Both the position numbers and the translations under genes were made by a program. Positions 1 through 64,000 of a DNA stretch of 64,000 nt are shown here, in pieces. A model generated the notes under the pieces. It did no database searches. It was not told the DNA's origin and worked only from the letters and a program-made list of their open reading frames with translations. Positions within the stretch are counted from its first letter, which is position 1. Each line of letters begins with the position of its first letter. Source of the DNA: Candidatus Moraniibacteriota bacterium (GTDB taxonomy: Bacteria > Patescibacteriota > Minisyncoccia > Moranbacterales > GCA-2747515). The DNA lies in contig CP175956.1 in the NCBI GenBank assembly GCA_046116545.1, forward strand, positions 257,734-321,733, given 5' to 3'.

Positions 1-135
1 AACATTTCTTACAACAACCATTATAATAGACGCTAATACACCAATAATTGCTATCACAATTAGAAGTTCTATTAAAGTAAAGCCTTTTTTCTCACCTCTA
101 TTTTTATTTGTTTTATTATTTCTTTTACAAAACAT
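1..135 (-). CDS. type IV pilin/pseudopilin, N-terminal fragment (gene continues past window start)
   Basis: Minus-strand ATG is the reverse complement of 133-135. Translation: MFCKRNNKTNKNRGEKKG|[27 protein letters not shown]... This shows a class-III prepilin signal (G^FTLIEL, Glu at +5) and a hydrophobic helix. No stop occurs before position 1. It is absent from the ORF track because it is truncated. Confidence 0.6.
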   Translation of the reverse strand, partial: MFCKRNNKTNKNRGEKKGFTLIELLIVIAIIGVLASIIMVVVRNV

Positions 136-197
136 TTTTTAAAAAAATAAATTAGTAAAAATTATTCTTTTCTATTTACTTTGATAATAACATGAAA

Positions 198-1130
198 CTA
201 CAAAACATGCTCGAAATATTTTATAGTTTTTTTAAGTCCCTCTTCAATTTTAATTTTTGGTTTCCAATCCAACTTTTCTTTTGCTAATGTAATATCTGGT
301 TTTCTCCTCTGTGGATCATCTTGTGGCAATTCCATATAGACTATTTTACTTTTTGAACCTGGAACCATTTTAATAATCTTTTCTGCTAACTCCTTAATAG
401 TAAATTCATCAGGATTCCCCATATTAACAGGACCTACAAAATCAATATCATTATTCATCATACGTACAAAACCTTCAATTAAATCATCAATGTACTGAAA
501 GCTTCGTGTCTGAGAACCATCTCCATAAATTGTTATATCTTCATTTTTCAAAGCTTGTACTATAAAATTTGATACTACTCTCCCATCATTTGCGTGCATA
601 TAAGGACCATATGTATTAAAAATACGCACAATACGAATATCTAAATTATGCTGTCGATGATAATCACAAAATAATGTTTCTGCACAACGCTTTCCTTCAT
701 CATAACAAGACCTAACACCTGTTACATTCACATTGCCACAATAATCTTCAGGCTGTGGATGCACTTCTGGATCACCATACACCTCTGATGTGGAAGCCTG
801 CAAAATCTTAGCACCTGTGCGTTTTGCAAGTCCAAGCATATTTATAGCACCATGAACAGAAGTTTTAGTTGTTTGTACGGGATCATGCTGATAATGAATT
901 GGAGAAGCTGGACAAGCTAAGTTATAAATCTGATCTACTTCCACATACAATGGAAACGTCACATCATGTCGCAACACTTCAAACTTATAATTATCTAAAA
1001 GTCCCTTAATATTTTCCTTGCTACCTGTAAAAAAATTATCAAGACAAAGAACATCATGTCCATCATCTAGTAATCTTTTACATAAATGAGTGCCTACAAA
1101 TCCTGCTCCTCCAGTTACCAATATTTTCAT
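198..1130 (-). CDS. UDP-glucuronate decarboxylase / UDP-xylose synthase (NAD-dependent SDR epimerase/dehydratase family)
   Basis: 310 aa. N-terminal Rossmann motif [16 protein letters not shown]. The YxxxK-type SDR core and overall pattern are typical of UXS/ArnA-like decarboxylases. Confidence 0.8.
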
Positions 1131-1135
1131 ACTTT

Positions 1136-2395
1136 TTATTTAACAAATTTTTTAATAATATATCGTAACCATACGATTCCAATACTGTAATTTATTATAA
1201 GACCGATTAATAAAACCTCAATTGAAAAAATATCTAAATACACCATCAATCCCAAATAACTCATCATTAAAATAACCCTGACGAATAAAGAAATTATTCC
1301 TTTTAAAAAAATCCTATTCGAGTATGTTGCTATGACTGGCCAATATAAAGATGATGCAAAAACTACTGTACCAAATAAGGCGAAGAGAATGGCATATATA
1401 ATATTATACACAAAACTACTGCCATACAAAACTATTGCTACAGAAACACATGCAAACAAAAAAAACATAATAGGAATAAATCCAATCTTTAAAATATGAT
1501 CTATCCTTTTTGCAATTGATGCTTTATTTTTATGACCTGAAGTATATACAAAAAAAACATTATGTAAAATCATAGACAAAAAGCCTGAAATAACAATAGA
1601 AGATGTGTAGTATGCAGAATATAAACCGAGTGCATCCAATCCCATATATCGTTTTATGAACATTTTATCTACTAAGACAAAAACTGTTGTGAGTATTGCG
1701 ACTACCACAAATAAAAAACCTAGTTTCAATAACTTTTTTATATAGTTGATGCGGATATACTTTATATTTATTTTTTTTCTAAGTATAACTAAAAAACATA
1801 TAGATATGAAAAATCCACTAATAATCATGGCTTCAATGAAACTTATAGCTGTAAGACTCTCAGTTACAAAAAAAAGTAAAAATGACATTACTAAAATAAG
1901 TATTGCATCTAAAATACGAAAAAATACTTGCTGTTTGAATAAAAAAAGCCCCCTTGATATTCCATCAAAAAATAATCGTAACCCAACACTAATTGATAAT
2001 AAGAATATCAAAGCAACCATTATTTCATCAAGAATAGCAAAATTAAATATCACAAAAAATAATATGCTATATAGACAAATACTAACTAAAATAGCAAATA
2101 CAGCAGATGATATATATTCTTTATGCTTTTTTGCATCAGATGCCAGTTTCTTAGCTATAGCAACATCTAAACCGCTTGTTACAACAGTTCGGAGTGCTTG
2201 TGCTGCAATGATGACAATACTAACAATTCCATACTGTTCAACACCTAATTGTCTACCAATGAATATATTAACAAAAAACATTATTCCACTTGCAATGGAA
2301 ATACCTAAAAAAGATAGAATTAGATCATTAACAATTTTTTCATTTTGTAATTCAATCCCAATTTTTTGTAAATTTTTTATAATAATTACATTCAT
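1136..2395 (-). CDS. polysaccharide flippase-like polytopic membrane protein (MOP/Wzx-like)
   Basis: 419 aa with about 12 predicted hydrophobic segments. It sits inside the glycosyltransferase cluster. The 4-bp overlap with the upstream GT gene (2392-2395) suggests co-translation. Confidence 0.55.
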
Positions 2396-3447
2396 ATACT
2401 AACTATTTCTTTATATCTTCTGAGCTTTAAATAAAAAATTGTAATTTTCCCCAACAAAACACTTTTTGATTTTTTGATTTTTTTTTGCATTATATCAACT
2501 TCCTTTTTTGATAATTTTTCATGTAACTTTATTGTATCTTTATATTGTTTCATTAACAACTGACAAGCATTTTCTATAGAATGTTCTTTTTTGATAATTT
2601 CATAAATGTCTATAGCAATGCTTGGATCGTATTTCTGTAATAATTGTTCAAAAGATTTTTGATTTATTTGTTTTTGAAACCTTCTGCCTGAAAAATTATT
2701 TTCCCTTACTTTATAATATTTTTCCACTGTAATAAATCCATCTGAACCATGTTTATCATAAATGATTACGTTACGCTTACAAGTCATCGCCTCTATAGCA
2801 CCTTTACCTAACGTCACTACGATATCTGCCCTATTTATATAATTTTCAACATTATCAACCATATTTTCTGGTAAACCAACATGAACTAGTGATATATCAA
2901 GCTTACTACAAACTGACTCAATGATATGTTTTACATTTTTAGTATAATGATTACTAATCACAAGAACATTTTTCAAAACAGAATTTACCTTTTTATGTTC
3001 TTGAAAACGAACAAAATCTACAAAATTTCTAATAATACTAATTTTTTTTATATCAATATTGTGCCTTTTCACTAAATTATCACGCACTTCTTCACTCACT
3101 GCAACATATGAAGTAATGTTAATATCAATAAATGGAGGTTGTTCTATTTTTGGTAAAACACCATGTGACATAAATATCATCGGAACATTCGGAAAAATAG
3201 CTCTAGTAAATATTGCTACTATATTATGATGAGCATGTATTATATCAAAATCAATATTTGCAATATCAAGAAGATTACTAGTAACATGGATGCCATCATC
3301 AAAAATATCTTGCCCACTCATGCCTATTAGTGGGCTATATACAAATACTTCATACTTACTTTTGTGAAAATACCTTGCTATATCTATTACATAATTTTCA
3401 GTTCCAGCATAATTTAAGAGAGAGTAATTTGTAATTAAAATTTTCAT
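2392..3447 (-). CDS. putative glycosyltransferase (GT-B-like N-terminal domain)
   Basis: 351 aa. The N-terminus resembles the GT4 N-domain. The C-terminus is K-rich and atypical. The gene is embedded between the flippase and the GT2 gene. Confidence 0.4.
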   Translation of the reverse strand: MKILITNYSLLNYAGTENYVIDIARYFHKSKYEVFVYSPLIGMSGQDIFDDGIHVTSNLLDIANIDFDIIHAHHNIVAIFTRAIFPNVPMIFMSHGVLPKIEQPPFIDINITSYVAVSEEVRDNLVKRHNIDIKKISIIRNFVDFVRFQEHKKVNSVLKNVLVISNHYTKNVKHIIESVCSKLDISLVHVGLPENMVDNVENYINRADIVVTLGKGAIEAMTCKRNVIIYDKHGSDGFITVEKYYKVRENNFSGRRFQKQINQKSFEQLLQKYDPSIAIDIYEIIKKEHSIENACQLLMKQYKDTIKLHEKLSKKEVDIMQKKIKKSKSVLLGKITIFYLKLRRYKEIVSI

Positions 3448-3495
3448 ATTAAAATTGTACCATATGCCAATGCATACGCAATGTAAATAATATAT

Positions 3496-4518
3496 TTATT
3501 TCTTTTTTGACTTAAAAAAATTAATTCCGTATTCATCAAACCAACTAGAGATATCTCGTACAGTTTTTCCTTTCTGAATGGAAGTTCTTTTTCTTAATAG
3601 TTTTCTAAGATTGATTCCGACATCCCATATTCCTCGTATTGTCACAATAGCTAGATCCTTGATACTAATATTTTTTCGAAATTTACTAACGGTACCTTTT
3701 TTAAAAAAAGAGAGCACTAGTAAATAAGGATACCGTATAAAAGATAATAAAATTGCCCTACAAAAATATACAAATGGATAATTTTTAATTATATTATAAA
3801 ATAAATTTCTATTGGTATAAAATGCAATAAATTCAGAATACCCTCCAGAAGTAGCATTTTTATGATGATATACTACCGCCTCTGGCATATACATGCATCT
3901 CCATCCACGCAACCGTGCTCTCCATCCCATATCCAAATCTTCAAAATAATATTCATAATCCTCATCAAAAAACATTCCGTCCTGTTTGATATCATTAAGA
4001 AGTCTTGCTGTAAATAAAGCTGCTGCTCCAGTCGGACAAAATACTTCACACTTTTCATTTGCCATTTTAGATTGTTCATTTAATAATCTATTCACTGCCA
4101 TACCATCTGAACTTATTTGCAATCCAGTAGAATCAATTTTATTTTTCTCATTATAAAATAAAACTTTTGGTGCAACCATTTCAATCGATTTGTTCTTGTC
4201 TATACCATCAATCAACTCTGTTAAAAATTTTGGTGCAACTTCTGTATCATTATTAAGTAATATAATATTTTCACTTCCTTTATCTATAGCTTTTTGAATT
4301 CCTACATTATTTGCTTTACAAAATCCAGAATTATAACCCATAGCTACTACCATCACATCTTCAAATTTTTCTTGCATTATCTGTATAGATGAATCTTCAG
4401 AACCATTATCCACAACAATAACATCAAAATTGTCATGATTCATCAAAAAAACTGATGCTAAGCATTTTTCTAATAATTCTTCTTTATTATAATTAACTAT
4501 AATTATTGCATTTTTCAT
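3496..4518 (-). CDS. family 2 glycosyltransferase
   Basis: 340 aa. Motifs IIVNYNKEELLEKCL..DVIVVDNGSEDSS and a DxD-like region match the GT-A fold of the GT2 family. Confidence 0.8.
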   Translation of the reverse strand: MKNAIIIVNYNKEELLEKCLASVFLMNHDNFDVIVVDNGSEDSSIQIMQEKFEDVMVVAMGYNSGFCKANNVGIQKAIDKGSENIILLNNDTEVAPKFLTELIDGIDKNKSIEMVAPKVLFYNEKNKIDSTGLQISSDGMAVNRLLNEQSKMANEKCEVFCPTGAAALFTARLLNDIKQDGMFFDEDYEYYFEDLDMGWRARLRGWRCMYMPEAVVYHHKNATSGGYSEFIAFYTNRNLFYNIIKNYPFVYFCRAILLSFIRYPYLLVLSFFKKGTVSKFRKNISIKDLAIVTIRGIWDVGINLRKLLRKRTSIQKGKTVRDISSWFDEYGINFFKSKKK

Positions 4519-4527
4519 CCTTCTTTT

Positions 4528-5685
4528 TTACAGATTTATATAATATTTTTGAATTATTTTTTGCATTCTTTCATATGAATACTTTTGAACTATTCTTACA
4601 GAATTCTGTGACATTTCATTTAACATTTCATTAGATTCACCAAATAACAATAAATTGCTTTTCTTATACACATCTTCTACATCTTTGCACACAAAGCCAT
4701 TTTCATCATTATTAATAAGTTCTTTTGCCGCATTATCTGGATAATCAATGATTAAAACAGGTACTCCACATGCATTTGACTCGATTACAGTAATTCCAAA
4801 TCCCTCCCGCTCAGACAACTGTATCATCAATTTTGCTGACTTAATTCTAGATATTAATACATCATAATCATCAATGAAATTAATAAACTCAATATTCTCT
4901 GATAACTTATCTGAAAGAATTTTTTCTTTTATTATTTTATCATCAGGACCCTCACCTATAATTAAAGCTTTTATATTATGATTATCAAGTTTAATTCTTT
5001 TAACAATATCAATAATATGTTCAACATGCTTGTGAGCAATAATTCTTCCGTAATAAATTATATCATACTTTTTATATTGATTTGAAACTTTATTAATCCT
5101 ATCAATATCAACACTGATTGGAAAAATTGTCATGATTTTCTCTTTATCTTTCCCAAATGCCCATTGAAGTTTATCTTGTGTAAAATAAGAATTTGCAATA
5201 ATTTTATCACATGATATATAACTAATTTTCTCTAAAAAAACTCCAATAAACCAAAAAAATCCATAGTACTCATGCCAGTATTCCTTTCCCCAATATTCTG
5301 CCCAATAACCCACAATAATGGGCTTTTTCCTTTTAAATATACTTGCTAACCTAGCTGAAATAACTGGAAAATATGGAAAGATTTCTATATCTAAGATATC
5401 ATCATCTGACTTTAATACGTAAAAAAAAGTTGCTATTCCAAAACGCATACTAGACAATATATTCCTTTTACCATTTTTTTTATAGATTTGCGACTGTGAA
5501 CATATACTAATATAATTAATATTTTTAACAAATTTTTCACTGTCTTGCCACCATTTCATAGATACAATTGAAACCTCAAATTGATCTAAATTTTTTAAAA
5601 TTTTAGAATACTCAAAAATTCTTTTTTCTTGTCCACCTATAAAATATGGGTATACCTTATCAGTGATAAATGCGATTTTTTTCAT
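4528..5685 (-). CDS. family 4 (GT-B) glycosyltransferase
   Basis: 385 aa. The C-terminal motif EGFGITVIESNACGVPVL.. is the EX7E-type GT4 signature. Confidence 0.8.
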   Translation of the reverse strand: MKKIAFITDKVYPYFIGGQEKRIFEYSKILKNLDQFEVSIVSMKWWQDSEKFVKNINYISICSQSQIYKKNGKRNILSSMRFGIATFFYVLKSDDDILDIEIFPYFPVISARLASIFKRKKPIIVGYWAEYWGKEYWHEYYGFFWFIGVFLEKISYISCDKIIANSYFTQDKLQWAFGKDKEKIMTIFPISVDIDRINKVSNQYKKYDIIYYGRIIAHKHVEHIIDIVKRIKLDNHNIKALIIGEGPDDKIIKEKILSDKLSENIEFINFIDDYDVLISRIKSAKLMIQLSEREGFGITVIESNACGVPVLIIDYPDNAAKELINNDENGFVCKDVEDVYKKSNLLLFGESNEMLNEMSQNSVRIVQKYSYERMQKIIQKYYINL

Positions 5686-5693
5686 AGATTCTT

Positions 5694-6605
5694 CTATTTC
5701 ATTCTATTCATTAATACAACAAGTTCATCATGTCGTCTTTTAATAGAACTAAGTATTAACCCTGCTATAAAACTGATAAAACTTGCTAAAATCAAAAATC
5801 CTGATACAACTAGTGATGGAATATGTGATACAATGCCTGTTTCAAAATACCCCTCTAAACTATACCATCCTAGGACAAAACTTAATGATGATAAAATAAA
5901 TGCTAATATTAAAAAGAAATGTAATGGCTTATAATCTCTAAATAGTGACAATACTGTATATAACACTATTGTTCCATCTTTTACTGTATTTAATTTTGAA
6001 TCACTTCCATCAGACCTTGGTACAAGTGAGATTGGAATTTCTCTCACTATACAACCTCTTTCTATAGCTTGAATCATTATTTCAGGTTCAATTCCAAATC
6101 CACCCGCAAGAATTGCTGTTGACTGCACGAAATCCTTATTCATTGCCCTGAGACCTGATTCCATATCTCTAAATTTTGTAGCAAAACAAATATTAAGTGA
6201 CATCGTAAGAAATTTATTTCCCCACCAATGACTATTACTAAATGCTTTTGTATTATCAATATGTATTCTATCTCCGACTACCATATCAGCCATTCCTTCT
6301 AGTATTGGTTTTATGATCTTATGTGTATCATTTACATTATACGTATCATCACCGTCAATAAGTACTAAAATATCTCCATCAAACTCATTAAAGATTTTCT
6401 GTACAGCAAAGCCCTTTCCCTGTTTTTTTTCAAAGAATACTTCTGCGCCAGCCTTTTTTGCAATCTCTCGAGTTTTGTCAGAAGAATTATTATCAACAAC
6501 AATTATATGAGAATCTGGTAATTCCCTTTGAAAATCTCTTATAACTTTTTCAATTGTTTTTTCCTCATTATAACAAGGTATTCCTATAACTATTTTTTCA
6601 CTCAT
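5694..6605 (-). CDS. polyprenyl-phosphate sugar synthase (GtrB/DPM1-like GT2 with C-terminal TM anchors)
   Basis: 303 aa. Motifs IGIPCYNEE..VVDNNSSDKT..DGDD form a GT2 catalytic domain. Two C-terminal hydrophobic helices follow, as in GtrB/dolichol-phosphate mannose synthases. Confidence 0.75.
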   Translation of the reverse strand: MSEKIVIGIPCYNEEKTIEKVIRDFQRELPDSHIIVVDNNSSDKTREIAKKAGAEVFFEKKQGKGFAVQKIFNEFDGDILVLIDGDDTYNVNDTHKIIKPILEGMADMVVGDRIHIDNTKAFSNSHWWGNKFLTMSLNICFATKFRDMESGLRAMNKDFVQSTAILAGGFGIEPEIMIQAIERGCIVREIPISLVPRSDGSDSKLNTVKDGTIVLYTVLSLFRDYKPLHFFLILAFILSSLSFVLGWYSLEGYFETGIVSHIPSLVVSGFLILASFISFIAGLILSSIKRRHDELVVLMNRMK

Positions 6606-6609
6606 ATTT

Positions 6610-8289
6610 TTATTTCAATTTAAATACGGTAAATTCCATAAACCTACCTTTGAACTTATCAGATTTAAACGATTGATAGTTCTCTACTAAATCTTTATTT
6701 AATAAAATTGTAGTTGTTAATTGTGTAGATGAAGATACTAAAAATTTTGCATCAAAATCATTTTTTATAGAATTTATAATCTTTTTACTATTTTCTTTTT
6801 CAATTTGTTTCTTTACAGAATCAGGCTTTCCTTCTAAATATTCTCTTATATCATTAACCTCTTTTTTACAATCACCTTTATTCTCACAATAATAATTATA
6901 TCTGAAAATGTTATAATACTTCCAGTATAATGATTCATCATAACCTTTCAATGTCATAGGTTCAATCCCTGTTGAATATGAATTGTATGAATTTGCAAAA
7001 AATAGCGGTGTAAATAAGCTCCAATTATCTACAAAAACATGATCTCTCTTCTCTGATTTTTTTTCAATCCAACTTGCAACGTTTTTTATAGGTTCTACAT
7101 CAAATTTATTTGCCTTTTCATACATATCTACACAAGCATTAAATACCATAAATAATACAAATATCACAATAGCTACTTTTATAAATTTTGCTAATGATGT
7201 CTCAATCTTAATTAACTTATTATCCAACAAATATGTACTCAGAATTGCTGTCAATAAAAATATGCTTGGTACAAAAAAATCAAAAAATCTTCCACTAAGT
7301 TGTATCGATCCAAACACAGTAGCTATTACAAATATGAATAAGCTATAAATCCAAATACCCTCATTACCCTTTAATTTTAATACACCTCTTTTCTCACTTA
7401 CATAAATAAATATAACAGTTGTAACACAAAATAATAATAATGCTAGCAATATTTTTTCGTTCACAATTCTGCTCATAAAATCAATGGACTGTAACTCAAC
7501 TCCACTTAATGAAATTGATTCAACTTCAACATTTGATTGAATCGCCATTATTGAATTTATAAATTTAAATGCTGAACCAGGAAATCCCGGAAAGAAAGCA
7601 AGTCCTATAAATATTGCTATTACAGTTGCTATAAAATTCTTAATATACATTTTTTGTTCAACTAAATATCTTGCAGTCTCTGCAATACAAACCATGACCA
7701 ATGGCATGAAATATGTTGATTGATGCCACAATACATGAAATATTATAATGAAAAATAATATTTTATATTTTTTTGTAATTATTAAATATAATTCAATAAA
7801 TAATAGAGGTATTATAAGAACAAATGCCCTACCAAGTAATAATCTACTCATAAAGTAAGCAGAACTCATAATAGCTAAAACCCACAAAATTGGATATCTA
7901 ACATTCATTTTTCGCAAAATGAAATAAAATAATGCTAATCCAATGCTGGCATAAAAAGAATCTGCTATATGAATTGCTAACTCCCAATTATTAATATATG
8001 TAAAAGGAATGAGAGAAATTTGATGTAAATTAACAGTATACCGAGCATCACTATTAGCAAGTCCTGATAAATAAATCCAATCAAAATTCTTAACAACTTC
8101 AAGTCCGTCATTTCTTAGAAGACTTGCATACTTAAAATGAAAATAATGGTCATCAACGATAGGATCTCCACTTGAATACACATACATCAAGCTACTAAAT
8201 CCAAACATAAAAACAAAAACAATCATCGACGCAATAAACGGATGATTATTCCAATGGTTTTTAATTTTTCCCACAAAATCACTTATCAT
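6610..8289 (-). CDS. large polytopic GT-C-type membrane glycosyltransferase (PMT/ArnT-like), putative
   Basis: 559 aa with more than 10 TM segments. An acidic DD motif (PIVDDHYF) lies in the first extracytoplasmic loop. A soluble C-terminal domain follows. It is immediately downstream of the GtrB-like synthase, which would supply a lipid-linked sugar donor. Confidence 0.45.
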   Translation of the reverse strand: MISDFVGKIKNHWNNHPFIASMIVFVFMFGFSSLMYVYSSGDPIVDDHYFHFKYASLLRNDGLEVVKNFDWIYLSGLANSDARYTVNLHQISLIPFTYINNWELAIHIADSFYASIGLALFYFILRKMNVRYPILWVLAIMSSAYFMSRLLLGRAFVLIIPLLFIELYLIITKKYKILFFIIIFHVLWHQSTYFMPLVMVCIAETARYLVEQKMYIKNFIATVIAIFIGLAFFPGFPGSAFKFINSIMAIQSNVEVESISLSGVELQSIDFMSRIVNEKILLALLLFCVTTVIFIYVSEKRGVLKLKGNEGIWIYSLFIFVIATVFGSIQLSGRFFDFFVPSIFLLTAILSTYLLDNKLIKIETSLAKFIKVAIVIFVLFMVFNACVDMYEKANKFDVEPIKNVASWIEKKSEKRDHVFVDNWSLFTPLFFANSYNSYSTGIEPMTLKGYDESLYWKYYNIFRYNYYCENKGDCKKEVNDIREYLEGKPDSVKKQIEKENSKKIINSIKNDFDAKFLVSSSTQLTTTILLNKDLVENYQSFKSDKFKGRFMEFTVFKLK

Positions 8290-8373
8290 AAAACTGCAAT
8301 CTCCTCATAATTCAATCTAAAAAATTCTATATACTTGCCATTATTATCAACAGCAAGTATAAGAATTTTCAAA

Positions 8374-8766
8374 CTAACATCCTGTCGGTCCAAATGTACA
8401 ACCTGTTTGTGTACATTGCGCCCAACACTCAGTTCCTCTAAATGTAGCATTATAAGTAAAACTACCATTCACAACATCTGTCGTAAATGCAGCTCCACTC
8501 CAAGCTCCTGATGTCTCTAGCTGTGGCCAATGACCTTCACTATTTGCACATACAGGGCCGTTTGCAACTGAAGTAGGATTGATAATCTCTGCAGAATCAT
8601 CCATACACAAAATTGCAGCTGGTACAGTTGAAGAAATTGATGACTTCACTGATGCATCCTTAGCCTTTTGTCGTGCGCTATTCAATGATACCAAGACAAT
8701 AGATGCCAAAATACCAATGATTGCGATTACGATCAATAGCTCGATTAATGTAAAACCTTTTTTCAT
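8374..8766 (-). CDS. type IV pilin (major pilin candidate)
   Basis: 130 aa. Sequence MKKG^[20 protein letters not shown] carries the prepilin peptidase site. The C-terminal half is Cys-rich. A GGAGGTG ribosome-binding site lies upstream and the gene has its own upstream intergenic region. Confidence 0.85.
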
Positions 8767-9012
8767 GTTATTGTCACCTCCATTCTTTTTTTATTTTTAT
8801 CTTTACTTAACTATTATACACTATAAAACTTAAATTAGCCAAAAGTTATCCACAGGATACAATTCTATATACTGCGCGACAATAATTGATTCACCTCAAT
8901 ATAACACAAGTAACTCATAATTCAATGTACAGCATATATAATATTATCAGATATTATTTATATAATAATATCATGAAATAATTCTAATCATATCCCTCAT
9001 TAAGATGCTGAC

Positions 9013-9047
9013 AAAAAAAGACAAGTTTCTATACTTGTCTTTTTTTA
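9013..9047 (-). terminator. rho-independent terminator (bidirectional hairpin) after pilC
   Basis: Sequence aaaaaaaGACAAGTttctatACTTGTCttttttt is a perfect 7-bp stem flanked by A- and T-runs. Confidence 0.6.
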
Positions 9048-9067
9048 TTAATTTATATATTTTATAT

Positions 9068-10276
9068 CTATAATTGTCCTGCTATATTGTATATTGGTAA
9101 TAATACAGAAAATACTAATACACCAACACCTAGACCAAGGAATACTATCAATATTGGTTCTATTATTGATGATAAATTCCTTGTTATTTGATCAACTTCT
9201 GCATTATAAAACCTAGCTATATCAGTTAAGATATCACTCAACCTACCTGTTTCTTCTCCAATTTTTATCATACTTGAAACCATTGGCGGAAACTCTTCAT
9301 GTTTAAAAAATTCTGTATTTATATCCCCTCCCATCTTAACGTCTTGAGCTGCTTTTAATATTATATTTTTATACACTATATTATCTACAACATCTGCAAC
9401 CACTATAAGAGCTCTTACAATAGGAATTCCTCCTTGTAATAACACTGATAGATTCTCTGTAAATCTAGTTATGTATACGTACCTAAACAACTGTCCAACT
9501 ACTGGTAATTTCAATTTAACCTTATCCCATTCTTTACTACCATCTTCACTTTTAATATAATAGATAATTCCTGCAATAACACCAAAAACTACAAGTAATA
9601 TTGCCCACCAATACACCTGCATAAAATCTCCAATTTTTATCATTACACCAGTATACCAAGGTATCTCTACATCCAAATCTCTAATTACTCCAGTTAATTT
9701 TGGCAAAATCCAAGTCATTGTAAGAAATCCTATTACACCAGCAACACTAATAACAAATGCTGGATACATTAATGCTCCCTGGATCTTATTTTTCAATTGA
9801 TAATTCTGTTCAGCACTTTCTGCAACGAAATCAATTGCTCCTTGCAAATTACCCGAAACTTCACCAGCACGTATCATACTTATTGCCAATGTTGTAAATA
9901 TTTTTTCGTGTTTTCCAAAAGCTTCTGAAACTGACATACCATCTTCAACATCATTTGCCACTTCTGCAATCACAAGCTTTAATTGTGCATTTTCTGTCTG
10001 ATCATGAATCGTTCTTAGAGATGGTGCTATTGGAATTTTTGCACCAACCAACGTTGAAAACTCTCTGTAAAATAACAGGAGATCTTTATTATTTACAGAT
10101 GAGGTTAATCTTTCTATCATACCTGCAGCTGATTCACTTTGCTTTATTTCCTTTATCTGTAATGGTATTAAATCATTCTTTTGCAATAATTGATTTGCCA
10201 TCTCTTGATCAACAGCATCAATATTACCTCGCTTAATCTTACCTTCTCTAGTTTTAGCTTTGAATTTAAATTGCAT
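9068..10276 (-). CDS. pilC: type IV pilus assembly platform protein PilC (GspF family)
   Basis: 402 aa with two GspF-like repeats and three TM segments. It sits in the pil operon. Confidence 0.85.
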   Translation of the reverse strand: MQFKFKAKTREGKIKRGNIDAVDQEMANQLLQKNDLIPLQIKEIKQSESAAGMIERLTSSVNNKDLLLFYREFSTLVGAKIPIAPSLRTIHDQTENAQLKLVIAEVANDVEDGMSVSEAFGKHEKIFTTLAISMIRAGEVSGNLQGAIDFVAESAEQNYQLKNKIQGALMYPAFVISVAGVIGFLTMTWILPKLTGVIRDLDVEIPWYTGVMIKIGDFMQVYWWAILLVVFGVIAGIIYYIKSEDGSKEWDKVKLKLPVVGQLFRYVYITRFTENLSVLLQGGIPIVRALIVVADVVDNIVYKNIILKAAQDVKMGGDINTEFFKHEEFPPMVSSMIKIGEETGRLSDILTDIARFYNAEVDQITRNLSSIIEPILIVFLGLGVGVLVFSVLLPIYNIAGQL

Positions 10277-10301
10277 AGTTTTAATTTACAAATAGATATT
10301 T

Positions 10302-11402
10302 CTATTCTTCTATATGAATTTGTTCCCCACGTCCAACTAACATTCGTACATAATCCCGATTTTTTGCATATGTCATAGCATGATCTAACGTAATATCACC
10401 TGCCTGTAATAATTCAGCTAATGATTTATCAAGAGAAATCATACCTTCTTTTTGAGATGTTTCTATAACTGTATCTATTTGGTATGTTTTATCTTCACGT
10501 ATTAAATTTTCAACTGCATTATTTTTTATCATTATTTCTACAGCTGGTATACGTCCACCATTTGTATGAGGTATGAGCCTTTGAGACATTACTCCTAAAA
10601 GTACATTTGCTAACTGCGAACGCACTTGATTTTGTTGATGTGATGCAAATGAATCAATAATACGATCAACTGTTTGTGATGCATCATTTGTATGTAAAGT
10701 TGCAAAAATTAAATGTCCTGTTTCTGCTGCTGTAATAGCTGTACTAATTGTCTCAACATCACGCAACTCACCTAATAATATTACATTGGCATCCTCACGG
10801 AGTGCTGCACGAAGTGCACCTGAAAAACTTTGTGTGTCCTGCCCAAGTTCACGTTGATTAATAATGCAACGATCCTGCTCATACATATACTCAATAGGAT
10901 CTTCAATTGTTACAATATGATGTTTTTTATTATGATTAATGTAATCAATAAGTGCTGCTAATGTTGTTGATTTACCATGTCCCATAGGACCTGTTACAAG
11001 AAATAACCCTTGTGAAAAATTTGCAAACTCATACACAAGTTGTGGCACACCAAGTTCCTCCAAGGGATGAATCTCACTGCTAATAACACGCATAACAACA
11101 CCAACATAACCTCTTTGATAAAATACATTTGTACGAAAACGCACTTTATCCTCCAAGCTATATGCAAAGTCAACTTCACCGTCTTTGACAAATTGTTCTT
11201 TGGTATTCGAAGTCATAAGGTATTCAGCATATTGCTTAGTATCATCTGGAGTAAGTACTGCCTCTTGCTCTAACGGAATTAACTTACCATCAATTCTAAA
11301 CGTTGGATGTCGTCCTACTGCAAAATGCAAATCAGATGCATTTTGTTGTGCACCCAACCTTAATAAATTTTTGATTTTTTGTTCTACATGTAAAGAGCTC
11401 AT
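10302..11402 (-). CDS. pilT: twitching-motility retraction ATPase PilT
   Basis: 366 aa. Walker A GPMGHGKSTT, Asp box, His box and the AVENLIRE motif match the PilT/PilU family. Confidence 0.85.
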   Translation of the reverse strand: MSSLHVEQKIKNLLRLGAQQNASDLHFAVGRHPTFRIDGKLIPLEQEAVLTPDDTKQYAEYLMTSNTKEQFVKDGEVDFAYSLEDKVRFRTNVFYQRGYVGVVMRVISSEIHPLEELGVPQLVYEFANFSQGLFLVTGPMGHGKSTTLAALIDYINHNKKHHIVTIEDPIEYMYEQDRCIINQRELGQDTQSFSGALRAALREDANVILLGELRDVETISTAITAAETGHLIFATLHTNDASQTVDRIIDSFASHQQNQVRSQLANVLLGVMSQRLIPHTNGGRIPAVEIMIKNNAVENLIREDKTYQIDTVIETSQKEGMISLDKSLAELLQAGDITLDHAMTYAKNRDYVRMLVGRGEQIHIEE

Positions 11403-11440
11403 TTTATATTTTAATTTTAATTTTATAATCTTCTTTATAT

Positions 11441-11830
11441 TTATATCATATACTTCTCAACTTTTGCCAATACTTCGGTTGGAGTAAAATGTGATTTTAT
11501 CAAAAAATCTTTTGCACCTAAATTAATTCCTTTATCAACATCTTCTTTTTGAGATAAATTTGTCAATAAGACTACTGGAATTTTTTTCCATTCTTCATTA
11601 TTATTTATTGCCTCCAATACATCAAAACCATCCATATATGGCATAACAATGTCCAGTAATAAAATATTTGGACGAACTCCTTCTTCAAGTTTTTCTATTG
11701 CTTCACGACCATTATTTGCCAAAATAACATTATAACCAGCATCCTTAAGTTTAACTTCATAAATATCACCTATGAATGCATCATCCTCTGCAATCATTAT
11801 CGTCTTTTTATCTTCACTCTCCTGATTCAT
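11441..11830 (-). CDS. single-domain response regulator (CheY-like receiver)
   Basis: 129 aa. Residues MIAEDD..LLLDIVMPYMDGF..K form a receiver domain with the phospho-acceptor Asp. There is no output domain. Confidence 0.8.
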   Translation of the reverse strand: MNQESEDKKTIMIAEDDAFIGDIYEVKLKDAGYNVILANNGREAIEKLEEGVRPNILLLDIVMPYMDGFDVLEAINNNEEWKKIPVVLLTNLSQKEDVDKGINLGAKDFLIKSHFTPTEVLAKVEKYMI

Positions 11831-11853
11831 ATAGATTTGACTTAATTATAAAA

Positions 11854-13611
11854 TTATTCTTGATTATCTTTATGACCTGATTCTTTGTGCATTTGATCTT
11901 CATCCTCTATTTCATCCAATTTACCACCAATGCTCATATCTCCCTCTGTTACTCTTTCTAATTCAGTTAAAGTAGTTAGTCCTAATAACATTTTTAGTAT
12001 ACCATCTTGTTTCAAAGTTATATACCCCTTACGTCTAGCCAACGCATCTACTTTTGGCATATTTCCATCTTCTTCTGTTATTAAATCCTGCATTTCTCTA
12101 TCAATATCAATTGCTTCATACAATGCTAATCTACCAACTAATCCTAATTTACCACATTTTTTACAACCCTTACCATGATGAAACTTAAAATCTGCATTTG
12201 GATCAAGTCCATACTTTACCATTTCAGCATCATCAACACCCACTAATTCACTTTTAATTTTTTCTATAACATTATCAGGAATTGTTATTTCTTCTTTGCA
12301 ATGTTCACATATCTTTCTTACCAATCGCTGTGCAGCTATAACTCTAACGGCAGATGCTATCAAGAATGGCTCTATACCTAGATCAATTAATCTAGGTAAT
12401 GCTCCAACCGCATTGTTTGTGTGAACTGTAGAAAATACAAGATGTCCTGTAAGAGCAGCATGCACACCAAGCTCAGCTGTTTCCCCATCACGAATTTCAC
12501 CAACCATTATCACATTTGGATCCTGACGTAATATACTCCTAAGTCCACTAGCAAATGTATATCCAATCTCAGGCTTTACTTGCGATTGATTTATTCCAGG
12601 TACAAAATATTCTACAGGATCTTCCAACGTAATAATATTTCGTTCTTCTCCATTTAATATTTTCAAAAATGCATACAAAGTTGTTGACTTACCAGAACCA
12701 GTTGGACCAGTTATAAGTATCATTCCAAAGGGATCCATAATTCTTTCCATGAACATATCGTATTGCGTACCCATCATACCTAATTCTTTCAAATCAAATG
12801 TCTGTCTATCTTTTTCTAAGACACGCATAACAATTTTTTCACCCTCAACAACAGGCAGACTCGAAACACGAAAATCAATATCATTACCCTTATCATTTAT
12901 TCTAAAACGTCCATCTTGTGGTTTTCGTTTTTCGTCAATTTTTAAATTTGAAAGAATTTTTATCCTAGAAATAACTGCCTTTCCAACTTCTAAAGGAAAT
13001 GTTAGTGAAGAATGCAATATTCCGTCCTGCCTGAATCTTACTCTATATGTCTTGTCTATCGGTTCAATATGAATATCAGAAGCCTTTCCATCTAATGCAT
13101 GTTTTAATATAACATGTACCAATTTAGCAACTGGCGCATCCTGTAAACTTTCTCGCTCTCCTATTACACTTATATCATCTTTTGCATCCTCGCCTTCAAC
13201 TTCAAAAGCCATGACCACATCATCCACGGCTTCTTCAGCACTACCATACAATGCAAGTAATTTATATAAAATTTCCTGTGTAGTTAGGTAAATTTCTATA
13301 CCCATCCTATCTTTCTGTGCAATAAATCGCAACATGTTGAGAGTATTTATATCTTGAGGATCCAACATTGCAACATGTAAAACTTTACCCTCCTCATCTT
13401 TACTAAAAACAGCCATGTTATTTTTTCTAGCTATTTCTTCTGACAAAATCTGTATTGATTCTTTATTTGCTCCACTAGGAAAATCAACCAGAGACTTCAC
13501 ACCCATATCCTCCGCTCGTTCTTGTAACTCTTTAGTGTCTTGAGATACATTATCATTACTAACAAGCTCTTCATCCTGCTTTTCTTTTTTTATATTATTT
13601 TCTTCGGTCAT
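11854..13611 (-). CDS. pilB: type IV pilus extension ATPase PilB (GspE family)
   Basis: 585 aa. Walker A LITGPTGSGKSTT is present. The C-terminal tetra-Cys motif (CEHC...CKKC) matches the GspE zinc finger. Confidence 0.9.
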   Translation of the reverse strand: MTEENNIKKEKQDEELVSNDNVSQDTKELQERAEDMGVKSLVDFPSGANKESIQILSEEIARKNNMAVFSKDEEGKVLHVAMLDPQDINTLNMLRFIAQKDRMGIEIYLTTQEILYKLLALYGSAEEAVDDVVMAFEVEGEDAKDDISVIGERESLQDAPVAKLVHVILKHALDGKASDIHIEPIDKTYRVRFRQDGILHSSLTFPLEVGKAVISRIKILSNLKIDEKRKPQDGRFRINDKGNDIDFRVSSLPVVEGEKIVMRVLEKDRQTFDLKELGMMGTQYDMFMERIMDPFGMILITGPTGSGKSTTLYAFLKILNGEERNIITLEDPVEYFVPGINQSQVKPEIGYTFASGLRSILRQDPNVIMVGEIRDGETAELGVHAALTGHLVFSTVHTNNAVGALPRLIDLGIEPFLIASAVRVIAAQRLVRKICEHCKEEITIPDNVIEKIKSELVGVDDAEMVKYGLDPNADFKFHHGKGCKKCGKLGLVGRLALYEAIDIDREMQDLITEEDGNMPKVDALARRKGYITLKQDGILKMLLGLTTLTELERVTEGDMSIGGKLDEIEDEDQMHKESGHKDNQE

Positions 13612-13617
13612 ATTTTT

Positions 13618-14313
13618 TTATGGTAAAAATGGATTTACACGCTCTTCTGGTTCTGATTTTAGAGTATCTGTTTCAGCAGTTGAATTTTTTACAATATTTA
13701 TCAAATCTATATTTACATCATCTCCAATTTGACTGGATGTTATTGTCGCAAGTCCTGGCACAAAACCATATGTGAATGATATTACACTACTTAATGTTAA
13801 ATTCTGTTGCACCTCACCATCCTCAGAATCTTTATCAGCCTTAGTTAAATCAATCGATTTAAAAGAATATAATCGTTTCATATGAAATAATTTATCAGAA
13901 AAATCTTTCAGCTCCTCATACGTCCCATTAACTATCATTTTTCCTTCCATATATTTAGTTGTGGCTGCATCTTTACTATTTGAATTTATATCACCACCAG
14001 AAAAACCAATGGAAAATAAATTAACATTTGACTCCTCTGCTAATTGAGAGATATCACTAAGTAATATTTCTTCACGAGGATCATTTGGAACAAATTTCAA
14101 AACATATGCATTCTCTTCTGGATGAGATTCTATATCTTTCTTGAATTGTTCAGTCTTAGCTGCGTCATCCCTAATTATTTGCAATTCGACTTGTTTTTTG
14201 ACAATTGTATTTTGTGTTGAAGTAATAGCCTTTGATGTAGGTACTATATGAGCTATAGCAAAATACAATATCAAAAGTATAATAGCTGGAAACATTAACA
14301 TTTTTATAATCAT
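13618..14313 (-). CDS. PilO-like pilus alignment protein (putative)
   Basis: 231 aa with a single N-terminal TM and a periplasmic domain. It follows the PilM/PilN-like genes in the order pilM-N-O. Confidence 0.4.
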   Translation of the reverse strand: MIIKMLMFPAIILLILYFAIAHIVPTSKAITSTQNTIVKKQVELQIIRDDAAKTEQFKKDIESHPEENAYVLKFVPNDPREEILLSDISQLAEESNVNLFSIGFSGGDINSNSKDAATTKYMEGKMIVNGTYEELKDFSDKLFHMKRLYSFKSIDLTKADKDSEDGEVQQNLTLSSVISFTYGFVPGLATITSSQIGDDVNIDLINIVKNSTAETDTLKSEPEERVNPFLP

Positions 14314-14340
14314 ATTTTTATTTTAAAAAAATTATTCTTT

Positions 14341-15282
14341 TTATTCTTGCACTTTATCTTCCGAAATAGTCTCTTCATCTTCTTCTCCTACGTCTCCTGA
14401 TTCTGTCTCATTAGATTCTATTGATTCTTCTGTATTATCATTTGTCTGAGTATCTTCATCAACTGCCATTTCATCACTTGCACTACCCACATTTTCTTGA
14501 GTAATATCTTCTGTTGGAGTTATTATTTCCACATTTTCTTCACCAATAATACCAAAATGAATTTCCTCCAATGCTTTATCTTCAAATGGCGAAATATTCC
14601 CTCTATTTACATCCATTGTTAATGTAAAAATAATACGTCCGCTATCATCCCTATCAGTTGTTCCAATTTTTACATTATCAAAATAATACTTTTTTGCCAG
14701 CATATCATCTCCATCATCGCCCTTTAACTGTTCAATCTCCAAAATTTCCTCATCAACATAACCCACATTTTTTAATGTCTCAATTTGTTGTGCCATGACA
14801 TCAAAAGTGTCTGCATCAGCTGTAATAGTCACACTTCCTAAGGATTTTATCGTTGCATCACCATCTTTAAATTGTTTTTTTGTACTTGAACCAGTGCTAT
14901 ATTGATATGACTTCAATACAACACGATTTCCAGAATCATCAGAAGATTTTTTAATCATTGATTTTTCCAATATTTCTAAAATATCATTTGAATCATATCC
15001 ACGATATAATTCTTTTTCCATAGTGTATGACCTTGAAGCAATATCTTTAATTTCATCCGAAAGAGCATTACTTGCAGCTATTCCTTCTGCTGTTATTTCA
15101 TTTTCAATTTTAGCAACCTCTTTTTCTAGAGATTTTTGTTTCATGTCCAAAAAAAACCAAGCTGCTATTGTAATAAGTAAAAAAATTGTACCCATCGCAG
15201 TACCCTTTGAAACTGTTTTATTACGAGCTTTTACTTTATTATCTTTTTCTGACGAACTTTGAAATCCTATTCCAGAAACCAT
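14341..15282 (-). CDS. PilN-like pilus alignment protein (putative) with highly acidic C-terminal tail
   Basis: 313 aa. An N-terminal TM is followed by a coiled coil (EKEVAKIENEI). The last ~60 residues are D/E-rich low complexity. Confidence 0.45.
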   Translation of the reverse strand: MVSGIGFQSSSEKDNKVKARNKTVSKGTAMGTIFLLITIAAWFFLDMKQKSLEKEVAKIENEITAEGIAASNALSDEIKDIASRSYTMEKELYRGYDSNDILEILEKSMIKKSSDDSGNRVVLKSYQYSTGSSTKKQFKDGDATIKSLGSVTITADADTFDVMAQQIETLKNVGYVDEEILEIEQLKGDDGDDMLAKKYYFDNVKIGTTDRDDSGRIIFTLTMDVNRGNISPFEDKALEEIHFGIIGEENVEIITPTEDITQENVGSASDEMAVDEDTQTNDNTEESIESNETESGDVGEEDEETISEDKVQE

Positions 15283-15326
15283 ATATTTATTTTTATGTTA
15301 CTTATATTTTATTTATCTTCAAATAT

Positions 15327-16403
15327 TTACTTTTTATCCTCCAAATCACGTAAAGCAAGTCCTATGGAGACAGACAACAAATTCCCTAATTCTTTTATAT
15401 TTCCTGATTTTTCTTCATCAAAAACTATGTGACTAAGTGGATTACCTAAAACAACTTTTAATCCAGTCATTTTTTCAAAAAATTCAGGCAATCCCACAAG
15501 TTCAGCTCCTCCGCCACAAAGCACTAATTCCTCTATTTTATTACTTCGTTGCGCACTCAAAACTCTTTTTATCTCATTGCCTATATTACTAAGTGATGGA
15601 AATCCAATTTTTGCTGGTCCTGAAAAATAATTTTCTCCATTTTTTTTCAAAGAAACAGCTTTTTCTCTAGAAATGTTCATGCCCTGCATTATTGCATTTG
15701 TAATATTTACCCCACCAATATCAACGCTTCTATTTACTGATACAAGACCATCTTCTACAAAAACTATATTTGTAGTCTTTGCTCCAAAATCAACAAGTAC
15801 AAACCGACCTTTCGTATTCCCTATAACTGACCTAACTAGTGAAAATGATTCTAACTCCAAAGTTGAAATTGACGTACTGACTTTTTCAAATAAACTATCG
15901 TAATATTGAACTTCACTTTTTGGAGCTGCTACCAACAACACCTTCATATTTTCAGAACTTCCTGTTTTTTGATTTATACCATCATCCGCTGCTTCAACTG
16001 CATCCTTTTTTTCCTCAATAATTTCCCAACTAACATTAACCTCGTCCAAAGATGCTGGTATATACTTTTGAGCCTCAAATTTCATTGCATCAGAAAGCTC
16101 TTTTTCATTCATTCTTGGAAAATCAATAACCATAACAAGTCCATTGAAACTTGGTATTGCAACAGTTGCTTTTTTTGTATGAGGTTTCATCTGGATCAAT
16201 AACTCACCCAACGCATCTTTCAATCGTTGTGCATAATCACTATCATATGCATCAGGTGTTTCCTTCACATTAGTAACATCAACCCATCCATAATTAACTA
16301 GATGCGCTTTTCCTTTAACCATCTTTAACTCAACAGCCTTTATTGACTGTGTCCCAAAATCTATTCCTAAAGAATATTCTGATTTAGACGAAAACAATGA
16401 CAT
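15327..16403 (-). CDS. pilM: PilM, actin-like ATPase of the type IV pilus inner-membrane subcomplex
   Basis: 358 aa. N-terminal GIDFGTQSIKAVEL and GGG motifs match the FtsA/PilM ASKHA fold. It is the first gene of the pil operon. Confidence 0.8.
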   Translation of the reverse strand: MSLFSSKSEYSLGIDFGTQSIKAVELKMVKGKAHLVNYGWVDVTNVKETPDAYDSDYAQRLKDALGELLIQMKPHTKKATVAIPSFNGLVMVIDFPRMNEKELSDAMKFEAQKYIPASLDEVNVSWEIIEEKKDAVEAADDGINQKTGSSENMKVLLVAAPKSEVQYYDSLFEKVSTSISTLELESFSLVRSVIGNTKGRFVLVDFGAKTTNIVFVEDGLVSVNRSVDIGGVNITNAIMQGMNISREKAVSLKKNGENYFSGPAKIGFPSLSNIGNEIKRVLSAQRSNKIEELVLCGGGAELVGLPEFFEKMTGLKVVLGNPLSHIVFDEEKSGNIKELGNLLSVSIGLALRDLEDKK

Positions 16404-16467
16404 AATTTTATTTTATTTTTTTGTATTTAATAAACATTATTATTATATCACATAATAATATTTCATG

Positions 16468-17541
16468 CTATTTTGCACTTTTAACTGCTGTTGCTTTTTT
16501 TTCATCTGTATTTTGTTCATCTGCTTTACCATTTTTTACAGCCTCATGAACTTCCTTCATTATGGCATTTAATACCTTTTCATTCTGATTTAATTCTGTC
16601 TTAGCTTTCTCTCTACCAACACCTAGTCTATCTTCCTTATAACTATATGAATGACCTTTTTTTGTTATAACACCATACTCAACACCAACATCCAATACAT
16701 CTCCAGCAAGTGAAATTCCTTCATTATACATAATATCAAATTCTGCAATTTTAAATGGCGCTGCTACTTTATTTTTTACAACTTTCACTTTTACATGATT
16801 TCCTACTATCTCATCACCTTTTTTAATCTGAGCAGCTCGCCGAACATCTAGTCTAACAGATGAATAAAACTTTAAAGCATTTCCACCAGTTGTTGTTTCT
16901 GGACTACCAAACATTACTCCAATCTTCATCCTGATTTGATTTATAAAAATCACAACACAACTTGATTTTGCAATGACTGGAGTAAGCTTACGCATTGCCT
17001 GACTCATAAGCCTCGCATGTTTACCCACATGATAATCTCCCATATCACCATCAATTTCTGATTGAGGTGTTAGTGCTGCCACAGAATCAATAACCACAAC
17101 GTCTACAGCACCCGATTTAACAAGTGTTTCTACTATATCTAGAGCCTGTTCTCCTGCGTCAGGCTGTGAAACCAATAATTCATTTATATTTACACCTATT
17201 TTTTGTGCATACTCAGGATCCAATGCATGCTCAGCATCCACAAAAGCTGCTACGCCACCATTTTTTTGTGCATTTGCTGCAATATGTAAAGCTAGCGTTG
17301 TCTTTCCAGAAGACTCTGGCCCATAAATTTCAACAACACGACCACGTGGAACTCCACCAACACCAAGTGCAATATCAAGTGACAATGCTCCTGTAGAAAT
17401 TGTATCTACATCAACCCTCTTAGCATCCCCTAGCTTCATAAGCATTCCATCTCCAAATTTAGTACGAATCTCATCAACAACAGCATCAACTCCATTATCT
17501 TTTTTCACATCATCATTCTTCATATCTTTCTTTTTTGCCAT
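16468..17541 (-). CDS. recA: recombinase RecA
   Basis: 357 aa. Walker [13 protein letters not shown] and the conserved L1/L2 loop regions are unambiguous. Confidence 0.95.
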
Positions 17542-17621
17542 AAAAATAATTTATATTAATTATATCCCCATGCATCCCCATCATACATAAATTTGTTTAC
17601 TTAATTTATTATAGCAAATAT

Positions 17622-18629
17622 TTATTTATTGTCATCTTTTTTCTCTTTTTCTTCAATATCTTCGTTAACAAGTCCATTAATATCATAATTTATATCACGA
17701 ACTATTCCAGGATTATCATTAATTGTTTCAAAATCCTCAGTATCTCCAAACTTTATAAATGTATCATCACCTTTACTAGTGGTTATATTTATATTATCTA
17801 TTGCATCAAATGTTTTTTCCTCATCCAATTCTAATGTGTCATTGTAAATCTGAACACCATCAGAAACGACCTGTATCCATACAGGACCCTTCATTGACTT
17901 TATTATTAAATGAACCTTTTTATCTATAATTTCCTCAGTTTTTTCAATTTCATAATTTGCTTCAATTACTATTTTTTCTACACTTTCTTTTTCAAATTTA
18001 TTTACACTTTTAATATTTATAGCATTCAATCCATTATTTAAGCTCACAATATCACTAAATTTTCCATCCATATCTACAAAAATTTGTTGATCATTTATAA
18101 ATACTTGGGAATTACTTCTTGTTTTTCCTTTTACCTCAACTTTATTATTATTTATAACACTCCCACTTACAGGATTTTCTACAATAAGCCATGGTGATGA
18201 GATAAAGTTATCAACACTGAAATATAAATACAAACCAATTCCCGATAATGCCACTAGTGAAATTATTACTACAATAATTTTTGGCGTAAAAACAATTTTA
18301 GGAACCTTAGGCAACCTCTGAACTTCCTCCTCTTCATCTTTTTTGTTTATATTTTGATAAATACTATATTCTCTCTCAAACATATCTAAGAGATTTTTAT
18401 CTGAAACACCAAAAAATCTAGCATATGACCTAACATATCCCTTTACATATACTTTCATAGGAAGATTGTCATAGTCCCCTATTTCCAAAGCATCTATGTA
18501 TGAAGCTTTTACATTAATTTCATGTGCTAAATCATTAGAACGCATTCGCCGTCCTTCTCTCATTTGCATTAGCGTTTCACCTAAAGTAAATGACTGTACT
18601 TTCTTTCGAGTAAAATTTTTCTTTTCCAT
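17622..18629 (-). CDS. RodZ-like cytoskeleton protein (XRE-type HTH + TM + C-terminal domain)
   Basis: 335 aa. The HTH region LGETLMQMREGRRMRSNDLAHEINVKASYIDALEIGDYDNLP is followed by a single TM and an extracytoplasmic domain. Confidence 0.55.
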   Translation of the reverse strand: MEKKNFTRKKVQSFTLGETLMQMREGRRMRSNDLAHEINVKASYIDALEIGDYDNLPMKVYVKGYVRSYARFFGVSDKNLLDMFEREYSIYQNINKKDEEEEVQRLPKVPKIVFTPKIIVVIISLVALSGIGLYLYFSVDNFISSPWLIVENPVSGSVINNNKVEVKGKTRSNSQVFINDQQIFVDMDGKFSDIVSLNNGLNAINIKSVNKFEKESVEKIVIEANYEIEKTEEIIDKKVHLIIKSMKGPVWIQVVSDGVQIYNDTLELDEEKTFDAIDNINITTSKGDDTFIKFGDTEDFETINDNPGIVRDINYDINGLVNEDIEEKEKKDDNK

Positions 18630-18698
18630 AAAACACTATCAATTCAGCAAATTATATATACCTATCCCAGAAAATACTATTCAAACAAAATTAATTTG

Positions 18699-21080
18699 TT
18701 ATGCTTCATCAATTTCCTGCACCTCAGAATTTTCTTGTTGTACTAATATCTTTCTAGGCTTAGAACCGTCTGGAGGACTCACTACACCATTTTCTTCTAG
18801 TTCATCCATGAGTCTAGCTGCTCTAGAATACCCTATTCTCAATTGTCTTTGTAAATATGAAGTTGAAGCCTTTCCTGCTGCTATAACTATCTCCTTAGCT
18901 TCTCCATAAACTGCATCTTCTGACTCTCCCGAATTTGAATTACTACCACCTACTCCAACTGGGCTACTAAAGTCCACAGAGGTTAGTCCAGTAGCACCTC
19001 CTGATTCCTCATCTCCAAAATCCTCATCAATGCTATATGCACCAGTTGATTCTGCCTGTCTTTTGATAAAATTCACAACTTTTTCTATTTCATCTTCTGA
19101 TACATATGGATTTTGCAACCTCACAGGTGTTGATGTATTTGGACCACTGAAAAGCATATCTCCATTTCCAACCAATTTTTCAGCTCCAGTTGCATCCAAA
19201 ATTGTACGTGAATCAATACTAGAATTAACTTTTAATGCAATTCGTGTAGGCATATTTGCCTTAATCAATCCTGTAATAACTTCCACACTTGGTCTTTGAG
19301 TTGATAATATTAGGTGAATTCCAATTGCACGTGACATCTGAGCTAGTCTCACAATTACACCTTCAACTTCTTTTCCATGCGAAGACATCAGATCTGATAA
19401 TTCATCTATTACAATTACTATTACTGGTAGATTTTCCATGGGTTCTGTAACCATTTCATCCGTATCTGGATCAGCATACGTCCGTTCTCCACCAGCCTTT
19501 CTTTTTACATTATACGATTCCAAATTTTTTGACTTTGTTTCTTGCAATAACTTGTACCTTCTTTCCATCTCGCTTACAGCCCATTTGAGCGCATTAACAA
19601 CCTTTCCATTATCTACAATAACATCAGATAGTAGATGTGGTATACCCTGATACAAAGATAATTCAACTCTCTTAGGGTCCACCAATATTAATTTCAAATC
19701 TTCTGGTGAATTTTTGTAAAGCAATGATAAAAGTATGCCGTTTATAGCAACTGACTTACCAGCACCCGTTGTACCTGCTACAAGTAGATGTGGCATTTTT
19801 GCCAAATCCTCTAATATATAATCACCATTAACATCCTCACCCAGAGCTAACAATAACTTTTCATCAGGATTATCAAACTCATCTGTGTTTAATAAATTTC
19901 TCATTCTTACCATAGCAGTCTCCCTATTTGGAACTTCTATGCCCACAAGTGATTTACCTGGAATCGGAGCCTCAATTCGTATTGGATGTGCTGCTAGAGC
20001 AAGTGCTAAATCAGCATTCAGAGCAGTAATCCTAGAAAGCTTCACACCACTCTGAGGACGGAAACTAAATTGAGTAACTGTTGGACCAGTGACAATATCT
20101 TCCAGTTCCATTGCAATGCCAAAATTTTGAAATGTTTCTTGTATTGCTTGAGCTCTTTGTTTCACATCACCACCCTTAGCAGCTGTACCACTTCTTTTCA
20201 AAAGCTTCAATGGTGGTAATTCCCAATCAACATTTATTGGTTGTGTCATTTGTTTTGTGTCATCTTTTCTATCGGCAATAATTTCTTCTGCCTTATCTGC
20301 TGCTGTCGGAGTTTTAGCAACTGGCATTTCTTCTACATTTATCTCTTCAATGTCCTCTTCCACATCGTCAAATTCATCATTGCCAAATTCCTCATCAGCG
20401 TCTCCCTCCATCACTTCAGATTCAACATCCTCATTTTCATCCTCTTCAAATTCTTCATCGTCTTGAGTAAACTCATCAGCATCTTCTTTTCGCGAAAAGA
20501 AACCAAACTTTTTTTCACTATCATTTTTTTTCATAGATGGTACTTTGTCTCCAAGTCCAACCAAAGACATGTCAAAAGCAACTATAAATCCAATAGCAAT
20601 AACAGCAACCAATACTATAGCCCCAGCAATTTTACCTAAAAACTTGGCTAAGGACATAGCCAATACATAACCCAAATATCCACCACCAGATCCATTACTA
20701 GCCATGGACTTAAATTGTGTAGGATCAACAGATAGTAAATGCATAAGAGCAAGTAATCCCCAGAAAGCCAGAGCCATCCCAACTATCTTCGTTACATAAA
20801 ATTTAGTTTCTACTTTTTTTCTAAGTAAAATTATTCCAACATACACAAAAACTAGTGTTGCTAAATATTTACCCCAACCAAAAATCTGACCTAGTAAATC
20901 TGTCATTTTTGCCCCAGCGACTCCAGCAGCATCAAAAAATCCCAACAAAAAAATCACAGCAAAAACAAACAAAAAAATTGCTGCTATCGAACGCTTCGCA
21001 TGACCGCTTACACTCAGTGCTGCGAACTCTTCACCATCTCCCTCATATTCCTCATTATCATCTTGTTTTTTTCTCCCCAT
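18699..21080 (-). CDS. ftsK: DNA translocase FtsK/SpoIIIE
   Basis: 793 aa. It has N-terminal TM segments, an acidic linker, the motor domain (LVAGTTGAGKSV Walker A) and a C-terminal winged-helix gamma domain. Confidence 0.9.
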   Translation of the reverse strand: MGRKKQDDNEEYEGDGEEFAALSVSGHAKRSIAAIFLFVFAVIFLLGFFDAAGVAGAKMTDLLGQIFGWGKYLATLVFVYVGIILLRKKVETKFYVTKIVGMALAFWGLLALMHLLSVDPTQFKSMASNGSGGGYLGYVLAMSLAKFLGKIAGAIVLVAVIAIGFIVAFDMSLVGLGDKVPSMKKNDSEKKFGFFSRKEDADEFTQDDEEFEEDENEDVESEVMEGDADEEFGNDEFDDVEEDIEEINVEEMPVAKTPTAADKAEEIIADRKDDTKQMTQPINVDWELPPLKLLKRSGTAAKGGDVKQRAQAIQETFQNFGIAMELEDIVTGPTVTQFSFRPQSGVKLSRITALNADLALALAAHPIRIEAPIPGKSLVGIEVPNRETAMVRMRNLLNTDEFDNPDEKLLLALGEDVNGDYILEDLAKMPHLLVAGTTGAGKSVAINGILLSLLYKNSPEDLKLILVDPKRVELSLYQGIPHLLSDVIVDNGKVVNALKWAVSEMERRYKLLQETKSKNLESYNVKRKAGGERTYADPDTDEMVTEPMENLPVIVIVIDELSDLMSSHGKEVEGVIVRLAQMSRAIGIHLILSTQRPSVEVITGLIKANMPTRIALKVNSSIDSRTILDATGAEKLVGNGDMLFSGPNTSTPVRLQNPYVSEDEIEKVVNFIKRQAESTGAYSIDEDFGDEESGGATGLTSVDFSSPVGVGGSNSNSGESEDAVYGEAKEIVIAAGKASTSYLQRQLRIGYSRAARLMDELEENGVVSPPDGSKPRKILVQQENSEVQEIDEA

Positions 21081-21142
21081 AATTTATTTTATTTTCAAAT
21101 ACATATATAAATTAATTCTATCACAAAAGTACATTTTTCAGC

Positions 21143-21182
21143 AATATAAAACAACGAACATTTTCTCAAATGTTCGTTGTTA
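21143..21182 (-). terminator. rho-independent terminator after the 178-aa repeat protein gene
   Basis: Sequence AACAACGAACATTttctcAAATGTTCGTTGTT is a 13-bp stem. On the minus strand it is followed by TTTTATATT. Confidence 0.6.
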
Positions 21183-21203
21183 AATTTCTCTACTTCATTT
21201 AAG

Positions 21204-21740
21204 TTACTTCATATAACTTCTTCCCCTATTGTGCATTCCCAAGTCTTGCATTATTTCATGAGCTTCTTCATATCTCCCTTCAACCCTTAATTCGTGAGCT
21301 TCTACCATTAAATTAAATTTTTCTTCTGTATCAATTTTAGTTGCGATTGCTTTTTTTCTTGCTGCAATTGTAAATTCTTCCCAATTACCTTTTTCTATAG
21401 CATTTCTTACATCTACATCCCGTTTATGCTTCATCACCTTTCTTCCAGGATGTTCAATTCCTGCATATTCTAATACATTTCTTGCTTCTTTATATTTTCC
21501 TTCTGCACGTAAATCGTGTGCAAGTTTTATTGCCTCAAAATCTTTCTTATTATCTATGCGTTGAGCTATTGGACAACTTTCTTTAGCTTGTGCAAATGCT
21601 TTAAAATCATTATTTCTAATTGCATCCTGCACTCGCTCATGTCTTTTATCAACATTAGCGCTTACGAAACTTGCACCTATTGTTCCTACAGCAAGCACCG
21701 TAACAAATGAACTTATTATGATTCTTTTTTTATTCATCAT
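21204..21740 (-). CDS. secreted protein with two tandem ~53-aa repeats (function unknown)
   Basis: 178 aa. It has an N-terminal signal peptide (IIISSFVTVLAVGTIGASFVSA). Repeat 1 is DFKAFAQAK..IAQRIDNKKDFEAIKLAHDLRAEGKYKEARNVLEYAGIEH. Repeat 2 is NWEEFTIAARKKAIATKIDTEEKFNLMVEAHELRVEGRYEEAHEIMQDLGMHN. Confidence 0.5.
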   Translation of the reverse strand: MMNKKRIIISSFVTVLAVGTIGASFVSANVDKRHERVQDAIRNNDFKAFAQAKESCPIAQRIDNKKDFEAIKLAHDLRAEGKYKEARNVLEYAGIEHPGRKVMKHKRDVDVRNAIEKGNWEEFTIAARKKAIATKIDTEEKFNLMVEAHELRVEGRYEEAHEIMQDLGMHNRGRSYMK

Positions 21741-21814
21741 ATTTGATATACTTATTTAGTTAATATACATCACCCCTGTCACATTAATTACTACGAATAC
21801 TATTTTAGTTTCTT

Positions 21815-22651
21815 TCAAAAAATACCATCACATGCTTCTTGTATCATTAGATTCATATTCGGCGATACTTGCTCACAATTACACATTGACTCTTTATTTT
21901 CATTATATCTATCCATAGATCTTATACGCTTCCTTATTACATGTTCACTACCACCTTTCATTCCGCGAAGCTTTACATCACAAGCAACAAATATATTATT
22001 ATCAATTTTTTTACCAACAACTAAAAATACTTGACCATCTTTTATCTCAGCTCTTTTATCTTGCTCTATATGATCATTCATCACTTGCCACTTTTCACCT
22101 GTAGGCGACATCAGTGTAAAATAATCTCCCTTAGCACATCCTACAACTCGTCCAACAATAACTCCATGATCCGGATTATTAAACATTATTCCATGCCTTT
22201 TTTCCACACTATTATAGTGTCTTAATTCACCTAAAACATCATCGATTAAATAACTTATCCCGCTCAAATACAAGGCAACCCCCATAATTAAGCTCAAAAA
22301 TATATTTGCAAGTATAATTATTGCTATAGAATATTTATATCCACTATCTGTATGTCTGATAAAAACCTTAAATAATAGAATAAAAATAGCAGTCACAAAA
22401 ATCCAAAGCACAGGCATCGCCACAACTATTCTTTTACCAACATGATCAGAAGCAATATTATCAATAAATAATGTACTATTCGCAATTGTAAAAATGATAA
22501 GACTCACTGTAAAGGCACCTGCTATAATACAAGTAATACCAATAAGCCATAGTATGAAATTTTTCAACACAAAATGCCAAGAAGGTACTTGCTTCACCTT
22601 CCCTTGCAAAATTTTATCCATTGCACATTTTGATGCTTTTTTTGCCGTCAT
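21815..22651 (-). CDS. polytopic membrane protein, putative anti-sigma factor
   Basis: 278 aa. A cytoplasmic N-terminus is followed by about 4 TM segments and a C-terminal extracytoplasmic domain. The start overlaps the sigma-factor stop by 4 bp (ATGA coupling). Confidence 0.35.
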   Translation of the reverse strand: MTAKKASKCAMDKILQGKVKQVPSWHFVLKNFILWLIGITCIIAGAFTVSLIIFTIANSTLFIDNIASDHVGKRIVVAMPVLWIFVTAIFILLFKVFIRHTDSGYKYSIAIIILANIFLSLIMGVALYLSGISYLIDDVLGELRHYNSVEKRHGIMFNNPDHGVIVGRVVGCAKGDYFTLMSPTGEKWQVMNDHIEQDKRAEIKDGQVFLVVGKKIDNNIFVACDVKLRGMKGGSEHVIRKRIRSMDRYNENKESMCNCEQVSPNMNLMIQEACDGIF

Positions 22652-22653
22652 AC

Positions 22654-23244
22654 TTATTGAATTAAAAAATTAATGTCACTTTTTTCACATAAAGTCTTAA
22701 ATTGTTTCTTTGCCCTATTTATATGAGTCGCCACAGTTCCTGGTGGTTTTTTTAAAATATCTGAAATCTCATCATAACTTTTATCTTCTATAAATTTCAA
22801 AACTAATACTTCTCTATATTTATCATCCATTTGTATAAATACATCTTTCATCTTATCAATCATGAACTCATCATCTATGTTTTTTATTACATCATGAGAA
22901 TCAATAACTCTTTCAAAAAATTCATCATCAACTTGAATTGAATTGCCTTGTGGTCTTGATTTATTTTTTCTCCATGCACTTATTGTTTCATTGTGCACTA
23001 TCCGATACATCCAAGAAGAGAAAGCTAACTTATCATCAAAACTATTTAAATTTTGATATGCCTTCAAGAAACTATCCTGCAAAATATCTTCAGCCTCTTC
23101 ATTTGTAACAGCTGAAATTCTTTTAATATAAGCCATAAACCTAGACTCATATCTTTCCATGATAATACCAAAAACAGCTGGATCTTTTTTAGTCAAAGAT
23201 ACAAGTTCTATATCTGTCTTATTGTAAATATCACTATTTTCCAT
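22654..23244 (-). CDS. RNA polymerase sigma factor, sigma-70 family (ECF-like, regions 2 and 4)
   Basis: 196 aa. The region-4 HTH is LKFIEDKSYDEISDILKKPPGTVATHINRAKKQF. The region-2-like segment is DILQDSFLKAYQNL. Confidence 0.7.
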   Translation of the reverse strand: MENSDIYNKTDIELVSLTKKDPAVFGIIMERYESRFMAYIKRISAVTNEEAEDILQDSFLKAYQNLNSFDDKLAFSSWMYRIVHNETISAWRKNKSRPQGNSIQVDDEFFERVIDSHDVIKNIDDEFMIDKMKDVFIQMDDKYREVLVLKFIEDKSYDEISDILKKPPGTVATHINRAKKQFKTLCEKSDINFLIQ

Positions 23245-23302
23245 GAATTAATATCTAACTACAATCTATTACGTTATTTAGACTTTTTTCTTTCAATTAC
23301 AC

Positions 23303-23782
23303 CTATTTAACAAGTCTCACTGATTTAGCAAAAAAATAGACAATATCATCTAGACAACATGCCAGTTTATCAGCTATAGAATCCTCTTTGCAACGATACC
23401 TTTTTACTCTAATGTGTTCAGCCTTTATAAATTGTGCAAATAAGCCATCTGTTAAATATTTGTCCCCTATAGTAACAACATCACAAATGTCACCGTCTAT
23501 ATAATGTAATACTTTTTTATTTGGCTTTTTATATGGTGATTCAATGTAAGGCAAATTTATACTTTTTGCTATTTCTCGGCTTCTTACACCATTATAATTA
23601 TTTGAAAATACATAGACTGAATTATTTTTTTGTAATTTTCTTATGATTACTAAAACATTTTCATCAATGGTTTTTTTTGAGCTACACGCCAATGTTCCAT
23701 CAATGTCCAAAATGACAATTGAATCATTTATTTCTGAATAATCAATCTCATGAAAAAAAATGTCTTTCTGTTTTATTATCAT
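23303..23782 (-). CDS. HAD-superfamily phosphatase (small, YqeG-like)
   Basis: 159 aa. Motif I VILDIDGTL matches the DxDxT signature. Confidence 0.55.
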   Translation of the reverse strand: MIIKQKDIFFHEIDYSEINDSIVILDIDGTLACSSKKTIDENVLVIIRKLQKNNSVYVFSNNYNGVRSREIAKSINLPYIESPYKKPNKKVLHYIDGDICDVVTIGDKYLTDGLFAQFIKAEHIRVKRYRCKEDSIADKLACCLDDIVYFFAKSVRLVK

Positions 23783-23791
23783 AAAAATATA

Positions 23792-24265
23792 TTACTTACA
23801 TTCCTTGCAAATTCCAAAAAGCTCAAAAGTATGTTCTGTTATACTATTAAATTTACAACTACCCTTTTCTATTTCTTTTATCACTTTTTTCAAATTACAA
23901 TTATTAATATCTTCAATCATACCACATTCCTTACATATAATATGATGATGATGAGGTAATGCAGCTAATTCAAAAAATCTACTATCTCCACATACATGTA
24001 CAGCCCTAACTATTCCCTTTTGTAAAAAAATATCAACAATCCTATAAATAGTTACATTATCAATGCAGTTAATATTTTCATCTATATCTTTAACACAGAC
24101 TGGCCTTTTGACATCATCAAAAAAATTCAAAACATAAATCCTAGAATTTGTAGCCTTTAATCCTACATCATGTAGTAATTGTTTATATTCTTTTTTCTTA
24201 TCCATACAAATTAATTTATAACTAACACTTGCATCTAGACTATCATAAATGCAACTTACTTGCAA
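23792..24265 (-). CDS. Fur-family metalloregulator (Zur-like)
   Basis: 157 aa. It has an N-terminal winged helix. Metal sites are HHHHIICKECG and C-x2-C near the C-terminus. It is divergent from the ZIP transporter gene. Confidence 0.7.
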   Translation of the reverse strand: MQVSCIYDSLDASVSYKLICMDKKKEYKQLLHDVGLKATNSRIYVLNFFDDVKRPVCVKDIDENINCIDNVTIYRIVDIFLQKGIVRAVHVCGDSRFFELAALPHHHHIICKECGMIEDINNCNLKKVIKEIEKGSCKFNSITEHTFELFGICKECK

Positions 24266-24327
24266 TTACTTGACAACATCCCCTATTGTTTATAGAATAG
24301 AACAGTTATTAAAAATAAATACATAAT

Positions 24328-25143
24328 ATGATTTTATATATAATATTATCTGCATTCGCTGTAATGCTAGCTTCTTTAGTTGGAGTACTTTTTGTGTGGA
24401 AAGGATTTGGAGGTCTTATCCAAAAAAATTCCAAATATCTAACTGCATTCGCTGGTGGTGTATTTGCAGTACTTGCCTACTCTCTAATTAGAGAAACGTT
24501 TCATCTTTCAGAATCAATATTAATCACAATATCAAGTATTTTATTTGGAATTATCCTAATAGAAATAATTACAAGATTTATGCCATCAGGACATCATCAT
24601 CACTCTCTTCCGCCGGACTGCGGAAATAAACATTCCTGCATAGACGCACAACGCATGATGTGGAGTGATGCTTTTCATAATGTTGGTGATGGAATACTTA
24701 TAGTAGGTGCTTTTATGGTGAATGTACATGTTGGGATAGTAGCTACAGTTGGGATTTTTCTACACGAAATAGTACAAGAAATCTCTGAATTTTTTGTTTT
24801 CAAAGAGGCTGGTTATTCGACTAAGAAAGCCTTACTCTATAATTTCATAATATCTGGCAGTATATTTATAGGTATTGCACTCACTTTATTATTATCATCT
24901 GTAGCTTGGTTGATGGCTCCACTAATGGGATTTGCAGCTGGAGGATTTATATATGTACTTATCCGAGATATAATACCTCACACATTTCACAATGCAAAAA
25001 AAACCAGCACATTCATACAACACTTAATAATTTTTTTAGTTGGTATAGTTATGATGTTTGTAGTAAATAATATCGTACCACACTCACATGAACATCATGC
25101 TGAACATGACCCAACTGAAATCTCTCATGATATACATCCATAA
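24328..25143 (+). CDS. ZIP-family divalent metal (zinc) transporter ZupT-like
   Basis: 271 aa with 8 TM segments. It has a His-rich loop (GHHHHSLPPDCGNKHSC) and a conserved HEIVQEISEF ZIP signature. Confidence 0.8.
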   Translation: MILYIILSAFAVMLASLVGVLFVWKGFGGLIQKNSKYLTAFAGGVFAVLAYSLIRETFHLSESILITISSILFGIILIEIITRFMPSGHHHHSLPPDCGNKHSCIDAQRMMWSDAFHNVGDGILIVGAFMVNVHVGIVATVGIFLHEIVQEISEFFVFKEAGYSTKKALLYNFIISGSIFIGIALTLLLSSVAWLMAPLMGFAAGGFIYVLIRDIIPHTFHNAKKTSTFIQHLIIFLVGIVMMFVVNNIVPHSHEHHAEHDPTEISHDIHP

Positions 25144-25163
25144 ATTTCATTAAATTTACACTA

Positions 25164-25199
25164 AAAAAATCACACCGTTTCTATAAGTGTGATTTTTTT
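25164..25199. terminator. bidirectional rho-independent terminator between convergent ZIP and lipoprotein genes
   Basis: Sequence aaaaaaATCACACcgtttctataaGTGTGATttttttt. Confidence 0.5.
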
Positions 25200-25218
25200 A
25201 TTTCTAATTTATTCAACT

Positions 25219-25839
25219 TTACATCTGTGGCATATTTGGAATTTCGGGTAATCCATCCATACCAGGCATATTTGGCATTTGTTCTTTAAATTTTTCCAAT
25301 TCTTTTTTCATGATATCACACTGATCTGTGAAAGTAATGTTTTTTGGAATTGAAAAATCAGCATCTGTTGCGGCTGAACAACTAATTTTTCCAGCTTCTT
25401 CTTCAGCTTCTAAACTTTCAACTGTAAATTCATCTTCAAAAATCTCATCTTCAGGCATTTCCATATCCATATTTTCTGGCATCATAGCATCAAAACATTT
25501 TGGATCCATTTTTTCACCAGTTGTAGATCCTTCTTCCCACAAATATGTAACACCTTCTGTCATTACCATGATTTGTTTTTTGCCATTCTCTGTTCCTTCA
25601 GTTCTCATATTTGTACCATTTGTATATGTAACCCAATCGTCCTCACTGCTTACACATTTCATTGCAACTCCATTTTTCATTGCATCTTGCAAACCTCCCA
25701 CAATTCCTTTACCTTCATCAATCTTATTAGTTACATCATCTTTCATATTAGCAACCTGCTCTCCACACCCACTTAACATCATTACTCCAGCAACCACACC
25801 AATCACAGAAGCACTTTTTATAGCCTTTATATTTTTCAT
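25219..25839 (-). CDS. lipoprotein with Met-rich motifs (possible metal-binding)
   Basis: 206 aa. It has a signal peptide plus lipobox (MMLSGC). Methionine clusters are MDMEMPEDE and MPNMPGMDGLPEIPNMPQM at the C-terminus. Confidence 0.5.
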   Translation of the reverse strand: MKNIKAIKSASVIGVVAGVMMLSGCGEQVANMKDDVTNKIDEGKGIVGGLQDAMKNGVAMKCVSSEDDWVTYTNGTNMRTEGTENGKKQIMVMTEGVTYLWEEGSTTGEKMDPKCFDAMMPENMDMEMPEDEIFEDEFTVESLEAEEEAGKISCSAATDADFSIPKNITFTDQCDIMKKELEKFKEQMPNMPGMDGLPEIPNMPQM

Positions 25840-25899
25840 AAAAAATATTATTAATTAACTTATGACTTTAATTATAAATCAAACGAAAAACTCACGCAA

Positions 25900-26502
25900 C
25901 TAATCTTTTTCCGAAAGAAAATTCTCAATACTTTCCTCACCTACATAAACTTCAACTTCATCTATTTCTGGATATGGCAATAATGTCTCACGAATTTGAG
26001 CTGTTATCCGTGGTGCATCACAGGTCCCTCCAGTCATTAATTTATCTGAAAATTTAACAATAGCAATTCCATTTTCAATATCAAAACTAATAATCTCCAA
26101 CTTATCAGATAATAAAAACGCATTATACTCTCCACTTTTGAAATCAATTTCTTTTAAATATATTAACTTTTCAAGTGCTTCTTCTGGTGATAAGTTTTCA
26201 CCTACCACAACTTCTAATAATTTATCATCACACCCAATTAAGTCCTCAGAATAATTTTCCTCCCAACTTACTGAACCATCTATGCTCACTATATAAACAG
26301 AAGACATTTCATCCACTTGGTCAGTTACATCATTTACAAATATTTTTTCTTCATAAATACACTGCTCTGGATAACTCTCCATCACAGGATTTCCTGCTGC
26401 CACACACGCTTCAAAGTCATTTACTTCACTTACAATATTCAATTTACTACATCCAGTAATTACAAATAACGATATGATAAATAAACTGCTAATTTTTTTC
26501 AT
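25900..26502 (-). CDS. lipoprotein with GerMN-like domain
   Basis: 200 aa. It has a lipobox (VITGCSK). The C-terminal pattern IAIVKFSDKLMTGGTCDAPRITAQIRETLLPYPEIDEVEVYV resembles the GerMN domain. Confidence 0.45.
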   Translation of the reverse strand: MKKISSLFIISLFVITGCSKLNIVSEVNDFEACVAAGNPVMESYPEQCIYEEKIFVNDVTDQVDEMSSVYIVSIDGSVSWEENYSEDLIGCDDKLLEVVVGENLSPEEALEKLIYLKEIDFKSGEYNAFLLSDKLEIISFDIENGIAIVKFSDKLMTGGTCDAPRITAQIRETLLPYPEIDEVEVYVGEESIENFLSEKD

Positions 26503-27079
26503 ATTTTTTTATGTTAATAACAAATGCAATTATTGTAACAAGGGTAATTATAATCATTGCAACAATAGCAAATTCACTTTCCAGTGCTAATGCTTCATAA
26601 ATTCCTCCAGTATAAAAATATACGTATGCAAGTTTTTGAATGCGTTTCCAATTTTGTTTCAATAGCATCATTGATAAATTGTTTGATGTAATCAATAGAA
26701 TCAAAGCTGTAATATCACCGATGTGTGCAAATAGCATATAACTATCCAAAGACCAATATTCTTTTGTAAACATTGATGCTATATATTGTGATTCTGGTGA
26801 AATGATATGTCCAATTACAAATCCCACAATGATTGATGCTGACAAAATTCCAAATCCCTTTCTTAAGTAAACTAATTTTCGCAACCACTTTTGACTTCTA
26901 AAAATATCAGCAAGGGGACGAATTAACATTACCAAAAAAACTGATATGAAAGATACCTTATATAAGGTGCTTTCTAGTTTTATATAGTCATCACCAAAGG
27001 CAACTAATAACGGTAGTATGGAGAGTACAAACAATGAAATGCCTATAATGATATTTTGAATAATTCGCAATATTTTCAT
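26489..27079 (-). CDS. small polytopic membrane protein with conserved His on two TMs (ferric-reductase/MsrQ-like?)
   Basis: 196 aa with 5-6 TM segments. His residues sit in GHIISPE and LFAHIGD on separate helices. It lies 6 bp downstream of ApbE. Confidence 0.35.
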   Translation of the reverse strand: MKILRIIQNIIIGISLFVLSILPLLVAFGDDYIKLESTLYKVSFISVFLVMLIRPLADIFRSQKWLRKLVYLRKGFGILSASIIVGFVIGHIISPESQYIASMFTKEYWSLDSYMLFAHIGDITALILLITSNNLSMMLLKQNWKRIQKLAYVYFYTGGIYEALALESEFAIVAMIIITLVTIIAFVINIKKYEKN

Positions 27080-27085
27080 AATTAT

Positions 27086-27976
27086 TTATTTAAATTTATC
27101 TGACTTAAGTATATCACCATTTTCACATATAATCACAAATTTAATTTGTTGTTTATCAAAAAACTGTCTCACCTTTTGTGAACCAAGTGTTATAGCAAGC
27201 GTTGCATAGGCATCCGCAACTGAACCATCTCTATGTATTACACTTGCAGAAATCACATCTGTTTTTGTACTATCTTTTGTATCAGTATTTAATATATGAT
27301 GTTTTACTTTTCCATCTTTACCCCATCGCCTTTTATATGTTCCACTTGTACATACTGCCTCATTTTCAATAATAACTGAAATATTTTTCGTCTTATCAAG
27401 TGGATGTATAATTTCTATAATAAATTTCTCATCATTATAATCTTTACCTCGCACATACATATCACCTCCTATATTAATGATAATTCCTCCAGAACTTTCC
27501 ATTTTTTGTGCGATTTTTTGTGCAACATATCCTTTTAAAAAACCTCCAAAATCTAACTTTTGTGAATCTTGCAAAATAAATCTATCTGTCAAAATTGTTA
27601 CCTCATTTAAATTTATATTATAATTTGTATCATTTATATTATCCGTCTCCACATCAGTAATTTTTTCAAATGATTTATCATATCCAATACGAGCTACTTG
27701 CATAAGTGGGTTAAATCGTTTTTGAGTCTTTTCATAAAGATTATAAGCAATCTCATAAACCTCCAAAAACTCTACAGATACATTTGCTGATTTACTTCTA
27801 TTAATAAAAGATAATTCACTATTATGATCAAAACGAGAAAATTTATCTTCATACAATTTTGCAATAGCAACAGCCTGTGTAAAATAACTATCCGCTTGAA
27901 CAGTTGATTCTGCAATAAAAGTCATATCAAAATTACATCCCATCACCTCTGTATGATAATTGTATTCTTGTGTCAT
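27086..27976 (-). CDS. apbE: FAD:protein FMN transferase ApbE family
   Basis: 296 aa. Family motifs present are MGCNFDMTFIA (MGT..I), DFGGFLKGYVA, INIGGDMYVRG, AVCTSGTYKRRW, KHHILNTDT and SASVIHRDGSVADAYATLA. There is no signal peptide. Confidence 0.8.
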   Translation of the reverse strand: MTQEYNYHTEVMGCNFDMTFIAESTVQADSYFTQAVAIAKLYEDKFSRFDHNSELSFINRSKSANVSVEFLEVYEIAYNLYEKTQKRFNPLMQVARIGYDKSFEKITDVETDNINDTNYNINLNEVTILTDRFILQDSQKLDFGGFLKGYVAQKIAQKMESSGGIIINIGGDMYVRGKDYNDEKFIIEIIHPLDKTKNISVIIENEAVCTSGTYKRRWGKDGKVKHHILNTDTKDSTKTDVISASVIHRDGSVADAYATLAITLGSQKVRQFFDKQQIKFVIICENGDILKSDKFK

Positions 27977-28020
27977 ATAGTTTATACTACTAGGTACTTT
28001 ATTACATTATAAATAATTTT

Positions 28021-28410
28021 ATGCAAAAAAACTTAATATATGTATTAGTTAGCTTCCTAAGTGTAGCATTAATCATATCAATTGGCACAAATATTGCATA
28101 TCGCACAAATGTAATAGCCGATTTAAAAAATGACTTTCAAAAAACTGCTGAAGAGCATCAACAAAAAATTAATGAAAAAGATGGTAGCATTGCAAGACTA
28201 GAAGAAGAACTGAATATTTCCTTACAAAAACAAACTGAAGCAGAAACTAAATTGAAAGAAAAATTAGCAGAAGAAGAGCGTATCAGATTAGAAGAAGAAC
28301 GACGAAAACAAGAAGCTCGTATTGCTGCAGAAAAAAAAGCCGCTTCAGCAGCTGCTGAAGCCGCTCGTATTGCTGCAGAGGAAGACAGCAAAAAATCAAA
28401 AGCCTCCTAG
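28021..28410 (+). CDS. membrane-anchored coiled-coil protein (unknown function)
   Basis: 129 aa. An N-terminal TM is followed by an E/R/K/A-rich coiled coil (EERIRLEEERRKQEARIAAEKKAASAAAEAARIAAEED). A terminator hairpin at 28441-28477 follows. Confidence 0.45.
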   Translation: MQKNLIYVLVSFLSVALIISIGTNIAYRTNVIADLKNDFQKTAEEHQQKINEKDGSIARLEEELNISLQKQTEAETKLKEKLAEEERIRLEEERRKQEARIAAEKKAASAAAEAARIAAEEDSKKSKAS

Positions 28411-28440
28411 ACTAAAGAGTGTCCATTATTTCAAAACTTA

Positions 28441-28477
28441 AAACTCACTTATCTTGTTTAAATAAGTGAGTTTTTTA
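28441..28477 (+). terminator. rho-independent terminator
   Basis: Sequence AAAACTCACTTATcttgtttaaATAAGTGAGTTTTTT. Confidence 0.6.
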
Positions 28478-28695
28478 ATATATGTTATACACGTTCTAAC
28501 TTGCTTGTGATATTTTTGAAATAAATTCTTGAAATTTGTTATTATGTTTTTTATCCGCATCATTCACAACTTCATCTTCAGTAATATTTTCATTATCAAT
28601 ATCAAAATAAACATCATCCTCACTTTCGACATTATTTTCATTCACACCTTTATCTTGTGTCATATTTTGATATTGCTATTTTTTTAAAATGAACC

Positions 28696-28995
28696 CTAAA
28701 TAACCTCTATGAACTTTTCTTCCATTGTTTCCATATTTGCAATTTTTGCGAATGCTTTCATGTTTTCCTCAAAAGCTGGACTTTCTAGAATTTTTCTAAA
28801 TTCTTTTTGTTGTTCCATACTTTCCCATTTCACAACACAATAAATTTTACCAGCTTCATCCACTGCTGAATCTCTAGAGATAAACCCATCAACTGATTGC
28901 AATTGCGCTGTAATACCAGCTGACATTTGTTTCCAATCCTCCAATAAATTTTGATCATTCAATTCGAACGTTACTATCAATATTATACTTTTCAT
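28696..28995 (-). CDS. ABM (antibiotic biosynthesis monooxygenase)-like small protein
   Basis: 99 aa. It has an ABM/Dabb-like ferredoxin-fold pattern (IVTFEL..W..V..GF). Confidence 0.4.
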   Translation of the reverse strand: MKSIILIVTFELNDQNLLEDWKQMSAGITAQLQSVDGFISRDSAVDEAGKIYCVVKWESMEQQKEFRKILESPAFEENMKAFAKIANMETMEEKFIEVI

Positions 28996-29125
28996 TTTTT
29001 TGTTATTAAATTATTATTAGTCTCATTATAACACATACTATATATGAGCACTCTAATTCATAACAAATTCCTTCAGACAAAGAATGGTCACATTAAATAT
29101 ACATTTAATGTGGTCATTAAACACC

Positions 29126-29737
29126 CTACTCTAATACAATATTCAAATTTTTTAAATCTTGATACAACTTATCAAAATTTTGAAATAAAATTGGAGTATA
29201 TCCAACATCTCCCGAAGTTTCTAGACTTTTTGGCGTATCATCTATATATACTAACTCATCTGGTTGTACATTTAACATATTACAAAAACTAGAAAATGCT
29301 TCAACATTCGGCTTCATAACACCCATTTCAGAGGAAATTCCTACTACATCAAAATAATTATCAATTTTTTGTTCTTCTAACATTTGATGCAAACCACTAT
29401 TATAATTACTCAAAAGTCCAATCTTGTATCCAGCAGTTTTCAGAACTTTAATCAATTCCACAACATCCAAATTTAATTTTTGATCCCTTCCCCATCTGAC
29501 AATAAACTCCATGATAGCTTCTTGCTTATCAGCACAATTCAATTCCACTGCTATATGTTTCCACAGTTCTTCCCAAGTCATCTCTCCAAGATTAAGCCTA
29601 TTATTATTTTGAAAATACACTTTCAATAATTTATCTGATTCTACATTGAATATAGCTGCAGCACCATCATTAAATGCCATGCTAGACCGTCCAAAAATCA
29701 CACCACCATAATCAAATCCTATTGCTTTGTATTTCAT
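29126..29737 (-). CDS. HAD-family hydrolase
   Basis: 203 aa. Motif I is AIGFDYGGVI (DxGxV variant). The motif II/III arrangement is typical of HAD phosphatases. Confidence 0.6.
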   Translation of the reverse strand: MKYKAIGFDYGGVIFGRSSMAFNDGAAAIFNVESDKLLKVYFQNNNRLNLGEMTWEELWKHIAVELNCADKQEAIMEFIVRWGRDQKLNLDVVELIKVLKTAGYKIGLLSNYNSGLHQMLEEQKIDNYFDVVGISSEMGVMKPNVEAFSSFCNMLNVQPDELVYIDDTPKSLETSGDVGYTPILFQNFDKLYQDLKNLNIVLE

Positions 29738-29779
29738 ATTTTTTTGACATTATTACAAATTTAAATATATCTATTAACA

Positions 29780-30400
29780 TTAGTCCACTTCCATCAATGG
29801 CACAAACGAAAATCCATAAAAATATTTCATTTTACCTTCTGTCTCTGTATATTTAATGTATAATACAATATCATTTTTTACAGGAATTACCATTTGACCA
29901 CCAATAGCTAATTGTGAAATAAGATCTTTTGGAATTTCTGCACATGTTGCAGATACAAGAATTCTGTCATATGGTGCAAATTCTGGTAGACCATAAGAAG
30001 TACCTGATTGCTGAATTGATACATGTGACATATTATATTTAGCGAGATTTTTTTGTCCATACATTACTAACTCTGACACAAGTTCTACACCACGCACAAA
30101 TCCTGACACTCCCACAATTTCACCCATTAATGCCGTAGTCCATCCTGACCCTGCACCAACATCAAGCACTTTATCGCCTACTTGTAACTCTAGCAGTTCT
30201 AACATAAAAGCAACAGTTCTTGGCTGTGATATCGTCTGTCCATACCCTATCGGCAATGGACGATCTTCAAAAGTATTTGCTACATATTCACTCAAAACAA
30301 AATCTGCACGATTAACCGTTTTAAATGCATCAATAACATTTGGCGTTGTCATAACTCCTGTAGACAAGAGGTAGTCAACTAATTCTTTTTGTGTATTCAT
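29780..30400 (-). CDS. pcm: protein-L-isoaspartate O-methyltransferase
   Basis: 206 aa. It has the SAM motif VLDVGAGSGWTTALM and a conserved PIMT pre-motif (QTISQPRTVAFMLE). Confidence 0.85.
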   Translation of the reverse strand: MNTQKELVDYLLSTGVMTTPNVIDAFKTVNRADFVLSEYVANTFEDRPLPIGYGQTISQPRTVAFMLELLELQVGDKVLDVGAGSGWTTALMGEIVGVSGFVRGVELVSELVMYGQKNLAKYNMSHVSIQQSGTSYGLPEFAPYDRILVSATCAEIPKDLISQLAIGGQMVIPVKNDIVLYIKYTETEGKMKYFYGFSFVPLMEVD

Positions 30401-30464
30401 ATCTCTATCTATTTATCAATATCTTTTCACTAAAAGATATTGATATCAACTCAAATTGTTAAAA

Positions 30465-30863
30465 TTATTTTTTTGCACGAAACATATAGAAAAGAAGAAT
30501 TGGCAATCCTACAACAATAAGAGCAAAACCATCGATCATTGCATGTTTTTTGCGATTAACGAATTGTATTTGTTCACGTTTGTTTTCACGCGCAATACAT
30601 TGCTCGTACTGTTCTAATCTATCTTCTTCTGAAAGCTGCTTCTGTGTTATCACATAATTCCCTGTTTGTTGCGGATTAGTATATGGCGCATCTATTATTT
30701 GATCACATTGATATGCTCGAAAATCTTCATCTGAACGAATATCGAATACATATAATTTAAGAAATGCACCTAAAAACATAACAGATCCAATGGCGATCAT
30801 AATTACCCCCACACTTGACCCTATAACATTGATAAGATTCTTAATAATTTCTATAGCTCTCAT
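30465..30863 (-). CDS. small membrane protein (unknown)
   Basis: 132 aa with two hydrophobic helices. Confidence 0.4.
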   Translation of the reverse strand: MRAIEIIKNLINVIGSSVGVIMIAIGSVMFLGAFLKLYVFDIRSDEDFRAYQCDQIIDAPYTNPQQTGNYVITQKQLSEEDRLEQYEQCIARENKREQIQFVNRKKHAMIDGFALIVVGLPILLFYMFRAKK

Positions 30864-30926
30864 ATTCTTTTATTAACATTTAAACACATATTAAAGGCTG
30901 CTAACCCTCTTAACATACGAAATACG

Positions 30927-31295
30927 TTATTGTCTAATTCTATGCGGAACTTGCTTTTCCCTTTCGTGACGTACATCAGGTTTATAAAGTTTTGTTTCAT
31001 ATGTACAATTTTGTCCACATACTTGATCTACTGCCTTCTTGATTTGCTCATCGCCTTTGTTATCTCTCAATTTTCGCAATGGACCAGCATTATCAACATA
31101 AATTACTACATGATCATTCTTGTGATTAATTTCCTTCACATGTTCACTTATCAAATCACGTGTGTGTCCATGCGTAATAGCAAGTGCAAATACCTTAATA
31201 TCGTGTTTCATAAGCATAAAACTAATAATTATACATAATAACCTCTCATTATATAATACACATTTCATGGACTTTTTATTTCGGTTATATCCCAT
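30927..31295 (-). CDS. hypothetical protein (start uncertain)
   Basis: 122 aa with no recognisable motifs. It is preceded on the minus strand by repeat module A. Confidence 0.3.
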   Translation of the reverse strand: MGYNRNKKSMKCVLYNERLLCIIISFMLMKHDIKVFALAITHGHTRDLISEHVKEINHKNDHVVIYVDNAGPLRKLRDNKGDEQIKKAVDQVCGQNCTYETKLYKPDVRHEREKQVPHRIRQ

Positions 31296-31340
31296 CTGTA
31301 GTTTTCACAAAATCCAAAAGCTCCAAAGTAATGCCTACAA

Positions 31341-31410
31341 AAAAAGTTCTTGAAAAAGAGCTTTTTTATGTGTGCATGGAGCATGGAATGCTGTTGGAAC
31401 TTTTTTGATG
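31341..31410 (-). repeat. repeat module A: degenerate copy of tRNA-Ser(GCU) 3' end plus downstream terminator
   Basis: Minus-strand sequence is AAAAAAGTTCCAACAGCATTCCATGCTCCATGCACACATAAAAAAGCTCTTTTTCAAGAACTTTTTTT. The sequence after tRNA-Ser at 35213-35260 is ..CTCTCCGCACACATAAAAAGCTCTTGTTCAAGAGCTTTTT. Confidence 0.6.
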
Positions 31411-31556
31411 AATATAGATTTGCTCTAATTTATTTATGAAAGAATTTATACAATATTCTAAATTTAACTAGTTTCTTTTAATAAATATGTTAAAATTAGA
31501 TTATTAAGTAAAAGCTGAACAGTATCACAAAACAATAATAAGGAGGTACAGCTAAA

Positions 31557-31757
31557 ATGAAAACGACTACAGAAAATCCTGATATGATTAAAAAAGTTCT
31601 ACGACAAGAAGATGCTCATCCTGACGCAAGTGATTTTATCCAAAATCATCCCGATGCAAGAGGATTCGCTCCAGGTAAACAATCAACAGAACCAAATGGA
31701 TTGTGGCATTCCCATCATGCAGATGCACACGGATGGTGCCACTCAAGTACAAAATAA
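31557..31757 (+). CDS. small His-rich protein (66 aa), unknown function
   Basis: A strong ribosome-binding site AAGGAGGT lies 8 nt upstream. It has repeated HPDA motifs and a C-terminal WHSHHADAHGWCHSS. A 12-bp perfect terminator hairpin follows immediately. Confidence 0.55.
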   Translation: MKTTTENPDMIKKVLRQEDAHPDASDFIQNHPDARGFAPGKQSTEPNGLWHSHHADAHGWCHSSTK

Positions 31758-31777
31758 TTTTGTACTCAATTTACTCA

Positions 31778-31816
31778 CTAGCTTCATGCTTTTAGCATGA
31801 AGCTAGTTCTTTTTTG
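31778..31816 (+). terminator. strong rho-independent terminator
   Basis: Sequence CTAGCTTCATGCttttaGCATGAAGCTAG is a 12-bp perfect stem followed by TTCTTTTTT. Confidence 0.8.
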
Positions 31817-31848
31817 ATATCAAATTAACAATGCGTTATTTAACGCCG

Positions 31849-32322
31849 TTATACTATTTCTATTTCATCAATCACTTTGCCATAAAAATCTTGACGTTTA
31901 CCGCTCTGATCATTTACACCAAGACTAAGATAAAAACCTTCCTCAGAATCATAATCCCAAAATGTTTCACTCTCGCCTTCTTTAAAAATCTCTTCGCCAC
32001 TTGTGTGTTCTGCAACTGCATGTGCCTCAAAAAGAAATGTGAAATCCTTATCATCATATGTTACATCTTCTGGAAATGGTTGTGCTATATCACAATTAAC
32101 CTCACGAACCAATACAAAAGAATTATCCTCCGCATCATCCGCCAAAACATATCCATCAGACAAAAAGCATTTAATATAAAAACTCTTATCATCCAAACGG
32201 AACATTACAATTTCCAATACATCAAGCTCCTTATCATCTACAATAATTATCGTCCCAACTTTAACTTTACGTCGAAATTCTTGTACTTTCATAATTAATA
32301 TTATTACTATTTCTCTTATCAT
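31849..32322 (-). CDS. hypothetical acidic protein
   Basis: 157 aa. The likely start is the internal MKVQEF. There are no recognisable motifs. Confidence 0.4.
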   Translation of the reverse strand: MIREIVIILIMKVQEFRRKVKVGTIIIVDDKELDVLEIVMFRLDDKSFYIKCFLSDGYVLADDAEDNSFVLVREVNCDIAQPFPEDVTYDDKDFTFLFEAHAVAEHTSGEEIFKEGESETFWDYDSEEGFYLSLGVNDQSGKRQDFYGKVIDEIEIV

Positions 32323-32390
32323 CTTACCCTTATTCTTTAATTTTCACCAATCAAGTCATTCATAATCAAAATAAAGAGTACTGAATTAGA

Positions 32391-32466
32391 AATAAAAAAT
32401 CACATATCTGATCTGTGTAATTTTTATATATGGGGAGCATGGGATGATATTAGAACTTTTTTGATA
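32391..32466 (-). repeat. repeat module B (tRNA-3'-end-like repeat + hairpin)
   Basis: Minus strand: AAAAAAGTTCTAATATCATCCCATGCTCCCCATA followed by a hairpin and T-run. Confidence 0.5.
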
Positions 32467-32537
32467 AATTCACATTAAGTTTTTAGTATTTTTTCAACCT
32501 ACTATGCTAAAATAAGAGTGTAATAAAATAATAAATA

Positions 32538-32963
32538 ATGTTTATGAATGAAAAACTTACACAACGCGCTTTTTTTTCAAAAGGCATTGGAGGATTGATT
32601 GGAGTACTTACCTTGATATTTTTACCCTACATGTGGCCAGATGTAACTATGCATATGCGTATTGGTATATTGGTAGGGTTTGCACTTCTAGGTGGAACAA
32701 TTGCTGTTGCTGGTATTTTTACTCAAATTCCAGTATTTAATATCAGATTTACTGCTGCTATACGTGGCGCAATGATTGGTGGATCATTCGCACTTGCTTT
32801 TATACTAATCTCTTTTGATTCATTGGTTACATATATGCAAACTGCAACCATATTCGCAGGTTTATCTCCATATTGGATAATTATAGATGGACTAATTATT
32901 GGCGCACTACTTGATATTATTGCTACAAAAAAAGTAGGCGAAGGAAAGGAATTGTGTCAATAA
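32538..32963 (+). CDS. small membrane protein (4 TM), unknown
   Basis: 141 aa, strongly hydrophobic and Gly/Ala-rich in its helices. Confidence 0.45.
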   Translation: MFMNEKLTQRAFFSKGIGGLIGVLTLIFLPYMWPDVTMHMRIGILVGFALLGGTIAVAGIFTQIPVFNIRFTAAIRGAMIGGSFALAFILISFDSLVTYMQTATIFAGLSPYWIIIDGLIIGALLDIIATKKVGEGKELCQ

Positions 32964-32990
32964 ACATTTCCTATCAAAATAATGTAATTT

Positions 32991-33066
32991 TAAAAAACAC
33001 ATAACTATCCAGTTGTGTGTTTTTTGTTTGCGGGGAGGATGAGACGATATTGAAACTTTTTTGATG
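32991..33066 (-). repeat. repeat module C
   Basis: Minus strand: AAAAAAGTTTCAATATCGTCTCATCCTCCCCGCA followed by hairpin ACACATAACTatccAGTTGTGTGT and T-run. Confidence 0.5.
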
Positions 33067-33079
33067 GAAAATACGATTA

Positions 33080-34360
33080 TTAACTACTACTAATATTAAT
33101 TTTTTCTATTTCATCAATCAAAACTCTAGATTGTTCCAAAAATGCATTTTGTATATCAACAAAATCTTCACTGCTCAATCCCTTTAAAAAATCGCTCATC
33201 CTCTGTTCTTCATTAAATATTTCTCTTTTTTCATACACTCCACTTATTTTCATCTTTTTATTTAACACACTTTTCAAAAAATCAATAGAATAACCATATG
33301 ATTCTTTAAATCCATTTGCAGAAAGAATCATCAATACACAAACCTCTGGTTCAGTATTCATGCTTACAGCATCGGAAAGAAATTCGTAAACATCCTCAGA
33401 ATTTTTAATCTGATAATCTGAGGTGCCACTATCAACTGCTTGCCAATCATGCTTTATTAAGGGTGAAAAATGATATACAAAATTTAATACCTTATGTGCT
33501 AATTCATTACTTTCTGTATGCTTTATAAAATTTTCCTTAGACAATTCTTCCAAAAAAGGATACTTTTCCTTGGCTATTGAAGCTTCGCTTTCGAAATATC
33601 TATCATGCTCATTCATATTAATCATGATTTGCCCATGCGTAGTTACTCCAAATATAATATTTTCTTTATCCCTTCTATCATAATCAACATAAAATAAATT
33701 TGTTTTTTTCCCAGAAACTTGCGGAAAAACTTTGGTTATTCCTTCATATTGTTCTAATAAAATTTCTTGATTAGAACCTTTGATAAAAAGATCTTCATCA
33801 TTAACTTGATTATATATATTAAAAAAATAACCATTATTAGCAAAGTGCACTAACAACTCTGACATTGCCTGATCAACTTCAATACGCGAAAAATTTTTCC
33901 TATTTATTGCTTGTTGCAGGTTAGCAAATCCTGCATATGTTGTTTCATCAACTAAATTTTTATTCTCTATAAGTAAGTCTAGAATATATCTAAAATTATT
34001 GGAAAAAGACTGCATTTTATTATCACCATCAGTCATCTGAGGTATTTGGTCTTTTGTTGAACCTACCAGTTTCACAACAAATTGATCAATTTTTTCTTTA
34101 TCAGATAATTGTTCATTATTATTAGCAAGAGCTTCAGCCATTCCTACAACTGGTTCACTAGCAACTACAAGTGCTGCTCCGACAGCACTCTTTATAAAAG
34201 ATCTTCTAGTCATGTTTCTTTTTTGAGAAAACTCTTGAGAAACCTGTTTTTCCTCAATTGATTTTTTAAAATGTTTCTCCATATTATATAGTTCAAAAAT
34301 AAATACCTCTAGAAATTTTTTCTTATATTCCAGCCCAAGAAAAAAATACTTTACAAGCAC
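33080..34360 (-). CDS. hypothetical protein with twin-arginine (Tat) signal peptide
   Basis: 426 aa in the track. The internal Met gives MTRRSFIKSAVGAALVVASEPVVGMAEA, which is a Tat motif S/T-RRxFxK followed by a hydrophobic region. The true start is probably this Met. The mature domain has no recognised motifs. Confidence 0.45.
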   Translation of the reverse strand: MLVKYFFLGLEYKKKFLEVFIFELYNMEKHFKKSIEEKQVSQEFSQKRNMTRRSFIKSAVGAALVVASEPVVGMAEALANNNEQLSDKEKIDQFVVKLVGSTKDQIPQMTDGDNKMQSFSNNFRYILDLLIENKNLVDETTYAGFANLQQAINRKNFSRIEVDQAMSELLVHFANNGYFFNIYNQVNDEDLFIKGSNQEILLEQYEGITKVFPQVSGKKTNLFYVDYDRRDKENIIFGVTTHGQIMINMNEHDRYFESEASIAKEKYPFLEELSKENFIKHTESNELAHKVLNFVYHFSPLIKHDWQAVDSGTSDYQIKNSEDVYEFLSDAVSMNTEPEVCVLMILSANGFKESYGYSIDFLKSVLNKKMKISGVYEKREIFNEEQRMSDFLKGLSSEDFVDIQNAFLEQSRVLIDEIEKINISSS

Positions 34361-34430
34361 TCTTTTAAAAGCTATTCAAATAATATCATAAAATATATCC
34401 ATTTGGAACTTTTAGAGTTTTATAATAAAA

Positions 34431-34504
34431 ACAAAAAATACACATCTAAGATATGTGAATTGTAAACGCGGGGAGTCTGGAACGATGTTGGAACTTTTTT
34501 AACA
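34431..34504 (-). repeat. repeat module D
   Basis: Minus strand: AAAAAAGTTCCAACATCGTTCCAGACTCCCCGCG followed by a hairpin and T-run. Confidence 0.5.
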
Positions 34505-34527
34505 ATAGTTAATACATAAATTATTTG

Positions 34528-35145
34528 TTACTCACTTTTTAAAATCCCAATATACACTTTAATTTTTTCATCTCCTGATACAGCATACGCTAATGACCTC
34601 ATACAACCGTCATCCAAAAACCATGAGATTGTTTTAATTCCTCCATTATGCTTTTTATATGTTCCATTTGGCACAACTATTGGTAATAAATATTTTTCCT
34701 TCTGCAATATTCTTTTTATTGGAATTATTTGAGGAACTACTTGAAACGCTCGTCTTTTTTGAATTTTCGACTTATCTTTTTTAAGTTCGACTCTTAACTT
34801 TTGTGCAGTTTGACTTAAAGAAACTCTTTGTGTCCATGACTCATATAACCCGCCTGTCCTATTCCACACTTTAACTTCAGATACATTTACTTCACCCAAA
34901 TACCAATCCAATGTTTCATATGCTTTTAATCTTTTTTTATATTCATCTCCTATAATTTTATCAAGTGACTTTTCTCTTAGTTTTAAAACCTTCTTTTTAG
35001 TCTTTGATAAGTTTTGTATAAGTGTATCCTTATCTGGATTATACTCTTTAATTCCTTTTTTGCGCATTTTTTTTGATGTAAAGCGTTGTGATAATACAAA
35101 ACATCTTTTTGTCTCAATAACTGAAACTTTTTTAAATAATTTCAT
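34528..35145 (-). CDS. basic hypothetical protein adjacent to tRNA-Ser
   Basis: 205 aa, K/R-rich. No recombinase catalytic motifs were recognised. Confidence 0.4.
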   Translation of the reverse strand: MKLFKKVSVIETKRCFVLSQRFTSKKMRKKGIKEYNPDKDTLIQNLSKTKKKVLKLREKSLDKIIGDEYKKRLKAYETLDWYLGEVNVSEVKVWNRTGGLYESWTQRVSLSQTAQKLRVELKKDKSKIQKRRAFQVVPQIIPIKRILQKEKYLLPIVVPNGTYKKHNGGIKTISWFLDDGCMRSLAYAVSGDEKIKVYIGILKSE

Positions 35146-35212
35146 AAATTTTATTTTACTTTTTATATATCAAGTATATCACTGATAGTTCCAAAGTGAT
35201 AAACTCCTTATA

Positions 35213-35241
35213 ATAAAAAGCTCTTGAACAAGAGCTTTTTA
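35213..35241 (-). terminator. rho-independent terminator after tRNA-Ser(GCU)
   Basis: Sequence AAAAAGCTCTTGaacaAGAGCTTTTT. Confidence 0.6.
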
Positions 35242-35247
35242 TGTGTG

Positions 35248-35334
35248 CGGAGAGGGAGGGATTCGAACCCTCGAGGCCCGTAAAGACCTAACACCTTAGC
35301 AGGGTGCCCTATTCGACCGCTCTAGCACCTCTCC
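35248..35334 (-). tRNA. tRNA-Ser (anticodon GCU)
   Basis: Reverse complement: GGAGAGGTGCTAGAGCGGTCGAATAGGGCACCCTGCTAAGGTGT..GGTTCGAATCCCTCCCTCTCCG. The acceptor 7 bp and anticodon loop CTGCTAA are present. A long variable arm is typical of class II tRNAs. The discriminator is G. CCA is not encoded. Confidence 0.85.
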
Positions 35335-35433
35335 ATATTTGTATTCAATTGTACAAAAACTAGTGTATCATCAAATATGCTACAAATCAAGTTTTATGTT
35401 ATCATTTATATAATAATCTTTTAAATAAAAAAT

Positions 35434-36174
35434 ATGAGTCTTATTTTTGATAATATCACAGAACAAGATAAAGTTCTCTCTGTCAAAGAATTGATTGATG
35501 ATTCTACTCCACGTCCTTCATTCTTTTTTCTAATTGTTCTGTCTGCGCTGATGGCTGCGTGTGGACTCCTTATAAATAACTCTGCTGTTATCATAGCTTC
35601 TATGCTTATCGCTCCGATACTGTCCCCTATTTTGTCTCTGGCTCTTGGGATTGTAATTGCTGATGGTAAGTTAATTTCACGATCTTTTTTTACACTTCTC
35701 AAATCAGCTGGTTATGCAATAGGTCTTTCTGCAATTGCTACTTGGTTGCTTTGGAACTTCACATCGAGTTCTAACTTCATGATTGAATTAAATCCTGAAA
35801 TACTTGAGCGTATAGAACCATCTATTGTTTATTTACTTATAGCAATTATTGCGGGTACTGCAACTGCCTTTGCTAGAGTTAAGCCTGATTTATCAGAAGC
35901 ACTTCCAGGAACTGCTATTGCCGTTGCTTTAGTGCCACCACTTGCAACTGTTGGTATCGGCATAGCAACTCTCAATATGTCTGTTGTATCTGGTGCACTA
36001 GCAATGTTTATTTTGAATGCTGTTGGAATTGTACTTGCTGCAATGGTGATGTTTTCACTTATGAATCTCTATACTAAAAAAACTGTGATAGAAAAAACTG
36101 TAGAACAGGCTGATGAGAAATTAGAAAAAGAAAAAGAAAACTCTGAAAAGAAAAATGGCATTAAAAGAAAATAA
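35434..36174 (+). CDS. polytopic membrane protein, DUF389-like (uncharacterised hydrophobic domain)
   Basis: 246 aa. The pattern AFARVKPDLSEALPGTAIAVALVPPLATVGIGIA is typical of the TIGR00341/DUF389 family. A terminator lies at 36182-36216. Confidence 0.45.
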   Translation: MSLIFDNITEQDKVLSVKELIDDSTPRPSFFFLIVLSALMAACGLLINNSAVIIASMLIAPILSPILSLALGIVIADGKLISRSFFTLLKSAGYAIGLSAIATWLLWNFTSSSNFMIELNPEILERIEPSIVYLLIAIIAGTATAFARVKPDLSEALPGTAIAVALVPPLATVGIGIATLNMSVVSGALAMFILNAVGIVLAAMVMFSLMNLYTKKTVIEKTVEQADEKLEKEKENSEKKNGIKRK

Positions 36175-36181
36175 CTAAAAT

Positions 36182-36216
36182 AAAAAACAACCTACTAATA
36201 GGTTGTTTTATATTTT
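36182..36216 (+). terminator. rho-independent terminator
   Basis: Sequence AAAAAACAACCtactaataGGTTGTTttatatttt. Confidence 0.55.
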
Positions 36217-36219
36217 CTG

Positions 36220-36292
36220 TGTCCTTGGTAGGAGTTGAACCTACGACCTTTTGGACCGCAACCAAACGCTCTATCCACTGAGCTACAAGGAC
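36220..36292 (-). tRNA. tRNA-Arg (anticodon GCG)
   Basis: Reverse complement: GTCCTTGTAGCTCAGTGGATAGAGCGTTTGGTTGCGGTCCAAAAGGTCGTAGGTTCAACTCCTACCAAGGACA. The anticodon stem is TTTGG/CCAAA and the loop TTGCGGT gives anticodon GCG with G37. It is 73 nt. Confidence 0.75.
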
Positions 36293-36380
36293 ATATTTAA
36301 ATTATATAACAAATATTATTTTACACAAAAAATGTATAAAAGTCAATCTAAAAAAGACGTATTGCTACGTCTTTTTTGAT

Positions 36381-37172
36381 TTATATATGTAACAGTCTTT
36401 CTAAAATATCTATCAGGTTCTGCTCTTGTTTTTCTTCAGGTATGAATTCTACTAATTTTTCATGCACTATAACTGGATCGACTTGATGTAATGGTATATG
36501 TAAATATGGCCTCAAATGACCTTTAACATGTAAACTAATAATACGTGTATGTGGTGGCTCATAAAAAATCCAGAAAGACTTAATATCATCAAAATCATAC
36601 ATTTCATCACCTACTAAAATTCCATCATACGTTACAGCAAAATCAATAACCTTTGGAGGTCTTGATAATTGCAGATATCCAACTATCCATATAAGTCCAA
36701 AAACTATTGCCATTATTATACTATCCGTCCATAAAGCATAGAGACAGATTAATGCTATTGTTATAGAAATCCCTAAATACCAATTCTTACTACGCGGATA
36801 ATGCTCAAAATCAGGACCTCTCCAATGCACGATTACATCTTCTTTGTTTGTAATTAGATATTGAGAATGTTCTTTTTCATAATCATAATCATTTTGATAT
36901 TCTAACGCTTCAGCTGGCAATGGCTGTTTTGCTTCTTTTCTAATCCATTTTTCATGTTGTGCATTTCTTTGCACATTATCATCCAACACTCTCTTGAGCG
37001 GAGCTGATTGAACTATATGTTTAGAAGTTGATTGCTGAATTTTCTTTTGTTGTGAAGGTTTTTTTATTTGTTTGTTTTGATTTGGTTGTTGTAACTGTTT
37101 TTTATCATTAGAAAAAGAGTTCTGATTGTCTGAGCTTGTTTGATTCATTTTATCTTCACGTAAATTCATCAT
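36381..37172 (-). CDS. hypothetical membrane protein with Q/N/K-rich N-terminus
   Basis: 263 aa. It has a low-complexity N-terminus (QQPNQNKQIKKPSQQKKIQQ), two TM segments and a C-terminal domain. The topology resembles bacterial PH-domain (bPH_2) proteins, but this is weak. Confidence 0.4.
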   Translation of the reverse strand: MMNLREDKMNQTSSDNQNSFSNDKKQLQQPNQNKQIKKPSQQKKIQQSTSKHIVQSAPLKRVLDDNVQRNAQHEKWIRKEAKQPLPAEALEYQNDYDYEKEHSQYLITNKEDVIVHWRGPDFEHYPRSKNWYLGISITIALICLYALWTDSIIMAIVFGLIWIVGYLQLSRPPKVIDFAVTYDGILVGDEMYDFDDIKSFWIFYEPPHTRIISLHVKGHLRPYLHIPLHQVDPVIVHEKLVEFIPEEKQEQNLIDILERLLHI

Positions 37173-37259
37173 TATATTATTTTTATTTTTCTAAGTATTA
37201 ATATATTAACATATTTACAAAATCCTTGCTACCTGTTATGATATATCTTGTAGTTGACT

Positions 37260-37346
37260 GGAGGCGTGGCAGAGTGGTCGAATGCATCGGTCTTGAAAAC
37301 CGAAGTCCCCTAACGGGGACCGGGGGTTCGAATCCCTCCGCCTCCG
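37260..37346 (+). tRNA. tRNA-Ser (anticodon UGA)
   Basis: Sequence GGAGGCGTGGCAGAGTGGTCGAATGCATCGGTCTTGAAAACCGAAGTCCCCTAACGGGGACCGGGGGTTCGAATCCCTCCGCCTCCG. The anticodon loop is CTTGAAA. It has a long variable arm and is followed by a terminator hairpin. Confidence 0.85.
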
Positions 37347-37351
37347 CATTT

Positions 37352-37379
37352 AATCCGCCTGAACGGCGGATTTTATTTA
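37352..37379 (+). terminator. rho-independent terminator after tRNA-Ser(UGA)
   Basis: Sequence ATCCGCCtgaacGGCGGATTTTATTT. Confidence 0.6.
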
Positions 37380-37392
37380 TCTAACAATTTTT

Positions 37393-38115
37393 ATGCAAAA
37401 AATGTTATCTATAAAGGATCTTACAATCAAAGCTAATGACAAAGAAATATTACATGAAATTTCTTTTGATTTTAAAATTGGTAAAATATACGCAATCATG
37501 GGAGTAAATGGTTCTGGTAAGAGCTCACTAGCAAAATCAATTATGGGTAGTGAGGAACTTTTTATTGAAAATGGCTCTATTACTATAGGTGACAAAAAAA
37601 TAAATGCCTTGCAATCAAATGAGAGAGCATCTCTTGGAATCTTCTTATCTCCTCAATCACCAATTGCACTTCCGGGTGTAACAGTTGGTCAATTACTCAG
37701 AACTGCTATATCTCGTAGTGACATGAGCAGTAAAGAACTTATGCAAAAAATTAAATCTATTGCCAAAGAATTAGAGATACCAAAAGAATTATTGACTCGT
37801 TCACTAAATGAAAACTTTAGTGGTGGTGAGAGAAAGAAAATGGAAGTTTTACAAGCTGCTATATTAAATCCTAAATATATTATCTTAGATGAAATAGATA
37901 CTGGCGTAGATATTGATGCTCTTGGCATTATCGCAAACTTTTTAAAAAAATTCGTCCAAGATTCCGATAAAATATTGATTTTAATAACTCATTATAATAG
38001 AATATTGTCTTATTTAGATATCGATGAAGTACTTGTACTGCGCGATGGTAAAATAACTGAAATTGGTGATTCTTCCCTTGCTGAAAAAATTGAAAAGGAT
38101 GGCTATACTTCTTAA
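37393..38115 (+). CDS. sufC: Fe-S cluster assembly ATPase SufC
   Basis: 240 aa. Walker A GVNGSGKSSL, the ABC signature FSGGERKK and Walker B ILDEIDTG are present. Confidence 0.9.
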   Translation: MQKMLSIKDLTIKANDKEILHEISFDFKIGKIYAIMGVNGSGKSSLAKSIMGSEELFIENGSITIGDKKINALQSNERASLGIFLSPQSPIALPGVTVGQLLRTAISRSDMSSKELMQKIKSIAKELEIPKELLTRSLNENFSGGERKKMEVLQAAILNPKYIILDEIDTGVDIDALGIIANFLKKFVQDSDKILILITHYNRILSYLDIDEVLVLRDGKITEIGDSSLAEKIEKDGYTS

Positions 38116-38124
38116 GTTTCAAAA

Positions 38125-39531
38125 ATGACAAAAAATTTAACTAAAAATAATTTAAACTTTAACAGGCGTCATGATTTTGCGATGCCTGAAGTTTCTGTTA
38201 CAAAAGTTAAGCCTGGCATAAATAAAAATGTAGTTCAATCAATAAGCGATTATAAAAAAGAAGACTCTTGGATGCAGAAATTTAGACAAACTTCTTACAA
38301 AATATTCAACGAAAAAGAAATGCCTAAATGGGGTCCTGGTTTATCAAAAATAAATTTTGATAATATAACATATTTTCTAAGAGCCACCGACAAGCAAGTT
38401 ACTTCCTGGGATGACCTGCCAGATGAAATTAAAGAAACTTATGATAAAATAGGCGTTCCTGAACATGAAAAAAAGTGGTTAGGCGGTGTTAGCGCTCAAT
38501 ATGAAAGTGAGGTTGTTTACGAATCTATTGCCAAAGAACTTGATGATTTGGGTGTACTTTTTTGTGATATGGATACTGCTGTCAAAAAATATCCTAAATT
38601 AGTTAAAAAATATTTTGGTAAATTAGTACCTCCAACTGACAATAAATTTGCTGCACTAAATTCTGCTGTGTGGAGTGGTGGTTCATTTATTTATATTCCA
38701 AAAGGAGTTCATGTGAAACTTCCTTTACAAGCTTATTTCAGAATCAATGCTGAACGATTTGGACAATTTGAACGTACACTCATAATAGCTGATGAGGATT
38801 CATCTGTGCATTATATAGAAGGCTGCACTGCACCAACTTATTCAACTGAATCTATTCATGCTGCTGTAGTTGAAATATTTGTCCTAAAAAATGCAAAGAT
38901 TCGATATACAACAATTCAAAACTGGAGCACAAATATTTATAATCTTGTCACAAAACGAGCAAAGGCAATGGAGGGCGCTACAATGGAGTGGGTTGATTGT
39001 AATATTGGATCGGGCGTAACTATGAAATACCCTGCTGTACTTTTAGCTGGTGATGGTGCTCGTGGAAATATGATGTCTATAGCGTTAGCTGGTAAAAATC
39101 AAACTATAGATACAGGAGCAAAGATGATACATTTAGCTCCAAATACAAATTCAAATATCATTTCAAAATCAATATCTATGGATGGTGGCATATCAAACTA
39201 TAGAGGGTTAATACAAATAACAACTGCTGCAAAAAATGCCAAAAGTCATACTCAATGTGATGCAATGTTACTAGATAATAATTCGCAATCAAATACATAT
39301 CCAACAATGGATACGAAGGAAAAAACAGCTAGCATCTCACATGAAGCAAGTATAGAAAGTATAGACAATGAAAAAATATTTTATATGATGAGTCGTGGAC
39401 TAACAGAACAACAATCTAGAAGCATGCTAGTAAATGGATTTATAGAAGAAATAACTAAAGAAATTCCTTTGGAATATTCTGTAGAATTATACAAACTAAT
39501 TAACTTGGAAATGGAACGTTCAATAGACTAA
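38125..39531 (+). CDS. sufB: Fe-S cluster assembly scaffold SufB
   Basis: 468 aa with typical SufB beta-helix core motifs (e.g. GARGNMMSIALAGKNQTIDTG). It is adjacent to sufC. Confidence 0.9.
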   Translation: MTKNLTKNNLNFNRRHDFAMPEVSVTKVKPGINKNVVQSISDYKKEDSWMQKFRQTSYKIFNEKEMPKWGPGLSKINFDNITYFLRATDKQVTSWDDLPDEIKETYDKIGVPEHEKKWLGGVSAQYESEVVYESIAKELDDLGVLFCDMDTAVKKYPKLVKKYFGKLVPPTDNKFAALNSAVWSGGSFIYIPKGVHVKLPLQAYFRINAERFGQFERTLIIADEDSSVHYIEGCTAPTYSTESIHAAVVEIFVLKNAKIRYTTIQNWSTNIYNLVTKRAKAMEGATMEWVDCNIGSGVTMKYPAVLLAGDGARGNMMSIALAGKNQTIDTGAKMIHLAPNTNSNIISKSISMDGGISNYRGLIQITTAAKNAKSHTQCDAMLLDNNSQSNTYPTMDTKEKTASISHEASIESIDNEKIFYMMSRGLTEQQSRSMLVNGFIEEITKEIPLEYSVELYKLINLEMERSID

Positions 39532-39536
39532 AGAAT

Positions 39537-40082
39537 ATGTTTAGAGATATAACAACTGACAATCAAGAGATTTACAAAATCACAGTTCCTGGTGACTACG
39601 TTTTTTATTTTGAAAATAAAACTAATAACTTAATTTTTGATATTCAATGTGAAGATGCACATGTCAAAATCTATGGACTTTATACATGTAAAAATTCTGA
39701 TGCTTTCAATTTACATATAACTCAAAGACATTCTTCTCCTAATAGTATTAGTAATGTCTTAATTAAAAGTATCTTATATGACAAAAGTAACTTTAATTTC
39801 ACAGGAGTCATAGATATATTAAAGGAGGCCATCAATTCAACAGCAAATCTAGAAAATTATAATTTACTACTGAGTGATAAAGCACACGTGATAACATCTC
39901 CACAACTAGAAGTTGTGCCTAATGAAGTTAATTGTAAACACTCTGCAAAAATAATTCCATTAGATACCGCACAATTAAATTATATGACCTCAAGAGGTAT
40001 CTCAATAGAAGCTGCAAAACAATTACTTATTGATGGATTTACAGATGAAATTTTACAAATAAAAAAATGTCTACAAAAATAA
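39537..40082 (+). CDS. short SufD-like protein
   Basis: 181 aa. A SufBD-type beta-helix segment is present. The gene follows sufB by 5 bp. It is much shorter than canonical SufD. Confidence 0.5.
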   Translation: MFRDITTDNQEIYKITVPGDYVFYFENKTNNLIFDIQCEDAHVKIYGLYTCKNSDAFNLHITQRHSSPNSISNVLIKSILYDKSNFNFTGVIDILKEAINSTANLENYNLLLSDKAHVITSPQLEVVPNEVNCKHSAKIIPLDTAQLNYMTSRGISIEAAKQLLIDGFTDEILQIKKCLQK

Positions 40083-40222
40083 TTATTTTTGTAGACATTT
40101 TTGCTGTCACGTGAGCACTGGATTCACTAGCTGAATGGCTTTACTTCCTACCAAACAATATCATTGGGACTTTTCGTCTCTCACTCACATGTAACAGAAA
40201 TATGTACTGTACTAATAATACA

Positions 40223-40720
40223 TCAAATAAGTGCCATGCCGAAATATCTATGAAAGCCAGCTTCTCCCACGCCTGTTAGAATTATGGACTCGCGACCCGC
40301 AAACTGTGCAAAATCACTTTCATCTTCTACATCATTGAAGTACACAAGTTGTGGCTTATCTGGACTCGCACAACGGGATGGACCTCGACAACCGCGAAAA
40401 ATATGTTGTTGATAAGTTTTACGTAAAGCCAGTTTTAATAATGGAATACAATCAGGAGAATATTGTCCACCATACTTCATTGTCCAGACAGGCGTATCTT
40501 TGAACCATATCGTCGTAAAACCTGATGACATATTACTTAACGGTGTAGTACAATATGCATCATGCACGACAAAATCTTCTGATCTAAAAGTAATACATTT
40601 ATATCCTGGCATACCTGGCATGTCATATTTTTCAACCTTTGCATTACTAACATATCCTTGACACATCGTCTTAAAAAAAATATCTTCAATTTGTTCTAAT
40701 GTTACATCTACGGCATCCAT
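40223..40720 (-). CDS. Cys-rich hypothetical protein
   Basis: 165 aa. Scattered Cys residues occur in CQGY, YKCITF, AYCTT, DCIP and CRGPSRCASP. There is no signal peptide. Confidence 0.35.
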   Translation of the reverse strand: MDAVDVTLEQIEDIFFKTMCQGYVSNAKVEKYDMPGMPGYKCITFRSEDFVVHDAYCTTPLSNMSSGFTTIWFKDTPVWTMKYGGQYSPDCIPLLKLALRKTYQQHIFRGCRGPSRCASPDKPQLVYFNDVEDESDFAQFAGRESIILTGVGEAGFHRYFGMALI

Positions 40721-40804
40721 TAAACACCTCTCTTATTTGAATTTTATCTTTTTGTTAAAAAACTATGATACAAAATATTATCATAAAATCAATAGACAGT
40801 CAAT

Positions 40805-40834
40805 CAAAAAACCGACCAAATGGTCGGTTTTTTG
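40805..40834 (-). terminator. bidirectional rho-independent terminator downstream of rpoC
   Basis: Sequence aaaaaACCGACCaaatGGTCGGTtttttt. Confidence 0.65.
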
Positions 40835-40867
40835 TGTGCCTATTTTTTGTAACTACAGAAAAATATT

Positions 40868-43800
40868 TTATTTTTTTTCTGCTTGTCGGAATCCTGTTCC
40901 TGCTGGAATTAGTCGTCCGATTATTACATTTTCTTTTAGACCTCTTAAACGATCTTTCTTTCCAGAAATTGAAGCGTTAATAAGAACTCTTGCAGTTTCT
41001 TGGAATGATGCAGCTGACAAGAATGATTCAGTTGAAAGAGCTACTTTTGTGATACCAAGTATCATTGGCTCTCCTTCTGCTATCTTTCCTTTTCCAGCTT
41101 CTTCATTTGCATCATTGAACTCACTTAGCTCAACTACCTCACCTGGGATAAGAGTTGTATCTCCTGCTTCTTTTATACTGATACGTGAGAACATTTGTCT
41201 TATTATAATCTCAATGTGTTTATCATTGATACCTTCACCTTGTGAAGCATAGATATTTTGAATTTCACTAACAATATATCTATGTACAGCTTCCTTGCCC
41301 ATAGTTGCATACAATTTTTTCAGATCCATATGACCTTCATTTAATTGTTGCCCCTTTGTTACAAGGTCACCTTTTGCAATATTGATTGTTGCTACTGAAG
41401 GAACATTATATTTCTTTTGTTTCTTCTTATTATCTTGTTCTTCTATGACAACAGTTACAAATTTTCCACCATCATCTTCATATTCAACAACTTTACCATC
41501 AATTTCTGAAAGAATTGACTCACCTTTTGGTACACGAGCCTCGAAGATTTCTTCTACACGAGGAAGACCTTGTGTAATATCACTTCCAGCAACACCACCA
41601 ACATGGAAAGTACGCATAGTAAGCTGTGTTCCAGGTTCACCAATAGCTTGAGCCGCTACAGTTCCTACAGCCTGACCAAGTGTTACAACTTCACTTCTTC
41701 CCAAATCGATTCCATAACATTTCTGACAAATTCCACGAAGTGTTTTACAAGCTGTCGCAGTTCTAATCTTAACCTTCTTGACTCCAGATTTATCAATAGC
41801 TTGAGCTTGTTCTTTTGATATAATATCACTTGATTCTACCAAAACTTTATCAGTTTTTGGATGCTTTAGAGTACCGCAAGCAGTACGTCCAACAACTCTA
41901 GCAAAAAACTCAATTCCAATCTTATCTGAATCTTCTCGGTAAACATATCCACCAGTTCTGTCTCCACAGTTTTCTTCTGTTACTATCACATCTTGAGCAA
42001 CATCTACCAAACGACGAGTTAGATAACCAGCTGTCGCAGTTCTTAGAGCTGTATCAGCCATACCCTTACGAGCTCCATGAGTTGAGATGAAATATTCCAA
42101 CACATCGAGACCTTCTTTGTATGAACTTCGCACTGGTAATTCTAATGTTTCACCAGTAGCTCCAGCCATCAAACCTTTCATACCTGTCATCTGTACCACA
42201 ACTGATTCACTACCACGAGCCTTAGAATAAACCATTGAATAAACTGGACCTTCTTTATCAAGTCCATTTCTCACTTCCTCAGTAATATCATCTTTGGCTT
42301 TATTCCATATATCAATAGAACGGTTCTTACGCTCTTCTTCTGTAAGAAGTCCCATGTCATAATTCTCTCTAACTTCATTCACTAATACTTGTGAAGCTTC
42401 TAGAATTTCTTTTTTCTTTTCTGGAATTTTTAAGTCATCCATTCCCCAACTAATACCTGATTTTGTTACAGTTTCAAATCCAAGATTTTTCACTCTATCT
42501 ATAAATAGAGCTGTCTCATCTTGACCTTCAGTCTCTAACATTGTTGCAACGATGTCTTTCAATTCAACCTTTGTCATTTCTTCATTAATGAAACGCATTG
42601 ATTCTGGCAAAATATCATTGAACATTCCGCGACCAGCTGAAGTTTTGTATGTTTTTTTATTGTATTGAAGATAAATTTCAGCATTTACAGCAATTATACC
42701 ATTTTGATAAGCAAGTGCTGCCTCATCAATATTAGCAAATATTTTACCTTCACCTTTAGCTCCTTTTTTAATATGAGTAATATAATAAATACCCAATACC
42801 AAGTCTAGCGTTGGAGTCGTAATAGGCTCACCACTAGCAGGCTTAATAAGGTTCTTTGATGAAAGCATCAAGTTTGCGCATTCTTCACGTGCCTTATCTG
42901 TCAAAGGAACATGAACTGCCATCTGATCACCATCGAAGTCAGCATTAAATGCTGCACATACCATAGGATGCAATTGTATTGCTTTACCTTCAATAAGAAC
43001 TGGTTGGAAAGCTTGAATCGAAAGTCTATGCAAAGTAGGCGCACGGTTAAGCATTACGTAATGATGTGGAATGATATTATCCAAAATTTCATATGCTTCT
43101 TCTGTTTCATTATCAACCATCTTCCCAGCTGTACGCACGTTATGAGCATACTCTCTTTCAATAAGTTTATTGATAATAAACGGCTTGTATAGCTCAAGTG
43201 CCATCTTCTTTGGGATACCCGCTTGATGTAATTTCAACTGGGGACCAATCACAATTACACTACGACCAGAATAGTCAACACGCTTACCAAGTAAGTTTTG
43301 ACGGAATCGTCCTTGCTTCCCTTTCAAAGAATCAGCAAGTGATCTAAGTGCTCTACGTTGTCCTGTTGAAGCCGCTACAGAAGCTTGTCCACGACGAGCA
43401 GAGTTGTCAAACAAAGCATCAACTGCTTCTTGCAACATTCTCTTTTCGTTTCGTGTAATAACCTCAGGAGCATGTAAGTCCATAAGTTTTTTCAAACGAT
43501 TGTTTCGGTTGATGATTCTACGATAGAGATCATTCAAATCAGAAGTAGCAAATCGTCCACCATCAAGAGCAACCATTGGTCGCAAATCTGGTGGAATAAC
43601 TGGCACAACTGTTGGTAACATCCATTCTAATTTGATTTTTGCTTTTTTAATTCCTTGATAAAATTTGATTCGTTTCTGCATCTTTTTCTTTGTAATAGAA
43701 TCAACCTCATCAACTTGCTCAGCAAGTTCTTTTCGCATTACATCCACATCCATATCTACTAATAGATCCCGAATAGCTTCAGCACCGATACCCGCAGAAA

Positions 43801-44440
43801 ACACTTGTCCAAAACTAGTAGACAAATTAAAATATTCTACTTCAGTTAAAATTTGATATTTTTTCAAATTTTTCAATGCATCACGCTTTGAACGAAATTG
43901 TTTTTTCAATTCTTGTAATGTGTCTTTATCATCATTAGCTTTAAGCTCTTTTTGCTTGTGCTTAAACTCACTTTCAAGATTTTCTTGAGCACTAATTTTT
44001 GCAGCCTCTTCTACATCTGTAACGATATATGATGAAAAGTAAATAACTTTTTCTAATTGTTGTGGAGAAAGTCCTAAAGCAAGACCAATCTTACTAGGCA
44101 CACCACGCAAAAACCAAATATGTGATACAGGAACAGATAGTTGAATATGTCCCATTCTTTCACGACGGATAATTGAACGAGTTACTTCTACTCCACACTT
44201 ATCACAAGTTATCCCCTTATATCGAATACGCTTATATTTTCCACAATAACATTCCCAATCTTTTGATGGTCCAAATATTCTTTCGCAAAATAGACCATCC
44301 ATCTCAAATCTTTGAGTACGGTAATTGATTGTTTCTGGTTTTGTAATCTCACCACTTGACCAACCCAAAATACTTTCTGGAGAAGCAAGTCTAAGCCTGA
44401 CACTGTCGAAATCACTAACTTTTGTTACATTATTTTCCAT
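40868..44440 (-). CDS. rpoC: DNA-directed RNA polymerase subunit beta'
   Basis: 1190 aa. The zinc-binding N-terminus (CERIFGP..CYCGKY), NADFDGDQMAVHVP catalytic motif and trigger-loop region are present. Confidence 0.95.
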   Translation of the reverse strand: MENNVTKVSDFDSVRLRLASPESILGWSSGEITKPETINYRTQRFEMDGLFCERIFGPSKDWECYCGKYKRIRYKGITCDKCGVEVTRSIIRRERMGHIQLSVPVSHIWFLRGVPSKIGLALGLSPQQLEKVIYFSSYIVTDVEEAAKISAQENLESEFKHKQKELKANDDKDTLQELKKQFRSKRDALKNLKKYQILTEVEYFNLSTSFGQVFSAGIGAEAIRDLLVDMDVDVMRKELAEQVDEVDSITKKKMQKRIKFYQGIKKAKIKLEWMLPTVVPVIPPDLRPMVALDGGRFATSDLNDLYRRIINRNNRLKKLMDLHAPEVITRNEKRMLQEAVDALFDNSARRGQASVAASTGQRRALRSLADSLKGKQGRFRQNLLGKRVDYSGRSVIVIGPQLKLHQAGIPKKMALELYKPFIINKLIEREYAHNVRTAGKMVDNETEEAYEILDNIIPHHYVMLNRAPTLHRLSIQAFQPVLIEGKAIQLHPMVCAAFNADFDGDQMAVHVPLTDKAREECANLMLSSKNLIKPASGEPITTPTLDLVLGIYYITHIKKGAKGEGKIFANIDEAALAYQNGIIAVNAEIYLQYNKKTYKTSAGRGMFNDILPESMRFINEEMTKVELKDIVATMLETEGQDETALFIDRVKNLGFETVTKSGISWGMDDLKIPEKKKEILEASQVLVNEVRENYDMGLLTEEERKNRSIDIWNKAKDDITEEVRNGLDKEGPVYSMVYSKARGSESVVVQMTGMKGLMAGATGETLELPVRSSYKEGLDVLEYFISTHGARKGMADTALRTATAGYLTRRLVDVAQDVIVTEENCGDRTGGYVYREDSDKIGIEFFARVVGRTACGTLKHPKTDKVLVESSDIISKEQAQAIDKSGVKKVKIRTATACKTLRGICQKCYGIDLGRSEVVTLGQAVGTVAAQAIGEPGTQLTMRTFHVGGVAGSDITQGLPRVEEIFEARVPKGESILSEIDGKVVEYEDDGGKFVTVVIEEQDNKKKQKKYNVPSVATINIAKGDLVTKGQQLNEGHMDLKKLYATMGKEAVHRYIVSEIQNIYASQGEGINDKHIEIIIRQMFSRISIKEAGDTTLIPGEVVELSEFNDANEEAGKGKIAEGEPMILGITKVALSTESFLSAASFQETARVLINASISGKKDRLRGLKENVIIGRLIPAGTGFRQAEKK

Positions 44441-44504
44441 ATGTTTTAACTTTAAGTTATATTAGATGCTTACCCTATCCGCCGATAGAATCGGCGGAAG
44501 AGGA

Positions 44505-47500
44505 TTATTTCTTTCCTTTTGCTTTTGCATCCTTAGCTTCTTGAGCAATTGCTTTTGAAGTATCAGATTTCTTTGCGTCATCACCTGACTCGACTTTCTG
44601 TCCGATGAGATCTACATCCAAACACAATCCTTTAAGTTCATTTACCAATACGTGGAATGAAGCAGGTAGGTTTGGACTCTTAATTTCTTCACCTTTGATA
44701 ATTGATTCATATGCCTTTGACCGTCCAAGCACATCATCAGATTTAATTGTAAGCATTTCTTGCAATGTGTGTGCTGCCCCATGACCTTCAAGTGCCCACA
44801 CTTCCATCTCTCCAAAACGCTGTCCACCAAACTGAGCTTTACCACCAAGTGGTTGTTGAGTAATAAGTGAATATGGACCAATTGATCGCATATGCATCTT
44901 GTCATCAACTAAATGGTTCAACTTCAAGATATACATTACACCTACAGTTGACTCATTATCAAATGGTCGTCCTGTCTTACCATCCATCAATTTGATTTTT
45001 CCGTTTTCTGGCAATCCTGCTGATTTCAATTCTTTTTTAATATCTTCTTCACTTACACCATCAAGTGCTGGAGAAGCAACTGTGTAACCATGTTCAAGTG
45101 CAGCCCATCCTAGATGGGTTTCTAGAATCTGACCAATATTCATACGACTAGCCACACCAAGAGGATTCAATATAACATCAACAGGAGTTCCATCTGGTAG
45201 GTACGGCATGTCTTCTGCTGGTGCAATTCTTGAAATAACACCCTTATTTCCATGACGACCAGCTAACTTATCCCCTACAGAAATTCGTCTCATCTGAGCA
45301 ACTGAAATCTGAATCTGTTGACTTACACCAGTTGGTAATCTATCACCTTGTTCTCTTGTGAAGATTTTGATATCAACAACTTTTCCAATTTCACCATGTG
45401 GCAAATAAAGTGATGAGTCTTTTACATCCCTTGATTTTTCACCAAAAATTGCTCGAAGCAATCTTTCTTCAGCTGTAAGATCACCTTCACCTTTTGGAGT
45501 AATTTTACCAACCATGATATCACCAGAAGCAATTTCAGCACCTATTCGAACAATACCTGTTTCGTCTAGATTCTTTAATCTTTCTTCACCAATATTTGGG
45601 ATATCACGAGTTACTACCTCAGGTCCAAGTTTTGTATCACGAACATCCAATTTGAAATCCTCAATATGAATTGAACTCCATCTATCATTTCGCAACACTC
45701 TATCAGAAATGATAATGGCATCCTCAAAGTTAAGCCCTTCCCATGGCACAAATGCTACAAGCATATTTTGACCTAAAGCTAATTCACCATGTTCAGTTGA
45801 AGAACCATCAGCAAGCAATTGTCCTTTTTTAACTTTCTGGCCAACTGTTACACGAGGCACTTGATTCAAAGAACTAAACGCGTTTGACTTCATAAAAGTA
45901 TGTAGTATATATTCACGTTTATTCTTTCTCTTCTTTTTTGAACCTTTTTCCATGTCTTCCTCGACAATAACCTTAGTTCCATCAACAACAGTTACAACAC
46001 CATTATTCTTTGCAATAACAGCTTGACCTGAATCAGCCGCAGCTTTGTCCTCGATACCAGTTCCTACTAAAGGAGCTTCTGGTTTTACACAAGATACAGC
46101 TTGTCGTTGCATGTTTGATCCCATAAGTGCACGGTTTGCATCATCATGCTCCAAGAACGGAATAAGTGATGTAGCAACAGAAATACACTGTTTAGGAGAA
46201 ACATCAATACAATCAATGCTAGTAGTAGCAACCATATCAGGATGTCCACCAACACGAGCTTCAACCATATCTTTAATTATATTTCTATCTTCATCAAGTT
46301 TTGTACCACCATGTGCAATAGTCTTTCTATCTTCAACAGTTGCATTTACGTAATTCAATTTTTCAGTAACAAATGGTGTCACCTTGATACTTTTTACTTT
46401 ATCTTTTGCAATTTTCTTTGCATCTTTTTCATCGATTTTAGTTCCCTTCCGCAAACCAGCAACACCTTCTGCTAATATACGTCCAACAAGTTGTTTTTCC
46501 GTATTTTTCACTTCCTGATCAACATCTAAGTAAGGAGTTTCCAAAAATCCATATTCATTAATACGTGCATAAGTTGCCAAATGACCTACTAAACCAATAT
46601 TTGGACCTTCTGGAGTTTCTACTGGACAAATTCTACCATAATGAGATTGATGTACATCACGAACCTCAAATCCAGCTCGTTCTCTAGTCAGACCACCTGG
46701 ACCAAGCGCAGATAAACGACGCTTATGCTCCAGCTCAGCAAGTGGATTCACCTGATCCATAAACTGTGATAATTGAGAGCTTGAGAAAAATTCTTTTATA
46801 GAAGCTGACACTGGACGAGAGTTTATAATCTGACCAGGTACAACTGTTTCTGGATCACAAGTACTCATTCTGTCTTTGATATTTCGTCCCATACGAGCGA
46901 AACCAATTCTCATCTTATTTTGCACTAACTCACCAACACCTCTAACACGACGGTTACCAAGATGATCAATATCATCAGCAATTGCTTGAGGATCATTATT
47001 CATTCGGATAATTTCTTTCAAAATCAATACGAAATCTTCTTTTAAAAGCACACGATTTTCAGTGTTATTTTCTCTATCTGTTTCAAGTCTTTGGTTTAAT
47101 CGGTATCTACCAACCGCTCCAAAGTCATATCTATCAAAATCAAAAAACATCGCATCAATCATTTGTTTTGCGTTTTCTTCTGTTGCTAGATCACCTGGAC
47201 GAACTCTTTTATATACTTCTTTATATCCTTCACCCTGTGTAGTTGTAATATCTTTTTCAAGTGTTTGTCCTATGTGATCAACATTTAGTATTTCAACATC
47301 GTCAAAAAGTGCCTTTATTTCATCAGTACTGCCATACCCAAAAGCACGTAGTAATGTTGTTACAGGCAATTTTCGTTTGCGATCAATTTTTACATAAATA
47401 ACTCCTTCTCTATCTGTTTCAAGTTCTAACCAAGCTCCTCTGTTTGGAATAATTTTTGCACCAAAGAATTTTTTACCTTTGATATATTCCATAGAGAAGA

Positions 47501-47975
47501 ATACTCCTGGTGAACGAATCAATTGTGAAACGATTACACGCTCAACTCCATTGATGATAAATGTACCTCTATCAGTCATAAGAGGAAACTCACCAAAATA
47601 AATTTCTTGTTCTTTTACCTCACCTGTTTTTTTCAAAACAAGTTTAGCTGTTGCGCGAAGAGGCGCTTCAAAAGAAACATTCTTGTTACGTGCTGTCCTT
47701 TCATCAAACTTTGGCTCATCAAGAAAATAATCAGAAATAGATAATTCCATATCTCTTCCTGCAAAATCTGTTATTGGATTTACTTCATCCAATAATTCTT
47801 GTAACCCTTTTTCCATAAACCAATCATAAGACGCAGTCTGCGACTCGATTAGATTTGGAAGTGAAACAGCTAGTTGTTTTTTAAAAAACTTGCGTTTAGC
47901 AAGCGAAGAAGAGGCGCTGAACTTCCCCTTTACCTTCATTTTCTTTTCCTCAACCATAAAAAGACCCGCCATCAT
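44505..47975 (-). CDS. rpoB: DNA-directed RNA polymerase subunit beta
   Basis: 1156 aa in the track. The true start is probably an internal Met (MVEEKK or MKVKGK). Conserved beta regions include the rifampicin cluster and the C-terminal NELKGLCLDVDL segment. Confidence 0.95.
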   Translation of the reverse strand: MMAGLFMVEEKKMKVKGKFSASSSLAKRKFFKKQLAVSLPNLIESQTASYDWFMEKGLQELLDEVNPITDFAGRDMELSISDYFLDEPKFDERTARNKNVSFEAPLRATAKLVLKKTGEVKEQEIYFGEFPLMTDRGTFIINGVERVIVSQLIRSPGVFFSMEYIKGKKFFGAKIIPNRGAWLELETDREGVIYVKIDRKRKLPVTTLLRAFGYGSTDEIKALFDDVEILNVDHIGQTLEKDITTTQGEGYKEVYKRVRPGDLATEENAKQMIDAMFFDFDRYDFGAVGRYRLNQRLETDRENNTENRVLLKEDFVLILKEIIRMNNDPQAIADDIDHLGNRRVRGVGELVQNKMRIGFARMGRNIKDRMSTCDPETVVPGQIINSRPVSASIKEFFSSSQLSQFMDQVNPLAELEHKRRLSALGPGGLTRERAGFEVRDVHQSHYGRICPVETPEGPNIGLVGHLATYARINEYGFLETPYLDVDQEVKNTEKQLVGRILAEGVAGLRKGTKIDEKDAKKIAKDKVKSIKVTPFVTEKLNYVNATVEDRKTIAHGGTKLDEDRNIIKDMVEARVGGHPDMVATTSIDCIDVSPKQCISVATSLIPFLEHDDANRALMGSNMQRQAVSCVKPEAPLVGTGIEDKAAADSGQAVIAKNNGVVTVVDGTKVIVEEDMEKGSKKKRKNKREYILHTFMKSNAFSSLNQVPRVTVGQKVKKGQLLADGSSTEHGELALGQNMLVAFVPWEGLNFEDAIIISDRVLRNDRWSSIHIEDFKLDVRDTKLGPEVVTRDIPNIGEERLKNLDETGIVRIGAEIASGDIMVGKITPKGEGDLTAEERLLRAIFGEKSRDVKDSSLYLPHGEIGKVVDIKIFTREQGDRLPTGVSQQIQISVAQMRRISVGDKLAGRHGNKGVISRIAPAEDMPYLPDGTPVDVILNPLGVASRMNIGQILETHLGWAALEHGYTVASPALDGVSEEDIKKELKSAGLPENGKIKLMDGKTGRPFDNESTVGVMYILKLNHLVDDKMHMRSIGPYSLITQQPLGGKAQFGGQRFGEMEVWALEGHGAAHTLQEMLTIKSDDVLGRSKAYESIIKGEEIKSPNLPASFHVLVNELKGLCLDVDLIGQKVESGDDAKKSDTSKAIAQEAKDAKAKGKK

Positions 47976-48245
47976 ACGATATCCCCAAGCTCTGATAAGT
48001 GTCTTGAGAGCTTGCGTTCTACCTTATTGATGGAGTTTTAAAATGATTACTATTTAATTGTCGCACAAAATTGTCCGATATTCTGCATCCAAACTTGACA
48101 CGAAATTCCCTGTCATCAAACAGAAAATCCGCCTCATTAAAGTGGATTATTTTCAGTACATTGAATATTATCAGACAAAAATTATATTGTCAATAGTAAC
48201 CACATACTGCAACACATTTCTATATAATTAGAATATTTTTTTATC

Positions 48246-48289
48246 ATAAAATAAAAACATCGTTAATTAAATTTAATTAACGATGTTTC
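48246..48289 (-). terminator. rho-independent terminator after the purM-like gene
   Basis: Sequence AAACATCGTTAATTAAatttAATTAACGATGTTT. On the minus strand it is followed by TTTTTATTTT. Confidence 0.6.
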
Positions 48290-48325
48290 ATAATATTGTG
48301 CCAGATTTAATCTTTACACAAAAAT

Positions 48326-49498
48326 TCAATAATCATCAAAACGACCATACGGTGTTTCTAAAATTATTTTATTTTGACCTTTTATTCCCTTCTCACATAC
48401 ACCTAGGTCATACAGGGTAATATGTGTTTGCTCACTGATGATTTGCATCACTTCTGCAAATTCTTCATTATCCTCACCAACAACATCAATACCAACACCA
48501 CAATTAAATGACTCAAACATATTACGCCACGTTTCTCCAGAGTCATTTTGAATTCTCTGAAAAAGAGGTGCCGCTTCTGGCATTGTCTTGTGATATACAA
48601 TGCCCTCACCAACATGTGCAATCTTGGTTGCTCCTCCACCAGTGTTCATGCTAATACCATGCAACATGTGGAAGATATTTCTTTCCTTCAAAGCTTCAAT
48701 GATCATTTTAATAACTACTGACCAATGTCTTGTCGGAGAAATAAGTTGCTGTGCTACACCGCTATCTGCACTTTTATCCCCTTCAAAAGAAGCTCCATCT
48801 TTAATGAGAAATGGATATTTCTCACCATATTTTGGATGCATTTCCTTGTAGCGAGCCATAGTTGAACCATTGGACATAAGTCCACTGTTTTCTTCCGTCT
48901 CCCATTCTGCTCGCCCATCAGATGCAAAACCATAAATTTTGTCACCAACCTGAACATTACCCGAAATGATATTTTCTTCGGCTGTCTCTGAATATACTGC
49001 AACATCGAATACAATACTCTTTACCTGATCAGGCAAATCTGCAGTCTCACCACCCAGAAAATGAACGTCCATGCCAAAATATTTATATAGCTCTAGCGCA
49101 TCTTCAAATCCGCCTGCCAACTGTTCCAGAATAACTTTTTTAGGAACATTTATGCCATTAATATTAACAGTATCTGCAACAATCGCCATATCAACAAAGC
49201 CACTTGCAGCAATATCTCCGAGATTCATTTCCATCGCATCAATAACAGCGCCCCAGAATACTTGTGGATCTGATAATTCAAGATACATAAGCATTCGCTG
49301 TAAGAATTTACTTCCATCCCCATCCAGATGTAATGTACACACAACACCCTTTTGTGTTGGATGATCGATGATGTTTACAAAAGCATTTGGATATTTATTT
49401 TCCACAATTGGACCAAATGTTTTACGAACAACTCCCTTTTGTGCATCAACGCCAAGTTTTGAATATTGACTTTCTTGTTTCATGTCTATCTTCTCCAT
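48326..49498 (-). CDS. PurM-family protein (AIR synthase-like; phosphoribosylformylglycinamidine cyclo-ligase candidate)
   Basis: 390 aa. The N-terminal Y-x3-GVD motif (YSKLGVDAQKG) and HLDGDGSKF (cf. PurM GTDGVGTK) are present. It is adjacent to purL/purN. Confidence 0.5.
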   Translation of the reverse strand: MEKIDMKQESQYSKLGVDAQKGVVRKTFGPIVENKYPNAFVNIIDHPTQKGVVCTLHLDGDGSKFLQRMLMYLELSDPQVFWGAVIDAMEMNLGDIAASGFVDMAIVADTVNINGINVPKKVILEQLAGGFEDALELYKYFGMDVHFLGGETADLPDQVKSIVFDVAVYSETAEENIISGNVQVGDKIYGFASDGRAEWETEENSGLMSNGSTMARYKEMHPKYGEKYPFLIKDGASFEGDKSADSGVAQQLISPTRHWSVVIKMIIEALKERNIFHMLHGISMNTGGGATKIAHVGEGIVYHKTMPEAAPLFQRIQNDSGETWRNMFESFNCGVGIDVVGEDNEEFAEVMQIISEQTHITLYDLGVCEKGIKGQNKIILETPYGRFDDY

Positions 49499-49552
49499 TG
49501 AAAATAAAATGTAGTCCTTGGTGGAATTATTTCCACCAAGGACTGAGTTAAA

Positions 49553-52500
49553 CTACTTGTTGTGCATACACCATTCGTATGCATTTTGAAACATCTTCAG
49601 CCATGGTGCTACGTGACCATTTGCGTGAAGTTCACGTTTCATATCTTCTGGCAGATAATGACACTCCCATGACAGAAACGTTCGTTCAGGATGTGGCATC
49701 ATCGCGAGATGACGACCGTCTTCTGAACACATGCCCGCCAGACCTTCTGGAGAGCCGTTTGGATTAAACGGATAGTCTTCTGTTGCCCAACCAGCATCGT
49801 CAACATAGACAATCGGCAAAAGCTTTTTCACTTTCAAATCATCAATCATATCATGATTTGGAAAATGTAATTTACCCTCACCATGAGCAACATTGATTCC
49901 AAAAGTCAATCCTTCCATACCCTTGAACATAATTGACTGACTCTTCTCAATTGTTACAGTTGACCACCTTGACTCAAATTTCTGCGAATCATTGTGAATA
50001 AACCGTGGCTGATCCTCCGGTGCAATCCCACGCCATGGAACCCAACCAAGGAGTCCAAACAATTGACAACCATTACATATACCCAATGAGAAAGTATCTG
50101 TACGATTATAAAATTCTTTAAAAATCGCACTAACTTTTTTATTGAACTTGATTGTCGCTGCCCAACCCTTGGCTGACTCTGGTACATCTGCATAAGAAAA
50201 TCCACCTACAGCAGCAAGACCTACAAACTGATTTAAATCTTTTACCTTACCAGTAAGTAAATCAGTCATTGTAATATCCCACGGTTCAAATCCCGCAGCA
50301 TAAAACGCCGATGTCATTTCACGATCAGAGTTACTTCCCTCTTCACGCAAAATTGCCACCTTTGGTTTATCGGTTGCATCCAAAACTTCCTGCGAAGTAA
50401 CTTGAGGCGTAAAAGGCACAATATACTTTGGACCAGATCGATCAAAAATATTTTCCTTTTCTGCATCAGCACACGCTGGATTTTTCTGAATACGTTCCAG
50501 TTGATACGAAGTCTCTTCCCATTCTTGGCGAAGAATTTTCATATCTTCAGACAGAACTGTGGCACAGTCATACTTAATTTGAATTAACTGTTTCTTAGTT
50601 GTTTCTCCGATTACATACACACCTCCATGATGAGCGCCATGAGCACAGATAGTAGTAAAAACTTCATTAACATTACTATTCTCACACTCAATCACAATAC
50701 CTAACTCCTCCGCAAACAATCGCGGAATTAACATCCTAAATGGTGCATGACATTTTGCAAGATCAATATTTATCCCACAATTACCAGAAAACGCCATCTC
50801 AAGCAATGTTGCAATCAAGCCACCATCACTCACGTCATGTCCAGCAAGAATTAAACCTTTACTAATCAATTCTTGAATAGCTAGAAATGCATTAGCTACT
50901 AATCCCGGATCATCCATATCTGGTGATTCATCACCAATTTGACCCCGAGTCTGAGCTAGTGCAGTTCCACCAAGACGCATTTTACCATCGGAAAGATCAA
51001 TAAAAATAAGTTTGCTCTCACCTGGCTTCTTAATGTCTGGTGTCACAACTTTTGTGATGTCATCCATCGCACCATAAAGAGAAATAACAAGCTCACGTGG
51101 TGATTTCACTGTTTCATCACCCACAATTGTCGCCATTGACATACTATCTTTTCCGCCGTCAACTGCGATACCAATTTTTTCCATTGATCCACACATTGCC
51201 CTAGTGGCATCATTGAGAGCAGCTCCTTCACCCGGAAGCTTTGGCGCCCACATCCAGTTTGCACTGCATTTAATCTGCTCTAGATCCAATCCACCAGCCC
51301 ACATCAGGTTTGTCAGTGCTTCACCGACAGCCATACGTGCTCCAGCAGCGGGATTCACCATCATCTTAATCGCTTGCTCACCAATTGCTGTCGCTCCACC
51401 TGTAAGTCCAAAATGACTCTGCGCAACCACTGCAACATCTGCAAGTGGTAGTTGCAACGGTCCAACACATTGTTGTTGTGCTATAAGTCCCGTTACAGAC
51501 CGATCAACTTTATTCGTGAGAAACCGTTTTGAACCAACAGACACAAGTCGTAAAACATCATGCAATGCACTCCTAACGGTCACACCATCAGGAAGTACAA
51601 ATGGTTCAAGTTTCATCGGAACATGGTTGTCCTCAAAAGTTTTCTGTGGCATGCCACCGAGTACCTTTGAAAGATCGAGATTAACTGGTGTCGTATTGTC
51701 ATTACTATCTCGTACAACAAATTGCATATCACCAGTTACTTCACCAAGTACTTCACAACCAACTTTTTCACGATCGCAAATTGCTTGAAAATGTTTAATA
51801 TTTTCTGGACTAATGAGAAATCCATTTCGTTCCTGAAATTCAGCAACATAGATTTCCAATACAGACATCGTCGGGTCACCAACATTAATATTACGAATGT
51901 TAATAACACCACCCGATTTTTCAACAAGTTCTTTAAGAACATTTGCTGGACCACCAGCACCTTGATCATGAATAACATCAATGAGAGTTTTATATCCCAT
52001 TTCATTACAAGCTCGGATAACACGATTCATCTTTTGTTCCATTTCCGCGTCACCACGTTGCACTGCATTAAAATCAAGTTCAGCAGCCTGTTCACCTTGA
52101 AGCATACTCGAAGCAGCTCCACCACCAAATCCAACACGATAAGCAGGACCACCCACCTGTACAATACGCATTCCTTTCTTTTGCGTATCTTTCTCAGTAT
52201 GTCGTGCATCAATTTGACCTATGCCACCAGTAAACATAATAGGCTTTAGAAAGCCCCAACGCTCACCACCAGGTAACCGCATATCAAATGATCGCGTAAA
52301 ACCTTGAATCATTGGCTCACCAAACTTATTTCCATAGTCTGACGCGCCATCACTTGCCTCGATCTCAATCTGTCGAGCTCTAGCCAAGTTATCTGGATAT
52401 TCAAACCCAGCAGTTTCCCATGGTAATTCGTAACCATCAATATGCAAATTTGCTACACAATACCCTGATGTACCAGCTACCACAAATCCGCCCTTTCCTG

Positions 52501-53413
52501 TTCCCTGAATATCGCGAATACGACCTCCAGCTCCAGTCTCTGCTCCAGGAAATGGAGCAACGCCAGTCGGAAAATTATGTGTCTCTGCAGTAAGCATCAA
52601 ATGATACGTTGTAGTCTGCATAGAAAAAGTTGATACTTCGCCAGGATTATTTGGGATAAGCGTATCAATCGTAGATCCCTCAATTACACTTGAATTATCT
52701 TTGAACGATACAACACTGCCTTTGGGATGCTTTTTGAGAGTTTCTTTTACAAGATCAAACAAAGTGTCTTCTTGTAAATATCCATCAATTTTCAACCTCC
52801 CACCAAAATATCCATGACGAGAATGTTCCGAATTTGCATTATTGAGATCCATAATCTCAACAATTGTTGGATTACGATTATGTTCTCCAACAAAATAATT
52901 ATAATAGAAATTACGATCATGTTCATCCATAGAAATGCCTGGAATATTCGTTAATGCACCTGGACCACCACGTTTCATGTTAACATCATACACTTTTTCA
53001 GGCTTAATGCCTGTATCAAATGTAGTTAATATTTTTTCATAGACCATTTCTGTCATACGATCATAATGATCCGCAACAAAACTAGGTCTATTAGCATCTT
53101 CACCTAGCACATATCGCCTTGATCTCTCAATGCGTGTGACCATAGTCAGGCCAACAGTATGACAAATTGATACCATATTAGAAGACCATGCTGTAGTACG
53201 ATTGAGAGTTGTTCCAATCTCAACAATACGATCACACTCATTTAACTGTGAAACAGCTGTGATGGATTTATAATCAAATCCATCTGCAAGTACGCCTATC
53301 AATATTTGCACTTGAGAATCACTTAGAGCACCCTCAAGCTCAATATTAAAACAATATTCATCACAACCAACAACGCCTTTTTTCCTGTACATTTGAATCA
53401 CATTTCTCTTCAT
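49553..53413 (-). CDS. purL: phosphoribosylformylglycinamidine synthase, large single-chain form
   Basis: 1286 aa. It has an N-terminal domain, the FGAM synthetase (PurM-like) domains, and a C-terminal class-I glutamine amidotransferase with catalytic Cys in GICNGCQ and His in the HGEG motif. Confidence 0.9.
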   Translation of the reverse strand: MKRNVIQMYRKKGVVGCDEYCFNIELEGALSDSQVQILIGVLADGFDYKSITAVSQLNECDRIVEIGTTLNRTTAWSSNMVSICHTVGLTMVTRIERSRRYVLGEDANRPSFVADHYDRMTEMVYEKILTTFDTGIKPEKVYDVNMKRGGPGALTNIPGISMDEHDRNFYYNYFVGEHNRNPTIVEIMDLNNANSEHSRHGYFGGRLKIDGYLQEDTLFDLVKETLKKHPKGSVVSFKDNSSVIEGSTIDTLIPNNPGEVSTFSMQTTTYHLMLTAETHNFPTGVAPFPGAETGAGGRIRDIQGTGKGGFVVAGTSGYCVANLHIDGYELPWETAGFEYPDNLARARQIEIEASDGASDYGNKFGEPMIQGFTRSFDMRLPGGERWGFLKPIMFTGGIGQIDARHTEKDTQKKGMRIVQVGGPAYRVGFGGGAASSMLQGEQAAELDFNAVQRGDAEMEQKMNRVIRACNEMGYKTLIDVIHDQGAGGPANVLKELVEKSGGVINIRNINVGDPTMSVLEIYVAEFQERNGFLISPENIKHFQAICDREKVGCEVLGEVTGDMQFVVRDSNDNTTPVNLDLSKVLGGMPQKTFEDNHVPMKLEPFVLPDGVTVRSALHDVLRLVSVGSKRFLTNKVDRSVTGLIAQQQCVGPLQLPLADVAVVAQSHFGLTGGATAIGEQAIKMMVNPAAGARMAVGEALTNLMWAGGLDLEQIKCSANWMWAPKLPGEGAALNDATRAMCGSMEKIGIAVDGGKDSMSMATIVGDETVKSPRELVISLYGAMDDITKVVTPDIKKPGESKLIFIDLSDGKMRLGGTALAQTRGQIGDESPDMDDPGLVANAFLAIQELISKGLILAGHDVSDGGLIATLLEMAFSGNCGINIDLAKCHAPFRMLIPRLFAEELGIVIECENSNVNEVFTTICAHGAHHGGVYVIGETTKKQLIQIKYDCATVLSEDMKILRQEWEETSYQLERIQKNPACADAEKENIFDRSGPKYIVPFTPQVTSQEVLDATDKPKVAILREEGSNSDREMTSAFYAAGFEPWDITMTDLLTGKVKDLNQFVGLAAVGGFSYADVPESAKGWAATIKFNKKVSAIFKEFYNRTDTFSLGICNGCQLFGLLGWVPWRGIAPEDQPRFIHNDSQKFESRWSTVTIEKSQSIMFKGMEGLTFGINVAHGEGKLHFPNHDMIDDLKVKKLLPIVYVDDAGWATEDYPFNPNGSPEGLAGMCSEDGRHLAMMPHPERTFLSWECHYLPEDMKRELHANGHVAPWLKMFQNAYEWCMHNK

Positions 53414-53416
53414 CTC

Positions 53417-54229
53417 TCAATCCTCCTGTATGATTTTTACAATCTTTCTCTCTAAGCCGTTATTCTGCTTAACTGTTTCTAACCTTAATCGATTTTCTAC
53501 AAAAAGCTGAATACATTCAGGGAATAATTCATATTCCTCTTGTAATCCTCGCTTTTTAAATGAATCAATATCACTATTAGGTAAAACTGAAATTGCTCGC
53601 TGACCAATAATTGGACCAGTATCCTCACCGTAGTCCACAAAGTGAACTGTACAACCACCAACTTTACAGCCATAACGAATTGTATCGCCATAACCATCAA
53701 CACCTGGAAAAGCTGGTAATAATGCTGGATGAATATTCATAATCCTAGGATCATAGCTACCCTTATTCATACCATCAATTAAAAATGATGTATTAACCTG
53801 CATGAATCCTGCTAAAGCCATAAGGTCAATATTATACTCTCTAGCTTTTGCAAGAATATAATATTCTGCAATCATTTTTTTGTGAATACAATTAACTTGT
53901 TTGGAATAATTTCCATCAAACCAACTGTGAATGAATGTACTTTTTTCATAGACTTTTTTCAATCCTTCTTCAGAAGGTGTCCAAAAATTATCATACATAA
54001 CTTGTTCACCAAGATCATCAAAAATGAATGGTGGCATAGCTGCATAATCTATAACAAATGTTGGAATGCCTGCATCAACTGCCCAAAGTAAACCCTTTGC
54101 ACCATGATTATCTGCACCAACAAATGCTACTTCCGCATTAATCTGTCCAGACTTACATGCACGCACAATTGCCTGCATATTAGTTCCGCTTCCAGAAATC
54201 ATAATACCAATCCTTTTTTTCTCTGTCAT
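53417..54229 (-). CDS. purN: phosphoribosylglycinamide formyltransferase (with ~60-aa insertion)
   Basis: 270 aa. N-terminal IGIMISGSGTNMQAI and the HPALLPAFPG..D active-site region (HxSLLP-like) are present. It is longer than the typical ~200 aa. Confidence 0.7.
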   Translation of the reverse strand: MTEKKRIGIMISGSGTNMQAIVRACKSGQINAEVAFVGADNHGAKGLLWAVDAGIPTFVIDYAAMPPFIFDDLGEQVMYDNFWTPSEEGLKKVYEKSTFIHSWFDGNYSKQVNCIHKKMIAEYYILAKAREYNIDLMALAGFMQVNTSFLIDGMNKGSYDPRIMNIHPALLPAFPGVDGYGDTIRYGCKVGGCTVHFVDYGEDTGPIIGQRAISVLPNSDIDSFKKRGLQEEYELFPECIQLFVENRLRLETVKQNNGLERKIVKIIQED

Positions 54230-54352
54230 TTCTCTCTCCTGTCTGAAATTTTAACTATTTCAACAAAACTTCTTTTGTTGTTAAAGTACATATATATAAA
54301 AAGATAGTCAATGCCCACAATGAGCTCAGACTACCTCCTTGAACACTAGTAT

Positions 54353-54376
54353 GTCAGAAAAATATCTTAAAATCAA
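54353..54376 (-). promoter_or_regulatory. 24-bp direct repeat copy 1 upstream of purN
   Basis: Plus-strand sequence TCAGAAAAATATCTTAAAATCAA. A near-identical copy lies at 54759-54783. Confidence 0.35.
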
Positions 54377-54487
54377 GTCATTTACCATTTTAAAATACAT
54401 TAATACTGATGAAAAACACTACTGATAAATTTTATCAATAGTGTTTTTGACCTTATGTATATTATTATCTATTAAGATAATTATTTT

Positions 54488-54652
54488 TCACTGTATTTTT
54501 ATGCTATCGCCTTTTGTAATTTTTTTCTCTTCAGTAGACTGTTCCTGCACCAAGTACAAAATACCCCCACAGCCAAAACACTTCTCCCTTTGTTTATAAA
54601 CTCTTATAAATTTACGACATGATCCGCATTCTTTTGACACAAGTGTATCCAT
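54488..54652 (-). CDS. small zinc-ribbon protein (54 aa), putative
   Basis: A ribosome-binding site AAGGAGGT lies 7 nt before the ATG (reverse complement of 54650-54652). Translation is MDTLVSKECGSCRKFIRVYKQREKCFGCGGILYLVQEQSTEEKKITKGDSIKIQ, with CxxC-x14-CxxC. It ends in TGA. It is below the ORF-track size cutoff. Confidence 0.35.
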   Translation of the reverse strand: MDTLVSKECGSCRKFIRVYKQREKCFGCGGILYLVQEQSTEEKKITKGDSIKIQ

Positions 54653-54758
54653 TACAACCTCCTTAGTTTGCTTTTATAAAAATAATTTTATTTTTAATAA
54701 TATACCAGTACAAAAAAGATGACTCGTTACATTCTATTTCTAAGTACGGTATACAGTG

Positions 54759-54783
54759 TCTCAGAAAAATATCTTAAAATCAA
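54759..54783 (-). promoter_or_regulatory. 24-bp direct repeat copy 2 upstream of the zinc-ribbon ORF
   Basis: Plus-strand sequence TCTCAGAAAAATATCTTAAAATCAA. Confidence 0.35.
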
Positions 54784-54878
54784 ATTTTTTTGAATTAATT
54801 CTATATAAAATTTAATAAAACAAAAACAAGTTATTAAAATAACTTGTTTTTGAAAACCTCGTTTATTAAGTTTTGTAC

Positions 54879-56039
54879 TTAAGCTCCACAACCTGCTTCT
54901 GCACTTGCGCCTGAAACATCAACTCCTGTACCAAATCCAGGTGCTGGAGATTCAGCTGATAATACCTCATTGCATGCTGCTGGTGGTGTATTAAATGCTG
55001 AACAAACTGCTGCTAAGATGCTAGCACTATCACGTCCACTTTGGATTTTTTCTCCATTTATAACAAGTGTTGGTGATCCTTGTACTCCATATTTCTCACC
55101 ATCTTCTTTGTGAATATTGAATTGTGGAAATTGTCCACTAACCCAACTAGCTTTATCTGCAAGTGATGCCAAAATACCATATTTAGCATCAAGTGTTTTT
55201 TCACACTGAGCTACAACTGCACTATTGATTTGCAACTTTGTCATACAAGTTTTTGCTTCTGTCTCATTTCCGCTAACTCCAGCTAAGAAACAACCTAGAT
55301 AATCATTGAATTTATTTGGTGCACTTTCTTGTATACAATATTGACGCATTTGCTCTTTCACTTCTAGCTCACCGTGCATTGCGTAATCAACAAACTTCCA
55401 TTGCATATCAATTGTATTTCCAAGTGTATCTAACACTGGCAAAATTCCTTTCTCCATCTGAGTACCGTATGGACAGTGACTCATTATAAATAATTCAACT
55501 TCTGGCTTATCTGATTTTGTCTGAACTTCAATACTTGGTATTTCTGATTCTTCACCTTCTACCACATCCTCCAATTCTTCTGCATCTATTAACTGTGGGA
55601 TAAACTTTGTTTTATCCTTAGTCATATATGATGTAACTTCTTGACCTTGTACAGTTAGTTCAATTTTGTATAAACCACTCTCTTCTGTAATTACTCCTAT
55701 AGTAACTTCAGTTCCTGGAGCAACTAAATTTTCTTCTACCATAGTCAACGCTGCTGCACTTACTTCTTCACTAATCTTATCACTTACTGGCTTTGCTTCA
55801 CTTTCTCCATCGTCACCTCTTTGCGTGAAAAATATAACAACACCAATAGCTATTACTATAACCACTAACCATACAAATATGTTACTACCTTCCGCACACT
55901 CACTTCCACAACAAGTACCTCCAACAGAAGATGTTTTTGTGCTATCTTTTTTCTCCTCAACTTTTGTCTCTTCTGTAGTTTTTACTTCTTTTTCTGCCAC
56001 AACTTCAGCATCAGCAGATGTCTTTTTTTCTTCAGCCAT
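54879..56039 (-). CDS. membrane-anchored thioredoxin-fold (DsbA-like) protein with atypical single-Cys CPYG motif
   Basis: 386 aa. It has an acidic N-terminus and a TCCGSEC cluster before the signal-anchor TM. A thioredoxin-like domain carries FIMSHCPYGTQ and a DsbA-like C-terminal GVQGSPTLVINGEK. Confidence 0.45.
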   Translation of the reverse strand: MAEEKKTSADAEVVAEKEVKTTEETKVEEKKDSTKTSSVGGTCCGSECAEGSNIFVWLVVIVIAIGVVIFFTQRGDDGESEAKPVSDKISEEVSAAALTMVEENLVAPGTEVTIGVITEESGLYKIELTVQGQEVTSYMTKDKTKFIPQLIDAEELEDVVEGEESEIPSIEVQTKSDKPEVELFIMSHCPYGTQMEKGILPVLDTLGNTIDMQWKFVDYAMHGELEVKEQMRQYCIQESAPNKFNDYLGCFLAGVSGNETEAKTCMTKLQINSAVVAQCEKTLDAKYGILASLADKASWVSGQFPQFNIHKEDGEKYGVQGSPTLVINGEKIQSGRDSASILAAVCSAFNTPPAACNEVLSAESPAPGFGTGVDVSGASAEAGCGA

Positions 56040-56117
56040 TTGTTTATTTATTACTGTTTAATAATTTGTTTATCAAAAACTAATTCAACTTCAAATTAGT
56101 TGTATTATAATATCATA

Positions 56118-56384
56118 CTATGAATTATGTGCAAAATTCAATGTCTTTATAATAGTCTTAGCAATTCTAGCAGTTGTATATCCTTCAGGGATATTTGTTT
56201 CTAAATTGAATTTTTCAACATTATCAATGTTAGTATTATTTCTTTTTAACATATCATCAATTATTGGAAAGAACTTTTCCAATAAATTATTTTCATCGAC
56301 CCAATTTTCTTCATCTATTTTATTTTCTCCATCAAGTAATACGAGAGAGACATTCTTTTCTTTCAGTTCTAATTTAATATGCAT
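56118..56384 (-). CDS. TsaB/YeaZ-like N-terminal domain protein (short)
   Basis: 88 aa. The N-terminus MHIKLELKEKNVSLVLLDGENKI and the C-terminal GYTTARIAKTIIKTL resemble the ASKHA N-lobe of TsaB. It is far shorter than the usual ~230 aa. Confidence 0.35.
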   Translation of the reverse strand: MHIKLELKEKNVSLVLLDGENKIDEENWVDENNLLEKFFPIIDDMLKRNNTNIDNVEKFNLETNIPEGYTTARIAKTIIKTLNFAHNS

Positions 56385-56404
56385 AGTTCAAAAATTATTT
56401 CTTA

Positions 56405-56818
56405 CTATTTTTCAAAATCAACACCTTCCATAGATTCAATAATTTCAATCGCCTCATCAAAATTATTTGCGTTTAATATATTTTCTAGTGCCTTTTCCAA
56501 AGATTTATCATGCTCATCATACACAAATCCACCCTTTTCAATGTCATTTTTTAAATCAATAATTGATCCATTTAATGCTCTGTGCATAATATGCTTTGAA
56601 ATAAATCCATTTTCCATATGTCCAAAATATTTTTTGTGCAATATTGCCGCAACATCCATATAATGTTCCACTCCTATATTTTTAAAAACATTTTTAACTA
56701 ATTTACGTTTTTCCTCATACATTTTTTGTGCTTCTTCAATATCACATTCAGATTCTTTCATAATCAAAGCTTCTGGCTTAAGTGTATAATCAAAAGAATT
56801 TGGCACCATTGTTTCCAT
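56405..56818 (-). CDS. hypothetical protein
   Basis: 137 aa with no recognisable motifs. Confidence 0.3.
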   Translation of the reverse strand: METMVPNSFDYTLKPEALIMKESECDIEEAQKMYEEKRKLVKNVFKNIGVEHYMDVAAILHKKYFGHMENGFISKHIMHRALNGSIIDLKNDIEKGGFVYDEHDKSLEKALENILNANNFDEAIEIIESMEGVDFEK

Positions 56819-56936
56819 GTTTTTTATTTTAAAGTAAAAATAATAATATTTATATTATAACACTTTCACTAAATTGACTATAATGTTATTTGTATATAGA
56901 ATAGAGTTTAACACATAAAAATGATATACTAAATTT

Positions 56937-57380
56937 ATGTCAACCTTAGCAGTAAACAAAAAAGCAAAATTTGATTATGAATTCATAGAAAAGTATGAGG
57001 CTGGTTTAGTGTTGTTTGGTCATGAAGTTAAATCTATCAAAACTGGACATATTTCTTTGAAAGGTTCTTTTGTAACAATACATAATAATGAGATGTATCT
57101 AACAAATGCACTTGTACCGTTATATCAACATGCTGGAAATATCAAAGATTACGATCCTAATCGTTCTAGAAAGTTACTTGTCAAGAAAAGTGAAATTCGT
57201 TCTCTTATCGGAAAAAAGGCTCAAGCTGGATTGACAATGGTGCCAATTCGTGTTTATACTAAGAGAAACCTTCTGAAATTAGAATTTGCTCTCGCAAAGG
57301 GGAAAACAAAACATGACAAGAGAAATGTAATGAAAAAGCGAGATACTGATAGAAATATCGCTAGAGCGCTCAGGAGATAA
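56937..57380 (+). CDS. smpB: SsrA-binding protein SmpB
   Basis: 147 aa. N-terminal KFDYEFIEKYEAGLVLFGHEVKS, the GxEVKS-like region and a basic C-terminal tail match SmpB. Confidence 0.9.
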   Translation: MSTLAVNKKAKFDYEFIEKYEAGLVLFGHEVKSIKTGHISLKGSFVTIHNNEMYLTNALVPLYQHAGNIKDYDPNRSRKLLVKKSEIRSLIGKKAQAGLTMVPIRVYTKRNLLKLEFALAKGKTKHDKRNVMKKRDTDRNIARALRR

Positions 57381-57414
57381 GTGAATTGTAACTTAAAAAT
57401 TGAAAATTAATCAT

Positions 57415-57842
57415 GGGGATGACTAGCTTTCGACAGTTTGTCATCTGCTGATATGCACGTCGAGCATGTATGTTTATTCTCGTAAAACTAATATACATTT
57501 TGATTTAAGTGCAAACTTTATCAATAAGGCAAAAGTAGCATTTGCTAACGCATTTGCACCATCTTTTGCACCGTCTCTCGCGTAATAAACGCTTGAGCCA
57601 TCACACGAGCTGAGCGTCTCATAAGTTCATTGTGGTGTCATATTTTTGAGGCTCGCTCTTTATTGGTATCTTTGACGATTTAGAGTTAAACTTCAAAGAT
57701 AGATTAATAGATCTTTTGACTGTTTTGCTACTATTAATTGAACCTGTCTTTTTGCAAAGACTTGCAAAACATGTCCAAGCGTGTGAAGAGTATTATCAGA
57801 TTTACAAATTTGGACGTGGGTGCAATTCCCACCATCTCCACA
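57415..57842 (+). ncRNA. ssrA: tmRNA (SsrA)
   Basis: The 5' GGGGATG pairs with 3' CATCTCC-A-CA (tRNA-like acceptor). The T-arm is GGACGTGGGTGCAATTCCCAC. An internal tag reading frame ends ..GCA CCG TCT CTC GCG TAA TAA (57571-57588), giving a candidate tag ..ANAFAPSFAPSLA. It lies directly downstream of smpB. Confidence 0.75.
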
Positions 57843-57888
57843 TAGTTTAATTTTCAATTTTCAATTTATAATTTAAAACCTTTTACTT

Positions 57889-58434
57889 ATGCGTAGACGA
57901 TTTAGACGAAAACCAAAGAGAAGTTCCAGAGTTCCACAAATGCGTGCGAATGAACGTATTTTTGCTAAACAAGTTATCTTAATTGATCACAAAGGTGAAC
58001 ATATTGGTGAAATAGATACAAAAGAAGCTCTTGAAATGGCTCAAGAAGCAGGACTTGATCTCGTAGAAGTATCTCCCAAAGCAAAGCCTCCTGTATGTAA
58101 AATACTTGATTACGGTAAATTCCAATACACTCAAGCAAAGCAGCACCGCCAAAGCCAAGCAGCACAAAAAACTGTTAGCACAAAAGGTGTTCGTATCGGA
58201 CTTCGTACAGATACTCATGATTTAGAGTTCAAGAAAAAACAAGCTGAAAAATTCCTAGGTAAAGGAAATAAAGTAAAAATTGAAATAGTTTTAAGAGGCC
58301 GAGAAAAAGCGCATCAAGGATTAGCTAGAAAAAATATAACTGAATTCTTAGAAACACTAGAAATTCCATTTAGAACAGAAGAAGAAGTGAAGAAATTCCC
58401 TGGTGGTTTTAATACAATTATTGCACCAGAATAA
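57889..58434 (+). CDS. infC: translation initiation factor IF-3 (start codon uncertain)
   Basis: 181 aa in the track. The core KQVILIDHKGEHIGEIDTKEALEMAQEAGLDLVEV and C-terminal domain are present. The true start may be a non-ATG codon downstream of the track's first Met. Confidence 0.85.
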   Translation: MRRRFRRKPKRSSRVPQMRANERIFAKQVILIDHKGEHIGEIDTKEALEMAQEAGLDLVEVSPKAKPPVCKILDYGKFQYTQAKQHRQSQAAQKTVSTKGVRIGLRTDTHDLEFKKKQAEKFLGKGNKVKIEIVLRGREKAHQGLARKNITEFLETLEIPFRTEEEVKKFPGGFNTIIAPE

Positions 58435-58540
58435 CATTTGACAAAATACCCTATTTCATATAGAATTTACCAACAGTTATTGATTTTAACCAATTACACA
58501 ATTTTTTGATGTGATTGTATATTTATTTAGATAAAATATT

Positions 58541-58732
58541 ATGCCAAAGAGAAAAAGTAACCGAGCAATGATGAAAAAAATCAAGATTTCTAAAAACGGC
58601 AAAATAAAACGTCGTTCAACAGGTCAGAACCATTTCAATGGTAAAGAGTCTGGTAATACGACTCGAAGTAAAAGGAGTGATAAAAGACTTTTCAAGACAG
58701 ATGAAAAAAATGTTAGAAAAGCACTAGTTTAA
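58541..58732 (+). CDS. rpmI: 50S ribosomal protein L35
   Basis: 63 aa, MPKRKSNRAMMKKIKISKNGKIKRR.. Confidence 0.9.
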   Translation: MPKRKSNRAMMKKIKISKNGKIKRRSTGQNHFNGKESGNTTRSKRSDKRLFKTDEKNVRKALV

Positions 58733-58785
58733 TTATATTAATATCGTACGAACACATTGAAATGTGTTTCTACTAACTACTAAAT

Positions 58786-59130
58786 ATGGCAAGAGTAAAA
58801 CGAGGAGTTGCTGCAAGTAAACGCAGAAAGAATCTCCTAAAGCTTACAAAAGGTTTCAAATGGCGCAGAAGCACTCATTATCGTGCAGCTAAAGAAGCAG
58901 TTCTAAAAGCAGGTAAATATAAATACCGTGATAGAAGAACTAAAAAACGAACAATGCGTAATCTATGGGTATTGAGACTAAATAATGCACTGAAACTACA
59001 TGGAGAAAGATACTCAATATTTATCCACAAGATGAAAACAAAAAATGTTGACTTGGATAGAAAAGTATTGTCAGAACTAGCAATGGAAAATCCAAAAGCA
59101 TTTGAATTATTTGTAAAAGAAGTTAAATAA
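58786..59130 (+). CDS. rplT: 50S ribosomal protein L20
   Basis: 114 aa, MARVKRGVAASKRRKNLLKLTKGFKWRRS.. Confidence 0.95.
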   Translation: MARVKRGVAASKRRKNLLKLTKGFKWRRSTHYRAAKEAVLKAGKYKYRDRRTKKRTMRNLWVLRLNNALKLHGERYSIFIHKMKTKNVDLDRKVLSELAMENPKAFELFVKEVK

Positions 59131-59154
59131 TTCACACTACAAATTAGAAAAATT

Positions 59155-59187
59155 AACCATTCCTTCGAAGGGGTGGTTTTTTTACTA
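59155..59187 (+). terminator. rho-independent terminator after infC-rpmI-rplT
   Basis: Sequence AACCATTCCTTCgaAGGGGTGGTTTTTTT. Confidence 0.6.
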
Positions 59188-59188
59188 T

Positions 59189-59217
59189 TGACTTTCATAA
59201 AAAACCATGCTATAAAT
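59189..59217 (+). promoter_or_regulatory. sigma-70-type promoter (TTGACT - 16 nt - TATAAAT)
   Basis: Sequence TTGACTttcataaaaaaccatgcTATAAAT lies about 55 nt upstream of the ribosome-binding site GAAGGAGA and ATG of the 59274 ORF. Confidence 0.5.
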
Positions 59218-59273
59218 AACTTTCGTGCAAAAAAAAGAACTGTACTTTAACTTAATCATAGAAGGAGATAGAT

Positions 59274-59609
59274 ATGCATCCAATTGCGATGGAACAAAAG
59301 ACTGGATTTACTATACATGATATATCACGATATATTACTCAAGATCTTTCCGCTACTGAACACTTATTGAACGACGCTGGCGTAATCTTTCTTGACACAT
59401 CAAGTAAACAAGACGAGGTTGCATTGGCAGAAGAACTTCTTATAAAAAGTTTGGCGTCACAAAAAAAGACAATGCAATTTATTGCATATTGCCAGCTACG
59501 CAGAGCTAATGGCTCTGCAACAATGCATACACATAATGCACTACGTAGTTATCGCTCAAATCAAGCTAATCTCGCCGTGATCGAAGAAGCTAAACTCCTA
59601 TGGTTATAA
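59274..59609 (+). CDS. hypothetical protein
   Basis: 111 aa. It has a good ribosome-binding site, its own promoter and its own terminator. There are no recognisable motifs. Confidence 0.45.
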   Translation: MHPIAMEQKTGFTIHDISRYITQDLSATEHLLNDAGVIFLDTSSKQDEVALAEELLIKSLASQKKTMQFIAYCQLRRANGSATMHTHNALRSYRSNQANLAVIEEAKLLWL

Positions 59610-59615
59610 ATATCA

Positions 59616-59657
59616 AAAACCCCTGGTCAATAATTGACTAAGGGGTTTTATTTTTTG
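59616..59657 (+). terminator. rho-independent terminator
   Basis: Sequence AAAAACCCCTggtcaataattgactaAGGGGTTTTATTTTTT. Confidence 0.65.
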
Positions 59658-59809
59658 TCTTCATCATGTTTTGCAATGAGATCTCTAGTGAGTCGTATAA
59701 GTGCATGAAAAGGAAGCCAAATCCACAGCGTGCGTTCCAGCCACTTCCCCATCATCTGATTTATATTTGTATACTCTGAATTCGACATTTTTTTATAAAA
59801 ATTTAATAA

Positions 59810-60304
59810 CTATTTTTTTATATTGTCTATTAACTCATACATCGCTATTCCTGCTGCAACTGAAACATTTAATGATTTTTTATCTCCTCTCATAGGAATA
59901 TCTATCATTGTATCACAAAGTAATAAAGTATGCTCATCAATGCCTACTGGTTCATTACCAAGCACCAAGGCAATACTTTTATTTGTTTCAAATTTTTTGT
60001 AATTTATACTTTTGTCTCCTTGTTCCAAGGCAACAATTTGAACTCCTTCTTTTTTTAATTTATCTATAATATCATCAATTTTTTCATATCTATCCCATGA
60101 CACATATTCATGTGCTCCTAATGCTATCTTAATAAGCTTTCGCTCTGGCTTAGTTGTGTAAATTTGAGTACCGTCTGGTGGCGTTGGTGTATACCCAGTA
60201 AAATAAATGTGATCAACTCCAGCGCCATCCGCCGTACGAAAAATAGCACCCACGTTATGAGCACTTCGTATATTATGTAAAATTAAATAAAACTTTTTTT
60301 TCAT
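59810..60304 (-). CDS. SpoU-family RNA 2'-O-methyltransferase (TrmH/TrmL-like)
   Basis: 164 aa. It has SPOUT motifs LHNIRSAHNVGAIFRTADGAG and a C-terminal knot region (IPMRGDKKSLNVSVAAGIAMYEL). Confidence 0.75.
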   Translation of the reverse strand: MKKKFYLILHNIRSAHNVGAIFRTADGAGVDHIYFTGYTPTPPDGTQIYTTKPERKLIKIALGAHEYVSWDRYEKIDDIIDKLKKEGVQIVALEQGDKSINYKKFETNKSIALVLGNEPVGIDEHTLLLCDTMIDIPMRGDKKSLNVSVAAGIAMYELIDNIKK

Positions 60305-60370
60305 ATTGTTAGTTTGCGATTAAACTCAGAGCATACTATTATATATATAGTAAAACATTAAAGAAAAAAT

Positions 60371-60778
60371 ATGTCCACCCAAATTCAAGATCAAATAAAT
60401 AATAGTGAATTGACCACAGAAGACAAAGAAGATTTTATATTTTTTTTGAAAAATATATCCACTGAAGAATTAGAACAAATGACCGAAATGTTTAATAACA
60501 ATAGTTCTGAAATTGTTCCTTTCTGGATTACTCTAAAAGAAAAATTGATTTTTATGGAATTATTAGATGAAAATACTGATTTTTCTGATGAAGAAAAAAA
60601 TAATATTAAGCAACAAATTTCGGAAATGGGAGCTGAAGAATTTAGTATTTTCTTAGATACTATTGGAGAGATGACTGATGACGCTAATGTTGAAGAAAAA
60701 ATGAACTCACTATTAAAGCAAAGTAAAGAAATTAATGATGAACTATCATCATCAACCAAAAATCTAATCTCAGAATAA
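60371..60778 (+). CDS. acidic hypothetical protein
   Basis: 135 aa, E/D-rich, with no motifs. Confidence 0.35.
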   Translation: MSTQIQDQINNSELTTEDKEDFIFFLKNISTEELEQMTEMFNNNSSEIVPFWITLKEKLIFMELLDENTDFSDEEKNNIKQQISEMGAEEFSIFLDTIGEMTDDANVEEKMNSLLKQSKEINDELSSSTKNLISE

Positions 60779-60787
60779 AAAAATAAT

Positions 60788-61399
60788 ATGAATAATTTTG
60801 AAAATACGACTCAAGGTGCAGAGGTAACACATGAGCAAGTAGCTATTGAGACTGCACAATCAATGCGTGAAATTGATGAACTACAAATAACTGCTGAAGA
60901 ATCTTTACATGAAATGACTGATTATTTAGATGAACAAGAATCCCCACTAAATGAAGAAAAGGTTGGTATACTGAGATCTATTGGTGAAAAATTTAAGAAA
61001 AGTAAACTATTAAAAGCAGCCGCACTAGCTGTTACATTCATGAGTGTTCAAGGTACCACATCATCATTTGCTGAAAGTTATTCGGGACGCTTAACGCTTG
61101 ATAAGTCTCATCAATTAAATGTTGGTGAATCTGACTTCAATAACCCTAGTAAAATACGATTGCAAAATGTAAATCAACTGCGCCTACGTGCATTACAACC
61201 TGAACAACTGTCTATTAATGGTAAAAATGTACTTCTTGGACATATAAGTCACTTCTCAAGAAATACATTACCAAATGCAACTATAAATGGTGGACCAGCT
61301 TATGAAATAGCTCCTAACATCTATGGTGATAAAAATACAATCTATAGACAAACTTCAGGAGGTGGAACTGTTTTAGTAGGTGGAATACATATTGAATAA
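60788..61399 (+). CDS. hypothetical protein with internal hydrophobic segment
   Basis: 203 aa. An acidic N-terminal ~65 aa is followed by a single hydrophobic helix (LLKAAALAVTFMSVQGTTSSFA) and a C-terminal domain. Confidence 0.35.
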   Translation: MNNFENTTQGAEVTHEQVAIETAQSMREIDELQITAEESLHEMTDYLDEQESPLNEEKVGILRSIGEKFKKSKLLKAAALAVTFMSVQGTTSSFAESYSGRLTLDKSHQLNVGESDFNNPSKIRLQNVNQLRLRALQPEQLSINGKNVLLGHISHFSRNTLPNATINGGPAYEIAPNIYGDKNTIYRQTSGGGTVLVGGIHIE

Positions 61400-61466
61400 T
61401 TATATACAATTTGCAAAAAACAAAATCCAACATTTAATTAACTGAATGTTGGATTTTATTGTACTA

Positions 61467-62015
61467 TTATACTTTTAGATTTTTCAATTCTCTTCTAAGT
61501 TCTTTGTGATTTGGAATTGTTTTTTCAACAAGTTGCCAAAATTGTTTTGAATGATTCATCTGTGCTAAATGACAAAGTTCATGTACCACAACATAATCTC
61601 GAAGTTCATTTGAAATACACATTAACTTACAATTAAAATTAAGATTTCCATATGAAGAACAACTTCCCCATCTAGTTTTTTGATGTCTTATTGATACTCT
61701 ATTATATTTGAAATTATAGTATGAATTAAATTGCAAAAGCTTTGATTCTATAATTGGCCTGCAAGCTTTTTTCATATGTTTTACTACAGACTTATCGATT
61801 GTGATATTATTATTTTTATTTCCAATTTGAGCTATTATCCAATCACCATTTTTCACAAGTGCCTTCTCTATAAAAGATTTATTACACATCTTTGGAGCCG
61901 TAACAATAAGTGACCCATCTTGATGAATAATAAAATTAATTTGTCTTTGGTATTTTCGTTTTTTCAAAGTATACGAAATATTTTTATCATTTATTTTTAC
62001 AATATTTTGTAACAT
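61467..62015 (-). CDS. YgjP-like zinc metallohydrolase (DUF45/WLM, HExxH)
   Basis: 182 aa. The C-terminal YVVVHELCHLAQMNHSKQFW carries the HEXXH motif typical of the YgjP family. Confidence 0.6.
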   Translation of the reverse strand: MLQNIVKINDKNISYTLKKRKYQRQINFIIHQDGSLIVTAPKMCNKSFIEKALVKNGDWIIAQIGNKNNNITIDKSVVKHMKKACRPIIESKLLQFNSYYNFKYNRVSIRHQKTRWGSCSSYGNLNFNCKLMCISNELRDYVVVHELCHLAQMNHSKQFWQLVEKTIPNHKELRRELKNLKV

Positions 62016-62069
62016 AATTTTATGTATAAGCTATAGAAATATTCCCGCCTTCGCGGGAATGCCACGGGA

Positions 62070-62618
62070 TTAAAAAGCATAATGAAATCCACTCGCAATC
62101 AAAAAGAGTAATGTTATGTTTCCTATCCATAGAAAAGGAATTACCTTAATATATTTGAATTTCAGAACTCCTAATGTTACGACTAAAATGTCATTTGGGA
62201 TTGGTGCGAATGAGGCATATAGATATGTAAATAAATATACTCCCCACTTTGGTAGTTTTGAAACAAAATTAAGCATTTTATTATACAATTTATTATTACT
62301 CATCACATCTCCAGCACTCCGAGAAACAAAAAAGAATATACTGTCTCCTATTGCACCACCAGTTCCAGCAACGATACTTACAGTAAGTGGATCAAATCCC
62401 GCATTTATATAAGCAAGAAATGTAGCATAAAATGATGCTGATGTAAGAAATGATGTGCTAGATAATGCTGAAACTATAAAAAGTATTAGGTACATGTTTT
62501 TTATACCCATCGATTCCACAAGAACCTGAATGTCTACACTAAATAAAAATATAGCCCAAGCAATCAAAGCAATCGATGCAATTATTACTATTATTTTCTT
62601 TTTCTTGATTTTATCCAT
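62070..62618 (-). CDS. polytopic membrane protein (possible VTT/DedA-like)
   Basis: 182 aa with 4-5 hydrophobic helices. The start overlaps the dxs stop by 8 bp. Confidence 0.35.
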   Translation of the reverse strand: MDKIKKKKIIVIIASIALIAWAIFLFSVDIQVLVESMGIKNMYLILFIVSALSSTSFLTSASFYATFLAYINAGFDPLTVSIVAGTGGAIGDSIFFFVSRSAGDVMSNNKLYNKMLNFVSKLPKWGVYLFTYLYASFAPIPNDILVVTLGVLKFKYIKVIPFLWIGNITLLFLIASGFHYAF

Positions 62619-64000
62619 TTAATTGCTTTACGATAAATTTCTTAATCTTTTTTTCTGACAAGCCCACACTATCTAACACTTCTTCTCTTGAACCATGTAT
62701 AGTAAATTCATCTGGTAATCCTAGCATTTTTACTTTTACATCATATCCTTTATTCAAAATGTACTCACCGACTGCACTACCTGCGCCACCTGCAATAACA
62801 TTGTCTTCTACTGTTACAATGACATCATGTGTCTTAATCAGTTTATCTATCAATTTTCCATCAAGCGGTTTAATAAACCGCATATTTACCAATGTTATAT
62901 CAAACTCTCGGGCAACTCTCATACATCTCTCAACCATTGCCCCATACGCCAATATAGCAATTTTCTTACCTTTATTTAAAATTTGACCCTTACCTATCTT
63001 TACAATAATATTGTTTTTTTCTAATTGTTCGGATGCACCACCTCGAGGATATCTCAAAACTGTTGTCCCTTCAAAATCATACAAGACATCTAACATCTTT
63101 GCACTTTCTTTCAAGTCTGCTGGTGCTGCAATCACTACATTTGGAACACATCTCAAAAATGAAATATCAAAACTTCCGGCATGTGTTGCTCCATCAGGGC
63201 CAACTATACCAGCTCTATCAACCGCAAACATTATGTCCAATTTTTGTAAGGCAACATCATGTATAAACTGATCATATGCTCTTTGCAAAAAAGTTGAATA
63301 AATTGAAACTATTGGTTTTTTACCTTCACAGGCAAGTCCTGCTGCAAATGTAACAGCGTGTTGTTCTGCAATTCCTACATCATGATATCTCTTTGGATAT
63401 TTATCTCGAAATGCTTTCAAGCCAGAACCCTCACACATAGCAGGAGTTACTGCGTGAAGTTTCTTGTCATTACTAGATTTATCCATAATCCAATCAGCGA
63501 ATATATCTGTATATGTTTTATCTTTTTTCTTTTCATCTTGCTTCTTAGTTTGATTTTTGGTTTTTTTATCACATTCCATTTCAAATGGACTTACTGCATG
63601 AAGTGATGTTGCATCTTTTTTTGCATCTTCAAATCCTCTGCCTTTTTCAGTAATTACATGTAATAATTTTGGACCTTTGAAATCTTTTATATTATTCAAA
63701 ACACGTGACAAAGTCTCAACATCATGCCCATCAACTGGTCCAAAGTATTCAAATCCTAATTCCTCAAACAGATTTCCTGGTGTTAATATACCTTTTGCAG
63801 AAAGTTCAGCCTTGCGTGCAATCTCATGCATTATAGGTGCTTTTTTTGATAAAATATCTTTACTACCTCGTCTCAAATGTTGAAACTTTTTTGATGAAAC
63901 TAATCTTGTTAAATATTTATGCATTGCGCCCACATTTGGTGAAATCGACATTTCATTATCATTGAGTATTACCAATACATCAGATTTTATATCTCCGGCA
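62611..64000 (-). CDS. dxs: 1-deoxy-D-xylulose-5-phosphate synthase, C-terminal ~2/3 (gene continues past window end)
   Basis: The frame stays open upstream to position 64000 (..AGDIKSDVLVILNDNEMSISPNVGA matches the DXS TPP-binding-region motif). The track's M at 63975 is a TTG codon. Transketolase-like pyrimidine and C-terminal domains follow. Confidence 0.8.
   Translation of the reverse strand, partial: AGDIKSDVLVILNDNEMSISPNVGAMHKYLTRLVSSKKFQHLRRGSKDILSKKAPIMHEIARKAELSAKGILTPGNLFEELGFEYFGPVDGHDVETLSRVLNNIKDFKGPKLLHVITEKGRGFEDAKKDATSLHAVSPFEMECDKKTKNQTKKQDEKKKDKTYTDIFADWIMDKSSNDKKLHAVTPAMCEGSGLKAFRDKYPKRYHDVGIAEQHAVTFAAGLACEGKKPIVSIYSTFLQRAYDQFIHDVALQKLDIMFAVDRAGIVGPDGATHAGSFDISFLRCVPNVVIAAPADLKESAKMLDVLYDFEGTTVLRYPRGGASEQLEKNNIIVKIGKGQILNKGKKIAILAYGAMVERCMRVAREFDITLVNMRFIKPLDGKLIDKLIKTHDVIVTVEDNVIAGGAGSAVGEYILNKGYDVKVKMLGLPDEFTIHGSREEVLDSVGLSEKKIKKFIVKQLNG

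Follow-up and report, generated by a model that had tools for sequence, protein, structure and literature searches.

Gtr systems occur in enterobacteria and CsbB/GtcA/YfhO systems in Firmicutes. Together with the pentofuranose systems, they are three-component pathways that combine a GT2 synthase, a flippase, and an outside-acting GT-C enzyme (PMC11127046). In Pseudomonas aeruginosa, tfpW is located directly downstream of pilA and encodes a GT-C enzyme that O-glycosylates pilin; this enzyme has 11 transmembrane (TM) helices, and its DDx motif is essential (bioRxiv 10.1101/2020.04.19.049825). In Haloferax volcanii, AglJ begins a glycan on dolichol monophosphate, further cytoplasmic transferases lengthen this glycan, the Wzx-like AglR has a part in its flipping, and a membrane enzyme transfers it outside (PMC3871713).

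Here, we analyzed a 64,000-nt stretch of Candidatus Moraniibacteriota bacterium DNA (GCA_046116545.1, contig CP175956.1, positions 257,734-321,733 of the forward strand), hereafter the window. Gene identities, GT-C fold, topology, motif conservation, the link between GT2 and GT-C, and nesting in pilus loci were computed in this work. An untargeted metagenome scan supplied 19 well-flanked loci, defined by at least 3 kb on both sides of the GT-C gene, whose GT-C homologues are 23-44% identical to the 559-aa protein of the window.

Seven genes for glycan synthesis and transfer lie between two pilin genes

An earlier note on this DNA had described seven genes bracketed by a partial and a complete pilin gene. 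All nine ORFs were confirmed at unchanged coordinates, every one on the minus strand, and domain, sequence, or fold matches backed their identities (Table 1). Apart from the two bracketing pilins, no pilin-like ORF occurs in the 64 kb of the window. The 130-aa pilin, probably the major pilin, has its own promoter-like site (8842-8813) and a GGAGG ribosome-binding site, and the hairpin that separates it from the GT-C gene may serve as an attenuator. A further assembly of this organism (L005) supplies sequence past the window edge and completes the second pilin at 150 aa, in which a leader of 18 residues precedes G/FTLIELL. Next come the prepilin peptidase gene, the minor pilin genes, and the gene of a LamG_3 protein. 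The gene order is pilM-N-O-B-T-C, pilin, cluster, pilin, prepilin peptidase (PilD), minor pilins, and LamG protein, with recA just past pilM (16468-17541). The earlier note had placed the cluster upstream of the pil operon; by transcription direction, it instead lies downstream of pilM..pilC. Within the cluster, a 4-nt overlap joins the GT4-like and Wzx genes, reported as the start of the former with the stop of the latter, and the UDP-xylose synthase carries SDR epimerase/dehydratase domains (Pfam).

Table 1. Features of the cluster and of the adjoining pilus genes, with positions in the window
Feature	Position	Strand	Basis or remark
Pilin 2, N-terminal 45 codons	1..135	(-)	G/FTLIE methylation/cleavage motif; identical to start of 150-aa pilin in L005
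UDP-glucuronate decarboxylase (UDP-xylose synthase), 310 aa	198..1130	(-)	E 1e-121 to human UXS1 (4gll, 2b69), residues 2-307
Wzx/MOP-family flippase, 419 aa	1136..2395	(-)	Polysacc_synt 1.1e-19, Polysacc_synt_3 6.9e-12
GT4-like glycosyltransferase, 351 aa	2392..3447	(-)	Glyco_transf_4 1.6e-13; N-terminal domain alone recognized
GT2, cytoplasmic type, 340 aa	3496..4518	(-)	Glycos_transf_2 9e-23
GT4 (retaining GT-B), 385 aa	4528..5685	(-)	Glycos_transf_1 4e-31
Polyprenyl-phosphate sugar synthase (AglJ/DPM1/GtrB type), 303 aa	5694..6605	(-)	GT2 plus two C-terminal TM helices
GT-C glycosyltransferase, 559 aa, signature enzyme	6610..8289	(-)	Predicted fold, topology, motif conservation
Terminator-like hairpin and T-run, between pilin and GT-C genes	8330..8361	(-)	Consensus match only
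Pilin, 130 aa	8374..8766	(-)	N_methyl 1e-8, TIGR02532 3e-10
Type IV pilus machinery: pilC, pilT, response regulator, pilB, pilO, pilN-like, pilM	9068..16403	(-)	

The 559-aa protein is predicted to be a GT-C enzyme of an unclassified family

Pfam and NCBIfam searches of the 559-aa protein returned no match. Its AlphaFold (AF2) model had a pLDDT of 87.8 and a pTM of 0.87, and the closest PDB structures in a Foldseek search were PglB, STT3, DPY19, AftA, ALG12, and ArnT (E 3e-7 to 3e-3). Eighteen GT-C chains were matched at E≤1e-3, with a probability of 1.00 and TM scores of 0.43-0.61, and no WaaL, Wzy, SEDS, or PglL-type chain stood among the best 50 PDB matches listed. A GT-C fold, as first proposed, is thus predicted for this protein with high confidence. 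Hydropathy and the positive-inside rule predicted a cytoplasmic N-terminus, 11 TM helices, and an external C-terminus, and the DD motif (D46/D47) fell within a 64-residue first external loop, on the side of the membrane where the earlier note had put it. Both residues were at least 90% conserved in an alignment extending to 19-20% identity; taken by alignment, A3 showed an invariant D46 and a D47 conserved to at least 90%, and A2 gave at least 90% for the two. The protein also has an invariant E265 in a flexible external loop and ends in an external 166-aa alpha/beta domain (residues 394-559) with four strands and an invariant Cys pair, for which the fold search gave no PDB neighbor below E 0.1.

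We also scanned 62 members of the GT-C family against Pfam at E≤0.1. Neither STT3 (0/62) nor PMT or PMT_2 (GT39/GT83; 0/62) was matched, Wzy_C was absent from both the 559-aa protein and the 62-member scan, and the 559-aa sequence has no WWD anywhere and so no WWDxG motif. The enzyme belongs to an unclassified family. One distant member, P0150, bears the UniRef name "RgtA/B/C/D-like"; a Pfam scan of P0150 returned nothing. Weak matches to EpsG (PF14897) came from 14 members of the family when 35 were scanned and from 15 when 62 were scanned, the best at E 8.5e-9; the window protein itself gave none, and single re-scans of P0005 and P0038 yielded 25 and 20 bits, both under the Pfam gathering cut-off of 30.1 bits.

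The transferase is tied to a polyprenyl-phosphate sugar synthase

The best match of the 303-aa GT2 was the AglJ model (3.9e-65), although its score of 220 bits is below the equivalog cut-off of 325 bits, and it also matched the Pyrococcus Dol-P-Man synthase (5mlz, E 1.4e-10). In several relatives (P0098, P0099, P0118, and P0147; loci L046, L048, and L060), the GT-C carries at its N-terminus a fused homologue of this GT2 (32% identity, E 2e-33), and in 16 of the 19 well-flanked loci, a GT2 lies next to the GT-C or is fused to it. Because GT2 is fused to GT-C in distant relatives, the donor synthase is tied to the transferase, and these natural fusions independently corroborate the pairing of a GtrB-like synthase with a GT-C that had been proposed for the window.

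A GtrA or Wzx flippase gene was found in many related loci, with GtrA present in L021, L034, L036, L038, L039, L041, L046, and L060; the cluster of the window has no GtrA homologue by Pfam and encodes the Wzx/MOP protein instead. Conservation covers a core of the GT-C, the GT2, and a flippase of either GtrA or Wzx type and does not extend to all seven genes. Other transferases, methyltransferases, and the UDP-xylose synthase differ from lineage to lineage, and the 340-aa GT2 (labeled GT2b) and the 385-aa GT4 are kept in Moraniibacteriota loci. The extra GT4, GT2, and Wzx genes of the window would be compatible with a separate polysaccharide pathway as well. For the UDP-xylose synthase, no close orthologue was found in the related loci examined, whose sole SDR hits were distant ones (L023, 1e-38; L041, 7e-28). 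The earlier note had suggested xylose as a possible sugar; the identity of the synthase was confirmed, but because its gene is lineage-specific, xylose would be at most an optional decoration.

The GT-C gene keeps a place in type IV pilus loci

In the 19 well-flanked loci, pil genes were present in 16 and a pilin was found within 1 kb in 14; with the same detector, 140 kb of control DNA gave zero pilin-like ORFs. The co-occurrence with pilins anticipated from the window was thus borne out in most related loci, and neither outcome that the earlier note named as refuting, a fold other than GT-C or a cluster conserved elsewhere without neighboring pilins, was obtained. Moraniibacteriota relatives likewise have the cluster nested in a pilus locus, and the order of the pil machinery matches that of the window in L001-L004 and L008-L012. 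GT-C homologues down to about 20% identity occupy the slot between pilin and prepilin peptidase genes in most loci, as in L014 (26% identity; pilin-GT2-MT-GTC-pilin-PilD) and L021 (20% identity; pilin-GTC-GT2-GtrA-pilin-PilD). This position is retained while the internal order is reshuffled, with the GT2 preceding or following the GT-C, encoded on the other strand, or fused to it, and with one to three GT-C copies per locus. P0185, a very distant member, lies directly beside a different T2SSE/T2SSF/pilin operon, to which it is convergent. No pil genes were found near the GT-C in L027, L049, and L050 (3 of the 19 well-flanked subfamily loci) or in the more distant L064 (Harrisonbacteria) and L063 (Armatimonadota). 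Pilins adjoining the GT-C have no common conserved acceptor motif and no enrichment of NxS/T sequons. The loci are kin by descent, and the conserved position may in part be a legacy of ancestral gene order.

Discussion

On its best reading, the system would be a functional analogue of Pseudomonas TfpW built on a new enzyme family, a likeness judged from the published description of TfpW. As with tfpW, a gene directly downstream of a pilin gene encodes a polytopic GT-C with a cytoplasmic N-terminus, about 11 predicted TM helices, DDx in the first external loop, and a large external C-terminal domain, and the likeness would extend to a polyprenyl-phosphate-linked sugar, which a small flippase brings in the case of TfpW (bioRxiv 10.1101/2020.04.19.049825). 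However, the C-terminal domain of TfpW is TPR and that of the window protein is mixed alpha/beta with four strands; furthermore, the DprE1/DprE2 arabinofuranose donor pathway is replaced here by a DPM1/AglJ-like GT2, and Pfam found no DprE-like gene in the cluster. Gtr-type systems also encode a GT2 polyprenyl-phosphate sugar synthase with C-terminal TM helices beside a GT-C, and the minimal relatives L021, L036, L038, and L039 have exactly their set of GT2, GtrA, and GT-C. In contrast to those systems, which modify O-antigen, teichoic acids, and cell-wall polysaccharides, the cluster studied here is nested among pilin genes, uses Wzx/MOP in place of GtrA in the window, and has additional cytoplasmic transferases.

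Resemblance to the GT66 enzymes PglB, STT3, and AglB is structural. They are the top whole-model matches (E 3e-7 to 6e-5, TM 0.46-0.61) and, like the window protein, have an acidic residue in the first external loop as well as an invariant Glu within a flexible loop outside the membrane, but the window protein lacks the STT3 match and the WWDxG motif, its C-terminal domain is unrelated, and the adjoining pilins are not enriched in sequons. The window also has a parts list matching Haloferax Agl (AglJ, AglG/I/E, AglR, and AglB/AglS), although that system is archaeal, N-linked, and directed at the S-layer, with an STT3-type AglB as its transferase, and the GT2 scores below the AglJ cut-off. Finally, PglL and PilO (TfpO) share the proposed role, a pilA-adjacent accessory gene, and a lipid-linked donor flipped by Wzx, but they are Wzy_C/WaaL-type proteins, and neither that domain nor such a fold was matched here.

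We consider it reasonably likely that the cluster encodes a lipid-carrier-dependent, extracytoplasmic glycosylation system within the type IV pilus locus, with the flanking pilins as its most likely substrates. The pilin O-glycosylation proposed in the earlier note gains support from pilus nesting, fold, and GT2 pairing, while it is gene context that points to pilin as the acceptor and to an O-linkage; the identity of the donor sugar and the size of the transferred unit, a single sugar or an oligosaccharide, are likewise inferred. In the proposed pathway, the 303-aa GT2 would work at the cytoplasmic face, taking a sugar from its nucleotide-activated form and attaching it to polyprenyl phosphate. 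The lipid-linked sugar may then, in this lineage, be lengthened by the cytoplasmic enzymes (GT4, GT2, and GT4-like), UDP-xylose made by the UDP-xylose synthase being a candidate donor. The Wzx-type flippase, or GtrA in minimal relatives, would carry the lipid-linked glycan outward, and the GT-C would attach it to Ser/Thr residues of pilin still anchored in the membrane, either ahead of pilus assembly or in its course, at the conserved DD46-47/E265/Arg cluster predicted at the membrane-outside interface.

Alternatively, the trio of GT-C, GT2, and flippase could decorate a non-protein envelope polymer (a teichoic-acid-like polymer, a polysaccharide of the cell wall, or a glycan produced through the neighboring GT4/GT2/Wzx genes), its place in the pilus locus being inherited order of no functional meaning. 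Polysaccharides are the classical targets of three-component GT-C systems (PMC11127046, PMC8035078), a Wzx flippase and three cytoplasmic glycosyltransferases are typical of polysaccharide loci, and the five loci without nearby pil genes show that some family members reside outside pilus loci. We nevertheless regard this explanation as unlikely, given that the minimal loci L014, L021, L036, L038, and L039 have pilins and PilD around the trio and no other polysaccharide genes, that Pfam and NCBIfam found no priming phosphoglycosyltransferase, chain-length regulator, polymerase, or ligase in the cluster, and that the slot between pilin and PilD is kept despite internal reshuffling in homologues down to 20% identity.

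A general protein O-glycosylation system, broad like that of Neisseria PglL, would have pilin as one target among many, including S-layer, adhesins, minor pilins, the LamG-domain protein, or other surface and membrane proteins. The nearest structural neighbors PglB/STT3 and DPY19 modify proteins, the adjoining pilins lack a common acceptor motif, and GT-C paralogues and out-of-locus copies exist; however, the GT-C gene sits tightly and consistently between pilin and prepilin peptidase genes, which suggests a dedicated role and makes such breadth improbable. A role for the 559-aa protein as the Wzy/EpsG-type polymerase of a standard Wzx/Wzy surface-polysaccharide locus is very improbable despite the weak EpsG matches of its relatives and the Wzx gene of the cluster, in view of its GT-C structural neighbors, its lack of an EpsG match, the sub-threshold re-scans, the DD motif conserved in external loop 1, the fusion or pairing with a polyprenyl-phosphate sugar synthase, and the minimal loci, in which GT2, GtrA, and GT-C alone make no repeat unit and therefore leave nothing to polymerize.

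Under the favored explanation of a glycosylation system acting on pilins, if the pilin is indeed decorated, this modification could shape host attachment or phage evasion of these ultra-small symbiotic bacteria.

A glycosylation cluster nested within a type IV pilus locus

All open reading frames of the earlier note were recovered at exactly the coordinates that it gave, and the seven glycosylation genes lie between two type IV pilin genes, as it had described. Over its first 21 kb, the window has about 30% G+C and is transcribed from the minus strand. Upstream of the cluster are pilC, pilT, a response regulator gene, pilB, pilO, a pilN-like gene, pilM, and recA, while past the truncated pilin, in another assembly of the same organism (L005), follow genes for a prepilin peptidase (PilD), minor pilins, a LamG_3 protein, and a DNA ligase. 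With pil genes on both sides, the cluster is thus nested inside the pilus locus and not just adjacent to it.

Genes of the glycosylation cluster and flanking pilins in the window
Feature	Coordinates	Strand	Basis
Type IV pilin, truncated	1-135	-	ORF and cleavage motif
UDP-xylose synthase (UXS), extended SDR	198-1130	-	1e-121 vs human UDP-glucuronate decarboxylase UXS1, full length
Wzx/MOP flippase	1136-2395	-	Polysacc_synt
GT4-like protein	2392-3447	-	domain search
GT2 glycosyltransferase	3496-4518	-	domain search
GT4 glycosyltransferase	4528-5685	-	domain search
GT2 with two C-terminal TM helices (303 aa)	5694-6605	-	AglJ best curated match
559-aa GT-C	6610-8289	-	no Pfam or NCBIfam match; predicted fold
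Type IV pilin	8374-8766	-	domain search

The complete pilin gene has a promoter-like site of its own as well as a strong ribosome-binding site. Between it and the GT-C gene lies a hairpin resembling a terminator, and the seven genes downstream follow closely, at intervals of -4 to 62 nt. This layout, whose signals are consensus matches only, would fit a highly expressed pilin and transcriptional read-through to the modification genes. The second pilin (L005 10996-11448) has an unusually long basic leader of 18 residues (MFCKRNNKTNKNRGEKKG) followed by an FTLIELL cleavage motif, whereas the leader of the first pilin has 4 residues.

Several other features of the pilus locus were recorded. A stand-alone response-regulator receiver gene (11441-11830, -) lies between pilB and pilT, and occupies the same place in all Moraniibacteriota pilus loci examined, including L001 to L004. 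Next upstream of pilM lies recA, and before it a RodZ-like HTH_25 gene and ftsK (16468-21080, -); the recA-pilM adjacency, kept in nine related loci whose sequence extends far enough upstream, hints at a link of these pili with DNA uptake or recombination. The last gene of the minor-pilin operon, just beyond the window (L005 14434-15933), encodes a 499-aa Laminin_G_3/pentraxin-like protein, a candidate pilus-tip adhesin. In related clusters, the variable part includes a small GIY-YIG ORF and, on the opposite strand, genes of the TOD1_MUCI70 family, known chiefly from plants (L003 17686-17970, 19456-20208; L004 14876-15625). Elsewhere the window holds housekeeping genes, namely, tmRNA, three tRNAs, rpoB/rpoC, sufB, ApbE, and a ZIP transporter (57415-57843, +; 35248-37346; 40868-47975, -), plus several ORFs of 178-426 aa without Pfam match; no further glycosylation genes were seen among the ORFs scanned there.

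The 559-aa protein has a predicted GT-C fold and belongs to a large family

A protein identical to the 559-aa product occurs in a Candidatus Moraniibacteriota MAG, where it is annotated as "hypothetical protein". Its AlphaFold model, built from an alignment of 35 homologues, reached a mean pLDDT of 87.8 and a pTM of 0.87, and the top Foldseek matches in the PDB were all GT-C enzymes: PglB (E 3e-7), yeast and human STT3, the C-mannosyltransferase DPY19, AftA, ALG12, and ArnT. No WaaL, Wzy, or SEDS protein was among the matches listed. Model and structural matches thus agree with the GT-C fold proposed earlier. Hydropathy and the positive-inside rule predict an N-in, C-out topology with 11 TM helices, which places D46-D47 in an acidic first external loop of 64 residues, so that the DD motif falls outside the membrane, as the earlier note had it. 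Conservation of D46, D47, F96, R154, E265, R334, and the pair C468/C474 is at least 90% in an alignment that extends to 19-20% identity; the invariant E265 sits in a low-confidence acidic loop (253-278) with an amphipathic helix. The last 166 residues are likewise placed outside. Modelled alone, the C-terminal domain (pLDDT 93.5) matched nothing in the PDB below E 0.1, and is therefore neither an STT3/PglB C-terminal domain nor a TPR domain.

Sequence searches gave a consistent picture of the family. PMT, PMT_2, STT3, Wzy_C, YfhO, and Dpy19 had no match at E ≤ 0.1 in a 62-sequence family sample, and the family profile, searched against the sequences of all PDB chains, found nothing meaningful. 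By the tests run, the window protein is outside GT66, the GT39/83-type Pfam families, Wzy_C, and EpsG. An exhaustive profile search retrieved 1,948 representatives at 50% clustering, 1,183 of them at E ≤ 1e-10, which makes this a large, uncatalogued GT-C family. Its named members come from Moraniibacteriota, Harrisonbacteria, the "Parcubacteria group", the "Patescibacteria group", and one Armatimonadota. Repeating the homologue search with the broad alignment (A2) gave the same 38 proteins, and a contig scan with another alignment (A1) found 6 loci only, all Moraniibacteriota-like. Two MAGs deposited as "Micavibrio sp." (L008 and L010) contain a Moraniibacteriota-type pilus/GT-C locus with a GT-C 51-52% identical to that of the window, and the taxonomic label of these contigs looks wrong.

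A polyprenyl-phosphate sugar synthase accompanies the GT-C

The best curated match of the 303-aa GT2 was archaeal AglJ (3.9e-65; 220 bits, under the 325-bit equivalog cut-off), and its best solved relative was the Pyrococcus dolichol-phosphate-mannose synthase (1.4e-10). It is far nearer these archaeal models than bacterial ArnC (3.6e-5), beyond which no bacterial polyprenyl-phosphate sugar synthase matched at E ≤ 1e-3. Natural fusions with the GT2 at the N-terminus of the GT-C were found in four distant members (P0098, P0099, P0118, and P0147) and in genes of L046, L048, and L060; between the GT2 part of P0099 and the window GT2, identity is 32% (E 2e-33). Moreover, a GT2, separate or fused, lies beside the GT-C in 16/19 well-flanked loci. 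The suggested pairing of a GtrB-like synthase with a GT-C is thus borne out, and fusions and co-occurrence together are strong genomic evidence that the GT2 would supply the lipid-linked donor of the GT-C. On its short contig (L016), the P0099 fusion gene adjoins a TrbC/T4SS-type conjugative pilin gene (2915-3256, -), not a type IV pilin.

The association with pili is a property of a motif-bearing subfamily

Co-occurrence of the GT-C with pilin genes in relatives, which the earlier note had left as a check, was then assessed. A metagenome scan seeded with two GT-C motifs only yielded 41 loci at 23-44% identity, which were annotated with our own ORF caller, phmmer seeds, and a pilin-motif detector; in 140 kb of control DNA, taken from the remaining window and the five loci without pil genes, this detector called no pilin-like ORF. 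Among 19 non-redundant, phylogenetically non-independent loci with at least 3 kb on each side, 16 contained pil genes, and in 14 the GT-C was no more than 1 kb from a pilin ORF. Nesting was also seen in Moraniibacteriota relatives at 43-48% identity, with one to three tandem GT-C copies, and minimal sets occur in L014 (26% identity; pilin-GT2-methyltransferase-GTC-pilin-PilD) and L021 (20% identity; pilin-GTC-GT2-GtrA-pilin-PilD-minor pilins-ligase). The very distant P0185 adjoins another T2SSE/T2SSF/pilin operon in convergent orientation. Five loci of related Moraniibacteriota (L001 to L004 and L012) carry two or three tandem GT-C paralogues, 40-48% identical to the single window protein, which suggests several sugars, sites, or pilin substrates.

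Partners are shuffled among loci: the GT2 gene can be on either side of the GT-C gene, on the opposite strand, or fused to it, either GtrA or Wzx serves as flippase, and extra transferases and methyltransferases vary, yet the GT-C is kept between pilin gene(s) and PilD. Modification of an envelope polymer, with the gene order simply inherited by related loci, is the most serious rival to pilin modification, although we consider it unlikely given this constancy. Pil genes were absent within 5-8 kb in L027, L049, and L050, and two remoter relatives, in a Harrisonbacteria and an Armatimonadota genome, lie outside pilus loci, the former retaining its GT2 neighbor. These counter-examples limit the association to the subfamily with DD[HEQ]xF[HY][FI][KR] and LYWKYYNI motifs, not every remote relative. 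A general protein O-glycosylation system could account for members away from pili, but appears improbable given the constant place of the GT-C in pilus loci. Finally, a Wzy/EpsG polymerase was rejected as very improbable: Pfam matches are weak only (EpsG in 15/62 sampled members, below threshold for P0005 and P0038 re-scanned singly, none for the window protein), and the fold disagrees.

A proposed pathway for pilin glycosylation

In the best-supported mechanism, read from gene content and predicted structure, the GT2 would load a sugar on polyprenyl phosphate at the cytoplasmic side, the flippase would export it, and the GT-C would move it onto pilin at the outer face, using the external-loop DD motif and the flexible loop with the invariant Glu. 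Such a three-component logic of synthase, flippase, and GT-C working outside the membrane has been described (PMC11127046).

As for the linkage, 33 GT-C-adjacent pilins contained 65 NxS/T sequons against 66.6 expected (z -0.24), several having none, and the window GT-C lacks both a WWDxG motif and an STT3-like C-terminal domain. N-glycosylation by an OST-like enzyme was thus rejected as the default and appears unlikely, so that O-linkage is assumed. Ser and Thr make up 23% of the globular parts of the neighboring pilins. No conserved acceptor motif was found across GT-C-adjacent pilins, a KSSISSTxP stretch being common to Moraniibacteriota pilins only.

TfpW of P. aeruginosa, an enzyme of 11 TM helices whose DDx motif is essential, O-glycosylates Ser/Thr of pilin (bioRxiv 10.1101/2020.04.19.049825), and the order of pilA then tfpW is mirrored by pilin then GT-C in the window. 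The two enzymes differ in C-terminal domain and donor pathway. The cluster would encode a three-component GT-C system that is a functional analogue of TfpW.

The cytoplasmic GT4, GT2, and GT4-like enzymes can act on lipid-linked intermediates only. They may lengthen the product of the GT2 to an oligosaccharide on polyprenyl monophosphate, which the GT-C would then transfer en bloc; alternatively, these transferases, Wzx, and UXS may serve a separate glycan. UXS is present, as the earlier note had it, but no close UXS orthologue was detected in the related loci examined, making xylose a lineage-specific option. For the first alternative, the gene set matches the parts list of the Agl pathway of Haloferax, where a glycan is assembled on dolichol phosphate by AglJ and other transferases (PMC3871713). 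An archaeal Agl-like route transplanted to Moraniibacteriota, begun on polyprenyl monophosphate by the AglJ-like GT2, extended by GT4/GT2 enzymes with xylose in this strain, flipped by Wzx, and completed by transfer of the whole oligosaccharide onto pilin by the GT-C, with PglB/STT3 as its closest structural neighbors, is a speculative and rather unlikely extension. If true, it would represent a new class of bacterial protein oligosaccharyltransferase, sequence-unrelated to PglB and PglL and specific to CPR host-engaging pili.

Significance for pili of Patescibacteria

Patescibacteria (CPR) have few conserved surface machines, and type IV pili are one of them. In cultivated Saccharibacteria, they power host attachment and motility, and the study that showed this has pilin glycosylation in this group as a software prediction only, with no enzyme named (PMC12206443). 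Full-text literature searches that combined CPR, Patescibacteria, or Parcubacteria with pilin glycosylation or glycosyltransferases brought up no account of this GT-C family, and for pilin glycosylation in Patescibacteria found software prediction only. Accessory genes differ among close relatives (extra transferases, methyltransferases, UXS, and one to three GT-C copies), suggesting that the glycan has diversified between lineages. In Pseudomonas, pilin glycosylation protects against pilus-specific phages (bioRxiv 10.1101/150227).

While the concept is not new, these results define a large unrecognized candidate enzyme family of about 1,900 clusters at 50% identity, annotated as "hypothetical protein" and near-constant in Parcubacteria-type pilus loci. 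Among GT-C glycosyltransferases, the family forms a separate branch, marked by a new external domain. With the putative donor synthase and catalytic motif of the family now named, CPR pilus glycosylation and its enzyme become directly testable.

Follow-up and report, generated by a model that had tools for sequence, protein, structure and literature searches.

Candidate attR-type junctions of small integrative elements downstream of tRNA-Ser(GCU) in a Candidatus Moraniibacteriota genome

The 64-kb window analysed here, a stretch of 64,000 nucleotides from a Candidatus Moraniibacteriota genome, contains a cassette-like array downstream of tRNA-Ser(GCU), in which small genes alternate with four repeat modules (A to D). 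These modules are probably the attR-type junctions left by small integrative elements of one family, which insert by means of a large serine recombinase (LSR) at the 3' ends of tRNA-Ser and tRNA-Gln genes in Patescibacteria. The window array itself has no recombinase gene and forms a composite island of four small units, each 0.6 to 1.4 kb long with one or two genes; the cargo at the hotspot behind tRNA-Ser differs from one related genome to the next. An earlier note on this DNA had proposed repeated site-specific insertion at the tRNA 3' end, leaving attR-like scars, and this reading is supported by the corresponding loci of relatives, by the co-occurring LSR genes and by the positions of the core that the modules share.

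Repeat modules and cargo genes in the window

The earlier note described four modules with a common 34-nt minus-strand core, each followed by a hairpin and a T-run, and this description is borne out by pattern and profile searches, shuffling and folding. Allowing up to three mismatches, the degenerate 34-nt core pattern matches the 64-kb window exactly four times, always on the minus strand, and none of 100 dinucleotide shuffles of the window contains a match. A profile built from ~38 distinct copies of the core recovers cores A to D and nothing else credible in the window (Table 1), and these copies are confined to 3.2 kb downstream of tRNA-Ser(GCU). The core sequence itself is unpaired upon folding, and the hairpins of the modules were missed by a simple terminator scanner because they contain too few G-C pairs. 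No Rfam family is matched by the modules. Core D is almost identical, including a variable GA dinucleotide, to the terminal core of the LSR element in the relative L039.

Table 1. Features of the array and its target tRNA, in window coordinates
Feature	Position	Strand	Remarks
122-aa ORF distal to array	30927..31295	-	ORF list
hA, hairpin + T-run	31341..31372	-	fold -7.0 kcal/mol; homologous to h0
Core A, P-type half-site	31373-31406	-	30 bits; most decayed, most distal copy
Unit 4 cargo, 66-aa His-rich protein	31557..31757	+	own strong terminator 31777-31807
Unit 4 cargo, 157-aa acidic protein	31849..32322	-	borderline DUF4178, 24.8 bits vs cut-off 25
hB, weak hairpin + T-run	32391..32428	-	fold -4.8 kcal/mol, z -1.05
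Core B, P-type half-site	32429-32462	-	31 bits; 3' end decayed to CCATA
Unit 3 cargo, 141-aa membrane protein	32538..32963	+	strand opposite to array
hC, bidirectional hairpin terminator	32991..33028	-	fold -11.4 kcal/mol, z -3.5
Core C, P-type half-site	33029-33062	-	36 bits; start 17 nt past stop codon of 426-aa gene
Unit 2 cargo, 426-aa protein, twin-arginine-like signal	33080..34360	-	400 aa if ATG at 34282
hD, hairpin + T-run right of junction	34431..34466	-	fold -5.7 kcal/mol, z -2.2
Core D, P-type half-site	34467-34500	-	40 bits; best preserved
Unit 1 cargo, 205-aa basic protein	34528..35145	-	ORF list; only sub-threshold Pfam hit
Second conserved stem-loop within h0 (GGAGTTTATCAC-TTTGGAACTATCA-GTGATA)	35177..35207	-	
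h0, tRNA terminator (GCACACAT + A-run + hairpin + T-run)	35208..35246	-	fold -13.8 kcal/mol, z -6.3
tRNA-Ser(GCU)	35247..35334	-	ARAGORN; Rfam 53.5 bits

The sequence h0, to the right of the junction after the tRNA, is the terminator of the tRNA and the right-hand partner of the site. Module A had been noted to reproduce the tRNA-downstream sequence together with this terminator, which holds, with a single 1-nt indel, for ~32 of 34 positions in the alignment, and the homology extends to ~60 nt. A copied tRNA terminator is found in module A only, since the hairpins of modules B, C and D have other sequences. hA is taken to be the earlier tRNA-downstream sequence of the locus; in L043, L024 and L007 the sequence after the tRNA likewise resembles that after the last core. 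Sequence ~80% identical to h0 follows a core in L020. The second stem-loop motif occurs after cores in L020, L001, L005 and L032, and shows a compensatory change from ATCAC/GTGAT to ATTAC/GTAAT.

The gene order given earlier agrees with the ORF list. The 205-aa protein yields no significant family and no PADLOC or PHROGs hit, and the 426-aa protein belongs to no known family in Pfam, PADLOC or PHROGs. A gene 83% identical to the 205-aa gene at the nucleotide level is present in L003, where it lies downstream of a core and not of a tRNA. The 122-aa ORF is either host flank or a fifth unit with a lost core; the profile search finds no further core below position 31373.

Core family and serine recombinases in related loci

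The core consensus consists of AAAGTTCCAACATCGTCCCAnnCTCC and ~5 nt matching the target tRNA, and it is near-invariant in 4 genome-assembly loci and 34 metagenome loci (~40 loci of other Patescibacteria); viral contigs gave no core hits. In the profile search, cores form same-strand arrays of 3 to 8 copies, in which neighbouring cores are 427 to 3410 bp apart (median 950 bp). Their position and orientation are strict: wherever a locus includes a target tRNA together with cores, this tRNA, either tRNA-Ser (GCU, GGA, UGA, CGA) or tRNA-Gln, precedes the cores on their own strand (the window, L002, L006, L007, L010, L016, L017, L021, L024, L040, L043, L055 and L057). A dispersed terminator family, which the earlier note had named as a refuting outcome, is therefore not what is seen, as all four window cores lie in the array and the cores of every locus that also has a target tRNA lie downstream of it on the same strand. 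AT-rich, -10-like sequences are present upstream of many core copies.

Recombination breakpoints fall at the 3' end of the core. Identity between L002/L031 and L005 is 100% up to and across the core, and directly after it the sequences are unrelated; the KilA-N and RhuM/Fic units are found again between cores whose neighbourhoods differ. One and the same downstream sequence can follow either a tRNA or a core; such interchangeable partners connect h0 of the window with L020 and with hA, and L021 with L039, and they also occur within L043, L024 and L007. Core scores in the window drop away from the tRNA (40, 36, 31 and 30 bits), and the same tendency is found when arrays are pooled (Spearman -0.40, p = 0.008), being noisy in several arrays.

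A convergent LSR gene abuts the tRNA in 12 related loci; 9 of the 12 carry a rolling-circle Rep gene beside it, and 8 contain a core at the far end of the element (L002, L006, L010, L017, L039, L040, L055 and L057). The LSR ORF encodes 490-540 aa with Resolvase, Recombinase and Zn_ribbon_recom domains; it is convergent with the tRNA, which it overlaps. A Rep gene of the REP_ORF2-G2P family comes next, and the opposite end of the element, 4.5 to 11 kb away, carries the core. Among PDB structures the LSR matches the SPbeta integrase, and its identity to known integrases is at most 29%. These eight loci provide a recombinase co-occurring with the core, for which the earlier note had suggested a search. 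A tyrosine integrase, considered there as a possible enzyme class, is very unlikely to be the enzyme: the integrase position of the relatives is held by a serine integrase, and no tyrosine recombinase was detected either in the window or at the related loci that were inspected.

Elements with LSR and Rep genes also occupy the same locus in relatives of the window. LSR elements are present at the orthologous tRNA-Ser(GCU) in L039, L040, L042, L046 and L057, and the LSR gene abuts this tRNA in the last four; L044 is empty, L043 holds one unit, and L039, L040 and L057 contain extra units in addition to their LSR elements. Homology of the window to L039, L040 and L043 stops at the tRNA 3' end. This agrees with what had been predicted for such a comparison, in that synteny ends exactly there and the content differs in every relative. 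In the 64-kb window, tblastn detects no LSR or Rep gene or remnant, and no recombinase domain is found in the array ORFs or in 29 other ORFs scanned between 21.2 and 64 kb. The enzyme of the array can therefore be deduced only from the relatives, whose sequences point to the LSR as the enzyme probably acting on the core.

Attachment-site geometry and proposed mechanism

The 3' part of the core had been described as mirroring the acceptor strand of tRNA-Ser (CTCCCCGCA and CTCTCCGCA). This similarity is real and has a counterpart at tRNA-Gln loci, where the core end ...CTCCGAGC(C) matches the tRNA end ...CCCCGAGC(C); from one target tRNA to another, the final ~5 nt of the core change accordingly. 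Rather than a degenerate tRNA copy, as the note had assumed, the core is a conserved, element-borne P-type half-site, of which only the last 5 to 9 nt match the tRNA. Its attB-type counterpart, the left half-site (B), is formed by the last ~22 nt of tRNA-Ser(GCU), from the T-loop to the acceptor 3' strand (~35247-35272). Alignment of cores with their own target tRNAs is best with a 5-nt gap in 6 of 6 pairs (a 4-nt gap is tied in two), and with the 5-nt gap all pairs are best placed 16 nt from the 3' end. Out of 2000 shuffles, no more than 8 perform as well, and MAFFT yields the same 5-nt gap. In serine integrase sites, the distance from the crossover to the zinc-ribbon-domain motif is 5 bp greater for attP than for attB (PMC3783163), a geometry that the core-tRNA offset matches.

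In reconstructed attP sites, the LSR ORF reads in frame through the antisense core in 7 of the 8 elements attempted, with L010 giving no in-frame junction, and ends in a conserved ...W(D/N)DVGTF(L/F) tail; L032 contains an actual core|P' junction. Read antisense, the core encodes the C-terminus of the LSR in the excised form, and part of its conservation may come from coding this tail rather than from DNA recognition. A positional comparison reveals no inverted symmetry between the core and the sequences right of the junction. The recombination of canonical serine integrases is restricted to the pair attP and attB (PMC3783163). From such enzymes, serial insertion beside an existing attL is unexpected; it needs either a right arm that mimics attB or relaxed directionality.

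According to the proposed mechanism, each module would be composed of a 26-nt element-borne arm (the P half-site, AAAGTTCCAACATCGTCCCAnnCTCC), the last few nucleotides common to the target tRNA (CCGCA for tRNA-Ser) and the pre-insertion tRNA-downstream sequence, which would be the terminator hairpin. The crossover is predicted ~3 to 4 nt before the tRNA 3' end, its exact position being an estimate. Each insertion would rebuild the tRNA, supply a new terminator and push older junctions outward, and the array would therefore be ordered from the youngest junction (D) to the oldest (A). At present, the modules would serve mainly as terminators and insulators, and they could still act as substrates should an LSR element enter the cell. 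The small units were probably mobilised in trans, in the past or present, rather than left behind by deletions. Against this scenario, most of them contain no LSR or Rep trace, and circular forms were not seen.

Alternative explanations and known systems

Alternatively, the small units may never have moved alone, each being a full-length LSR and Rep element after deletion of its recombinase and replication genes, and the array would therefore be purely a graveyard. Such losses would fit the strong genome streamlining in Patescibacteria, the decay of core quality with distance from the tRNA, the near-identity of core D to the core ending the LSR element of L039, and the arrangement in L032, where LSR-type P' sequence comes after a core and no more than 69 aa of the LSR C-terminus are left. 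This explanation is possible but doubtful, because L032 is the only small unit, those of the window included, in which an LSR or Rep remnant is detectable. Unit starts are clean, with a terminator directly after the previous core, and the same unit turns up between cores in more than one neighbourhood, its boundaries lying at the core. At their start, several units have an A-run and hairpin resembling the P' arm of LSR elements, suggesting that both ends were kept, as in non-autonomous derivatives. Units might also be shuffled without a dedicated enzyme, by ordinary homologous recombination across the core and the terminators that resemble each other, for instance following DNA uptake. With lengths of 34 to 140 nt and identities of 80 to 100%, cores and part of the downstream modules suffice for RecA-type exchange, and the identity of the sequences after the tRNA and after the last core in L024 and L043 recalls a Campbell-type single crossover. 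Yet breakpoints lie at the core 3' end and not anywhere within the shared sequence, the 34-nt core is close to the minimum length for efficient exchange, and a site-specific step is required for cores to have first arrived behind different tRNAs whose 3' nucleotides they match, which renders this route improbable.

It is very unlikely that the modules are multicopy small-RNA genes (C-rich, with an anti-Shine-Dalgarno CUCCCC seed and terminator) or a conserved 3'-UTR/terminator family with no role in recombination. Such genes would be suited by a C-rich 34-mer without structure, a hairpin behind it that resembles an intrinsic terminator, and the -10-like sequences. However, the copies match no Rfam family, are strictly tied in position and orientation to target tRNAs and LSR elements, and decay with distance from the tRNA; their 3' nucleotides co-vary with the target, identity between loci breaks exactly at the core end, and their antisense is LSR coding sequence in the reconstructed attP. 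A classical tRNA-targeting island of a tyrosine integrase, with displaced tRNA 3'-end copies as repeats, would typically show the location and tandem structure observed (PMC7192596), but is extremely unlikely given the absence of a tyrosine integrase, the LSRs in the integrase position of relatives, and a core-tRNA identity of only 5 to 9 nt with a conserved 5-nt insertion and a non-tRNA arm. Integron arrays are similar in outline only, with single-gene units that each end in a recombination site and stack at one insertion point, the newest nearest. The integron-like alternative of the earlier note is valid on this level of analogy and fails for a true integron, there being no IntI and no attC-type fold. 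Although mostly co-oriented single genes, a repeat after each and the best preservation nearest the insertion point would accord with a classical integron or CALIN in which IntI, a tyrosine recombinase, acts on modules as attC sites, this reading has next to no probability. The enzyme that co-occurs is a serine recombinase, the conserved core remains unpaired and lacks a complementary R''/L''-L'/R' partner, and arrays begin at a tRNA rather than at attI/intI. Opposite to attC sites, the modules keep their sequence and not their structure from lineage to lineage, and the array is not a member of the integron family.

With LSR-mediated insertion as the preferred reading, the array most closely resembles the SCC/psiSCC composite islands and the tandem islands at tRNA genes. 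In SCC arrays, recombinase-less units are thought to depend on recombinases from other elements (PMC12648241). As in SCC/SCCmec, including ccr-less psiSCC, large serine recombinases insert at the 3' end of one conserved gene, tandem elements are separated by repeated attachment-site copies, and recombinase-less units occur within the same arrays. Unlike SCC, which targets rlmH, the Patescibacteria elements use tRNA genes (several isoacceptors), carry a single LSR with attP inside its own 3' end and a linked rolling-circle Rep gene, consist of far smaller units (median ~1 kb, often one gene), and are known here from sequence alone. Prochlorococcus tycheposons are reportedly integrative elements in tandem at tRNA genes. 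Insertion into tRNA/tmRNA genes restores the tRNA and leaves a far-end repeat, leading to tandem arrays with variable cargo (PMC7192596). The hotspot at a tRNA 3' end is thus shared with Islander/TIGER-type islands and tycheposons, but these use tyrosine integrases, and their repeat is a true displaced tRNA copy instead of an element-borne arm with a 5-nt offset.

In the filamentous phiRSM phages of Ralstonia, a serine recombinase integrates a rolling-circle element into the 3' end of tRNA-Ser via a 13-bp attP and catalyses both integration and excision (PMC4471427). This combination of enzyme class, replication mode and target recalls the Patescibacteria loci, but the phiRSM enzyme is of the small resolvase/invertase type without recombinase and zinc-ribbon domains, PMC4471427 describes no cassette arrays for phiRSM, and the Patescibacteria-element proteins scanned include no recognisable phage structural genes. 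The LSR shares its domain architecture with phage serine integrases (A118/LI, Bxb1, phiC31, SPbeta), in whose sites the outer motif of the attP-type arm is likewise shifted 5 bp outward from the crossover relative to that of the attB-type arm (PMC3783163). In contrast to these systems, the right half-sites lack evident symmetry, attP lies inside the integrase ORF, and the tandem arrays imply behaviour beyond the strict attP x attB rule.

The core array behind tRNA-Ser(GCU)

A degenerate 34-nt pattern of the core, the minus-strand repeat carried by the four intergenic modules A to D, matched the window at exactly four places when up to three mismatches were allowed, all on the minus strand, and dinucleotide-preserving shuffles of the window gave no matches. 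The four-copy repeat described in an earlier note is thereby confirmed, and the gene order given there agrees with the order of the window ORFs. The units, meaning the gene or genes between consecutive cores, are four in number and 0.6 to 1.4 kb in size, and the base composition of the array is that of its surroundings. Proteins of the four units have no significant match in Pfam, PADLOC or PHROGs, in keeping with the description of the cargo as lacking known function.

Coordinates of the four cores and their target tRNA gene in the window
Feature	Position	Strand	Basis
core A	31373-31406	minus	degenerate 34-nt pattern match
core B	32429-32462	minus	degenerate 34-nt pattern match
core C	33029-33062	minus	degenerate 34-nt pattern match
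core D	34467-34500	minus	degenerate 34-nt pattern match
tRNA-Ser(GCU)	35247-35334	minus	

A hairpin and a T-run come after each core. The module hairpins were assessed by folding, as they contain too few G-C pairs for the terminator scanner, and have energies of -11.4 (C), -7.0 (A), -5.7 (D) and -4.8 (B) kcal/mol, while the terminator of tRNA-Ser(GCU) itself reaches -13.8 kcal/mol (z -6.3). The similarity previously seen between the flank of module A and that of the tRNA extends to about 32 of 34 identical aligned positions, and the homology runs on for about 60 nt.

Core scores drop outward from the tRNA in the window (40, 36, 31 and 30 bits), and in ten pooled arrays core score and distance from the tRNA show a rank correlation of -0.40 (p = 0.008), which fits newest-proximal stacking with neutral decay of older junctions. 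Core D is nearly identical, variable dinucleotide included, to the core that terminates a large serine recombinase element in the related locus L039. Because the sequences right of the junction after the tRNA (h0) and after core A (hA) are homologous, the entire 3.9-kb stack may have entered the window genome as a single composite, built stepwise elsewhere, or it may have been assembled in place.

Distribution of the core and geometry of the junction

With one genome per species scanned, the core turned up in two Candidatus Moraniibacteriota assemblies and, at two places, in a low-GC assembly that bears the label Gammaproteobacteria; a metagenome scan added 34 further loci. Both scans used the window-derived pattern, which under-samples divergent cores, and some of the related loci overlap: L031 comprises L001 and L002, L030 and L037 resemble L007, L036 and L038 resemble L033, L014 resembles L017, and L028 resembles L022. 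No match was obtained when viral contigs were scanned for the core. L001 and L002 lie on CAYMGT010000009.1, labelled 'uncultured Gammaproteobacteria', with an LSR family, cores and low G+C as in the Patescibacteria loci; this label may be wrong.

Across loci the consensus AAAGTTCCAACATCGTCCCAnnCTCC is nearly invariant, the window copies being among the more degenerate. The sequence upstream of the core is unrelated from locus to locus, and the sequence downstream usually consists of a differing hairpin and T-run. The core is a conserved element and not a private, decaying tRNA copy: the 'degenerate tRNA copy' of the earlier note is at odds with this near-invariance and with a tRNA identity of only 5 to 9 nt.

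A profile built from the copies revealed same-strand core arrays in many loci, with at least 6 to 8 cores in L005, L023, L028 and L032 and three in L013, L024, L031 and L039. The cores are spaced 427 to 3410 bp apart (median 950 bp), and array ORFs are mostly co-oriented with them, stopping a few tens of nt before a core. Wherever a locus holds both, cores lie downstream of the target tRNA and on the same strand, the targets being tRNA-Ser (anticodons GCU, GGA, UGA and CGA) and tRNA-Gln.

MAFFT aligns the core to the tRNA 3' end only with a 5-nt gap (GTTCCAACATCGTCCC versus GTTCGAA-----TCCC). When six cores were each compared with the tRNA they target, this gap gave the most matches every time, tied by a 4-nt gap in two, and the best placement with it was consistently 16 nt from the 3' end; no more than 8 of 2000 composition-preserving shuffles aligned as well. 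In serine integrases the zinc-ribbon-domain motif of attP half-sites is set 5 bp farther out from the crossover than its attB counterpart (PMC3783163), and the offset between core and tRNA appears to be this same attP versus attB geometry. The terminal ~5 nt of the core vary in step with the target (CCGCA behind tRNA-Ser, GAGC(C) behind tRNA-Gln), an agreement that would provide the shared crossover sequence of partner sites, and core endings GAACA, CAGCC and AGGCC suggest further targets. Because of this co-variation, the crossover is probably located ~3 to 4 nt inside the 3' end of the tRNA. Counted from this point, GTTCCAA would occupy positions ~18-24 of the core and GTTCGAA positions ~13-19 of the tRNA, apparently fitting the published windows of 16-24 and 11-19.

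An imperfect inverted repeat linking the two half-sites of a site was not found. Positional comparison of the core with the sequences right of the junction, both the h sequences of the small units and P', their counterpart in the LSR elements, matched at a near-chance level, and a regex search for an inverted-repeat partner of the core matched in one of 69 downstream regions. The sole feature shared right of the junction is an A-run at about +8 to +14.

Several further motifs occur near the junctions. The last ~21 nt of the tRNA, from T-loop to 3' end, are often repeated in inverted and partly degenerate form farther out than the terminator behind a target tRNA or core (L007 ~1640-1700, L024 ~900-935 and ~5050-5085, L045 ~9620-9640, L057 ~4340-4360, L015 ~290-320, L026 ~3660-3690), sometimes as a very long perfect palindrome with 29-bp arms in L015. 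This copy might be the missing right half-site, though 40 to 95 nt separate it from the junction. In two Moraniibacteriota loci (L003 3180-3255 and L004 900-965, minus strand) a G+C-rich, apparently structured segment of 60-80 nt, without an Rfam match, takes the place of the AT-rich hairpin after the core. The motif GATGAG(A/C)AGTT(T/C)AT..CG.A.GCG.AGCG..GGGTGA recurs in L018 (~60-140), L024 (~4040-4100) and L028 (~6500-6570) between inverted and direct partial tRNA 3' ends, forming a mini-helix-like hairpin that matches no Rfam family. Another motif, (A)GTATCG(A/T)GGCAGACC(C)GAGATCC, stands directly after the junction, behind cores as well as behind tRNA-Ser(GCU) (L039 ~700-760 and ~4600-4655, L011 ~40-100, L041 ~9400-9440). 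An Rfam search of the window and ten related loci assigned no family either to the modules or to other recurring motifs.

Large serine recombinase elements at the same sites

At tRNA-Ser in L002, L006 and L010 and at tRNA-Gln in L017, a convergent ORF of 490-540 aa abuts the tRNA, its 3' end running into the tRNA gene. The Pfam domains of its product (Resolvase, Recombinase and Zn_ribbon_recom) identify a large serine recombinase (LSR). In L002, L006 and L017 the next gene encodes a rolling-circle replication protein (Rep) of the family REP_ORF2-G2P, and the element ends, 4.5 to 11 kb off, in a core, so that tRNA and core form its two boundaries. The LSR has a solved-structure match in SPbeta integrase, and its identity to integrases of known phages and plasmids is at most 29%. 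At least 2748 database entries belong to the family, and the named members among the matches listed are annotated as Patescibacteria.

A search for a recombinase co-occurring with the core, as the earlier note had proposed, thus leads to this LSR, which stands beside the attachment site in related loci, the orthologous tRNA-Ser(GCU) locus included. The window itself has no LSR or Rep gene or fragment detectable by tblastn, apart from trivial tRNA-antisense matches, and no recombinase domain in the array ORFs or in the 29 further ORFs that were scanned from 21.2 to 64 kb, the ORFs of the first 21 kb being screened for LSR and Rep by tblastn only; the absence of a recombinase in or near the array had been correctly noticed before. 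Scanning viral contigs with the LSR profile returned only two contigs of ~5 kb with related LSRs, one of them integrated at tRNA-Gln and both without a core or intact attP. Terminal direct repeats indicating circular forms were present on none of the contigs examined.

Defence cargo carried by the system includes EcoRI and HinfI restriction-modification systems, an AAA_13 ATPase, a diversity-generating-retroelement (DGR)-like reverse transcriptase, RhuM/Fic and an AcrVA2-like protein. The reverse transcriptase carried by the LSR element of L002 (326-2791, minus strand; Pfam RVT_1) has a DGR-like LGNLTSQ...YADD signature, a sub-threshold RT-16 RNA match upstream (39.5 bits against a gathering score of 50) and a 188-aa possible target gene nearby, which points to a putative DGR as mobile cargo.

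The attP of these elements was reconstructed by joining an element's own core to the sequence following the tRNA. Of eight elements treated in this way, seven then have an LSR ORF that runs in frame through the antisense core, and L010 gave no in-frame junction. The resulting LSR tails are conserved (for example VRGEWDDVGTFFR, LRGVWNDVGTFL... and MLGVWDVVGTFL), and the part encoded by the antisense core reads ...W(D/N)DVGTF(L/F) in L002, L006, L017, L039, L040 (9806-9842), L055 and L057. Integrated copies end instead in a tRNA-antisense tail, ...R(D/G)DSNP..., of variable length. L032 contains an actual core-to-P' junction followed by a 69-aa LSR remnant. With attP inside the LSR ORF, integration swaps the C-terminal tail, and for the same reason part of the core conservation may reflect coding constraint. 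The tail swap might affect LSR activity or directionality.

The relatives of the window genome share the tRNA-side synteny of the tRNA-Ser(GCU) locus (DUF389, tRNA-Arg, a ~260-aa protein, tRNA-Ser(UGA), sufCBD and rpoCB), and content on the opposite side differs in all of them. The closest relative, L043, has one 446-aa unit between tRNA and core, and L044 is empty, with BipA after the tRNA, so that the presence/absence variation predicted for this locus is indeed found. An element with LSR, Rep, EcoRI restriction-modification and AAA_13 ATPase genes (7.9 kb) occupies the site in L040, followed by a core and one more unit ending in a partial core. L039 carries a 5.2-kb LSR and Rep element, a core and then two more core-bounded units, and L057 an LSR, Rep and HinfI restriction-modification element with the core 7 kb away. 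In L042 and L046 an LSR C-terminus lies at the contig edge, L045 holds a type I restriction-modification island without cores, and L041 a different LSR with prophage genes. DNA homology of the window with L039, L040 and L043 ends exactly at the tRNA 3' end. In L039 (~9850-9890) the tRNA-Ser(GCU) gene beside the LSR element has an internal deletion that fuses the first ~27 nt directly to CGCA and P' sequence, with loss of the ARAGORN call; the cause is either an artefact of assembly or damage to the target gene.

Breakpoints also fall at the core. L002/L031 and L005, from the same sample, match at 100% identity as far as ...CCCCGCA, a stretch that takes in a reverse-transcriptase gene and the core, and from the next base on they are unrelated. 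Two units, one with KilA-N (L031 and L013; 96% identity) and one with RhuM/Fic (L001, L019 and L025), each recur between cores with differing neighbours, and their homology begins or ends at cores. The window h0 resembles not only hA but also the sequence after the L020 core, the sequence after the tRNA-Ser of L021 recurs after a core in L039, and in L043, L024 and L007 the tRNA and the last core are followed by equal sequences. Since the same right-hand sequence follows either of them, tRNA end and core are interchangeable left partners, an outcome that conservative site-specific recombination at the junction would produce.

Proposed mechanism, rival readings and setting

These observations suggest a model in which the LSR binds the core as a P-type half-site (the element arm) and the tRNA 3' end as a B-type half-site, with strand exchange a few nt before the tRNA end. 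Each insertion would restore the tRNA, supply a new terminator and displace the older junction, and the small units would be non-autonomous elements, moved or stacked by an LSR supplied in trans. The main difficulty of this model is stacking beside an existing attL: because canonical serine integrases recombine only attP with attB (PMC3783163), it would require right arms that mimic attB, or relaxed directionality.

The strongest rival takes the array for a graveyard of deleted full-length LSR elements. The junction and LSR remnant in L032 are what such deletion would leave, but LSR and Rep remnants are generally absent from the units, and the units are reused cleanly. Homologous recombination across cores may contribute to the shuffling; it cannot account for how cores with matching ends first came to lie behind different tRNAs. 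The same co-variation of the core 3' end with the tRNA, together with the positional rules behind tRNAs and the breakpoints at the core, leaves a small-RNA or terminator family unsupported, and the generic terminators away from tRNAs that the earlier note had weighed against its own reading were not seen in the 64 kb of the window, all four copies falling within 3.2 kb behind the tRNA. Within these 64 kb that placement, and in other loci the same-strand arrays, speak against a dispersed REP- or MITE-like repeat.

A true integron, the alternative raised at the outset, is excluded, since an IntI tyrosine recombinase is absent from the scanned ORFs of the window and from the called genes of relatives, the array head has no attI, and an attC fold is lacking, the core being unpaired in the folds of all four modules; the sites are conserved in sequence across lineages rather than in structure. 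A tyrosine-integrase tRNA island is contradicted by the 5 to 9 nt of tRNA identity, by the 5-nt insertion and non-tRNA arm in the repeat and by the LSR in the integrase position. Such Islander-type islands have a displaced exact tRNA 3' copy at the distal end and a tyrosine integrase at the proximal end, neither of which occurs in this system. Other functions considered for the core were also rejected. As a plus-strand short peptide (MLELF-like) it conserves neither frame nor stop codon across copies, the conserved antisense coding being the LSR tail; as an ECF-sigma or sigma-70 promoter it has no conserved -10 behind it, and the promoter scan stayed at background level; as a rolling-circle origin it is unstructured and lies at the element end opposite rep.

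A bolder and rather doubtful proposal is that Patescibacteria possess a serine-integrase equivalent of the integron. The 3' end of tRNA-Ser or tRNA-Gln would be the fixed insertion point and the 34-nt core the cassette site, and one- or two-gene cassettes would be captured, stacked, excised and exchanged in trans by an LSR that arrives on a small rolling-circle element. Integration rewrites the last ~12 to 40 LSR residues from ...WDDVGTFL to ...RDSNP..., attP being within the LSR gene, and this rewriting could act as a directionality switch. If true, the tail switch would explain both the escape from the strict attP x attB rule and the building of arrays.

Tyrosine integrases are well known to give tandem arrays of integrative elements at tRNA genes (PMC7192596). 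Serine recombinases build tandem composite islands, recombinase-less members included, in the SCC elements at rlmH (PMC12648241), and in phiRSM phages a serine recombinase inserts a rolling-circle replicon into the 3' end of tRNA-Ser (PMC4471427). The Ccr-type LSRs of SCC target the 3' end of rlmH (orfX), whereas the system seen here targets a tRNA gene, so that the likeness is one of function and not of membership. Full-text literature searches found no description of the LSR/core system of Patescibacteria. Judged from sequence comparison, known ingredients appear in a new combination: an LSR with a tRNA target, an attP inside the integrase ORF, and tiny stacked units tagged by a conserved 34-nt arm.

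The setting is a lineage with poorly charted mobile elements. In Patescibacteria (CPR), whose genomes are tiny, few routes of gene exchange are recognised; the system is widespread among them and apparently undescribed, and the very small gene units that it leaves are stacked at a single hotspot. The conserved 34-nt core can serve as a simple tag by which metagenomes are screened for hotspots of this kind. The system also supplies a set of natural serine integrases for which genome sequences directly reveal both attP and attB, the latter being a tRNA gene, and enzymes of this kind are the raw material of genome-engineering tools. Mobility of the units in trans, or control of directionality by the tail swap, would extend the known behaviour of serine integrases.

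Some minor features of the window were noted in addition. A 12-nt partial copy of the core start (AAAAGTTCCAAATGG, 34399-34415, minus strand) lies ~50 nt downstream of module D and could be a remnant or chance; the similar motif GTTCCAAAGT occurs after the L039 core and also inside LSR genes, where it encodes conserved LWNA residues. The window contains smpB and a full-length tmRNA gene (114.5 bits) at 56937-57843, directly followed by infC and rplT, and this tmRNA gene, another classical integration hotspot, has no island. G+C is 26-29% in the first 8 kb (1-8000) and rises to 40-42% at 49000-53000, around a 1286-aa ORF (49553-53413). Downstream of the tRNA terminator (35177-35207, minus strand) there is a conserved stem-loop, TATCAC-TTTGGAAC...-GTGATA, with no Rfam match, which is also present in L020, L001 (~6150-6190), L005 (~6860-6900) and L032 (~9020-9060) and shows a compensatory change from ATCAC/GTGAT to ATTAC/GTAAT between lineages.
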